A DNA stretch of 21,121 nucleotides, from positions 1 to 21,121 of IMG/VR virus record IMGVR_UViG_2778261276_000011. The stretch is one strand, 5' to 3'. Both the position numbers and the translations under genes were made by a program. Under the pieces are notes generated by a model. The model was not told the origin of the DNA. It made no database searches and saw nothing but the letters and a program-made list of their open reading frames with translations. This DNA comes from a virus. Its lineage: Duplodnaviria; Heunggongvirae; Uroviricota; Caudoviricetes. How positions within the stretch are numbered: the first letter of the stretch is position 1; each line of letters begins with the position of its first letter. Below are positions 1-21,121 of the stretch, piece by piece.

Positions 1-146
1 CTATTTATGAAAATTTTTCGGGAAAAAGCGTGTCGGTACTTCTCGTGTATAACTCATTGTTTTTTCATCAATCACATCCGTAAAAGGTCCGACATGAAAG
101 TGCCCGAAAAAGACGTTTTTGAGCACTTCCATGTCGGACCCTGCAT
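1..146 (+). promoter_or_regulatory. cosB: cosB-like terminase recognition region, immediately right of where cosN would lie
   Basis: Positions 1-17 (CTATTTATGAAAATTTT) match the lambda left end just inside the cohesive end, as recalled from memory. An 11-bp element GGTCCGACATG (86-96) recurs as its exact reverse complement CATGTCGGACC (131-141), with a related GTGTCGGTAC at 30-39 and an AT-rich stretch between them. This parallels the lambda R3 / IHF site / R2 (inverted) / R1 arrangement. It sits directly upstream of the Nu1 gene. Confidence 0.6.
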
Positions 147-164
147 TTGATATGGAAATGTTTT

Positions 165-713
165 ATGAAGGTTAATAAAAAGAAGCTCGCGGAAATTTTC
201 AACGTGGATCCACGAACGATTGAACGCTGGCAGTCTCAGGGGCTCTCTTGTGTCTCTGGTGGTAGTAAGGGGGTTGAATCTGTATTTGATACCGCCATGG
301 CAATTCAGTGGTATGCGCAGCGCGAAGCCGATATTGAAAACGAAAAACTCCGCAAAGAGACCGAGGATTTGCGTGCGGCTGCGGAATCAGATTTACAACC
401 CGGCACCATTGACTATGAGCGCTACCGACTCACAAAAGCACAGGCTGATGCACAGGAACTGAAAAATGCCCGCGAAGAAGGGCTGGTACTGGAAACGGAA
501 TTGTTTACCTTCATTCTGCAACGTGTGGCACAGGAGATTTCGGGGATACTTGTACGTGTGCCGCTGACATTACAGCGTAAATATCCGGATATTTCACCGT
601 CACACCTTGATGTGGTGAAAACTGAAATCGCAAAAGCCTCCAACGTTGCAGCTAAAGCTGGTGAGAACGTAGGCGGGTGGATTGATGATTTCAGACGCAC
701 AGAAGGCAGCTAA
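165..713 (+). CDS. nu1: terminase small subunit (lambda Nu1 family)
   Basis: Translation [27 protein letters not shown]... aligns along its length with lambda gpNu1 (MEVNKKQLADIFGASIRTIQNWQEQGM...). The product is about 182 aa, similar to lambda Nu1. The ATG at 165 is the first ATG in the frame (the ORF track begins at an upstream TTG). The 3' end overlaps the start of A, as in lambda. Confidence 0.9.
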
Positions 714-2601
714 TGCAGCCGGTGCGATAGCAACAGGGCTTGTATCTCTCAATATTCCGGTACCACTGACGACAGTTCAGTGGGCTGATCAGCATTATTA
801 TCTGCCAAAAGAGTCTTCATATACTCCCGGGCAATGGGAAACACTGCCGTTTCAGGTTGCCATCATGAACAGCATGGGGAATGACCGGATCCGCACCGTT
901 AATCTGATTAAATCGGCGCGTGTTGGTTACACCAAAATGCTGTTGGGGGTGGAGGCTTATTTTATTGAACACAAATCCCGTAACAGCCTGCTTTTTCAGC
1001 CGACAGATTCTGCGGCAGAAGATTTTATGAAATCCCATGTCGAACCAACGATAAGAGACGTTCCTGTATTACTGGAGCTGGCTCCGTGGTTTGGCAGAAA
1101 ACATCGGGACAACACGCTTACCCTGAAACGTTTCTCCTCCGGTGTGGGATTCTGGTGTCTGGGCGGAGCTGCTGCCAAAAACTACCGTGAAAAATCTGTG
1201 GATGTGGTCTGCTATGACGAACTCTCCTCGTTTGAACCGGATGTGGAAAAAGAAGGTTCACCAACTCTGCTTGGCGATAAGCGTATCGAAGGTTCGGTAT
1301 GGCCTAAATCCATACGCGGCTCAACGCCCAAAATTAAAGGTTTTTGCCAGATTGAAAAAGCCGCGAACGAATCTGCACATTTTATGCGGTTTTATGTGCC
1401 ATGCCCTCATTGTGGTGAAGCCCAGTATCTGAAGTTTGGCGATGATGCGACAACCTTTGGCCTGAAATGGGAGAAGGGCAAGCCGGAGACGGTGTATTAC
1501 CTGTGTGAACATAATGGCTGCGCGATCCGTCAGTCGGAACTTGACCAGACCGACGGGCGGTGGATTTGTGACAATACCGGGATGTGGACGCGTGACGGTC
1601 TGACATTTTACAGCGCCGGTGATGAGGAAATCCCGCCACCGCGCTCAATCTCGTACCACATCTGGACGGCATACAGCCCGTTCACCACCTGGGTACAGAT
1701 TGTTTATGACTGGCTTGATGCACTGAAGGATCCGAATGGCGTCAAGACGTTCATTAACACCACGCTGGGGGAGCCTTATGAAGAGGCTGTGGCAGAAAAA
1801 CTGAGCTTTGAGTTATTGCTGGAAAAAGTCTGCCACTATGATGCGCAGGTTCCCCTGCGGGTGGTTTACCTGACCGCAGGGATCGACTCTCAGAAAAACC
1901 GTTATGAGATTTATGTCTGGGGCTGGGCTCCTGGCGAAGAAGCTTTTCTGATTGACAAGCAGATCATCATGGGGAGACCGGAAGATGAGGACACCCTTAA
2001 ACGCGTTGATGCCGTGATCCGGAAAAAATACCGTCATGCAGATGGCACTGAAATTTCCATTTCCCGCGTCTGCTGGGATACCGGTGGTATTGACCAGGAC
2101 ATTGTGTATCAGCGATCCAGAAAACACGGCACTTTTTTTGTGCTCCCCATCAAAGGGGCGTCGGTGTACGGCAAGCCGGTGATCACCATGCCAAAAAAGC
2201 GAAACCAGCGTGGGGTGTTTTTGTGTGAGGTGGGTTCCGATACCGTCAAGGAAATGCTGTATGCGCGTTTTGCCCTGCCGGTGGTATCTGCCAGTGAAGT
2301 CGCACCGTATACCTTCCGTTTTCCGGATAACCCGGACATTTTTTCTGATGTTGAAGCTAAACAACTCGTGGCAGAAGAGCTGGTTGAAAAAGTTGTGAAC
2401 GGGCGGGTGAAACTCCAGTGGGATGCCAGAAAACGGCGTAATGAAGCTCTGGACTGTCTGGTGTATGCCTATGCAGCGCTGCGCATTTCCGTTCAGCGGT
2501 GGCAACTGGATCTGGATGCACTGGCCCGCGCCAGAAGAGATGAACAGGACGACGATGAAATGACTATTGAAGAAATCGCGGCTGCTCTGAGTGGAGGATA
2601 A
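685..2601 (+). CDS. A: terminase large subunit (lambda gpA family)
   Basis: The 638-aa product aligns end to end with lambda gpA from memory, with shared blocks such as YYLPKESx[68 protein letters not shown] and RRNEALDC. The start is the ATG at 685; the track's TTG at 682 is one codon upstream. Confidence 0.95.
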
Positions 2602-2604
2602 GTG

Positions 2605-2814
2605 ATGATTTATACGCATGAAATGCTATGCGATGCCCGCCGGGCGTTACATGAACTGATGATCGGACGTGCTGTGGTTTCCGTCAGCAAGGACGGGCGT
2701 CAGGTTCAGTATTCGCGGGCGACAATTGGTGAACTGCGTCAGTATATTGAAGAGCTGGAAAGTGCGCTGGGTGTATCCGGACGGCGTCGTGGCCCGGCAG
2801 GAGTGGGGCTGTGA
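2605..2814 (+). CDS. W: head-tail joining protein (lambda gpW family)
   Basis: The roughly 69-aa product (ARRALHELMIGRAVVSVSKDGRQVQYSRATIGELRQYIEELE...RRRGPAG) parallels lambda gpW ([27 protein letters not shown]...YIAELE...RRRGPAG). It lies directly after A, as in lambda. Confidence 0.85.
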   Translation: MIYTHEMLCDARRALHELMIGRAVVSVSKDGRQVQYSRATIGELRQYIEELESALGVSGRRRGPAGVGL

Positions 2815-3677
2815 ACGGGGAACTGGTGGATATTCATGGGCAGCCTTTACGGCAAAGCATGGGATATTCTGGTGGTGGTTCCGGGTTCGGTGGGCAAATG
2901 GCAGAATGGCTGCCTGCACCGGAAAGTGCCGACGTGGCGCTCTTACCTTCCATTCATCTGGGTAACGCCCGCGCGGATGAGCTGGTCCGTAACAACGGTA
3001 TTGCATCGAATGCAGTGGAAATTCATAAGGATCATATTGTCGGGCACATGTTTCGTCTGAGTTACCGTCCCAACTGGCGCTGGCTGGGGATGTCGGAAGC
3101 AGATTCACATGCTTTTATTGAAGATGTTGAGGCGGCGTGGATGGAATACTGCGATCCGGTGTTTGGTACGATGGATGTGGAAGGGCGTCGTTCGTTTACC
3201 GAATTCATTCGTGAAGGGGTGGGGGTCCATACGTTTAACGGTGAAATTTTTGTCCAGCCCGTATGGGATGCGGAATCCACGTCATTATTCCGGACGAAAT
3301 TCAAAACCATCAGCCCGAAGCGTGTCAGTACACCCGGTTATGGTACCGGCGATCGTTTTATGCGTGCCGGGGTGGAAATAAACCGACACGGAAAAGCGCT
3401 GGCCTACCATGTTCAGGATGATGACTGGCCCGGCTACGGTGTCAGTAAATGGACACGAATTACGGCAACACTGCCTTCCGGACGACCGGGAATGATCCAT
3501 GTGTTTCAGCCACAGGAAGACGGGCAGACCCGCGGGGCCAACCAGTTTTATTCTGTAATGGAGCGTCTCAAGATGCTCGACACACTGCAGGCCACGCAAC
3601 TGCAGTCGGCGGTGGTTCGCGCCATTTATGTCTATTATCTCCCCGTAGTTGTCGCCACCATTCATCAACTCCACTAA
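2811..3677 (+). pseudogene. B: portal protein (lambda gpB family), 3'-truncated: only about the N-terminal 273 codons are portal-like
   Basis: The product aligns with the lambda gpB N-terminal half (GGGSGFGGQ, LLP...GNARAD.LVRNNG, HIVG..FRLS.RP.WR.LG, FNGE.FVQ, HVF.P.EDGQTRGAN.FYSVME..KMLDTLQ.TQLQSA). Similarity stops after ...QSAVVRAIY near 3630, and the frame terminates 15 codons later, whereas lambda gpB is about twice as long. GTG start overlapping the W stop. Confidence 0.85.
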
Positions 3678-3753
3678 AACCCTTGATATGTCTGGAATGT
3701 CGTTTTTTGTATTTATGATGACCGTTCATTACCTTTCGTGTTTTTCGCGGTTT

Positions 3754-3807
3754 TGTGTATTGCAATGTGTATTGCAAGTTGGCGTTTGGATGGGGTGTGT
3801 ATTGCAA
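3754..3807 (+). repeat. three direct copies of TGTGTATTGCAA immediately upstream of int (two in tandem at 3754-3777, a third at 3796-3807)
   Basis: Exact 12-bp repeats read directly from the sequence. Their position 20-70 bp upstream of the integrase start suggests arm-type or regulator binding sites. A related ATTGCAA motif recurs at the right end of the element (11110-11148). Confidence 0.6.
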
Positions 3808-3826
3808 ATTGACGTGTAGGCTACAT

Positions 3827-5068
3827 ATGGCTATCGAGAATAAACTGACTGACAAACTTCTGAAAAGTCTTGCAGGTAAGCCGCAGGACAGACAAAAAAT
3901 CATGGCTGATGGGCGGGGGCTATCTGTTCGTGTAAGCGTGGTTGGGGGAATTAGTTTCGTTTTTTACTATCGTATTGGCGGCAGGGATGCCCCTCCGGTA
4001 TGGCTGACCCTTGGGCGTTATCCTGATATGTCTCTGGCAGCCGCCAGGAGATTACGCGACCAGTGCCGTGAATGGCTGGCGGAAAATCTGGATCCTCGCA
4101 GACAAATAAAACTTGTAGCTGAAAAAAACATGCGCCCTGTAACTGTAAGGGATGCGGTGCTTTACTGGTACGATAATCACGCCAGGACAGCCAGAAAGCA
4201 GCATGAGTATTTAATAAAAAGATTTGAAAAGCATATTTTTCCATATATCGGAGATATGGCTATAGAACAGTGCAAATTGCATACCTGGCTTACTGTATTT
4301 GACAGAATTAAAAAAAATGCTCCTGTTATGTCTGGTGCTATTTTTCTTGATATTAAACAGGCGTTACGTTTTTGCCGTATCAGGCAATACATTAGTTGCG
4401 ATCCATTCGGTGATATTAACGTTAGTTATGTTGGACGTTCAGCAGGCATAAGGGATCGTGTTCTGAGTATTAATGAAGCCGCTGACGTATGGTCTTATGC
4501 CTATGGCAACAATTTACTTACCCTTTCATCAATACATAACCGAAGAATTATGGTTATCTGCCTGGTGTTTGGTTGCCGTCAGCAGGAGGCGCGGTTATCC
4601 ACTTGGGAAGAATGGGATTTAAAAAACTGGATTTGGACAGTTCCAAAAGAGCACAGCAAGAACGGCGAGGTTATTGTAAGACCAGTCCCTGATGGAATAA
4701 AACAATGGGTTATTAATCTTTATGCGGAAACAAAGCACCGGGATTGTGTTATCGGTAGATCACTGAAGCGAGCGACAATAACAGGAGCAGCAAGCCGGAT
4801 ATGCAGGCGGCTAGGGCATGATGTAAATGGTCTGTGGTGCATACATGATTTCAGGCGTACATTTTCAACAATGCTTAACGATATGGGTGCCGATCCTTAT
4901 ATTGTAGAGCTTCTGCTTGGTCATAAAGTTAAAGGTGTGGCGGGTGTTTATAATAAAAGCAAGCATGCAAAGAAAAAACTTGAGGTTCTTAATATGTGGG
5001 TTAATTACCTTAACACGATAGCCGGATTTAATAATAACGTTATTGAACTGAGTAAAGAGGTTGTTTGA
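3827..5068 (+). CDS. int: tyrosine site-specific integrase, P4-like family
   Basis: The 413-aa product has an N-terminal arm-binding-type domain (LTDKLLKSL...DGRGLSVRVS..G.ISFVFYYR) and a C-terminal catalytic region with HDFRRT and LLGH...AGVYNKS (H-x-x-R and a Tyr nucleophile). The first ATG at 3827 is taken as start; the ORF track begins at an upstream alternative start. Confidence 0.9.
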   Translation: MAIENKLTDKLLKSLAGKPQDRQKIMADGRGLSVRVSVVGGISFVFYYRIGGRDAPPVWLTLGRYPDMSLAAARRLRDQCREWLAENLDPRRQIKLVAEKNMRPVTVRDAVLYWYDNHARTARKQHEYLIKRFEKHIFPYIGDMAIEQCKLHTWLTVFDRIKKNAPVMSGAIFLDIKQALRFCRIRQYISCDPFGDINVSYVGRSAGIRDRVLSINEAADVWSYAYGNNLLTLSSIHNRRIMVICLVFGCRQQEARLSTWEEWDLKNWIWTVPKEHSKNGEVIVRPVPDGIKQWVINLYAETKHRDCVIGRSLKRATITGAASRICRRLGHDVNGLWCIHDFRRTFSTMLNDMGADPYIVELLLGHKVKGVAGVYNKSKHAKKKLEVLNMWVNYLNTIAGFNNNVIELSKEVV

Positions 5069-5069
5069 T

Positions 5070-5327
5070 ATGTCAGTTTATTCACTTGTTGATGAAAAAG
5101 ATTTTACTGCAATGCCGGATATTGATCGTGTCATTCGTGAAAAAGAATGCGTGGCACTTACTACGCTGGCAAATTCAACACGCTGGAAACTGGAAAAGAC
5201 AGGTAAGTTCCCAAAACGTATTAAGATTGGTGAACGTGCCGCTGGCTATCGTCTCTCGGAGATTCAGGCGTGGATCCGTGGCGATTGGCACCCAGGATGG
5301 AAACCGGAAAAAACAAAACAGCAATAA
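5070..5327 (+). CDS. alpA: AlpA-family phage transcriptional regulator (small HTH protein)
   Basis: The roughly 85-aa product carries the AlpA-like motif IDRVIREKECVALTTLANSTRWKLEKTGKFPKRIKIGERAAGYRLSEIQAWI. It starts 2 nt after the int stop, the classic int-alpA arrangement of P4-like elements and enterobacterial PICIs. Confidence 0.8.
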   Translation: MSVYSLVDEKDFTAMPDIDRVIREKECVALTTLANSTRWKLEKTGKFPKRIKIGERAAGYRLSEIQAWIRGDWHPGWKPEKTKQQ

Positions 5328-5343
5328 CCAGGAGATAAACACA

Positions 5344-5369
5344 GCCCCGCTCAATGCGGGGTTTTTTGT
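5344..5369 (+). terminator. rho-independent terminator downstream of alpA
   Basis: GC-rich hairpin CCCCGC-TCAAT-GCGGGG followed by TTTTTTGT. Confidence 0.7.
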
Positions 5370-5386
5370 ATGTGAGGTAAAAAGCG

Positions 5387-5965
5387 ATGAATAAAAATAT
5401 TGCCGTGACGGGCAAAGGTGACGCTCGTCTAGTAAAAAAATTCTGTGATATTCGTGATCTGGTCGTTCTGCGCTTTGATGGTGTGAACGTTCGCGTGGTG
5501 TATCTGAACGGCGATCCGTGGTTTGTTGCAGTTGACGTGTGCGCTGCGCTGGAAATTGTTGATCACAAGGTTGCGTTACGCCGTCTCGATGATGATGAAA
5601 AGGGGGAGTGTTTAATACCCACCCTTGGCGGAAATCAAACAATGCGAACTGTATGCGAGTCAGGTTTCTACAAACTAATAGCCCGTAGCCGCAAAGCAAC
5701 GACGCCTGGCACGTTCGCCCATCGTTTCAGTAACTGGGTATTCAGAAATGTGATACCGGGTATCAGAAAAACGGGGGCTTATGGTATCCCGTGGGGCGCA
5801 TTACAGGATTTTTCCCGCCGTAAAGAGCAATATCAGATAAGTGCCAGCGAGAAGGGGAGGGAGCTACAGGCATGTAAGCGCAAAAAGCGTGAGCTGGAGG
5901 AAGAAGAAAAAAGGCTGATACGTGAATATCAGCCTGAGTTTTACTTTGGTGAGCGTATTCAGTAA
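5387..5965 (+). CDS. Bro-N domain protein (antirepressor-like) with a charged coiled-coil C-terminus
   Basis: The N-terminal region F..VNVRVVYLNGDPWFVAVDVCAALEI...RRLDDDEK...GG.Q....V.ESGFYKLI.RSRK....F..WV...VIPGIRKTGAYG matches the Bro-N consensus. RBS GAGG upstream; C-terminal KRKKRELEEEEKRL. Confidence 0.75.
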   Translation: MNKNIAVTGKGDARLVKKFCDIRDLVVLRFDGVNVRVVYLNGDPWFVAVDVCAALEIVDHKVALRRLDDDEKGECLIPTLGGNQTMRTVCESGFYKLIARSRKATTPGTFAHRFSNWVFRNVIPGIRKTGAYGIPWGALQDFSRRKEQYQISASEKGRELQACKRKKRELEEEEKRLIREYQPEFYFGERIQ

Positions 5966-6122
5966 CCACTCGCAGTGCTGATTATACGGTACATCGTGTT
6001 AACCGGGAAGCTACCCACCAGCAAGGCAAAATCTTCTGCTAAAAAATGATATATGGTCAGCCGTCCGGAAAGCATGAAATTTTACAAAAATGGAAAATGA
6101 AGATTTTTATTGTGCTGGTGGG

Positions 6123-6154
6123 TAAAAACAAAAAGCGCCCCGTTGCCGGAGCGC
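6123..6154 (-). terminator. rho-independent terminator, leftward-reading
   Basis: On the minus strand a 7-bp stem GCGCTCC / GGGGCGC (one G.U pair) with a 6-nt loop is followed by TTTTTGTTTTT. It may also act weakly on plus-strand transcripts from the Bro-N gene. Confidence 0.55.
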
Positions 6155-6248
6155 CTTTGTGAACAATTAACCTACTGCGCAAAAAATGAATCTGAGCAGT
6201 GGGATTATATCAACCGTGTGACGAAGCGCCACAATTGCCGGATAACAG

Positions 6249-6278
6249 GCAAAACAAAGGCCACCCGCTACGGTGGCC
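6249..6278 (-). terminator. rho-independent terminator, leftward-reading, at the end of the leftward cassette
   Basis: Perfect 7-bp stem GGCCACC / GGTGGCC with loop CGCTAC; on the minus strand it is followed by TTTGTTTTG. Confidence 0.6.
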
Positions 6279-6396
6279 CTTCAACACAAGCTACACGTTA
6301 TCCCCAACGCATGAGCATCACCAACAATGCCACATTTGCGGCTGGTGGGCAAAGCTTTAGCGGAATTTTTTCCCTGTTGCCTGGAGTGGGTAATGA

Positions 6397-6579
6397 TTAC
6401 TTGTATCGCTTATTCCTGCACAAAACAGGGCTGCTCTTTTTGATGAAATCCTCAAGCAAAAAACACTCTGTTGATGCTCTTGGTAATTCTCTGGTGGAAG
6501 GATGGGGTTTTATCCCCCATTTTCGTTTACGTTCTTCCAGAAAGGAGGTGAGTATATCTAGTTTCTGTGCGTCCATCAT
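6397..6579 (-). CDS. hypothetical small protein (60 aa), third ORF of the leftward cassette; coding status uncertain
   Basis: ORF in the same frame as the two upstream leftward ORFs. Only a weak RBS is present, and a plus-strand terminator-like hairpin (6502-6528) lies inside it, so this may instead be non-coding. Confidence 0.3.
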   Translation of the reverse strand: MMDAQKLDILTSFLEERKRKWGIKPHPSTRELPRASTECFLLEDFIKKSSPVLCRNKRYK

Positions 6580-6599
6580 TTTTCTCTTGGATACTTCTT

Positions 6600-6650
6600 T
6601 GTGCCATGGATCCTCACACCACGGCGCTGATAGTGGTTATTTCTGCTCTT
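6600..6650 (-). repeat. copy A of a roughly 50-bp intergenic repeat
   Basis: About 80% identical to 6851-6905, with a core CACCACGGCGCTG shared exactly. It spans the stop codon and downstream spacer of the 6637-6834 ORF. The two copies are 255 bp apart, a multiple of 3. Confidence 0.6.
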
Positions 6651-6834
6651 CAACATCACCATGTCGTGATGTTTTCCAAGTATGCGACCCCATTTTTGTG
6701 CGCCTGTACTCTTTTAAGAACTTCTCAAGGCCAAACGCACATGGCGCGAATCTCTCCTGTTCTTGTTCGCTTACCGCGTTTTTGCGTTGTTTTTTCCTGG
6801 ATGAAGATAATTTCTTTAATGATTTGTCAGTCAT
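6637..6834 (-). CDS. hypothetical small basic protein (65 aa), second ORF of the leftward cassette
   Basis: ATG preceded by AGGT about 8 nt upstream. The product MTDKSLKKLSSSRKKQRKNAV... is lysine/arginine-rich. No family recognised. Confidence 0.35.
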   Translation of the reverse strand: MTDKSLKKLSSSRKKQRKNAVSEQEQERFAPCAFGLEKFLKEYRRTKMGSHTWKTSRHGDVEEQK

Positions 6835-6850
6835 CGTAGATACCTGTAAC

Positions 6851-6905
6851 CCAGTGCGCCACAGTTCACCGCACCACGGCGCTGGTGATGGTTACTCCTG
6901 CTCTT
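6851..6905 (-). repeat. copy B of the roughly 50-bp intergenic repeat
   Basis: See copy A. It spans the stop codon and downstream spacer of the RHH gene and contains the small palindrome CACCA-N6-TGGTG. Confidence 0.6.
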
Positions 6906-7071
6906 TGGCCTTGCGACGCTGGCGGCGTTTGATCTCGCCTTGCATTGACGCAATGATGAATTGTGATGTGCTTTCGCCTGATTCTTTCACTGATTCCATG
7001 GCGTTTACTATTTCGTGTGGTACACGAGCCTTTAGAGCTTGTGATTTTGCGTTTGTTGTACCCGTTGCCAT
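6892..7071 (-). CDS. ribbon-helix-helix (Arc/MetJ/CopG-like) DNA-binding protein, candidate repressor of the element
   Basis: The 59-aa product MATGTTNAKSQALKARVPHEIVNAMESVKESGESTSQFIIASMQGEIKRRQRRKAKEQE parallels the beta-strand/helix/helix layout of P22 Arc. GAGG RBS 7 nt upstream. It is divergently transcribed from the rightward operon across an operator-bearing intergenic region. Confidence 0.55.
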   Translation of the reverse strand: MATGTTNAKSQALKARVPHEIVNAMESVKESGESTSQFIIASMQGEIKRRQRRKAKEQE

Positions 7072-7099
7072 TTCTATTCCTCTGGTGGATTGGTGGGGA

Positions 7100-7180
7100 A
7101 CAGTATACACAGAAAAAACACAAATAAAACTCTTGACGTGGACCACACCTAAAACATATAGTGGGCCACACCTTAAAATT
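7100..7180. promoter_or_regulatory. divergent promoter region with direct-repeat operators
   Basis: Rightward: TTGACG (7133-7138), 18 bp spacer, TATAGT (7157-7162). Leftward: a -10-like TATACT on the minus strand about 30 bp upstream of the RHH start. Two direct repeats, TGGACCACACCTAAAA (7139-7154) and TGGGCCACACCTTAAAA (7162-7178), flank the rightward -10. Confidence 0.5.
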
Positions 7181-7270
7181 ATCAAGGCGCATAAATGCAA
7201 AGCCCCGCAAGTGTCGTTACCACTCGCAGGGCTTCTAACCACCAACGATAGAAAGAGTATCGAGGTAGCT

Positions 7271-7474
7271 ATGAGAAATCATACCACACACCCGCAAGGG
7301 CGGGACTCGCACAACCTGAATAAATACATCTGGCGTTTTATCGCCCTGAGCACGGCACAACCGCGCGTGATTACCATCGAGGCCACCAGCGAACAGGAAG
7401 CACGCCAGCAATCTCCGGCTGGCTGCGTGATGGTATTCGCCGCCCGTATTCGCCAGGAGGTGCGCCATGATTAA
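7271..7474 (+). CDS. small protein (67 aa), possibly Icd-like (host cell division inhibitor family of P4-like elements)
   Basis: GAGG RBS. Its TAA stop overlaps the next gene's ATG region. The motif YIWRFIALSTAQPRVITIEATSEQEARQQ...VFAARIRQ resembles Icd-like proteins as I recall them; not verified. Confidence 0.45.
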   Translation: MRNHTTHPQGRDSHNLNKYIWRFIALSTAQPRVITIEATSEQEARQQSPAGCVMVFAARIRQEVRHD

Positions 7475-7679
7475 CCTGTCACTTACCGACCTTAACCGCA
7501 TTCAGTTTCGTGAGAAATTTACCGGGCAGTTGTTGGTTAATGTGGATAAAGGTCGCGTGGTGTGTAATTACCACCTGCCAGATGAAGCAATTGTCGCAAC
7601 AAGGGAATCATTACAGGAACTCGCAGAGCGTGCCGGAATGATTAACGCGAATATTCAGGGGGTGAGACATGTGCAATAA
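7467..7679 (+). CDS. hypothetical protein (70 aa), operon member
   Basis: Strong RBS AGGAGGTG; start overlaps the upstream stop; compact head-to-tail operon. Confidence 0.6.
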   Translation: MINLSLTDLNRIQFREKFTGQLLVNVDKGRVVCNYHLPDEAIVATRESLQELAERAGMINANIQGVRHVQ

Positions 7680-7911
7680 CCCCCGTCCGGACGCAGCCGC
7701 CGAAGCTATCAGAACGCTGATGCACGCGCTGATTGATATTTCATGCACGGCAGCAACCGCAGAAAAACACATTACCATAGAGCCGGAATATACAGGGGCA
7801 ATAATCCCGCATTCGCTGGCATACGCACAGCTTACCGCTGATATGGCACTGAATGAGGCCAAAGCTATCCTGATTGCTGATTGTGAAAATGGGGGGGGTG
7901 GTTATGCGTGA
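7669..7911 (+). CDS. hypothetical protein (80 aa), operon member
   Basis: RBS GGGGGTGAG; start overlaps the upstream gene by 11 nt. Confidence 0.6.
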   Translation: MCNNPRPDAAAEAIRTLMHALIDISCTAATAEKHITIEPEYTGAIIPHSLAYAQLTADMALNEAKAILIADCENGGGGYA

Positions 7912-8137
7912 TGATCGTTTTAATGCCCTGAAACAGGAATTTGATGGCGCACCGGAAGATACAGATATTGCGCTGTTATGTGTTGCTGACATGGTAAAAG
8001 CTGCATGTTTTTTACTGGAAACCGCCGAACATTCAGGAACGGGTAGCGATATTCTCAATATTGCGTCGGACTATGCGGAATATGTGGCAGAGACGCGTTA
8101 CAGAAGTAAATTCCCGGAGGGGGTGAGCCATGCATGA
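7904..8137 (+). CDS. hypothetical acidic protein (77 aa), operon member
   Basis: ATG at 7904 preceded by GGGGGGGTGG; overlaps the upstream stop by 8 nt. The ORF track's earlier start at 7874 is a non-ATG codon. Confidence 0.55.
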   Translation: MRDDRFNALKQEFDGAPEDTDIALLCVADMVKAACFLLETAEHSGTGSDILNIASDYAEYVAETRYRSKFPEGVSHA

Positions 8138-8363
8138 TATTTACAATGACACAGTAGACCATGCATACAGCGCACTTGCTTACAGTGAAAACATGCTTGA
8201 AATATTGCGCTTATGGCTTGAAACGCTTGGCGATAATGAAAGAGATAAACGCAACAGCAATATTGCAACAGCATTAATAACGCTTCTTGAGCCTGTAATA
8301 AATGAACTGCAAGAAATAGACATCTTGCACGACAGATATAAAGAGCCACACACCGGAGAATAA
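8130..8363 (+). CDS. hypothetical protein (77 aa), operon member
   Basis: RBS GGAGGGGGTGAG; start overlaps the upstream stop by 8 nt. Confidence 0.6.
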   Translation: MHDIYNDTVDHAYSALAYSENMLEILRLWLETLGDNERDKRNSNIATALITLLEPVINELQEIDILHDRYKEPHTGE

Positions 8364-8368
8364 AAACC

Positions 8369-8668
8369 ATGAAAAAGAAAAATTCTGGCTTTACTGCCAG
8401 CGGCCCCGCTCGGCCTGAAATCCGCCCAGGCGATATTTTCCGGGATAACTACGGCGGCACGGTAACGATTAAAAGTATTGCCGGACGGTGCGTTACTTAC
8501 CGCCGTGATGGGTACAGCTACGACTGCGTGATGCCTGTTTATCAGTTACGGCGTGATTTTTCGCTGGTACAGGCCACACCACGCAGACAGCCCACCAGCA
8601 ACGCAAAGGCACGGGCAAATATTCAGAAAATGAAAAACATGATTAACGCATTCAGGGGTAAAAAATGA
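8369..8668 (+). CDS. hypothetical protein (99 aa), possibly DUF4222-like
   Basis: RBS GGAGA. The motif IRPGDIFRDNYGGTVTIKSI...YRRDGYSYDCVMPVYQLRRDFSLV resembles a small phage/enterobacterial family from memory. Its stop overlaps the rep start. Confidence 0.55.
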   Translation: MKKKNSGFTASGPARPEIRPGDIFRDNYGGTVTIKSIAGRCVTYRRDGYSYDCVMPVYQLRRDFSLVQATPRRQPTSNAKARANIQKMKNMINAFRGKK

Positions 8669-10080
8669 AACTGGCACCGAACTTAAAAAAACAGCCGCAC
8701 GACAAAATGACCGAAGTCATTATTTTTGCGGGTAGTGATGCCTGGGCGCACGCGAAACAGTGGCAGGAACAGGACGGGCGACTTGCTGGCGACAACGTGC
8801 CGCCTGTATGGCTTGGAGACAACCAGCTTGACGAACTGGCAGACCTGAAAATCATCGATGATGGTCGCTATTGTGTCCGGCTGTACAAGGCAGGCCACAT
8901 CAAGCCGTCAAATATTAATGCCATCGGGCAAAAGCTGGCGGCGGCAGGTGTACGGGATGCGAATTATTACCCTGAGGGAATGCACAGCCAGAAGCTGGAG
9001 AACTGGCACGACTACCTGCAACGGATCCGCGAACAGGCAGAGCGCGGGGAAATACTTACTGACGAGCAATACAGCCAGCGAAAAACCACACTACCAATGA
9101 GCATTGGGTCCGCAGGATACGACACACAGCTTGATTATGTCGTTAAGGGCGTGATTCCGGCTAATTCGTTGTGCAGCACATACGGCGCGAGCGGTTCCTA
9201 TAAATCGTTCCTCGCGTGTTCCTGGGCGTGTCATGTTGCCACGGGTCGCCACTGGGGAGGCCGCAGGGTGGCGCATGGTTCGGTGATGTATGTTGTCGGT
9301 GAAGGGGGTATAGGTGTCCCCCGCCGTATCAAGGCATGGGAAATCGTTAATGATGAACGGGTGGAAAATTTGTACCTGGTAAACCGCCCGATTTTTCCGG
9401 CTGTCCCGCTTGATGTTGATGAAATGGTTATCGCGTCCCGCCAGGTTGAACGGGAAACGGGTAAACCGGTACGCATGATTATTCTGGATACGCTGGCGCG
9501 TTGCTTTGGTGGTAATGATGAAAATGACGCGCGGGATATGGGGGCGTTTATCCGTGGATGTGACGAACTGAAACGACGCACAGGGGCCACGGTGCTGGTG
9601 GTTCACCATTCCGGCAAGGATGAAACAAAGGGGGCACGTGGTTCCAGTGCATTTCGTGCATCTCTGGACGCTGAATACCGTATTCGCCGTGAAGGTGCGG
9701 ACAGTGAAGCCCTGGTTATCTCCTGCACCAAAATGAAGGACGCGGAGGAACTGAAAGAGGCTGCATATGATTTACGCGTGGTGGAGCTTTTTACCGACGC
9801 TGACAAGGAGTTAATCACGTCGCTGGTGGTTGTGGATAAGCCGCGCCCACCAGTTGAACTGGAGCGCATCGAGGAAGCCGGGAACAAGACGGAGAATCAC
9901 GCCGCGCTATGGGGCTGTATCCGTTCACGCACACAGCGCGGCGATAAATGCACTATCCCGTTATTGCGTGATGATATGAAAAAGCTGGGGTATGAGATGA
10001 AGCACTTTAGTCGCTGGTTACGCAAGCTGGAAAGTGACGACGTAATCGCTATTGACGGCGATGATGTTCACCCGATGTAA
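8665..10080 (+). CDS. replication initiator / helicase-type ATPase (RecA-like, AAA_25/RepA-like) with a C-terminal DNA-binding region
   Basis: Walker A-like GASGSYKS and Walker B-like VRMIILDTLARCFGG with the downstream VLVVHHSGKD typical of RepA/DnaB-like RecA-fold ATPases. The gene is immediately followed by an iteron array. Confidence 0.8.
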   Translation: MKLAPNLKKQPHDKMTEVIIFAGSDAWAHAKQWQEQDGRLAGDNVPPVWLGDNQLDELADLKIIDDGRYCVRLYKAGHIKPSNINAIGQKLAAAGVRDANYYPEGMHSQKLENWHDYLQRIREQAERGEILTDEQYSQRKTTLPMSIGSAGYDTQLDYVVKGVIPANSLCSTYGASGSYKSFLACSWACHVATGRHWGGRRVAHGSVMYVVGEGGIGVPRRIKAWEIVNDERVENLYLVNRPIFPAVPLDVDEMVIASRQVERETGKPVRMIILDTLARCFGGNDENDARDMGAFIRGCDELKRRTGATVLVVHHSGKDETKGARGSSAFRASLDAEYRIRREGADSEALVISCTKMKDAEELKEAAYDLRVVELFTDADKELITSLVVVDKPRPPVELERIEEAGNKTENHAALWGCIRSRTQRGDKCTIPLLRDDMKKLGYEMKHFSRWLRKLESDDVIAIDGDDVHPM

Positions 10081-10082
10081 AA

Positions 10083-10281
10083 AGTGGGGAACAAAAGTGG
10101 GGAGAGTGGGGAATTTAACAAAAAATCAACGTTACTCCCCACTTTCCCACCTGTATATACCCAAAAAAGTGGGGAGTAAAAAACACATTGAAAAACATCA
10201 CGTTAGAATCACAAAAAAACGAGGTGGGGAGCAAGTGGGGAATTTTAAAAAGTGGGGAACAAAAGTGGGGAGTGGTGGGGA
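10083..10281 (+). repeat. iteron-type replication origin: about 10 copies of (A/G)GTGGGGA flanking an A-rich segment
   Basis: AGTGGGGA at 10083, 10096, 10105, 10168, 10234, 10251 and 10264; GGTGGGGA at 10223 and 10274; one inverted copy TCCCCACT at 10136. Clustered copies are spaced about 10-17 bp apart. The array starts 3 nt after the rep stop. Confidence 0.8.
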
Positions 10282-10533
10282 ATGAACAGAAAAACCAGAG
10301 ATAAAACAGTGCCAAAATATCGCGCATTAGACATGACAGAGCACGCCTTAAAGGTGGCAATCAGAACGATAGACCGCCACGCCGGGGAAGGATACGCGAA
10401 AGCACATCCCGAACTGATAAGCGCATTCATGGCCACGACGGCGGCAAACTTTGCCACGCTGACAGAACGGGAGATTGCCGAAGCGGAACAGGTGACAACC
10501 ATCAACGTTAAAACCGGAGAGCAGACAGCATGA
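10282..10533 (+). CDS. hypothetical protein (83 aa)
   Basis: The ATG uses the last iteron GGTGGGGA as its Shine-Dalgarno sequence. Its stop overlaps the SSB-like gene start (ATGA). Confidence 0.5.
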   Translation: MNRKTRDKTVPKYRALDMTEHALKVAIRTIDRHAGEGYAKAHPELISAFMATTAANFATLTEREIAEAEQVTTINVKTGEQTA

Positions 10534-10952
10534 CAGCACAGATAGCGGCTTACGGGCGGCTGGTGGCTGACCCACAGTTAAAGACCACCAGCAAAGGGAC
10601 ACAAATGGCGATGGCGAGTATGGCGGTTCCCCTGCCGTGCAGCCAAGCAGATGACGGAACGGCGACGATGTGGTTATCCGTCCTGGCGTTTGGCAGACAG
10701 GCCGACGCACTGGCAAAACACCACAAAGGCGAACTGGTGAGCGTGGCGGGTAACATGCAGGTAAGCCAGTGGACAGGCCAGAACGGCGAAACGCGGCAGG
10801 GCTGGCAGGTTATCGCAGACAGCGTAATCAGTGCCAGAACGGCGCGACCGGGCGGCAAAAAAGGCCAGCAGGGCCAGGCTACTGACGCACTGAACAGGGC
10901 AAAACAACAGGCGGGAAATGATGATCCGTACTGGGATAACATACCGTTTTAA
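10530..10952 (+). CDS. single-stranded DNA-binding protein, SSB family (short, divergent)
   Basis: OB-fold layout parallels E. coli SSB (IAAYGRLVADPQL... vs VILVGNLGQDPEV...; W.SVLAFGRQAD.LAKHHKGELV...QVSQWTGQNGETRQGWQV vs WHRVVLFGKLAEV...KGSQV...RKWTDQSGQDRYTTEV). A Gly/Gln-rich linker leads to a C-terminal tip DPYWDNIPF, reminiscent of the SSB acidic tail ending DDDIPF. Confidence 0.75.
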   Translation: MTAQIAAYGRLVADPQLKTTSKGTQMAMASMAVPLPCSQADDGTATMWLSVLAFGRQADALAKHHKGELVSVAGNMQVSQWTGQNGETRQGWQVIADSVISARTARPGGKKGQQGQATDALNRAKQQAGNDDPYWDNIPF

Positions 10953-10967
10953 GCAACGAGTGACAGA

Positions 10968-10995
10968 AGCCGGGATTTTTCCCGGCTTTTTTGTG
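10968..10995 (+). terminator. rho-independent terminator ending the element's rightward operon
   Basis: Stem AGCCGGG / CCCGGCT with loop ATTTTT, followed by TTTTTGTG. Confidence 0.75.
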
Positions 10996-10998
10996 CGC

Positions 10999-11033
10999 AA
11001 AAAAAATCCCCCGGGATGAGGTTCCGGGGGATT
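10999..11033 (-). terminator. rho-independent terminator, leftward-reading; with the previous hairpin forms a bidirectional terminator pair
   Basis: Perfect 10-bp stem AATCCCCCGG / CCGGGGGATT with a 9-nt loop, preceded on the plus strand by an A8 run (a T-run on the minus strand). Confidence 0.7.
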
Positions 11034-11127
11034 TCACGCCGCTAACGTGATTAGCGCTGAATGACTCTGTGGTACAAGGAGTAAAACCACGGCATCATGA
11101 TTTCATGATTTGCAACAACAGTCAATG

Positions 11128-11148
11128 TCATTGCAAAAAATGCAATGA
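11128..11148. promoter_or_regulatory. palindromic operator-like site TCATTGCA-AAAAA-TGCAATGA
   Basis: Perfect 8-bp inverted repeat around an A5 centre, inside a region with repeated CATGATTT (x2) and TTGCAA motifs; upstream of the ORF at 11211. Confidence 0.4.
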
Positions 11149-11210
11149 TAATTAAAATCATGAATGACTTTTCGTTATGTTTATTTTTTAGTCAAAGAGG
11201 AATCTCATTT

Positions 11211-11417
11211 ATGGGAACACAGAAGCCGGGCGGTGTATCCGTGTACATCAGCCCCGATATTATCGCCGCACTTAATGCGCGCTTTGAGGAGAACGCAGAG
11301 GCAGGAAAAAAAATCGGCCTTGATCCGTTGTGCCTGGTGAAGCCGTCAGTCGGCTGGATGGTACGCAGCGATTTACGCGCTGCGCTTGGTATGAATCAGC
11401 CTCATGGGGGTAAGTAA
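11211..11417 (+). CDS. hypothetical small protein (68 aa) translationally coupled to the capsid gene remnant
   Basis: RBS AAGAGGAA. Its stop overlaps the E start (TAATG). It sits where lambda has D but does not resemble lambda gpD. It is unclear whether this belongs to the prophage or the element. Confidence 0.45.
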   Translation: MGTQKPGGVSVYISPDIIAALNARFEENAEAGKKIGLDPLCLVKPSVGWMVRSDLRAALGMNQPHGGK

Positions 11418-12046
11418 TGACAGCGCCGCAACTGGTAAGCACACCAACGCTACTGAAAAATATCGGGCGCGAAGATGTGCCGGAATTTAAATTTAATCCA
11501 CTCTTTACTACGTTGTTCTTTCCGAACGTCGCTACTTTCAGCACCAGAGATATTGCACTTGATACGCTGGATATTGAAAACGTGGTCATGAGTCCGTTTT
11601 GTTCTCCAATGTCAGGCAGCCAGGTTATGCGTGACAAAGGTTTCACAACGAACACGTTCACGCCGGGTTATATGAAGCCCAAACACGTTATTGATCCCAC
11701 CAAAACAATCATGCGCATGGCTGGAGAACAGATCGGCAATGGTCAGTCTTCCCCGGCACTACGCCGCGTAAAAATGGTTCACGACAGCCAGAAAAAACAG
11801 CTTGCTGCCATCAAAGCGCGTGTTGAATGGCTGGCGGTCAATGCCATCACAACAGGCCGTAACGTTATTGAAGGCGAAGGCATTGAGCGTTATGAAATTG
11901 ACTGGGGATTACCCGCAACCAATCATATTACGCAGGCTGGCGGGAAAGAATGGTCAAAACAGGATGCCGAAACGTTTGATCCGATAAGCGACATTGAGGC
12001 TTACGCTGATTTTTCCAAAGGTACGGTATCCGGCAGGAAACACTGA
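11417..12046 (+). pseudogene. E: major capsid protein (lambda gpE family), N-terminal fragment of about 196 codons
   Basis: The product matches the lambda gpE N-terminal half (FKF.PLF..LFF, FTPGY.KPKH, ITQ.GG.EWSK.D..T.DP..DIEAYA). Homology ends after DIEAYA (about 12006) and the frame stops at 12046, whereas lambda gpE is much longer. Confidence 0.85.
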
Positions 12047-12717
12047 ATGAATGTACCCGTACGGAGCAGTCTGCCAGCCTGGTACTCTGGGAAATTGATC
12101 TGACAGAGATTGGCGGGGAGCGTTATTTTTTCAGTAATGAGCCTAACGAGAAGGGGGAGGCCGTCACCTGGCAGGGCCGGAAATATGAGGTGTATCCTGT
12201 TCAGGGAGCAGGGTTTGAAATGAAAGGCAAGGGAAGCAGCGCCCGCCCCACCCTGACGGTGTCCAACCTGTACGGGATGGTTACCGGGATGGTGGAGGAT
12301 TTACAGAGTCTGGCTGGCGGAACGGTGATCCGGCGTAAGGTTTACGCCCGTTTTCTGGATGCGGTGAATTTTACTAACGGAAACAGTGAAGCCGATCCGG
12401 AACAGGAGGTGATCAGTTACTGGCGTATTGAACAGTGCAGCGATCTGACGGCGGTGACGGCAACGTTTGTTCTGGCCTCGCCAGCGGAGACAGACGGTGC
12501 GGTTTTCCCGGGACGTACCATGCTGGCCAATACCTGTACCTGGACCTATCGCGGTGATGAGTGCGGTTATCACGGTCCGGCTGTCGCGGATGAATATGAC
12601 CAGCCGACGTCTGATATCACGAAGGATAAATGCAGTAAATGCCTGAGTGGCTGTAAGTCACGTCATAACGTCGGTAACTTTGGCGGTTTCCTTTCCATCA
12701 ATAAACTTTCGCAGTAA
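12028..12717 (+). pseudogene. L: tail tip protein (lambda gpL family), start codon lost at a deletion junction
   Basis: From 12028 the frame translates to IRQETLNECTRTEQSASLVLWEIDLTEIGGERYFF..., matching lambda gpL from residue 4 (MQDIRQETLNEC...) to the C-terminus (...GNFGGFLSINKLSQ). There is an in-frame stop at 12007-12009 and no ATG before the internal GTG at 12190. Confidence 0.8.
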
Positions 12718-12721
12718 ATCC

Positions 12722-13465
12722 ATGACAGAGACTGAATCAGTGATTCTGGCGCACGCCCGGCGATGTGCGCCAGCGGAGTCGTGCGGCTTCGTGGTGAGAA
12801 CGCCGGAGGGGGAAAGGTATCTTCCCTGCGTGAATATCTCCGGTACTCCGGAGGCGTGTTTCCGGATGGTACCGGAAGACTGGCTGCGGGCACAAATACA
12901 GGGCGAGGTGGTGGCGCTGGTCCACAGCCATCCCGGTGGTCTGCCCTGGCTGAGTGAAGCCGACCGTCAGCTGCAGGTACAGAGTGATTTGCCGTGGTGG
13001 CTGGTCTGTCGGGGGGCTCTCCATAAATTCCGCTGCGTGCCACATCTGACCGGAAGGCGCTTTGATCACGGGGTGACGGACTGTTACACGCTGTTCCGGG
13101 ACGCTTATCATCTGGCAGGAATTGAGATACCGGATTTTCATCGTGAGGATGACTGGTGGCGTAACGGTCAGAATCTTTACCTGGACAACATGGCAGATAC
13201 AGGCTTTTACCCGGTCACCCTGTCAGCGGCGCAGCCGGGCGATGTGTTGCTGTGCTGCTTTGGTTCATCGGTGCCGAATCATGCCGCCATTTACTGTGGT
13301 GACGGCGAGCTGCTGCACCATATTCCTGAACAACTGAGTAAACGAGAGAGGTATACAGAAAAATGGCAGCGACGCACACACTCCCTCTGGCGGCACCGGG
13401 CATGGCACGCCTCTGCCTTTACGGGGATTTGCAACGATTTGGCCGCCGCATCGACCTTCGTGTGA
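12722..13465 (+). CDS. K: tail tip assembly protein (lambda gpK family; NlpC/P60-like / JAB-type)
   Basis: Begins MTETESVILAHARRCAPAESCGFVV... (lambda K begins MTQTESAILAHARRC..., as recalled). ATG at 12722, 4 nt after the L stop. The frame stays open to 13465 and overlaps the I start by about 100 nt in another frame, so the true 3' end is uncertain. Confidence 0.75.
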   Translation: MTETESVILAHARRCAPAESCGFVVRTPEGERYLPCVNISGTPEACFRMVPEDWLRAQIQGEVVALVHSHPGGLPWLSEADRQLQVQSDLPWWLVCRGALHKFRCVPHLTGRRFDHGVTDCYTLFRDAYHLAGIEIPDFHREDDWWRNGQNLYLDNMADTGFYPVTLSAAQPGDVLLCCFGSSVPNHAAIYCGDGELLHHIPEQLSKRERYTEKWQRRTHSLWRHRAWHASAFTGICNDLAAASTFV

Positions 13466-14010
13466 AAACGGGGGCTGAAGCCATCCGGGCGCTGGCCACA
13501 CAACTTCCGTCGTTTCGTCAGAAACTGAGTGACGGCTGGTATCAGGTACGTATCGCCGGGCGGGATGTCAGCGAGTCCGGGGTAACGGCACAGCTCCATG
13601 AGCCGTTACCGGACGGTGCGGTGATCCACATTGTTCCCCGGCTTGCCGGTGCAAAGCATGGCGGAATTTTTCAGACCATCCTGGGTGCTGTGGTTGTTGC
13701 GGTAGCCTGGTGGAACCCCGCGGGCTGGCTGGGTGCGGCAGCACTTACGGGGATGTATGCCGCCGGGGCCAGTATGATCCTCGGCGGGATAGCGCAGATG
13801 CTGACACCGGCCATCAAAACGCCGTCCATGGAGTCCGCGGATAACGGCAAACAGAACACCTTTTTTTCCTCGCTGGATAATATGATCGCCCAGGGGAATC
13901 CGTTACCGGTACTGTATGGTGAGATGCGTGTGGGGTCGCGTGTGATTTCACAGAGTATCAGTACTGCTGATGAGGGTGATGGTGGTCAGGTTGTGGTGAT
14001 TGGTCGCTGA
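13363..14010 (+). CDS. I: tail tip assembly protein (lambda gpI family)
   Basis: MAATHTLPLAAPGMARLCLYGDLQRFGRRIDLRVKTGAEAIRALATQLP... and the C-terminal ...YGEMRVGSRVISQSISTADEGDGGQVVVIGR match lambda gpI as recalled. Confidence 0.9.
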   Translation: MAATHTLPLAAPGMARLCLYGDLQRFGRRIDLRVKTGAEAIRALATQLPSFRQKLSDGWYQVRIAGRDVSESGVTAQLHEPLPDGAVIHIVPRLAGAKHGGIFQTILGAVVVAVAWWNPAGWLGAAALTGMYAAGASMILGGIAQMLTPAIKTPSMESADNGKQNTFFSSLDNMIAQGNPLPVLYGEMRVGSRVISQSISTADEGDGGQVVVIGR

Positions 14011-14030
14011 TGTAAAACGTTTTATGTGAA

Positions 14031-14055
14031 ACCGCCTGCGGGCGGTTTTGTTGTT
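14031..14055 (+). terminator. hairpin plus T-run between I and J (possible attenuator or terminator)
   Basis: AACCGCC-TGCG-GGCGGTT followed by TTGTTGTT, about 15 nt upstream of the J start. Confidence 0.4.
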
Positions 14056-14070
14056 AATGGAGCCAGATAA

Positions 14071-17000
14071 ATGGGTAAAGGTGGCAGCAAGGGGCACACT
14101 CCTCGCGAAGCGAAAGATAACCTGAAATCCACGCAGTTACTGAGCGTGATTGATGCGATCAGTGAAGGGCCGATTGAAGGTCCGGTGGATGGCTTAAAAA
14201 GCGTGCTGCTGAACAGTACGCCGGTGCTGGACACTGAGGGGAATACCAACATATCCGGTGTCACGGTGGTGTTCCGGGCTGGTGAGCAGGAGCAGACTCC
14301 GCCGGAGGGATTTGAATCCTCCGGCTCCGAGACGGTGCTGGGTACGGAAGTGAAATATGACACGCCGATCACCCGCACCATTACGTCTGCAAACATCGAC
14401 CGTCTGCGCTTTACCTTCGGTGTACAGGCACTGGTGGAAACCACCTCAAAGGGTGACAGGAATCCGTCGGAAGTCCGCCTGCTGGTTCAGATACAACGTA
14501 ACGGTGGCTGGGTGACGGAAAAAGACATCACCATTAAGGGCAAAACCACCTCGCAGTATCTGGCCTCGGTGGTGATGGGTAACCTGCCGCCGCGCCCGTT
14601 TAATATCCGGATGCGCAGGATGACGCCGGACAGCACCACAGACCAGCTGCAGAACAAAACGCTCTGGTCGTCATACACTGAAATCATCGATGTGAAACAG
14701 TGCTACCCGAACACGGCACTGGTCGGCGTGCAGGTGGACTCGGAGCAGTTCGGCAGCCAGCAGGTGAGCCGTAATTATCATCTGCGCGGGCGTATTCTGC
14801 AGGTGCCGTCGAACTATAACCCGCAGACGCGGCAATACAGCGGTATCTGGGACGGAACGTTTAAACCGGCATACAGCAACAACATGGCCTGGTGTCTGTG
14901 GGATATGCTGACCCATCCGCGCTACGGCATGGGGAAACGTCTTGGTGCGGCGGATGTGGATAAATGGGCGCTGTATGTCATCGGCCAGTACTGCGACCAG
15001 TCGGTGCCGGATGGCTTTGGCGGCACGGAGCCGCGCATCACCTGTAATGCGTACCTGACCACACAGCGCAAGGCGTGGGATGTGCTCAGTGATTTTTGCT
15101 CGGCGATGCGCTGTATGCCGGTATGGAACGGGCAGACGCTGACATTCGTGCAGGACCGGCCGTCGGATAAGGTGTGGACCTATAACCGCAGTAATGTGGT
15201 GATGCCGGATGATGGCGCGCCGTTCCGCTACAGCTTCAGCGCCCTGAAGGACCGCCATAATGCCGTTGAGGTGAACTGGATTGACCCGAACAACGGCTGG
15301 GAGACGGCGACAGAGCTTGTGGAGGACACGCAGGCCATTGCCCGTTACGGTCGTAACGTCACGAAGATGGATGCCTTTGGCTGTACCAGCCGGGGGCAGG
15401 CACACCGCGCCGGGCTGTGGCTGATTAAAACGGAACTGCTGGAAACGCAGACCGTGGATTTCAGCGTGGGTGCTGAAGGGCTTCGCCATGTACCGGGCGA
15501 TGTTATTGAAATCTGTGATGATGACTATGCCGGTATCAGCACCGGTGGTCGTGTACTGGCGGTGAACAGCCAGACCCGGACGCTGACGCTCGACCGTGAA
15601 ATCACGCTGCCATCCTCCGGTACCACGCTGATAAGCCTGGTTGACGGAAGTGGCAATCCGGTCAGCGTGGAGGTTCAGTCCGTCACCGACGGCGTGAAGG
15701 TAAAAGTGAGCCGTGTTCCTGACGGTGTTGCTGAATACAGCGTATGGGGGCTGAAGCTGCCGACGCTGCGCCAGCGACTGTTCCGCTGCGTGAGTATCCG
15801 TGAGAACGACGACGGCACGTATGCCATCACCGCCGTGCAGCATGTGCCGGAAAAAGAGGCCATCGTGGATAACGGGGCGCACTTTGACGGCGAACAGAGT
15901 GGCACGGTGAATGGTGTCACGCCGCCAGCGGTGCAGCACCTGACCGCAGAAGTCACTGCAGACAGCGGGGAATATCAGGTGCTGGCGCGCTGGGACACGC
16001 CGAAGGTGGTGAAGGGCGTGAGCTTCCTGCTTCGCCTGACCGTGGCAGCGGATGACGGCAGTGAGCGGCTGGTCAGCACGGCCCGGACGACGGAAACCAC
16101 ATACCGCTTCAGGCAGCTGGCGCTGGGGCGGTACACGCTGACAGTCCGGGCAGTAAATGCCTGGGGGCAGCAGGGAGACCCGGCGTCGGTATCGTTCCGG
16201 ATTGCCGCACCGGCAGCACCGTCGAGGATTGAGCTGACGCCGGGCTATTTTCAGATAACCGCCACGCCGCATCTTGCCGTTTATGACCCGACGGTACAGT
16301 TTGAGTTCTGGTTCTCGGAAAAGCAGATTGCGGATATCAGACAGGTTGAAACCAGCGCGCGTTATCTTGGTACGGCGCTGTACTGGATAGCCGCCAGTAT
16401 CAATATCAAACCGGGCCATGATTATTACTTTTATATCCGCAGTGTGAACACCGTTGGCAAATCGGCATTCGTGGAGGCCGTCGGTCGGGCGAGCGATGAT
16501 GCGGAAGGTTACCTGGATTTTTTCAAAGGCAAGATAACCGAATCCCATCTCGGCAAGGAGCTGCTGGAAAAAGTCGAGCTGACGGAGGATAACGCCAGCA
16601 GACTGGAGGAGTTTTCGAAAGAGTGGAAGGACGCCAACGATAAGTGGAATGCCATGTGGGCTGTCAAAATTGAGCAGACCAAAGACGGCAAACATTATGT
16701 CGCGGGTATTGGCCTCAGCATGGAGGACACGGAGGAAGGCAAACTGAGCCAGTTTCTGGTTGCCGCCAATCGTATCGCGTTTATTGACCCGGCAAACGGG
16801 AATGAAACGCCGATGTTTGTGGCGCAGGGCAACCAGATATTCATGAACGACGTGTTCCTGAAGCGCCTGACGGCCCCCACCATTACCAGCGGCGGCAATC
16901 CTCCGGCCTTTTCCCTGACACCGGACGGAAAGCTGACCGCTAAAAATGCGGATATCAGTGGCAGTGTGAATGCGAACTCCGGGACGCTCAGTAATGTGAC

Positions 17001-17469
17001 GATAGCTGAAAACTGTACGATAAACGGTACGCTGAGGGCGGAAAAAATCGTCGGGGACATTGTAAAGGCGGCGAGCGCGGCTTTTCCGCGCCAGCGTGAA
17101 AGCAGTGTGGACTGGCCGTCAGGTACCCGTACTGTCACCGTGACCGATGACCATCCTTTTGATCGCCAGATAGTGGTGCTTCCGCTGACGTTTCGCGGAA
17201 GTAAGCGTACTGTCAGCGGCAGGACAACGTATTCGATGTGTTATCTGAAAGTACTGATGAACGGTGCGGTGATTTATGATGGCGCGGCGAACGAGGCGGT
17301 ACAGGTGTTCTCCCGTATTGTTGACATGCCAGCGGGTCGGGGAAACGTGATCCTGACGTTCACGCTTACGTCCACACGGCATTCGGCAGATATTCCGCCG
17401 GATACGTTTGCCAGCGATGTGCAGGTTATGGTGATTAAGAAACAGGCGCTGGGCATCAGCGTGGTCTGA
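14071..17469 (+). CDS. J: tail tip central fibre / host specificity protein (lambda gpJ family)
   Basis: The 1132-aa ORF begins [42 protein letters not shown]..., which matches the lambda J N-terminus as recalled. The length is the same as lambda J. Confidence 0.95.
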
Positions 17470-17530
17470 GTGTGTTACAGAGGTTCGTCCGGGAACGGGC
17501 GTTTTATTATAAAACAGTGAGAGGTGAACG

Positions 17531-18151
17531 ATGCGTAATGTGTGTATTGCCGTTGCTGTCTTTGCCGCACTTGCGGTGACAGTCACTCCGGCCCGTGCGG
17601 AAGGTGGACATGGTACGTTTACGGTGGGCTATTTTCAGGTGAAACCGGGTACATTGCCGTCGTTGTCGGGCGGGGATACCGGTGTGAGTCATCTGAAAGG
17701 GATTAACGTGAAGTACCGTTATGAGCTGACGGACAGTGTGGGGGTGATGGCTTCCCTGGGGTTCGCCGCGTCGAAAAAGAGCAGCACAGTGATGACCGGG
17801 GAGGATACGTTTCACTATGAGAGCCTGCGTGGACGTTATGTGAGCGTGATGGCCGGACCGGTTTTACAAATCAGTAAGCAGGTCAGTGCGTACGCCATGG
17901 CCGGAGTGGCTCACAGTCGGTGGTCCGGCAGTACAAGGGATTACCGTAAGACGGAAATCACTCCCGGGTATATGAAAGAGACGACCACCGCCAGGGACGA
18001 AAGTGCAATGCGGCATACCTCAGTGGCGTGGAGTGCAGGTATACAGATTAATCCGGCAGCGTCCGTCGTTGTTGATATTGCTTATGAAGGCTCCGGCAGT
18101 GGCGACTGGCGTACTGACGGATTCATCGTTGGGGTCGGTTATAAATTCTGA
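17531..18151 (+). CDS. lom: outer-membrane beta-barrel protein Lom (Ail/Lom/PagC family)
   Basis: The 206-aa product has a signal peptide (MRNVCIAVAVFAALAVTVTPARA) and a C-terminal ...GVGYKF beta-barrel terminus. It sits in the lambda lom position between J and stf. RBS GAGAGGTGAA. Confidence 0.9.
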   Translation: MRNVCIAVAVFAALAVTVTPARAEGGHGTFTVGYFQVKPGTLPSLSGGDTGVSHLKGINVKYRYELTDSVGVMASLGFAASKKSSTVMTGEDTFHYESLRGRYVSVMAGPVLQISKQVSAYAMAGVAHSRWSGSTRDYRKTEITPGYMKETTTARDESAMRHTSVAWSAGIQINPAASVVVDIAYEGSGSGDWRTDGFIVGVGYKF

Positions 18152-18176
18152 TTAGCCAGGTAACACAGTGTTATGA

Positions 18177-18208
18177 CAGCCCGCCGGAACCGGTGGGCTT
18201 TTTTGTGG
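18177..18208 (+). terminator. rho-independent terminator downstream of lom
   Basis: Stem GCCCGCCGG / CCGGTGGGC (one G.U pair) followed by TTTTTTGTG. Confidence 0.7.
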
Positions 18209-18215
18209 GGTGAAT

Positions 18216-20540
18216 ATGGCAGTAAAGATTTCAGGAGTCCTGAAAGACGGCACAGGAAAACCGGTACAGAACTGCACCATTCAGCTGAAAGCCAGACGTA
18301 ACAGCACCACGGTGGTGGTGAACACGGTGGGCTCAGAGAATCCGGATGAAGCCGGGCGTTACAGCATGGATGTGGAGTACGGTCAGTACAGTGTCATCCT
18401 GCAGGTTGACGGTTTTCCACCATCGCACGCCGGGACCATCACCGTGTATGAAGATTCACAACCGGGGACGCTGAATGATTTTCTCTGTGCCATGACGGAG
18501 GATGATGCCCGGCCGGAGGTGCTGCGTCGTCTTGAACTGATGGTGGAAGAGGTGGCGCGTAACGCGTCCGTGGTGGCACAGAGTACGGCAGACGCGAAGA
18601 AATCAGCCGGCGATGCCAGTGCATCAGCTGCTCAGGTCGCGGCCCTTGTGACTGATGCAACTGACTCAGCACGCGCCGCCAGCACGTCCGCCGGACAGGC
18701 TGCATCGTCAGCTCAGGAAGCGTCCTCCGGCGCAGAAGCGGCATCAGCAAAGGCCACTGAAGCGGAAAAAAGTGCCGCAGCCGCAGAGTCCTCAAAAAAC
18801 GCGGCGGCCACCAGTGCCGCTGCGGCGAAAACGTCAGAAACGAATGCTGCAGCGTCACAACAATCAGCCGCCACGTCTGCCTCCACCGCGGCCACGAAAG
18901 CGTCAGAGGCCGCCACTTCAGCACGAGATGCGGTGGCCTCAAAAGAGGCAGCAAAATCATCAGAAACGAACGCATCATCAAGTGCCGGTCGTGCAGCTTC
19001 CTCGGCAACGGCGGCAGAAAATTCTGCCAGGGCGGCAAACACGTCCGAGACGAATGCCAGGTCATCTGAAACAGCAGCGGAACGGAGCGCCTCTGCCGCG
19101 GCAGACGCAAAAACAGCGGCGGCGGGGAGTGCGTCAACGGCATCCACGAAGGCGACAGAGGCTGCGGGAAGTGCGGTATCAGCATCGCAGAGCAAAAGTG
19201 CGGCAGAAGCGGCGGCAATACGTGCAGAAAATTCGGCAAAACGTGCAGAAGATATAGCTTCAGCTGTCGCGCTTGAGGATGCGGACACAACGAGAAAGGG
19301 GATAGTGCAGCTCAGCAGTGCAACCAACAGCACGTCTGAAACGCTTGCTGCAACGCCAAAGGCGGTTAAGGTGGTAATGGATGAAACGAACAGAAAAGCC
19401 CCACTGGACAGTCCGGCACTGACCGGAACGCCAACAGCACCAACCGCGCTCAGGGGAACAAACAATACCCAGATTGCGAACACCGCTTTTGTACTGGCCG
19501 CGATTGCAGATGTTATCGACGCGTCACCTGACGCACTGAATACGCTGAATGAACTGGCCGCAGCGCTCGGGAATGATCCAGATTTTGCTACCACCATGAC
19601 TAACGCGCTTGCGGGTAAACAACCGAAGAATGCGACACTGACGGCGCTGGCAGGGCTTTCCACGGCGAAAAATAAATTACCGTATTTTGCGGAAAATGAT
19701 GCCGCCAGCCTGACTGAACTGACTCAGGTTGGCAGGGATATTCTGGCAAAAAATTCCGTTGCAGATGTTCTTGAATACCTTGGGGCCGGAGAGAATTCGG
19801 CCTTTCCGGCAGGTGCGCCGATCCCGTGGCCATCAGATATCGTTCCGTCTGGCTACGTCCTGATGCAGGGGCAGGCGTTTGACAAATCAGCCTACCCAAA
19901 ACTTGCTGTCGCGTATCCATCGGGTGTGCTTCCTGATATGCGAGGCTGGACAATCAAGGGGAAACCCGCCAGCGGTCGTGCTGTATTGTCTCAGGAACAG
20001 GATGGAATTAAGTCGCACACCCACAGTGCCAGTGCATCCGGTACGGATTTGGGGACGAAAACCACATCGTCGTTTGATTACGGGACGAAAACAACAGGCA
20101 GTTTCGATTACGGCACCAAATCGACGAATAACACGGGGGCTCATGCTCACAGTCTGAGCGGTTCAACAGGGGCCGCGGGTGCTCATGCCCACACAAGTGG
20201 TTTAAGGATGAACAGTTCTGGCTGGAGTCAGTATGGAACAGCAACCATTACAGGAAGTTTATCCACAGTTAAAGGAACCAACACACAGGGTATTGCTTAT
20301 TTATCGAAAACGGACAGTCAGGGCAGCCACAGTCACTCATTGTCCGGTACAGCCGTGAGTGCCGGTGCACATGCGCATACAGTTGGTATTGGTGCGCACC
20401 AGCATCCGGTTGTTATCGGTGCTCATGCCCATTCTTTCAGTATTGGTTCACACGGACACACCATCACCGTTAACGCTGCGGGTAACGCGGAAAACACCGT
20501 CAAAAACATTGCATTTAACTATATTGTGAGGCTTGCATAA
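18216..20540 (+). CDS. stf: side tail fibre protein (lambda Stf family), apparently full length
   Basis: The 774-aa product begins [26 protein letters not shown]... (lambda Stf N-terminus as recalled). It has a long Ala/Ser/Thr-rich low-complexity central region and a C-terminal region with His-x-His repeats ([21 protein letters not shown]). ATG at 18216; the ORF track's GTG at 18210 is two codons upstream. Confidence 0.9.
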
Positions 20541-21121
20541 TGGCATTCAGAATGAGTGAACAACCACGGACCATAAAAATTTATAATCTGCTGGCCGGAA
20601 CTAATGAATTTATTGGTGAAGGTGACGCATATATTCCGCCTCATACCGGTCTGCCTGCAAACAGTACCGATATTGCACCGCCAGATATTCCGGCTGGCTT
20701 TGTGGCTGTTTTCAACAGTGATGAGGCATCGTGGCATCTCGTTGAAGACCATCGGGGTAAAACCGTCTATGACGTGGCTTCCGGCGACGCGTTATTTATT
20801 TCTGAACTCGGTCCGTTACCGGAAAATTTTACCTGGTTATCGCCGGGAGGGGAATATCAGAAGTGGAACGGCACAGCCTGGGTGAAGGATACGGAAGCAG
20901 AAAAACTGTTCCGGATCCGGGAGGCGGAAGAAACAAAAAAAAGCCTGATGCAGGTAGCCAGTGAGCATATTGCGCCGCTTCAGGATGCTGCAGATCTGGA
21001 AATTGCAACGGAGGAAGAAACCTCGTTGCTGGAAGCCTGGAAGAAGTATCGGGTATTGCTGAACCGTGTTGATACATCAACTGCACCTGATATTGAGTGG
21101 CCGACTTCACCTGCAGAGTAA
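20540..21121 (+). CDS. tfa: tail fibre assembly protein (lambda Tfa family)
   Basis: [44 protein letters not shown]... matches lambda Tfa as recalled. The ATG overlaps the stf stop (TAATG), and the stop codon is at the last three bases of the window. Confidence 0.9.

Follow-up and report, generated by a model that had tools for sequence, protein, structure and literature searches.

A phage 21-type cosB site predicted at the left end of a defective lambdoid prophage that carries an inserted PICI

The window, by which we mean the whole stretch of 21,121 nucleotides that was analysed, opens with an AT-rich leader of 164 bases followed by two overlapping genes for the subunits of a terminase (Table 1). 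The first gene, terS, starts at the ATG at position 165, the TTG at 147 of the mechanical ORF call not being the start, and its product is a full-length match to the Pfam family Phage_Nu1 (E = 2e-83) with an N-terminal domain that matches solved TerS DNA-binding domains. The second gene, terL, is annotated as the large terminase in a prophage with 99.9% identity. The leader itself contains three repeats built on a TGTCGG core and arranged in direct, inverted and direct order, with an IHF-like site amid an AT-rich spacer: GTGTCGGTAC at window 30-39, GGTCCGACATG on the opposite strand at 86-96, and CATGTCGGACC at 130-140. Its first 17 bases, CTATTTATGAAAATTTT, have the same letters as bp 25-41 of lambda and of phage 21. 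The original prediction had read these elements as a cosB site of the lambda-type layout (R3, IHF site, inverted R2, and R1) built from a repeat sequence that is not lambda's, and on both counts it was right, the layout coinciding with the annotated features of phage 21 and the boxes of lambda being of the CGTTTCC type; of its coordinates, those of the first two repeats stand, and only the third, given as 131-141, needs to be moved to 130-140.

Table 1. Features of the left end of the window, with their counterparts in known phages
Feature	Position	Strand	Counterpart or composition
cosN-to-R3 segment, including the I2 region	1..25	+	bases 1-17 match lambda and phage 21 bp 25-41
R3, predicted TerS binding site, AAGCGTGTCGGTACTT	26..41	+	phage 21 R3 bp 50-65 (OL657228, M81255), 15/16 identical
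I1, IHF-like site AAACAATGAGTTA	50..62	-	one mismatch against the consensus WATCAANNNNTTR; position that of phage 21 I1
R2, predicted TerS binding site, inverted; plus strand AAGGTCCGACATGAAA	84..99	-	phage 21 R2 bp 107-122, 16/16 identical
Extended dyad over R2, inner spacer, and R1	86..140		25-nt arms, 88% complementary
R1, predicted accessory TerS binding site, TTCCATGTCGGACCCTG	127..143	+	phage 21 R1 bp 150-166, 14/17 identical
terS, small terminase subunit, 182 aa	165..713	+	phage 21 gp1 orthologue; gp1 94%, lambda Nu1 53% identical
terL, large terminase subunit, 638 aa	685..2601	+	Pfam GpA_ATPase and GpA_nuclease; overlaps the end of terS

Complex cosB sites have three R sequences, one of them (R2) in inverted orientation, with an IHF site that separates R3 from R2 (PMC4669245). 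When window 1-720 was compared with phage records by megablast, the left end of phage 21 was 88.3% identical, and window base 1 aligned to bp 25 of the records that begin at the cohesive end. The cos annotation of phage 21 was taken from three deposited records, namely X02501, M81255, and OL657228, and places R3 at 50-65, I1 at 74-86, R2 at 107-122 on the opposite strand, R1 at 150-166, and the start of terS at 189; in a three-way alignment of the window, lambda, and phage 21, the four cos features fall on window 26-41, 50-62, 84-99, and 127-143. Because base 1 aligns to bp 25 and the alignment with both lambda and phage 21 is free of gaps through R3, the R3 of the window can be numbered as bp 50-65, so that window 32 and 35 are its bp 56 and 59; both are G, as in phage 21, and lambda has T and C there. 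The three differences between R1 of the window and that of phage 21 sit where natural 21-type sites vary. The I2 annotated in M81255 (record 196-210) equals window 6-20, and I2 is needed for the termination of packaging (PMC4669245). The I1 of OL657228 (bp 74-86) coincides with its counterpart in the window, where IHF would presumably bind; matches to the IHF consensus are not above chance across the whole window (12 against 16 expected), so the weight given to I1 comes solely from its conserved position.

The likeness to the cos of phage 21 extends to the whole layout of R3, I1, inverted R2, and R1, to the equal spacing from the cosN side, to the R-box core C[A/G]TGTCGG with G/G at bp 56/59, and to a terS that begins right after R1 and overlaps terL. 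The differences are that the DNA identity with the window is just 81.6% over the first 200 bases, that the inner R2-R1 spacer of the window is another haplotype, and that the cohesive end and TerL, which are taken up below, do not follow phage 21 as closely. We read window 1-164 as very probably the cosB of a cos site of phage 21 specificity, lying directly upstream of its cognate terS and of terL, and the site as one of the ordinary natural variants of a system, the phage 21 cosB/TerS pair, that is already known.

The prophage to which this site belongs is no longer whole. Window 1-3630 is 99.9% identical to a prophage of E. coli RM8082, and matches to intact prophages end at 3630, inside the portal gene (N-terminal part at 2811-3630), whose truncated product covers positions 2-242 of the 354 of Pfam Phage_portal_2. 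What follows, from about 3630 to 12027, is an inserted module of the PICI type, with a tyrosine integrase (3827-5068), BRO-N, Icd-like, and DUF4222 genes, a RepA helicase (8665-10080), an SSB (10530-10952), and a capsid gene. The last of these is cut after ~200 codons at about 12027 and is fused there to a lambda-like L that is without its first three codons and thus has no start codon (region ~11417-12720); the lambda-like tail genes L, K, I, J, lom, and stf lie downstream of about 12027 at 96% identity. Deletion has removed the right end of the PICI together with those genes of the prophage that run from the portal C-terminus to M. The window is a defective composite of prophage and satellite without head genes, in which the PICI copy is a deletion derivative, and it is therefore not a viable packaged genome.

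A similar portal/integrase junction is present in 63 complete E. coli genomes; E. coli strain 48 has the element as a clean insertion of 11.8 kb, by which the portal gene is divided. The portal/PICI junction of the window, taken as an exact stretch of 45-50 nt, had no match in IMG/VR or among the GTDB species-representative genomes. We considered the satellite in the portal gene as something new and rejected this, since it matches the published class of helper-embedded PICIs (HE-PICIs), which includes a B:Phage_portal_2:241 site (PMC10111431). In TUM9812 a related PICI lies inside terL (L007:3392-15929), the N-terminal part of the gene being found at 3392-4384 and the C-terminal part at 14976-15929, in keeping with the insertion sites in gene A that have been reported for HE-PICIs. 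In E. coli PapRG-04-4 (L017:530-1350), a PICI of the family inserted in the window bears a 21-type cos of its own at 70.6% identity, with R3 (CATGTCGGTAC) and R1 (CATGTCGGAGG) conserved, R2 degenerate, the overhang GGGCGGCAGACG, and a TerS of 194 aa that has M24 and a C-terminal extension. This copy stands in the comparison for the cos sites of Gram-negative PICIs, helper-embedded ones included; the cos of the window is that of the helper prophage and not of the PICI, being 99.9% identical to its counterparts in uninterrupted prophages.

Defects in the prophage around it may mean that the site has ceased to serve its own genome. A stronger form of this reading, in which the leader is a 21-type cosB by descent only and has been disused since the prophage lost its head genes, is the alternative that survives best, and we give it appreciable, though less than even, credence. 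It accommodates the portal gene broken at about 3630 with a truncated HE-PICI next to it, the absence of everything from the portal C-terminus to M, and the L without its first three codons. The first 3630 bases nevertheless remain 99.9% identical to prophages whose portal and head genes are intact, and terS and terL are full length, so that any decay must be recent; moreover, a cos works in cis, so that the site could still be used by another phage in the same cell if that phage has a 21-specific terminase. Disuse would in any case bear on the current activity of the leader and not on its identity as a 21-type cosB.

The part of cos that would complete this cosB lies outside the window by its position and can be read from near-identical DNA. 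In RM8082 the 24 bases ahead of window base 1 are GGGCGGCAGCGGCGCGGATTTTCG, preceded by ...CCACG, with a predicted overhang GGGCGGCAGCGG (L006:2977-2988) and a cosQ, GGGTCCT, about 29 bp from the nick. An 11 kb metagenome contig (L019), which has the exact portal/PICI junction of the window and 7 mismatches over the first 6.7 kb, carries the same sequence as RM8082 on its minus strand just upstream of base 1, with cosQ and the cosN-like site; all three of the IMG/VR contigs with the cosB haplotype of the window (3/3) have the overhang GGGCGGCAGCGG, and cosQ and a partly symmetric cosN are present in them too. A cosN upstream of the window had been predicted, and in the near-identical contigs a cosN-like site is indeed found 24 bp before the equivalent of base 1; from these contigs, a full cosQ-cosN-cosB would be expected at this copy as well. 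The further hint of a record that begins at cos, as a packaged genome would, is not supported: the first base of the window is +25 relative to the nick and not +1, the upstream DNA runs through cosN in all the near-identical contigs found, the holin and lysozyme-family (GH108) genes of RM8082 precede cos by ~2-3 kb, as they do in the gene order of a prophage, and the window is a defective composite.

The predicted overhang is not that of phage 21. GGGCGGCAGCGG differs from the cohesive end of lambda and of phage 21 (GGGCGGCGACCT) at bp 8, 9, 11, and 12 and from that of Gifsy-1 (GGGCGGCAGCGT), a lambdoid prophage of Salmonella, at bp 12 only; it matched none among the phage records examined. 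Other lineages with a 21-type cosB have GGGCGGCGACCT (the majority), GGGCGGAAGGCG, or a GGTC-type overhang, and the 21-type cosB regions in IMG/VR fall into at least six overhang classes, including GGGCGGAAGGCG and GGTCATAGCACG, variation at bp 7-12 of the cohesive ends of lambda-like phages having already been reported (PMC4669245). The large terminase points the same way as the overhang, although by a marginal gap: its nearest phage homologue is gpA of Gifsy-1 at 83.4% identity, against 82% for gp2 of phage 21. Because GGGCGGCAGCGG is near the Gifsy-1 overhang and TerL is marginally closest to that of Gifsy-1, the packaging module appears to be a mosaic, in which a 21-type cosB and TerS N-terminus are joined to a Gifsy-1-like cosN and TerL, and the complete cos would not simply be that of phage 21. 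Likewise, a TerL marginally nearer to Gifsy-1 beside a TerS with 94% identity to gp1 suggests that cosN/TerL and cosB/TerS have been reassorted as modules. We nevertheless consider it rather unlikely that either the lineage forms a distinct cohesive-end or packaging compatibility group or the R2-R1 dyad is a hairpin selected beyond the binding of TerS.

The latter concerns the interval between R2 and R1, which forms an extended dyad (Table 1). It could be mainly or additionally a hairpin in nucleic acid, whether in the RNA of a late transcript that runs through cos into terS or as a cruciform in the DNA, and what speaks for this is that the 67-nt interval has a predicted RNA fold of -34.9 kcal/mol (z = -9), that all lineages, lambda and the PICI copy among them, fold into a long hairpin with a lineage-specific inner stem, and that in most lineages the inner 33 nt by themselves exceed shuffles in stability (z -1.4 to -3.9). 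Several observations speak against selection on a structure: a consensus fold (RNAalifold on a MAFFT alignment) has a covariation term of about zero (+0.3), and at the two most variable inner pairs, by inspection, all four left/right combinations occur, the commonest haplotype having the unpaired one, in a sample with only about eight independent inner-stem haplotypes; template-switch mutation in quasi-palindromes could, besides, mimic compensation. The sense and antisense strands of the R2-R1 interval fold about equally well, and the terminator scan returned a single match (127-157) against 0.5 expected in shuffles, which is at chance level, has a weak stem (three G-C pairs), and is distinct from the R2/R1 hairpin. 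Two inverted binding sites together with an A-run and a T-run account for most of the stability of the dyad, and we hold the hairpin to be an improbable account of the interval.

Conservation in relatives follows the boxes. In a set chosen by overall similarity and not by the boxes, namely five phages and seven E. coli prophages with 71-84% identity over the first 200 bases, the mean frequency of the top base is 0.89-0.94 in the boxes and I1 and 0.75-0.80 in the spacers (12 distinct sequences); 21 of the 25 columns of the segment 1-25 and 9 of the 13 columns of I1 are invariant, and R2 is kept. When IMG/VR was scanned for a pattern that fixes the cores of R2 and R1, 62 genuine cos regions were recovered, which comprise 26 distinct sequences, and the R3 core TGTCGGTACTTCTCG, on which there had been no selection, is uniform in 26 of 26. 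The conservation of the repeats in phages with similar Nu1 proteins, by which the original prediction was to be judged, therefore holds in both samples. With TerS aligned beside the sites, every phage with 21-type boxes carries the gp1-type TerS helix, natural TerS hybrids included, and changed R boxes accompany changed recognition helices: PhiR5_1 has altered boxes and a TerS with D20/T24, and the PICI-borne copy combines its degenerate R2 with M24. The boxes of the window thus agree with those of phage 21 in identity, position, and orientation, are conserved among relatives, and co-vary with the TerS helix.

It is this helix that links the site to a specificity. Each of the lambda and phage 21 systems prefers its own DNA to that of the other by a factor of more than 1000 (PMC4669245), and the contacts for recognition and discrimination were assigned by Feiss and co-workers to bp 56 and 59 of R3 and to TerS residues 20 and 24 (PMC4669245). 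The recognition helix of the window TerS is identical to that of gp1, with E20/S24 where lambda Nu1 has Q20/E24, and with E20 and S24 reading G:C at bp 56 and 59, the site would be expected to serve 21-specific terminases but not lambda-specific ones. The original prediction had instead seen a diverged Nu1 and, from it, a co-evolved terminase-cos specificity. The protein is indeed a Nu1 homologue with 53% identity to that of lambda, but its divergence is not new, being that of phage 21 gp1; similarly, boxes and TerS do match one another, but since both are in the phage 21 state, their co-evolution is the classical case of that phage, which was already established experimentally for lambda against 21 (PMC4669245). 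A new cosB specificity class, that is, an undescribed co-evolved pair apart from lambda, 21, and N15, would explain repeats that are unlike the CGTTTCC boxes of lambda and a TerS so far from Nu1; we accord it only a very small likelihood, for the boxes, bp 56/59, and residues 20/24 are all in phage 21 states, the TerS shares 94% identity with gp1, and this cos type is widespread, window 1-200 being matched in ~1,236 of 5,426 complete E. coli genomes. The alignment with phage 21 refutes it.

Statistics from the single sequence are mixed, and the case for cosB rests for that reason on the comparative data. TGTCGG occurs 10 times in the 21 kb window on both strands and three of these lie within the first 146 bp (Poisson P ~2e-5), whereas a search for the R-box core with up to two mismatches across the window was uninformative (50 matches against 58 expected). 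Chance repeats without function in an AT-rich leader have next to no probability. When the 164-bp segment is shuffled, three copies of some 6-mer turn up about a third of the time, and 22 of 2000 dinucleotide shuffles (1.1%) reach an exact inverted repeat of 11 nt, so that this inverted repeat is only modest support for the repeats. Against chance, sites defined by experiment lie at the same positions, in the same orientation, and with matching sequence, the spacers vary among relatives where the repeats are kept, and the repeats change together with the TerS helix; the comparative data refute the idea.

Among the lambda, phage 21, and N15 cos regions with which an alignment had been proposed, the window groups with phage 21, and the relations to the other systems are as follows. 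The cosB of lambda has a homologous architecture, with the IHF site and the extended R2/R1 dyad at equal positions and a TerS of the same fold family, but differs in its CGTTTCC-type R boxes at the same places, in T/C at bp 56/59, and in Q20/E24 of its TerS. Gifsy-1 shares the complex architecture with three R sequences, in addition to the cohesive end that is one base off and the nearest TerL, but has CAGATCC-type R boxes and the TerS helix RTVTAWQSQG, from which it follows that its cosB specificity differs from that of the window. N15 has a simple cosB; the I2-region bases after cosN are kept there (the first ~17 bases) and its terminase is of the lambda family, but it has a single R3 of unrelated sequence, is without I1, R2, and R1, and starts terS at bp 89 (PMC4669245). 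Its alignment with the window shows no similarity past the I2 region, and an N15-type simple cosB was rejected for the window, which has three R boxes and a terS at the equivalent of bp 189.

Natural TerS hybrids were also encountered (L008:865-1410, L013:764-1309, and L015:765-1310), borne by IdasGreatGrand, an O157:H7 prophage, and KKa019, in which the N-terminal ~100 residues are of the 21 type and the C-terminal ~80 are essentially identical to lambda Nu1. They always adjoin 21-type R boxes, and they are natural counterparts of the laboratory lambda-21 hybrids.

On the paradigm of lambda and phage 21, the 21-type cosB of the window would work in the following way. The N-terminal winged helix-turn-helix domains of TerS would bind the R boxes, and a bend made by IHF at I1 would present R3 and the inverted R2 jointly to TerS, R1 having an accessory role. 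Specificity would lie in the reading of R-box bp 56/59 (G:C, G:C) by TerS residues 20/24 (E, S). Bound TerS would then anchor TerL on cosN, which should lie at a fixed distance to the left, just outside the window, and the staggered nicks made by TerL would leave the 12-nt overhang, with packaging running rightward. Binding, bending, cutting, and activity are in this sense what analogy leads us to expect of this copy.

Since the 1980s the phage 21 cosB/TerS pair has served as the textbook counterpart of lambda, and the discovery value of one more instance is accordingly little. Its value lies in annotation: the cosB marks the packaging origin of a lambdoid prophage, the window is seen to be prophage DNA in chromosomal order, and the site leads to the prediction that helper terminases of 21 specificity could mobilise the region. 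Beyond the single locus, the comparative set that was assembled around it indicates that the modules of the packaging system, namely cosN with TerL, cosB with the N-terminal part of TerS, and the C-terminal part of TerS, reassort freely among the lambdoid prophages of E. coli and Salmonella.

Follow-up and report, generated by a model that had tools for sequence, protein, structure and literature searches.

A probable decayed copy of a known helper-embedded PICI in the portal gene of a lambda-like Escherichia coli prophage

The closest described relatives of the element analyzed here are the helper-embedded PICIs (HE-PICIs) of E. coli, for which nesting in the structural region of the helper is the defining habit (Tommasini, Mageeney and Williams 2023, NAR Genom Bioinform, PMC10111431). 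The integrase of one published site group, B:Phage_portal_2:241, targets the exact portal codon that is interrupted here; an example of the group is Eco14386.11.B_Phage_portal_2_241 in helper Eco14386.58.potB. In the published family, the induced helper carries the satellite along by passive replication and transcription, the satellite next uses its own replicon (RepA-like helicase, iterons, and SSB), and its own gpE-like capsid and decoration proteins, together with an Rpp protein, divert helper packaging. The published spacing from the doubled motif to the att center is 132 +/- 2. Many HE-PICI helpers appear truncated, and 34 elements are without a found attR; these are mentioned in the published account, where such deletions were not dissected (PMC10111431).

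A decayed HE-PICI is the most probable occupant of the interrupted portal gene. The stretch of DNA that was analyzed (the window, 21,121 nucleotides) comprises the late region of an E. coli prophage of lambda-like type that is integrated at potB/potC, and the chromosomal flank is 100% E. coli. We assign a probability of about 0.93 to the reading, made from sequence comparison, that the nested element is a decayed copy of a catalogued E. coli satellite. Here a lambdoid prophage at potB and a B:Phage_portal_2:241 HE-PICI form a composite locus that has decayed. Its kind is already known, and it is not a new type of island or a recombinant of satellite and helper that has gained new properties. 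The original prediction had proposed an integrative PICI-type satellite with a P4-like integrase nested in a lambda-like prophage, and both the domains and the junctions agree with this. It had treated nesting in the structural region as an oddity, which is instead the site-specific habit of the published family, and had offered either an insertion with a deletion or a satellite-helper recombinant, of which only the deletion stands. The remnant keeps 8.4 kb of satellite DNA in the same orientation as the helper late operon, with the main satellite genes all on the plus strand (Table 1). By comparison, the intact element is 10,826 bp (measured in relative L020), equal to the published B:Phage_portal_2:241 element. 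The zones are ordered Integration (int/alpA), Bro (Bro-N/YlcI), Replication (DUF4222/RepA/iterons/SSB), and Late (orf68/capsid), with the Late zone cut short. Zone order, orientation, helper location at potB, the 163-nt attL, and its GCGCCAT block are all shared with the published group.

Table 1 Features of the window, with the evidence for each
Feature	Position	Strand	Basis
Terminase small subunit (nu1), helper	165..713	+	N61 annotation, L001 1165-1713, via 99.9% alignment
Terminase large subunit (A), helper	685..2601	+	L001 1685-3601; GpA_ATPase and GpA_nuclease in L005 gene calls
Head-tail joining protein W, helper	2605..2814	+	L001 3605-3814; gpW Pfam match
Portal gene, N-terminal fragment	2859..3677	+	~257/507 codons helper, then ORF enters satellite DNA, stop at 3677
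attL identity block GCGCCAT (crossover region)	3619..3625	+	Alignments; common to N61 attB and attR of intact relatives
Probable HE-PICI remnant	3626..~12027	+	Continuous 99.7-99.9% identity, window 1-12028 vs L016, L017, L019, L020, L023
int-proximal doubled motif tgTGTATTGCaatgTGTATTGCa plus third TGTATTGC copy; presumed arm-type sites	3754..3805	+	Motif count
Tyrosine integrase, 413 aa, full length	3827..5068	+	Pfam Arm-DNA-bind_3, Phage_int_M, Phage_integrase
AlpA (excisionase/activator family)	5070..5327	+	Pfam Phage_AlpA, E = 3.8e-15
Bro-N domain protein (anti-repressor family)	5387..5965	+	Pfam Bro-N; phrog_2593, E = 1.2e-78
Small ORF, variable Bro zone	6637..6834	-	phrog_21027, E = 1.6e-42
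YlcI/YnfO family protein	6892..7071	-	NCBIfam NF041551; phrog_949
Rightward operon, five small overlapping ORFs	7271..8363	+	Gene calls in identical contig L005; PHROG matches
Operon ORFs (first one Icd-like)	7271-7474; 7467-7679; 7669-7911; 7904-8137; 8130-8363	+	
DUF4222 protein	8369..8668	+	Pfam, E = 7.8e-23
RepA-like replicative helicase (AAA_25), 471 aa, full length	8665..10080	+	Pfam, E = 3.2e-44
Iteron cluster, AGTGGGGA repeats, direct and inverted; putative satellite origin	10078..10293	.	Repeat families D1, D2, D5, D10; inverted pairs I1-I11
Small ORF, 83 aa	10282..10533	+	phrog_1231, E = 8e-49; L005 gene call
Single-strand DNA-binding protein (SSB)	10530..10952	+	Pfam SSB
Two adjoining GC-rich hairpins with T/A runs (bidirectional terminator)	10967..11034	.	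Repeat pair I8; between replication and late zones
68-aa ORF	11211..11417	+	phrog_3255; gene calls; upstream of capsid gene in all relatives
Satellite gpE-family major capsid gene, cut after nt 612/1056	11417..12046	+	Pfam Phage_cap_E positions 14-186 of 329
Deletion junction, 2-bp (TA) microhomology	12027..12028	.	Three-way alignment; BLAST end points
Helper tail gene L without start codon and first 3 codons	12028..12717	+	tblastn residues 4-232 at 100%
Tail genes K, I, J, lom, stf, tfa, helper	12722..21121	+	99.86% identity to L001 15130-24224

The left junction matches a published att site. Both flanks of the window align at 99.9% with an uninterrupted prophage of E. coli N61 (L001), the kind of related arrangement that the original prediction had proposed to look for, and the comparison defined the exact break points. 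Window 1-3630 is 99.9% identical to L001 1001-4630, and helper homology breaks off within the portal gene, at 3625-3630 or about codon 257 (portal nt ~772). The Pfam Phage_portal_2 match is limited to profile positions 2-242 of 354. The predicted mid-gene stop near 3630 was correct. Window 3562-3724 is completely identical to the published 163-nt attL of the B_Phage_portal_2_241 elements Eco10760.11, Eco13983.11, and Eco8720.11, and complete elements in L003 and L004, which keep attR and the portal C-terminus, have the same attL junction. We identify the left junction, by these alignments, as the site-specific attL of site group B:Phage_portal_2:241. The motif TGTATTGC was found seven times in the window against 0.83 expected. 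Its doubled form (tgTGTATTGCantgTGTATTGCa) begins at 3754, which is 132 bp from the core center at 3622, and a doubled TGTATTGC motif at +132 is likewise a feature of the published group. The published attR and the upstream arm, which bears the second copy of the doubled motif, were found nowhere in the window; both occur in the intact relatives L016, L020, and L023. The window copy is thus a truncated derivative rather than a complete HE-PICI member.

The interior of the element agrees with this placement. The integrase is 89% identical to those of L003 and L004, which use the same portal site, but only 26% identical to that of L002, which uses a terL site. The exact protein is also found in intact elements, and by domains and identity the element has the terminal integrase followed by alpA that characterizes the HE-PICI clade. 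The module content given in the original prediction (P4-type integrase, AlpA, Bro-N, Rep ATPase, and SSB) was borne out by Pfam, with the ATPase proving to be an AAA_25 RepA-like helicase (97% identity to the L002 and L003 proteins) and DUF4222 as an addition. The predicted iterons and bidirectional terminator are present as well, as is a minus-strand gene. The latter, encoding the YlcI/YnfO family protein and called as the only leftward gene, may have a regulatory role. A promoter-like site at 7133-7162 lies ahead of the five-ORF operon, whose first ORF takes the name Icd-like from the homologous L003 gene. Other individual gene functions would likewise be those suggested by their family matches. 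No truncation affects Int, AlpA, Bro-N, or the replicon, so some residual activity is possible, for example in-situ replication or interference with incoming phages.

Other satellites resemble the element in part. The Gram-negative PICIs (EcCICFT073; Fillol-Salom et al. 2018 ISME J; 2019 Mol Cell, PMC6739421) likewise start with int-alpA and continue with a replication module; they also depend on lambdoid helpers and have an Rpp protein, of which intact relatives of the window element encode a homologue. Classical PICIs of this type, however, occupy chromosomal genes away from the helper, whereas a late gene of the helper itself is the site for the family described here; the copy in the window is without rpp and so does not have the combination of Rpp and a terminase-redirecting cos that marks the EcCICFT073 type. 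Similarities to satellite P4 are the integrase architecture (Arm-DNA-bind_3), the Icd-like ORF, and genes of the AlpA family and the Bro network, but the P4 helper is P2 rather than a lambdoid phage. Unlike P4, the element has no alpha primase, sid, psu, or delta, and its replication protein is of the AAA_25 RepA type. The P4 CI RNA (Rfam C4/isrK) had no match in the window at E <= 1, and P4 morphogenesis genes had no Pfam matches among window proteins. The element has its own major capsid gene in common with capsid-forming PICIs (cf-PICIs), but in its intact relatives the genes of this kind are limited to capsid, decoration, and Rpp, with small ORFs, and there is no portal, protease, terminase, or connector set.

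The right end of the remnant is a deletion junction that affects both partners. Satellite capsid nt 612 is joined to codon 4 of helper tail gene L (break at L nt 9), producing a 209-aa fusion ORF of 204 capsid residues followed by SGRKH; the gene L remnant is in a different frame. The helper is missing 10.5 kb, consisting of the portal C-terminus, C, D, E, FI, FII, Z, U, V, G, T, H, and M, while its kept tail region is 96% identical to lambda 13437-22535. The satellite is missing its last 2.4 kb, containing the capsid C-terminus, decoration gene, RppC homologue, and attR. These losses separate the window copy from the published HE-PICI, of which it is a predicted dead-end derivative. By tblastn, no frame of the window contained any of the genes deleted from helper or satellite, and no Rpp homologue is present in the window. 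The satellite's own truncation was missed in the original prediction. Window 1-12028 has 99.7-99.9% identity to five progenitor-like intact composites (L016, L017, L019, L020, and L023), which past the equivalent of 12028 carry the capsid C-terminus, the decoration gene, the RppC homologue (a match to PDB 6HLK, E = 4.8e-34, that falls within the segment deleted here), attR with GCGCCAT, and the portal C-terminus. The satellite cos was not located in the intact relatives, where blastn gave no match to the helper cos, and its loss from the window copy is therefore presumed.

Integration alone cannot account for the loss of helper genes, and a deletion is thus needed. A single illegitimate deletion of ~12.9 kb at a 2-bp microhomology, following satellite integration and reaching from capsid nt 612 to gene L codon 4, would have removed genes of both partners and left a fixed remnant that was inherited vertically. 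Integration probably preceded deletion, an order suggested by the existence of intact near-identical composites and not by a dated phylogeny. With no attR, no rpp, and no intact helper, both satellite and helper are predicted to be immobile. Excision of the satellite should be impossible because attR is absent, as should its packaging because rpp and the neighboring late-zone DNA are gone. The prophage would be unable to produce heads or tails.

A more active interpretation is that the locus is a functional hybrid of satellite and helper, in which a PICI lengthened by capture of the helper tail genes L to tfa still moves as a unit. Capture of helper late-gene clusters by PICIs has been proposed, with HE-PICIs well placed for it (Tommasini et al., PMC10111431), the integration, regulation, and replication genes of the satellite are intact, and a second independent capsid-to-tail-gene deletion occurs in the composite L015. 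We consider this very unlikely, as such a unit would here have no attR, published sequence included, a destroyed capsid gene, no rpp, and a gene L that is out of frame and without its start codon. The prophage end and potB directly follow the tail genes, and sister contigs carry further deletions, which are random and typical of decay.

Even less probable is the arrangement of the original prediction, in which a satellite that lacked capsid and packaging genes of its own ended at 11200, had replaced the portal C-terminus, protease/scaffold, and decoration genes, and was followed from 11417 by the helper capsid. An ORF of the Phage_cap_E family does begin at 11417, and the terminator pair resembles the end of a module. 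However, the product of this ORF shares 98.5% identity with the capsid of L002, a related satellite, and 41% with the helper capsid, and the same 68-aa ORF precedes the capsid gene in all satellites. The capsid gene at 11417 is, on this similarity, a truncated gene of the satellite and not of the helper. Satellite homology continues to 12028, and helper homology restarts at 12027 in tail gene L rather than in a head gene (BLAST). The helper loss extends from the portal C-terminus through M, including tail genes Z to M, and is much larger than had been predicted; D, E, and FI through M are not in the window. For the family as a whole, the absence of capsid and packaging genes is also wrong, as intact relatives carry capsid, decoration, and RppC genes.

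Assembly error, with a satellite contig wrongly joined to a prophage contig, is hardly credible. Repeated phage genes can mislead short-read assemblers, but nothing specific points to this here, and the two sides share only 2 bp at 12027, with no repeat. The fusion ORF lies next to potB in 17 contigs that were assembled independently and by separate pipelines (sources: NCBI, ENA, and Logan), five of which cover all or most of the element at 99.98-100% identity to the window, so the junction is an inherited deletion and not an artifact; the attL is in addition a known biological junction found in complete genomes. A phage that naturally carries the module and has a simple frameshift or point mutation in its portal gene, suggested by nothing but the truncated ORF, is just as implausible, since tblastn of the portal matched residues 13-258 only, with no C-terminus in any frame of the window, and uninterrupted prophages that are 99.9% identical do not have the module.

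The main use of reading the locus as a decayed composite is its correct annotation. It also provides a base-resolved case in which a helper-embedded satellite and its helper were lost jointly through a microhomology deletion, with further decay in sister strains, and thus bears on the published remark about truncated helpers. Similar loci may account for some of the 34 published HE-PICIs with no detectable attR.

In L015, the separate deletion joins capsid nt 210 to the C-terminus of J. Together with the window this makes two independent events in near-identical composites, and fusions of satellite capsid to helper tail could conceivably be recurrent rather than random, although we regard this as improbable. 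If recurrent, they may represent a favored host route that grounds helper and satellite while lom, stf, and tfa stay, or alternatively the beginning of late-gene capture as it has been proposed for PICIs.

Among complete E. coli genomes, the reference set for the whole-window comparison, strain N61 carries between potB and potC one continuous lambda-like prophage late region, nu1 to tfa in full lambda gene order, that is 99.9% identical to window 1-3630 and 12027-21121. On the left, the break falls within the portal gene, and the Pfam profile Phage_portal_2 is matched only over positions 2-242 of 354, bearing out the original prediction that portal homology ends near 3630. The right break is 9 nt into tail gene L. 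Missing from the window is approximately 10.5 kb of helper DNA that encodes the portal C-terminus, S49 protease C, D, E, FI, FII, Z, U, V, G, T, H and M, as well as the first three L codons. By tblastn, none of these genes is matched in any frame of the window, nor does portal similarity continue beyond 3630 in another frame, which excludes a simple frameshift of the portal gene. Window 1-60 begins with CTATTTATGAAAATTTT and lies immediately right of the helper cosN (compare the left end of lambda), with cosN itself just outside the window. An IS3 insertion between the lysis/bor region and nu1 is found in the helper prophage of N61 and of several satellite-bearing genomes, just left of the window start (838-2000 in L013; 4493-5655 in L018, L020, L021 and L022). 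In the window lineage, several draft contigs seem to begin some 700 bp upstream of nu1, which would fit a break at IS3.

The DNA between the two breaks, from 3626 to about 12027, was annotated as a satellite, and its features agree with the gene list first proposed for the inserted module.

Features of the satellite portion of the window
Feature	Window coordinates	Strand
Tyrosine integrase, P4-type architecture	3827-5068	+
AlpA	5070-5327	+
Bro-N protein	5387-5965	+
Variable stretch with small ORF and YlcI/YnfO gene	5966-7071	- (both genes)
Promoter-like site	7133-7162	
Rightward operon of small overlapping ORFs	7271-8363	+
DUF4222 protein	8369-8668	+
RepA-like helicase, AAA_25	8665-10080	+
AGTGGGGA iterons	10078-10293	
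Small ORF, then SSB	10282-10952	+
Two terminator hairpins	10967-11034	
68-aa ORF	11211-11417	+
Capsid ORF, gpE family	11417-12046	+

Helper head homology had been thought to resume with the capsid ORF at 11417. Over 205 residues this ORF is 98.5% identical to the capsid of a satellite in E. coli TUM9812 and only 41% identical to the helper capsid, and DNA homology to the TUM9812 satellite is unbroken from 8352 to 12028. Judged by these comparisons, the ORF is part of the inserted element and not of the helper, which resumes only in gene L. It is cut at nt 612 of 1056, and its last five codons are helper DNA. The observation behind the original prediction is thus partly confirmed and its interpretation partly supported: with N61, TUM9812 and intact relatives for comparison, the nested satellite and an accompanying deletion stand, while the limits of the element, the assignment of the capsid gene to the helper and the proposed size of the deletion do not.

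As described by Tommasini, Mageeney and Williams (2023, PMC10111431), helper-embedded PICIs (HE-PICIs) are a set of 491 satellites with an integrase clade that has 14 target sites in lambdoid late genes, the satellite always lying in the orientation of the target gene (PMC10111431). Site group B:Phage_portal_2:241 includes elements with a gcgccat identity block, in a helper named 58.potB (PMC10111431). The published 163-nt attL of three members (Eco10760.11, Eco13983.11 and Eco8720.11; PMC10111431) is identical to window 3562-3724, and the doubled motif tgTGTATTGCantgTGTATTGCa, whose published distance downstream of the att centre is 132 +/- 2 bp (PMC10111431), starts in the window exactly 132 bp from that centre. 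The published attR (PMC10111431) is present in intact relatives and absent from the window; attR was likewise not found for 34 catalogued elements, and many helpers are truncated (PMC10111431). The window thus carries a truncated copy of an element type that has already been catalogued, and its kind is already known.

Other satellite classes fit less well. A P4-like satellite was rejected for lack of C4/isrK RNA, P4 primase, sid, psu and delta genes; an Rfam search of 3400-12200 for a P4-like CI/seqA immunity RNA returned only weak terminator-like chance matches. A cf-PICI was rejected since intact relatives have no portal, protease and terminase set, and classical Gram-negative PICIs differ in integration location. 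The element is not a tRNA-site island, because a tRNA scan of the window found none. Megablast of 3400-12200 against a phage database gave no match.

Window 1-12028 is matched at 99.7-99.9% identity by five intact composites of helper and complete satellite (L016, L017, L019, L020 and L023). Beyond this stretch they have the capsid C-terminus, an HDPD decoration gene, orf141, a 146-aa protein, orf61, attR and the portal C-terminus; attL, attR and attB have the GCGCCAT block in common. The 146-aa protein is a homologue of RppC, the redirecting phage packaging protein (PDB 6HLK, E = 4.8e-34); it is encoded at 19638-20078 in L020, where the intact element measures 10,826 bp, in a segment deleted from the window and without equivalent there. 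No sequence relative of orf141 was found in PDB. The helper cos region had no blastn match in the intact L020 satellite, so a satellite cos was not located.

Compared with a progenitor of this kind, the window has lost roughly 12.9 kb in a single stretch, made up of about 2.4 kb from the satellite and about 10.5 kb from the helper. The junction at 12027 has only TA microhomology and does not resemble the att core GCGCCAT(T/G)TATG, which points to illegitimate recombination; an integrase-mediated deletion was rejected on these grounds. Gene L is left without its start codon and in a different reading frame from the capsid fragment. Some public annotations give a 229-aa L protein from a doubtful ATC start exactly at the junction (window 12028-12030; 10612-11301 in the identical contig L005); not until 12190 does a canonical start codon occur in frame.

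Assemblies from NCBI, ENA and Logan contain 17 contigs with the 209-aa fusion ORF, adjoining potB. Flanking chromosomal sequence is 100% E. coli. Five of the contigs cover all or most of the element at 99.98-100% identity to the window. This recurrence rules out an assembly artefact and indicates that the junction is real and inherited. An exact junction search of a contig collection found no match, as each species is represented there by a single genome.

Decay of the remnant continues in the window lineage. Two sister contigs that retain the 12027 junction have lost window 1430-10674 (L008) or 1854-2232 and 16709-20248 (L006), with microhomology overlaps of 4, 6 and 2 bp. In L015, a separate lineage with a 99.97%-identical composite, an independent deletion fuses capsid nt 210 with the helper J C-terminus (17760-17840, corresponding to a join of window 11626 and 17148; 1-bp microhomology). 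This second event with its left end in the satellite capsid gene is a slight hint, from two events, that capsid-to-tail-gene deletions recur, a mildly novel angle.

In the published model, an HE-PICI splits a helper late gene and delays its expression until Int/AlpA excision (PMC10111431), is replicated and transcribed in cis with the induced helper, and then uses helper virion parts (PMC10111431); induction experiments concerned only one, different member, 11capE (PMC10111431). At the window locus the satellite would not excise, because attR is gone, and would not redirect packaging, because rpp is gone; helper heads and tails would not be made. Int, AlpA, Bro-N and the replicon are all full length, and may allow residual activity in situ or interference with other phages.

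The exact window integrase occurs in 292 index blocks, including several complete genomes with intact composites; the one-genome-per-species collection yielded no confirmed related loci for it. In strains CFSAN064035 and 48, complete elements occupy the same portal-gene point and are followed by an attR and the portal C-terminus; their integrases share 89% identity with that of the window. The TUM9812 satellite (L002), which is inserted in the terminase large-subunit gene, is 96% nucleotide-identical in its replication and late zones but has an unrelated integrase (10544-11776; 26% identity).

Near-identical satellites swap modules: in L022 a D5_N/DUF5906 primase (14947-16701) replaces the AAA_25 helicase, and the integrase and late zone are the same. 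At window 7669-8137, two overlapping small ORFs match one half each of a single 154-aa family (phrog_2512) that is a fused gene in L002, and in L023 neighbouring ORFs are joined into a 232-aa fusion; small genes here differ between copies by frameshift. One stretch of the Bro zone (5966-6890) is mosaic and largely unannotated, with a strongly T-rich + strand (AT skew -0.33), nine terminator-like hairpins against 1.6 expected and a minus-strand 65-aa ORF (phrog_21027).

Follow-up and report, generated by a model that had tools for sequence, protein, structure and literature searches.

The immunity region of P4 is summarised in PMC10111431, after Forti et al. 1999, as vis, eta/kil and the CI RNA in that order. 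Among Gram-negative PICIs, for which AlpA is the named activator (Fillol-Salom 2018; Tommasini 2023), helper-embedded islands have been described, as has a 'Bro zone' that houses immunity functions (Tommasini 2023). The collection of Tommasini 2023 comprises 2,725 PICIs and 519 helper-embedded PICIs. Overexpression of AlpA by itself induces replication of the EcCICFT073 island, and the authors of that study called the global repressor 'unclear' (PMC6092414). In P1/P7 immI (c4 RNA–icd–ant), an icd-type gene, preceded by a structured leader, is the first to be translated in the controlled operon; in P1, control is exerted by c4 antisense RNA. Small RHH repressors that act on short, repeated, promoter-overlapping operators, with divergent transcription and autoregulation, are known from P22 immI (Arc/Mnt) and from omega of pSM19035. 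We know of no overlapping antisense frame in P22 immI. The Gram-negative PICI literature that we searched does not mention the RHH gene, the operators or the antisense frame described below, and in the literature searched the YlcI/YnfO (DUF3950) family has no assigned function.

We analysed a 21,121-nucleotide stretch of viral DNA (the window), a lambda-like prophage in which an EcCICFT073-like, helper-embedded satellite (PICI) resides. Terminase and tail genes are present, together with Bro-N, int, an AAA_25 primase/helicase and a portal gene that is cut short at 3677, directly before int. In order and co-oriented inside the prophage late gene lie int, alpA, the Bro zone, the primase/helicase and SSB, as in helper-embedded PICIs. 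Homologous DNA is found in the CFT073 island and in an island within a prophage terminase gene, and the gene order is that of EcCICFT073 and other Gram-negative PICIs (Fillol-Salom 2018; Tommasini 2023). The window copy differs from these in carrying a rare insert that contains a small open reading frame, ORF3. When 6000-7400 and the ORF3 insert were searched as DNA against phage and plasmid records, only a repeated boundary (described below) matched.

The region of interest, 6100-7270, had been singled out in an initial annotation made from the letters alone as the element's sole leftward block, in line with how RefSeq annotates the homologous CFT073 island. It lies between an AlpA/Vis-type gene and a Bro-network gene on one side and the replication genes on the other, at the position of P4's immunity region. 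From its sequence and setting, we consider it probable that 6100-7270 serves the satellite as its immunity and regulatory module, in which an RHH repressor gene with matched operators lies antisense within a frame phased with an Icd/Kil gene, in a P4-like arrangement. Among the three roles first put forward for the block (an immunity switch, toxin–antitoxin or abortive-infection cargo, and an RNA-based regulator as in P4), the immunity switch fits best, given that operators and repressor co-vary.

An RHH gene and its candidate operators

The RHH gene (6892..7071, minus strand) encodes a 59-amino-acid protein of the YlcI/YnfO (DUF3950) family. It matches the NCBIfam model YlcI_YnfO_N (NF041551) with 67.4 bits (cut-off 30; E 7.9e-19), and it also matches phrog_949; the Pfam DUF3950 model misses the window allele and matches two others that occupy the same position. 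The sequence has the N-terminal strand and the two helices joined by a G-x-S/T turn of the RHH (Arc/MetJ/CopG) superfamily, with detectable homology. Similarity to known RHH repressors is remote (E 1.3e-5, profile to profile), and the N-terminal strand is absent from an AlphaFold2 monomer model. The match to the family model and the homology at the level of the fold bear out the first identification of this protein as an RHH regulator. The CFT073 protein is 100% identical to it.

Two promoters are predicted to diverge next to this gene. The -10-like TATACT noticed earlier is indeed present (7102..7107, minus strand); it presumably belongs to the RHH promoter, nearly all YlcI-type alleles keep its CAGTATAC, and its -35 is poor. 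On the plus strand, a predicted sigma-70 promoter, TTGACG-18-TATAGT (7133..7162), would serve the Icd/Kil operon, and the position of its -35 is conserved across alleles. The first early gene behind it encodes a 67-amino-acid Icd-like protein (7271..7474, plus strand) that is homologous to P4 Kil (NF033153, E 1.4e-19; phrog_1743), and the C-terminus of the P4 eta/kil ORF matches the same models (NF033153, E 7.8e-21; phrog_1743). In both P4 and the satellite, then, the first early gene belongs to the Kil/Icd family.

Three candidate operators lie over these promoters. O1 (GTGGACCACACC, 7138..7149) directly follows the rightward -35, O2 (GTGGGCCACACC, 7161..7172) covers the rightward -10 and start site, and O3 (GTGGGGAACA, 7093..7102) abuts the leftward -10. 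O3 is degenerate in the window allele; in other alleles a third copy at the same position is identical to O1 and O2. O1 and O2 open two direct repeats (7138-7159 and 7161-7182) that are 82% identical.

A comparison of 17 RHH specificity groups from 50 loci revealed that each group has its own operator, with a mean of 3.6 copies in its own region compared with 0.09 in the regions of other groups. At each locus, three allele-specific repeats, about two helical turns apart, overlap the predicted rightward promoter and the leftward -10, and they change with the type of RHH protein; the GTGGCTGACACC type is another such RHH/operator allele. Variation across loci is confined to the N-terminal 45 codons of the RHH gene, the operators and the leader, between conserved flanks, as in phage immunity cassettes. 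A shared recognition strand goes with a shared operator across genera in two pairs of groups (L006 with L064, and L009 with L089). RHH type L030 has the recognition strand of L089 yet a different operator, so specificity depends on more than this strand.

This co-variation backs the earlier proposal that the direct repeats at 7139-7178 serve as operators, and we infer from it that the YlcI/YnfO RHH protein represses both the Icd promoter and its own gene. As far as can be read from the letters, the arrangement would resemble P22 immI and omega of pSM19035 in its small RHH protein, its repeated operators over promoters and its divergent transcription. It differs in the genes under control: Arc and Mnt control an antirepressor gene, whereas here the predicted target is the Kil/Icd gene and then the replication genes. 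The family thus becomes a candidate repressor whose putative operators and at least 17 specificity types make satellite immunity directly testable.

The leftward operon, its boundaries and candidate RNAs

Two further small leftward ORFs had been reported in the frame of the RHH gene, and both are there: ORF2 (6637..6834, minus strand, 65 amino acids) and ORF3 (6397..6579, minus strand, 60 amino acids). They stay in that frame because each of the two spacers measures 57 nucleotides. Spacer A (6835..6891, minus strand) holds an intercistronic hairpin (6856-6882) and a ribosome-binding region for ORF2, CAGG-N8-ATG, and is conserved in about 27 distinct sequences from other loci; parts of it, together with the last RHH codons, make up repeat copy A (6855-6905). 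Spacer B (6580..6636, minus strand) is a second such boundary with a second copy of the hairpin (6601-6627), and with the last ORF2 codons it forms copy B (6600-6650). The copies, of 51 nucleotides each, are the longest repeat within 3550-11700. Their starts are exactly 255 bp apart, as had been claimed, and their identity is 76% rather than about 80%. The CACCA-N6-TGGTG palindrome ascribed to both occurs in copy A, and copy B has CCAC-N10-GTGG instead. The hairpin that the two copies share with each other and with 20 further loci is GCGCCGT-N13-ACGGCGC or a wobble variant of it. Covariance analysis, which had been proposed as a check on the repeats, found pairing to be conserved in other loci (93.5% of cells), with one-sided wobble changes and no compensatory ones. 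The 'phased repeats' are the conserved 3' end of the RHH gene and the junction behind it, with its intercistronic hairpin and its ribosome-binding site, a sequence used a second time ahead of ORF3.

ORF2 encodes a small basic protein (phrog_21027, E 1.6e-42) whose relatives form 42 clusters, all from Escherichia, with the conserved core FAPCAFxLEKFLKEY. ORF3 is a doubtful gene in a 279-nucleotide in-frame insert (6356-6634) that was found in 3 of 5,426 E. coli genomes and at one IMG/VR locus. The homologue search suggested for the small proteins turned up no relative of ORF3 among 5.8 billion protein clusters, and on these two counts we rejected it as a conserved gene. An hhalign comparison matched it weakly to the ORF2 core (E 0.0066, probability 5.7%), which is no more than a hint that it might be a diverged duplicate. 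The insert was also rejected as a structured RNA, its fold energy on both strands being equal to that of shuffled sequences.

A small gene that follows an RHH gene in the same operon could point to a type II toxin–antitoxin system or to abortive-infection cargo, with the RHH protein as antitoxin and autoregulator and ORF2, ORF3 or both as toxin, and PICIs do carry defence cargo. We consider this very unlikely here. Neither PADLOC (which gave no match for ORF2) nor Pfam recognised a toxin or defence family, the RHH protein has no toxin-binding C-terminal domain, and ORF2 is modelled by AlphaFold2 as a single low-confidence helix (pLDDT 59.9). A toxin would be expected to be a conserved partner; many E. 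coli loci, and other genera, have the RHH–Icd pair without ORF2, and ORF3 is an orphan. The conserved companion of the RHH gene is the set of operators over the Icd/Kil promoter.

Leftward transcription of the RHH operon would end at terminator T1 (6256..6281, minus strand), and a second terminator, T2, lies at 6131..6158 on the same strand. Both had been recognised at slightly different coordinates, and the stems of both carry compensatory changes in related loci (GGCCACC/GGTGGCC to GGCGACC/GGTCGCC in T1). T2 would close a predicted small-RNA unit (6124..6212, minus strand) that consists of an extended -10 (TGATATAAT, 6204-6212) and a body of about 74 nucleotides, and in which the -10 and a AGGTTAATTGTTC segment are invariant. 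The leader of the Icd/Kil transcript contains two conserved hairpins. Hairpin 1 (7201..7233, plus strand) occurs in at least eight combinations of stem and loop across loci, all of them able to pair, and hairpin 2 (7247..7263, plus strand; CGATA-N7-TATCG), beside the Shine-Dalgarno GAGG, has ten loop variants on an invariant stem. An 18-nucleotide repeat that links 5962-5979 with 7216-7233 was dropped, because by our own estimate such a match is expected by chance about once per 8 kb.

These elements raise the alternative that RNA is the main regulator, as in P4 or P1: a small RNA running from about 6197 to 6124, or the spacer hairpins, would act on the Icd/Kil leader, with the RHH protein as an accessory. 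The conserved promoter-like -10 and terminator of the small-RNA unit are in keeping with this idea, as is a leader loop that is hypervariable as in antisense-controlled systems, and some Gram-negative PICIs have C4/isrK matches in the corresponding zone. In 3500-11500, by contrast, no C4, isrK or other Rfam family was detected at E up to 1. The small-RNA candidate has no complementary target within the window, its 5' hairpin gained no covariation support from RNAalifold, and neither a complementary nor a co-varying partner was found for the hypervariable loop. Roughly half of the loci have the RHH gene and its operators without the small-RNA block, and the spacer hairpin, as noted, shows no compensatory changes. 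Regulation mainly by RNA is accordingly improbable, and the P4-type RNA regulator envisaged at first finds no counterpart in the Rfam search or in the fold of the ORF3 insert. The presence of an icd-type gene behind a structured leader is shared with P1; the c4 antisense RNA that exerts control there has no C4 match in the window.

The ORF3 insert contains two further plus-strand signals that had been listed and that are present, both of them only in this rare insert: a terminator-like hairpin, corrected to 6499..6523, and, downstream of it, the Shine-Dalgarno-like AAGGAGGTGA (6542..6551), which has no start codon at a working distance.

A long open frame antisense to the cassette

A long stop-free, eta-like frame, absent from the initial annotation, runs on the plus strand from 6101 to 7474, in phase with the Icd/Kil gene and antisense to the whole cassette. 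It comprises 390 open codons upstream of that gene; shuffled versions of the sequence contained a mean of 16.7 stops, and none of 20,000 remained open. Across 64 variants, the median was 276 open codons in the Icd/Kil frame compared with 1 and 7 in the other frames, and stops per 333 codons numbered 4.1 compared with 18-19. The antisense open frame accounts for the frame that the three leftward ORFs share. In 57 of 60 variants the regulator gene keeps a single phase, the intergenic length being congruent to 1 mod 3. Among the exceptions, 2-nucleotide indels in L063 and L090 shift the low-stop run to another frame; in L009 and L031, no obvious frameshift accounts for the departure from the rule.

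The frame might nevertheless go untranslated, being open by chance, through composition or as an eta-like relic into which an RHH cassette was inserted, so that the region would be simply a divergent repressor/early-promoter pair. Its amino-acid sequence is not conserved, and constraint at the protein level sits in the RHH frame rather than in the plus frame. Some loci break the frame, and the window version has no good start codon: its only start is TTG at 6110, which has no Shine-Dalgarno sequence, and three in-frame stops (5963, 6047 and 6098) separate it from Bro-N. We regard this reading as unlikely in view of the shuffles, the stop counts in the other two frames and the fixed phase. Openness also persists through at least 17 RHH types, among them a different RHH family, as well as through variable cargo and in-frame inserts such as the 279-nucleotide ORF3 module. 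Most types of left junction, moreover, offer an ATG with a Shine-Dalgarno sequence at the 5' end of the frame, and short-type loci have a GTG with AAGG inside the 3' end of Bro-N. Only the translatability of the frame, in its openness and phase, appears to be under selection. A frame that is kept open for 250-590 codons antisense to an entire operon, with the leftward regulator gene locked in phase, is an unusual constraint and would illustrate clearly how selection can favour translatability without favouring a particular protein.

P4 has a comparable frame of 217 codons that overlaps the 3' end of vis. In both systems, a long in-frame ORF begins ahead of the early promoter, where it overlaps the 3' end of the preceding gene (in the satellites, in short-type loci), and extends across the immunity determinant, with the qualification that the window allele offers only TTG 6110 as a start. 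The frames of the satellite loci are two to three times longer than that of P4, and their product is not conserved. The determinants themselves also differ: the immunity factor of P4 is the CI RNA, encoded on the same strand, and no CI/C4-type RNA was detected here. In the satellite, the determinant is instead a gene for a protein repressor, which lies on the opposite strand, antisense in the frame, with its own promoter, a second gene and terminators. The comparison with P4 drawn at the outset thus holds for position, architecture, the Kil/Icd homologue and the nested frame, and fails for the RNA.

From these features we propose how the module may work. In the quiescent state, the YlcI/YnfO RHH repressor would bind its three short allele-specific operators, as their sequences suggest. 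Two of them, placed around the rightward promoter's -35 and -10, would shut off the early operon (the Icd/Kil-like gene and then the replication genes), and the third, abutting the -10 of the RHH gene, would limit synthesis of the repressor itself. The leftward operon would comprise the RHH gene, the conserved hairpin and ribosome-binding junction, a variable second gene (ORF2, rarely with the ORF3 insert) and T1, and a separate small-RNA-like unit would end at T2. By analogy with P4, rightward transcription might enter from upstream, through AlpA or through antiterminated late transcription of the helper. Ribosomes translating the long frame across the cassette could then shield the read-through transcript from termination, as in P4. 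Such read-through would bypass the repressed promoter and might, on the same analogy, collide with transcription of the repressor gene, thereby flipping the switch. In the window, alpA is followed by an intrinsic terminator (5343-5370), so read-through here would need antitermination or a further promoter, and no such promoter was found.

Whether the translated antisense ORF acts as a bridge in this way, letting helper- or AlpA-driven transcription override immunity, with the RHH protein as the master repressor that defines the immunity types of Gram-negative PICIs, we put forward only tentatively, at somewhat less than even chances. If true, the translation-controlled antitermination of P4 would have a counterpart built on a protein repressor, linking PICI regulation to the eta/kil mechanism, and the master repressor long sought in Gram-negative PICIs would be the YlcI/YnfO RHH protein. 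Automated annotation at times yields N-terminally extended 'Icd-like' proteins or pseudogenes across the cassette, and such calls at these loci are to be interpreted in the light of the nested-frame architecture.

Position of the cassette in the satellite

Pfam domain searches, used to place the genes around the satellite block, identified a lambda-type terminase gene (682–2601) and a truncated portal gene (2811–3677) on one side. On the other side, the prophage restarts with only a fragment of the capsid E gene, followed by the tail genes K, I and J, with a tail fibre gene also in the flanking sequence, which suggests deletion or rearrangement in the host prophage. The block itself carries a tyrosine integrase gene (3755–5068), an AlpA-like gene (5071–5327), a Bro-N gene (5387–5965), an Icd-like (Icd/Kil) gene (7271–7474), several small ORFs with a DUF4222 gene, and an AAA_25 primase/helicase gene (8665–10080); the leftward cassette lies between the Bro-N and Icd-like genes. 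Iterons (AAAAAGTGGGGAAC and related sequences) at 10078–10293, 3′ of the helicase gene and followed by an SSB-like ORF (10530–10952), probably serve as the satellite's origin of replication. The interruption of the lambda-type portal gene by the satellite (2811–3755 and 11100–12046) is the helper-embedded phage-satellite (PICI) configuration described by Tommasini et al. 2023 (PMC10111431), who put a dynamic 'Bro zone', to which they ascribe immunity functions, at exactly the position of the cassette.

Positions 6000–7400 were matched in 1,456 of 5,426 complete E. coli genomes, in every case piecewise. Two matching islands were looked at: EcCICFT073, the CFT073 island between roxA and phoQ, encodes a ribbon-helix-helix (RHH) protein 100% identical to that of the window, and the island of strain KFu019 sits within a prophage terminase gene. 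Between alpA and the Bro-N gene is a strong intrinsic terminator (CAGCCCCGC-loop-GCGGGGTTTTTTGT, 5343–5370), represented in CFT073 by the hairpin only, without the U-tract. All nine Chi sites (GCTGGTGG, both strands) of the 21-kb window fall inside the satellite (6015–10585), three of them within 6015–6348, and loci lacking the second leftward ORF (ORF2) carry two Chi copies immediately 3′ of the RHH gene. Each arm of a perfect 12-nt inverted repeat (TACCCACCAGCA at 6012–6023, TGCTGGTGGGTA at 6113–6124) contains one Chi site; the repeat flanks 89 nt lying between Bro-N and the conserved terminator block.

A putative RHH repressor with exchangeable operators

The features that the initial annotation listed for the leftward cassette are all present in the sequence, with three corrections. 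The first ORF (6892–7071, minus strand; 59 amino acids) matches the YlcI/YnfO (DUF3950) model, and a profile of 39 homologues matched a profile containing Arc, Mnt and CopG (probability 80.5%, E = 1.3e-5). An AlphaFold2 model (pLDDT 81.8) consists of an N-terminal segment and then two helices; neither Foldseek nor a PDB sequence search returned a match. We accept the product as an RHH protein. Across 13 genome loci and 80 IMG/VR loci, each encoding an Icd-like protein, the leftward regulator occurs as many alleles, including a second RHH family with a GIEPKG ending and some with a C-terminal extension of around 40 amino acids. This extension (…AEGSGENPLVSSLDALAQVEKIGVKAAEEIGQLV…), conserved among the alleles of loci L019, L025, L030, L075 and L090, may be an oligomerisation or partner-binding domain.

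Every RHH allele is accompanied by its own short repeat in three copies. The first lies immediately 3′ of a conserved rightward −35 (TTGAC/G), the second around 22 nt further on, covering the −10 and start site, and the third adjoins a conserved CAGTATAC, the leftward TATACT. The repeat reads GTGGACCACACC, GTGGGCCACACC and GTGGGGAACA in the window, GTGGCTGACACC in L002-type loci, GTGTTTAACACC in L003-type, GTGGTGTTCACC in L012-type and GGTAATTACC in L042-type loci. For 17 specificity groups, the mean count of a group's operator is 3.6 copies in the region of that group and 0.09 in those of the others; exceptions are groups with a common recognition strand, pairs of which span genera. Identity of the Icd-like protein is 93% or more throughout the IMG/VR loci, which leaves the N-terminal 45 residues of the RHH protein as the only protein sequence that co-varies with the operators. 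From this we infer that the RHH protein represses the predicted rightward promoter (7133–7162) and its own promoter. That it is the immunity repressor is, in our assessment, highly probable. Specificity is not set by the recognition strand alone, because L030 shares its strand with L089 and has a different operator.

The RHH 3′ end (…RRQRRKAKEQE and stop) and the adjoining 57-nt spacer are conserved across very different RHH alleles. On sequence comparison, they appear to form the left flank of an exchangeable immunity cassette, from which any second gene downstream would take its start region, CAGG-N8-ATG, together with a predicted hairpin. The spacer belongs to the intergenic repeat proposed earlier (copies at 6855–6905 and 6600–6650, with starts 255 bp apart), which is present at 76% identity over 51 nt rather than roughly 80%. 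The CACCA-N6-TGGTG palindrome is found in the first copy and not in the second; the hairpin common to both is GCGCCGT-N13-ACGGCGC-like. Pairing is kept in 93.5% of cells compared, through wobble changes only, and the structure is thus not proven by covariation.

ORF2 (6637–6834, minus strand), a member of phrog_21027, forms 42 clusters found exclusively in Escherichia. Its core is conserved, its N-termini are variable and its C-termini are of two types, one ending EEQK or KEQE like the RHH tail; structure prediction was poor. It probably encodes a genuine, though dispensable, small protein. The proposal that the cassette is a toxin–antitoxin or defence cargo is not supported, given that PADLOC and Pfam returned no match and that ORF2 is absent from many loci that retain the RHH gene. 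The third ORF (ORF3; 6397–6579, minus strand) lies in a module (6315–6730) that is present in 3 of 5,426 E. coli genomes. Three loci share the module at 94–99% identity; their RHH alleles match that of the window at 100%, 59% and 43%. A protein homologue search with ORF3 found no match whatever. Compared with the ORF2 core by hhalign, it shows weak similarity (E = 0.0066, probability 5.7%), a hint that the 255-nt unit was duplicated in tandem and then diverged. We are not confident that ORF3 is a gene at all. Outside this rare insert, neither the plus-strand hairpin nor the Shine-Dalgarno-like sequence occurs, and the latter has no start codon at a workable spacing.

An open frame antisense to the regulator

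Upstream of the Icd-like gene, its plus-strand reading frame runs for 390 codons without a stop, from 6101. Shuffles that kept base composition per codon position had a mean of 16.7 stops, and none of 20,000 was stop-free. Among 64 non-redundant upstream variants, the median open run is 276 codons in the Icd frame and 1 and 7 in the other two, with means of 4.1 versus 18.2 and 19.4 stops per 333 upstream codons. Openness is kept through all RHH families and variable cargo, including the 279-nt (93-codon) ORF3 insert. The distance from the regulator start codon to the Icd ATG is 1 mod 3 in 57 of 60 variants, placing the regulator in the phase in which third codon positions on the two strands fall together. 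In 56 of 60, the regulator gene lies in full within the open frame; two of the remaining four, L063 and L090, have 2-nt length changes and a low-stop run in another frame. An untranslated, accidental frame is therefore very unlikely, and the frame is almost certainly under selection for remaining open. The common frame of the three leftward ORFs, correctly noted before, follows from this: the antisense frame stays open and the regulator is held in one phase. In one IMG/VR locus (L071, 1243–3204), two tandem RHH modules both lie antisense inside a single 586-codon open frame.

Amino-acid identity is 0.614 in the RHH frame versus 0.541 in the plus frame, and is higher in the RHH frame for 399 of 412 allele pairs; differences at RHH codon positions 1, 2 and 3 number 8,003, 4,571 and 12,496. 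Protein-level constraint thus lies in the RHH frame, not the plus frame. In the conserved block 6123–6355, most between-type differences alter the plus-frame amino acid, often radically, which together with the RHH-frame constraint argues that selection on the plus frame is for openness alone.

Most left-junction types open the long frame with an ATG and a GGAGG, GAGG or AAGG Shine-Dalgarno; short-type loci have a GTG with AAGG within the Bro-N 3′ end, and in L034 the long frame begins at the start codon of Bro-N itself. The junction type with the 12-nt inverted repeat has no ATG start. The window is weaker in this respect: its sole early start, TTG 6110, has no Shine-Dalgarno, and although Bro-N shares the reading frame, three stops (5963, 6047 and 6098) lie between the two. 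RefSeq sometimes annotates the long frame as an N-terminally extended 'Icd-like protein' (135 amino acids) or as a plus-strand pseudogene over ORF2, as seen in L003 (E. coli PSS-15, 8346–9119) and on plasmid CP061267. In L003 the extended call adjoins the RHH gene. Such calls probably arise as artefacts from the open frame.

A P4-type arrangement and its possible override

The leftward terminators at 6256–6281 and 6131–6158 stood up to comparison: compensatory stem changes in related loci indicate that both are real structures. Between them are an invariant extended −10 (TGATATAAT, 6204–6212, minus strand) and an invariant AGGTTAATTGTTC segment, which with the second terminator make up a plausible candidate leftward RNA of around 74 nt (6124–6212, minus strand). 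For a switch centred on such an RNA, the support is only circumstantial: no Rfam family matched, the 5′ hairpin lacks covariation support, a search of the window found no target, and the block is missing from about half of the loci. The Icd/Kil leader hairpin occurs in at least eight designs. Just 5′ of the Icd/Kil Shine-Dalgarno is a small hairpin (CGATA-N7-TATCG, 7247–7263). Among 58 loci its stem never varies, and its 7-nt loop takes ten forms; within the loci, no sequence complementary to the loop and co-varying with it was found.

From its sequence organization, we class the cassette as a putative immunity region of the P4 type, in which eta/kil genes are nested and the place of the CI RNA is taken by an operon for a protein repressor, the RHH protein. 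The 'cI gene product' ORF of the P4 record lies in the frame that we read as eta/kil, and its C terminus matches the NCBIfam Icd-like model and the PHROG that the Icd-like protein of the window also matches. The P4 frame has 217 open codons and a 57-nt overlap with the 3′ end of vis. The nested architecture is kept in this PICI family, but the immunity determinant differs: in P4 it is the CI RNA, whereas here a complete leftward RHH operon lies antisense within the frame. An Rfam search found no CI, C4 or isrK RNA in the cassette region. The YlcI/YnfO/DUF3950 and PICI-repressor literature, in the incomplete portion covered, mentions neither the RHH gene with its operators nor the antisense frame.

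According to Forti 1999, as summarized in Tommasini 2023 (PMC10111431), P4 eta begins upstream of the constitutive promoter, and its translation blocks termination so that late transcription passes through immunity. Where the satellite is helper-embedded, late transcription of the helper, antiterminated as by lambda Q, would come in from the terminase/portal side, in line with the model in that paper. Whether the long frame acts through translation-coupled read-through we regard as an even question. PMC6092414 reports that AlpA overexpression alone induces EcCICFT073 replication, which fits a route bypassing a repressed early promoter.

Follow-up and report, generated by a model that had tools for sequence, protein, structure and literature searches.

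The DNA analysed here, referred to below as the window, is a stretch of 21,121 nucleotides from a Caudoviricetes record (IMG/VR IMGVR_UViG_2778261276_000011). On its left side, a TerL (terminase gpA) gene (682-2601) and a lambda-type portal gene cut at 288 aa (2811-3677) are followed directly by a co-oriented integrase gene of the P4 type (3755-5068). Next come alpA (5112-5327, plus strand; Pfam Phage_AlpA, 54.9 bits) and a Bro-N/antirepressor (Ant)-like gene (5387-5965), and three small leftward genes then separate the Bro-N-like gene from a rightward operon. One of the three, on the minus strand at 6892-7071, encodes a 59-aa protein of the YlcI/YnfO family, which is the repressor candidate considered in this work and will be called RHH, for ribbon-helix-helix. 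Downstream of it on the same strand lies a gene for a small basic protein (6637-6834, minus strand; phrog_21027), with a homologue at the same position in the island EcCICFT073. The rightward operon is a replication operon. It starts with an Icd-like gene of 67 aa (7271-7474, plus strand; NCBIfam NF033153, 69.9 bits) and continues with small ORFs, DUF4222, an AAA_25 helicase and SSB. To its right, a capsid-E fragment was found, and then the lambda tail genes L, K, I, J, lom, stf and tfa.

This gene content identifies the element. The P4-type integrase, alpA, the replication module and an orientation of genes mostly in one direction are those of Gram-negative PICIs of the EcCICFT073 type, and the presence of TerL and a truncated portal upstream of the co-oriented integrase, with tail genes downstream, corresponds to the definition of a helper-embedded PICI (Tommasini et al. 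2023, PMC10111431). We conclude that the window contains a Gram-negative PICI embedded in a lambdoid prophage. On the right side of the island the capsid-E fragment is joined close to tail gene L; this copy looks truncated or deleted at its right end, and in its present state it may be inactive.

The region is widespread in E. coli: of 5426 complete genomes, 1673 have a match to its regulatory stretch of 1.4 kb, and 705 to the part comprising the RHH gene and the operators described below. A search of a phage database returned no match for the DNA of the region or for the RHH protein, and for the Icd-like protein a single one, to a 16.5-kb record labelled ‘induced prophage’. EcCICFT073 carries an identical RHH protein (WP_000190587.1, locus tag C_RS30120), and its promoter/operator region is near-identical to that of the window. 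The locus tags of the small genes in EcCICFT073 suggest that these were annotated later than the original annotation.

The leftward gene and its product

The RHH protein matches the YlcI/YnfO family model NCBIfam NF041551 over residues 9-50, with 67.4 bits for a cut-off of 30. The K-12 member of the family, YlcI, adjoins cos/nohD in DLP12. In an AlphaFold model of the window protein (pLDDT 88), an extended N-terminus is followed by two helices, that is, the beta-alpha-alpha arrangement of the RHH (Arc/MetJ/CopG) superfamily. The sequence pattern of these proteins was present as well, KSQALKARVP...GESTSQF comprising an N-terminal strand in which exposed and buried residues alternate and, where helix 2 begins, a G-x-S/T-x-S turn. 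None of the RHH models of Pfam reached threshold. Below it were found CB_ParB_C (3e-4), Arc (0.012) and RHH_5 (0.15), together with HicB-like, Rv0623-like and some unrelated families; a sequence profile search of the PDB and a Foldseek search gave no match. The original prediction had called this gene an RHH gene, and the call is upheld by the fold and by the strand and turn pattern, even though the curated RHH models stay sub-threshold. We conclude from the structural model that the product of the leftward gene is a protein with the ribbon-helix-helix fold.

Alignment with hhalign placed KSQALKARVP in register with Arc, over residues 6-29 of the latter. The DNA contacts of Arc, which we take to be Q9, N11 and R13, correspond in this alignment to A12, K14 and R16 of the RHH protein, and these are the predicted DNA-reading residues of its beta-strand.

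Many RHH structural neighbours are antitoxins, among them CopA-SO, VapB, HicB, TacA and MazE9, and in both the window and EcCICFT073 a small gene follows the RHH gene on the same strand. The two genes could be viewed as a type II toxin-antitoxin pair acting on its own promoter, with only an incidental overlap with the rightward promoter. However, no toxin family in Pfam, NCBIfam or PHROGs matched the downstream small protein, and two of the three operator sites lie on the rightward promoter, not on that of RHH, in every locus. We rejected the toxin-antitoxin reading, which is very improbable, on the ground that the RHH gene often stands alone (as in loci L029, L034 and L036).

The rightward promoter and its probable operators

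A near-consensus rightward promoter had been claimed for this region, and it is located there exactly as described, with a -35 box TTGACG (7133-7138, plus strand), a spacer of 18 nt and a -10 box TATAGT (7157-7162, plus strand) detected in the promoter scan. This promoter, P_R, matches the consensus at 10 of 12 positions and is the only promoter-like call between 6300 and 8000. It occupies a position equivalent to that of P4 PLE. One match of P_R quality was found and 2.2 are expected in shuffled sequences; such a match is thus not rare by itself, and the case for P_R rests on its conservation, TTGA(C/A)N being kept across loci.

The RHH gene, which had been described as transcribed in the opposite direction from about 30 bp away, is on the minus strand (6892-7071). 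To be more exact, its ATG lies 29 nt from position 7100 and 61 nt from the -35 box of P_R. TATACT (7102-7107, minus strand) is the candidate -10 box of the RHH gene, and the corresponding CAGTATAC is conserved across loci belonging to different operator classes. This leftward promoter has no clear -35 box, and the consensus promoter scan made no call for it.

Three operator sites are arranged around these two promoters. O2, GTGGACCACAC (7138-7148, plus strand), abuts the -35 box and fills the spacer, and belongs to an extended repeat that runs to 7159. O3, GTGGGCCACAC (7161-7171, plus strand), overlaps the end of the -10 box and the expected transcription start, and its extended repeat runs to 7182. 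The two extended repeats are 22 nt long, 82% identical and 23 nt apart, the O3 copy starting on the last base of the -10 box. In the whole 21-kb window, the only exact matches to TGGRCCACACCT are TGGACCACACCT (7139-7150) and TGGGCCACACCT (7162-7173). O1, GTGGGGAACAG (7093-7103, plus strand), lies across the region where the leftward transcript would start. It is degenerate in the window, with two core mismatches there and in EcCICFT073, and near-perfect in relatives. Because of these mismatches, autoregulation may be weak in the window and in EcCICFT073. The original prediction had described paired direct repeats that bracket the -10 box. Both copies are indeed present; they are better described as quasi-palindromes of 11 bp, and the third copy, O1, had been missed. 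Operator-like sites with one mismatch also occur at 6854-6864 and 7015-7025, the latter coinciding with the RVPH codons of the RHH gene.

A comparison of operator conservation among homologous elements had been proposed as a check. We collected 27 loci from one-genome-per-species contigs by means of the RHH alignment, and others through exact-protein look-ups and E. coli records. The region was intact in about 38 loci, 35 of them scored by script and 3 by eye, from hosts that include Escherichia, Enterobacter, Serratia, Pectobacterium, Yersinia, Xenorhabdus, Proteus and Gilliamella, among others. The sites were found at fixed positions. In every intact locus TTGA(C/A)N is followed at once by the repeat, at the same position; the final base of this hexamer is also the first of O2, which lies at +5 relative to the beginning of the -35 box. 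In nearly all loci O1 is at -40 from the -35 box, 45 bp to the left of O2. It matches the O2/O3 core of its own locus, and it overlaps or ends in the conserved CAGTATAC, which is TATACT on the RHH strand. O3 is at +27 to +30 from the -35 box (22-25 bp after O2), or at +40 (35 bp) in some loci, and is sometimes inverted. Each operator is an 11-bp quasi-palindrome of the form (G/C)TG-N5-CA(C/G). One copy is inverted in L034, L036, L035 and L045, among others, as is compatible with sites read by a symmetric dimer.

The cores (the central 5 bp) of the three sites agree in any one element and differ between elements, so that about 12 classes can be told apart. Each class goes with given residues at positions 11-14 of the RHH strand. 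QALK or QSLK is found with GTGGRCCACAC, and KKLE or RKLE with GTGGCTGACAC. QKLQ goes with GTGGAGTCCAC, and QKLQ and QKVQ taken together with GTGGA(G/A/T)TCCAC. The other pairs are QKMS with GTGGGTGCCAG, KRFD with GTGTCCGACAC, QLFT with GTGTGTTTCAC, QMTT with GTGTATTTCAC, QNIA with TGTTCGACAC, QKLA with GTGGGTAACAC, RQKT with GTGGGAGTCAC, and QSLT with TGTAAG-type sites.

In a partial Mantel test, operator distance was correlated with strand distance given the rest of the RHH protein (r = 0.44, p = 2e-4), and the reverse control, the rest of the protein against the operator, gave r = 0.07 (p = 0.25); as the loci are related by descent, these covariation statistics overstate independence, and mosaic loci provide the strongest control. 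One mosaic, L029 (E. coli CP028739), encodes an RHH protein with a KKLE strand and a C-terminal half identical to that of the window. Its Icd-like gene is near-identical to that of the window, its AlpA is 100% identical to that of EcCICFT073, and it has GTGGCTGACAC at all three operator positions. A second, L017 from Pectobacterium, has the strand and the operator common to Xenorhabdus elements and differs in the rest of the protein. Another four E. coli loci were retrieved once the rule had been set. Three belonged to known strand classes and had the operators predicted for them; in the fourth, the strand class QMTT was new, and its operators agreed among themselves.

These loci also bear on the identity of the protein that reads the sites. 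Proteins of the AlpA family bind DNA near promoters, and PHROGs labels Icd-like families ‘transcriptional repressor’, so that AlpA, the Icd-like/Eta product, the small basic protein or a helper-phage factor might be proposed to bind the repeats in place of RHH. Yet AlpA is identical in L029 and EcCICFT073 despite their different operators, and only 42% identical between the window and EcCICFT073 despite agreeing operators. Icd-like types do not follow operator types either, and we rejected both AlpA and the Icd-like protein as site binders, as neither tracks the operator class. The PHROGs label most likely derives from the obsolete annotation of a P4 ‘cI gene product’, CI being an RNA. As for the small basic protein, many loci retain the operators and lack its gene. 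The operator cores vary specifically with the beta-strand of RHH, and binding of the repeats by a protein other than RHH is very unlikely.

A repressor-operator layout had been claimed for this region. Fixed sites on both promoters in about 38 loci, the covariation of core and beta-strand, and the fit of mosaic and out-of-sample loci all argue for it. On this comparative evidence RHH very probably reads O1, O2 and O3, and it is probable, with good but not full confidence, that by binding these sites RHH represses the rightward promoter.

The leader and the open frame around it

Between P_R and the Icd-like gene, the transcript would begin with a structured leader. Its 5′-proximal hairpin, HP1 (7171-7187, plus strand), pairs CCTT with AAGG; it was read from aligned sequences and has 6 to 8 bp in relatives. 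A second conserved hairpin, HP2 (7200-7234, plus strand), is followed by the nearly invariant UCUAACCA (7234-7241). Its fold z-score is -2.8, 90.7% of cells are paired, and compensatory changes were observed in 14 of its 16 pairs. None of 500 shuffles reached the observed level of covariation, and slide controls were far lower. The third hairpin, HP3 (7246-7262, plus strand), is at the ribosome-binding site of the Icd-like gene, is 97% paired, and has compensatory changes in 4 of 5 pairs. Rfam searches of the window, at gathering and at permissive thresholds, found no known RNA in the leader. The R1162 antisense RNA scored 21.7 bits for a threshold of 55, and was treated as a chance hit. We also rejected the possibility that the leader is a diverged C4/CI RNA, to which a covariance model gives no support.

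The Icd-like protein weakly resembles (E = 0.14) the C-terminal portion of the P4 ‘cI’ ORF (eta/kil), and judging from its sequence it is homologous to P4 Kil, which makes up the C-terminal part of Eta. In the window its gene is continuous with a long stop-free frame (6101-7474, plus strand; ORF 6110-7474, 454 codons), open over 1170 nt upstream of the ATG. This frame is antisense to all three leftward genes and spans the operators, the promoter and the leader. The general reading of the region made in the original prediction is supported; it had overlooked the structured leader and the long open frame.

The frame of the Icd-like gene is stop-free through the spacer (about 190 nt) and the RHH antisense in 24 of 33 loci, the corresponding numbers for the other two frames being 1 and 0, with an average of 4 to 7 stops in the spacer. 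The spacers of open loci have lengths of 175, 187, 190, 193, 196 and 199 nt, all of which are 1 mod 3. For the spacer alone, the probability of encountering no stop is 0.008 to 0.03 per lineage in mononucleotide shuffles. The open frame of EcCICFT073 has its beginning immediately downstream of alpA. The extension shows no conservation of amino acids, and between lineages the frame is displaced with respect to UCUAACCA. It is the translatability of the long frame that seems to be preserved.

The whole region is within this stop-free frame, and the right flank of O3 is the 5′ arm of HP1, which raises the question of whether the copies resemble each other as a by-product of coding or RNA constraint in the long frame or the leader, without being protein-binding sites. 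This we find extremely improbable, given that O1 and O2 are upstream of the rightward transcription start, that copies occur in either orientation, and that cores are identical within an element whereas the amino acids of the long frame are not conserved.

The arrangement is close to that of P4. The operons are homologous, with a Kil/Icd-like first gene and replication genes after it; the integrase is of the P4 type, and a regulator of the AlpA family is encoded upstream. Both also have their early promoter within a long frame, in phase with kil, that begins immediately downstream of the alpA/vis homologue. Upstream of kil in P4, this frame stays free of stops over 456 nt, as far as the end of vis (homologous to alpA), and PLE is included in it. 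This is the nested eta/kil arrangement of P4 (PMC10111431).

The systems appear to differ in the means of repression. P4 uses a processed CI RNA (Rfam C4), which pairs with seqA/seqC (isrK) and leads to premature termination (PMC10111431), whereas here an RHH gene nested in antisense is combined with three operators on the promoter. As a positive control, the segment of P4 between PLE and kil yielded C4 at 74.9 bits (CI) and isrK at 60.8 bits (seqA). The window contained no C4 or isrK RNA at the gathering threshold, nor at E<=10 within 6300-7700, and 20 RHH-bearing loci (138 kb in total) contained none. With neither of these immunity RNAs (CI/C4, seqA/isrK) present, the task that falls to an RNA in P4 appears to be carried out here by a protein repressor.

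A putative early switch and its place among known systems

The following mechanism can be proposed. Dimers of RHH would bind the three operators through their paired strands, to which the covariation of residues 11-14 with the operator cores lends indirect support. Occupancy of O2 and O3 would exclude RNA polymerase from P_R, the promoter expected to drive the operon that starts with the Icd-like gene and includes DUF4222, the helicase and SSB. Occupancy of O1, over the start of the RHH transcript, would make RHH a negative regulator of its own gene. The operators, in their central 5 bp, and the RHH strand, at residues 11-14, have diversified in parallel into at least 12 putative specificity (immunity) classes. 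A weaker part of the proposal, drawn by analogy to P4, is that during induction the repressor may be overridden by AlpA-driven transcription from upstream, coupled with translation through the long frame. More speculatively, the AlpA-driven transcripts, being convergent to the RHH gene, might interfere with RHH expression.

At a probability of about three in four, and on comparative sequence data, we consider this region to be the early regulatory switch of a Gram-negative PICI, composed of an RHH-repressed replication operon and an autoregulated RHH gene. A broader claim, which would make the YlcI/YnfO RHH protein the missing repressor of Gram-negative PICIs including EcCICFT073, flipped by helper-triggered, AlpA-driven read-through of the frame that would turn on the operon and silence the convergent RHH gene, with a dozen or more heteroimmune classes and a readable recognition code, is put forward as tentative only.

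That the region is also the induction control of the element, as the original prediction had suggested, is at this stage no more than a suggestion. CopG and omega, structural neighbours of the window protein, are RHH proteins that regulate copy number, and many specificity classes are typical of immunity determinants. RHH might bind the sites to tune expression or to control copy number, in the manner of CopG or omega, or serve as a superinfection-immunity factor between related islands, with induction decided by AlpA only. EcCICFT073, which has an identical RHH protein and near-identical operators, is relevant here, as excision and replication of this island require AlpA and can be brought about by expressing it (PMC6092414). 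Published induction of EcCICFT073 is explained by AlpA alone, so that RHH may be a modulator, not the master switch. Against this, the replication operon has a single recognisable promoter, with the operators directly on it, and the AlpA-dependent expression would equally fit upstream read-through that overrides a repressed promoter, as in P4. A role of RHH restricted to tuning or immunity is a possibility, although a rather doubtful one.

The comparisons made in the original prediction, with SaPI Stl/Str and with P22 Arc/Mnt, are to be taken as analogies of layout. Arc and Mnt have the RHH fold, and Stl does not. The Stl proteins are larger repressors of the helix-turn-helix type, unrelated to the present RHH, and are relieved through direct binding of a helper protein; no such helper relief is known here, where activation by AlpA is the established trigger. 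What is shared with Stl (Rpr) is a repressor gene divergent from the excision/replication operon of a satellite that stays silent until a helper phage comes in (PMC6092414). With the immI region of P22 (Mnt/Arc, Pant/Pmnt), no sequence relationship was detectable beyond the fold. Three sites about 23 and 45 bp apart are found here, versus one 21-bp tetramer site in P22; the controlled gene set is a replication operon, versus the antirepressor, the Bro-N/Ant-like gene of the island not being under P_R. A further likeness is with omega of pSM19035 and CopG of pMV158, which have the RHH fold and repress replication-related promoters. According to the description of PDB entry 2bnw and to general knowledge, one omega or CopG dimer binds per short repeat, direct or inverted. 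Their sites are contiguous heptads of 7 bp, in contrast to the spaced 11-bp quasi-palindromes found here in a phage satellite.

An RHH repressor with operators that overlap promoters is of a well-known kind. What is new, as far as is known, is the setting: the early promoter of Gram-negative PICIs, a gene nested in antisense within an Eta-like frame, a protein replacing the RNA immunity of P4, and at least 12 co-varying specificity classes. In the literature, AlpA activates EcCICFT073 and is needed for induction in the same island family (Fillol-Salom et al., PMC6092414). In that founding paper the existence of a repressor was left unclear, and the published control model has the activator AlpA alone (PMC6092414). 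The zones of these islands, and C4/isrK RNAs in some of them, have been described, and the RHH module has not (Tommasini et al., PMC10111431). In open-access papers, we found no description of a repressor, or of the YlcI/YnfO RHH module, for Gram-negative PICIs.

Gram-negative PICIs are common, and they move virulence and anti-phage genes. If true, an RHH-operator pair on the replication promoter would fill the repressor gap for these islands, EcCICFT073 included, and would provide a first function for the YlcI/YnfO family. Each step is directly testable in the existing EcCICFT073 model system. The matched sets of strands and operators constitute a natural data set for RHH-DNA recognition and a source of orthogonal small repressors. 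The comparison with P4 presents one conserved operon layout with RNA control in one lineage and protein control in another, and the different immunity classes, if true, would explain how related islands coexist in one cell.

A structured leader and a long open frame at the Icd-like gene

Just upstream of the Icd-like gene (7271-7474, + strand), a conserved 5′ leader structure was found at 7200-7262 (+), with strong support from covariation. A long hairpin comes first, followed by UCUAACCA, which is almost invariant, and by a second hairpin located at the ribosome-binding site. No Rfam family matched this leader.

At 6101-7474 (+), a stop-free frame of 1170 nt continues into the Icd-like gene. 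It runs antisense to three genes, and also crosses the promoter and operator region. The frame continuous with the Icd-like gene is kept open in 24 of the 33 relatives, spacer lengths all being 1 modulo 3. The arrangement mirrors that of the satellite phage P4, where the eta and kil genes are nested.

The PHROGs families of the Icd-like proteins are labelled “transcriptional repressor”. This label most likely derives from an obsolete P4 annotation, “cI gene product”. The CI immunity factor of P4 is an RNA, located within the open reading frame so named (L038, 8168-8584).

Sequences around the proposed switch and relatives of the RHH protein

Two copies of a 51-nt repeat, 76% identical, are present at 6600-6650 and 6855-6905. 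Each spans the 3′ end and the downstream spacer of one of two successive leftward genes, and contains a small hairpin (CACCA...TGGTG), which suggests that these cassettes are duplicated or modular. On the same strand as the RHH gene and downstream of it lies a gene for a small, very basic protein (6637-6834, −; 9243-9416 in the related locus L042). This protein is kept in the model island EcCICFT073 (C_RS30800), is missing from many related islands, and matched no family of known function. Further left, a terminator-like hairpin with a T-run (6499-6523, +) falls within the leftward gene 6397-6579, and could limit read-through from alpA/bro toward the switch.

Two further operator-like 11-mers with one mismatch each were seen near the module. 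One (7015-7025, −) is made by the RVPH codons within the RHH gene, and the other (6854-6864, +) is located in the spacer 3′ of that gene.

YlcI, which gave its name to the family of the RHH protein, is likewise an RHH-like protein, from the E. coli K-12 prophage DLP12 (L039, 6252-6446). Its gene is placed at the right end of this lambdoid prophage, and its transcription leads away from both nohD and the cos site. A longer RHH protein of 101 aa, as in E. coli Nissle 1917 (L040, 6782-7087), is found in some islands together with TGTAAG-type operators; the part added at its C-terminus might be a domain for sensing or for oligomerisation.

The island within a lambdoid prophage

Three copies of TGTGTATTGCAA (3754-3815) were found where the truncated portal gene meets that of the integrase; they could represent attL or arm-type sites of the recombinase. 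Translation of the integrase probably starts further downstream than the listed GTG. Two related islands (L002, 6893-6961; L023, 6519-6587) carry the Rfam int-alpA RNA motif (RF02996) in the stretch that separates the integrase gene from alpA, and this motif was not detected in the window. A full-length match to Rfam IS009 (20883-21081, +, 223.7 bits) is contained in the open reading frame 20540-21121, next after a long one taken as the tail-fibre gene.

The island is located within a lambdoid prophage. Its left flank (682-3677) holds TerL and a portal gene cut short at 288 aa. In its right flank (11417-21121), a capsid-E fragment is fused close to tail gene L, which lacks its N-terminal part. 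The island is thus of the helper-embedded PICI kind, and its right end seems to have been deleted along with many head and tail genes.
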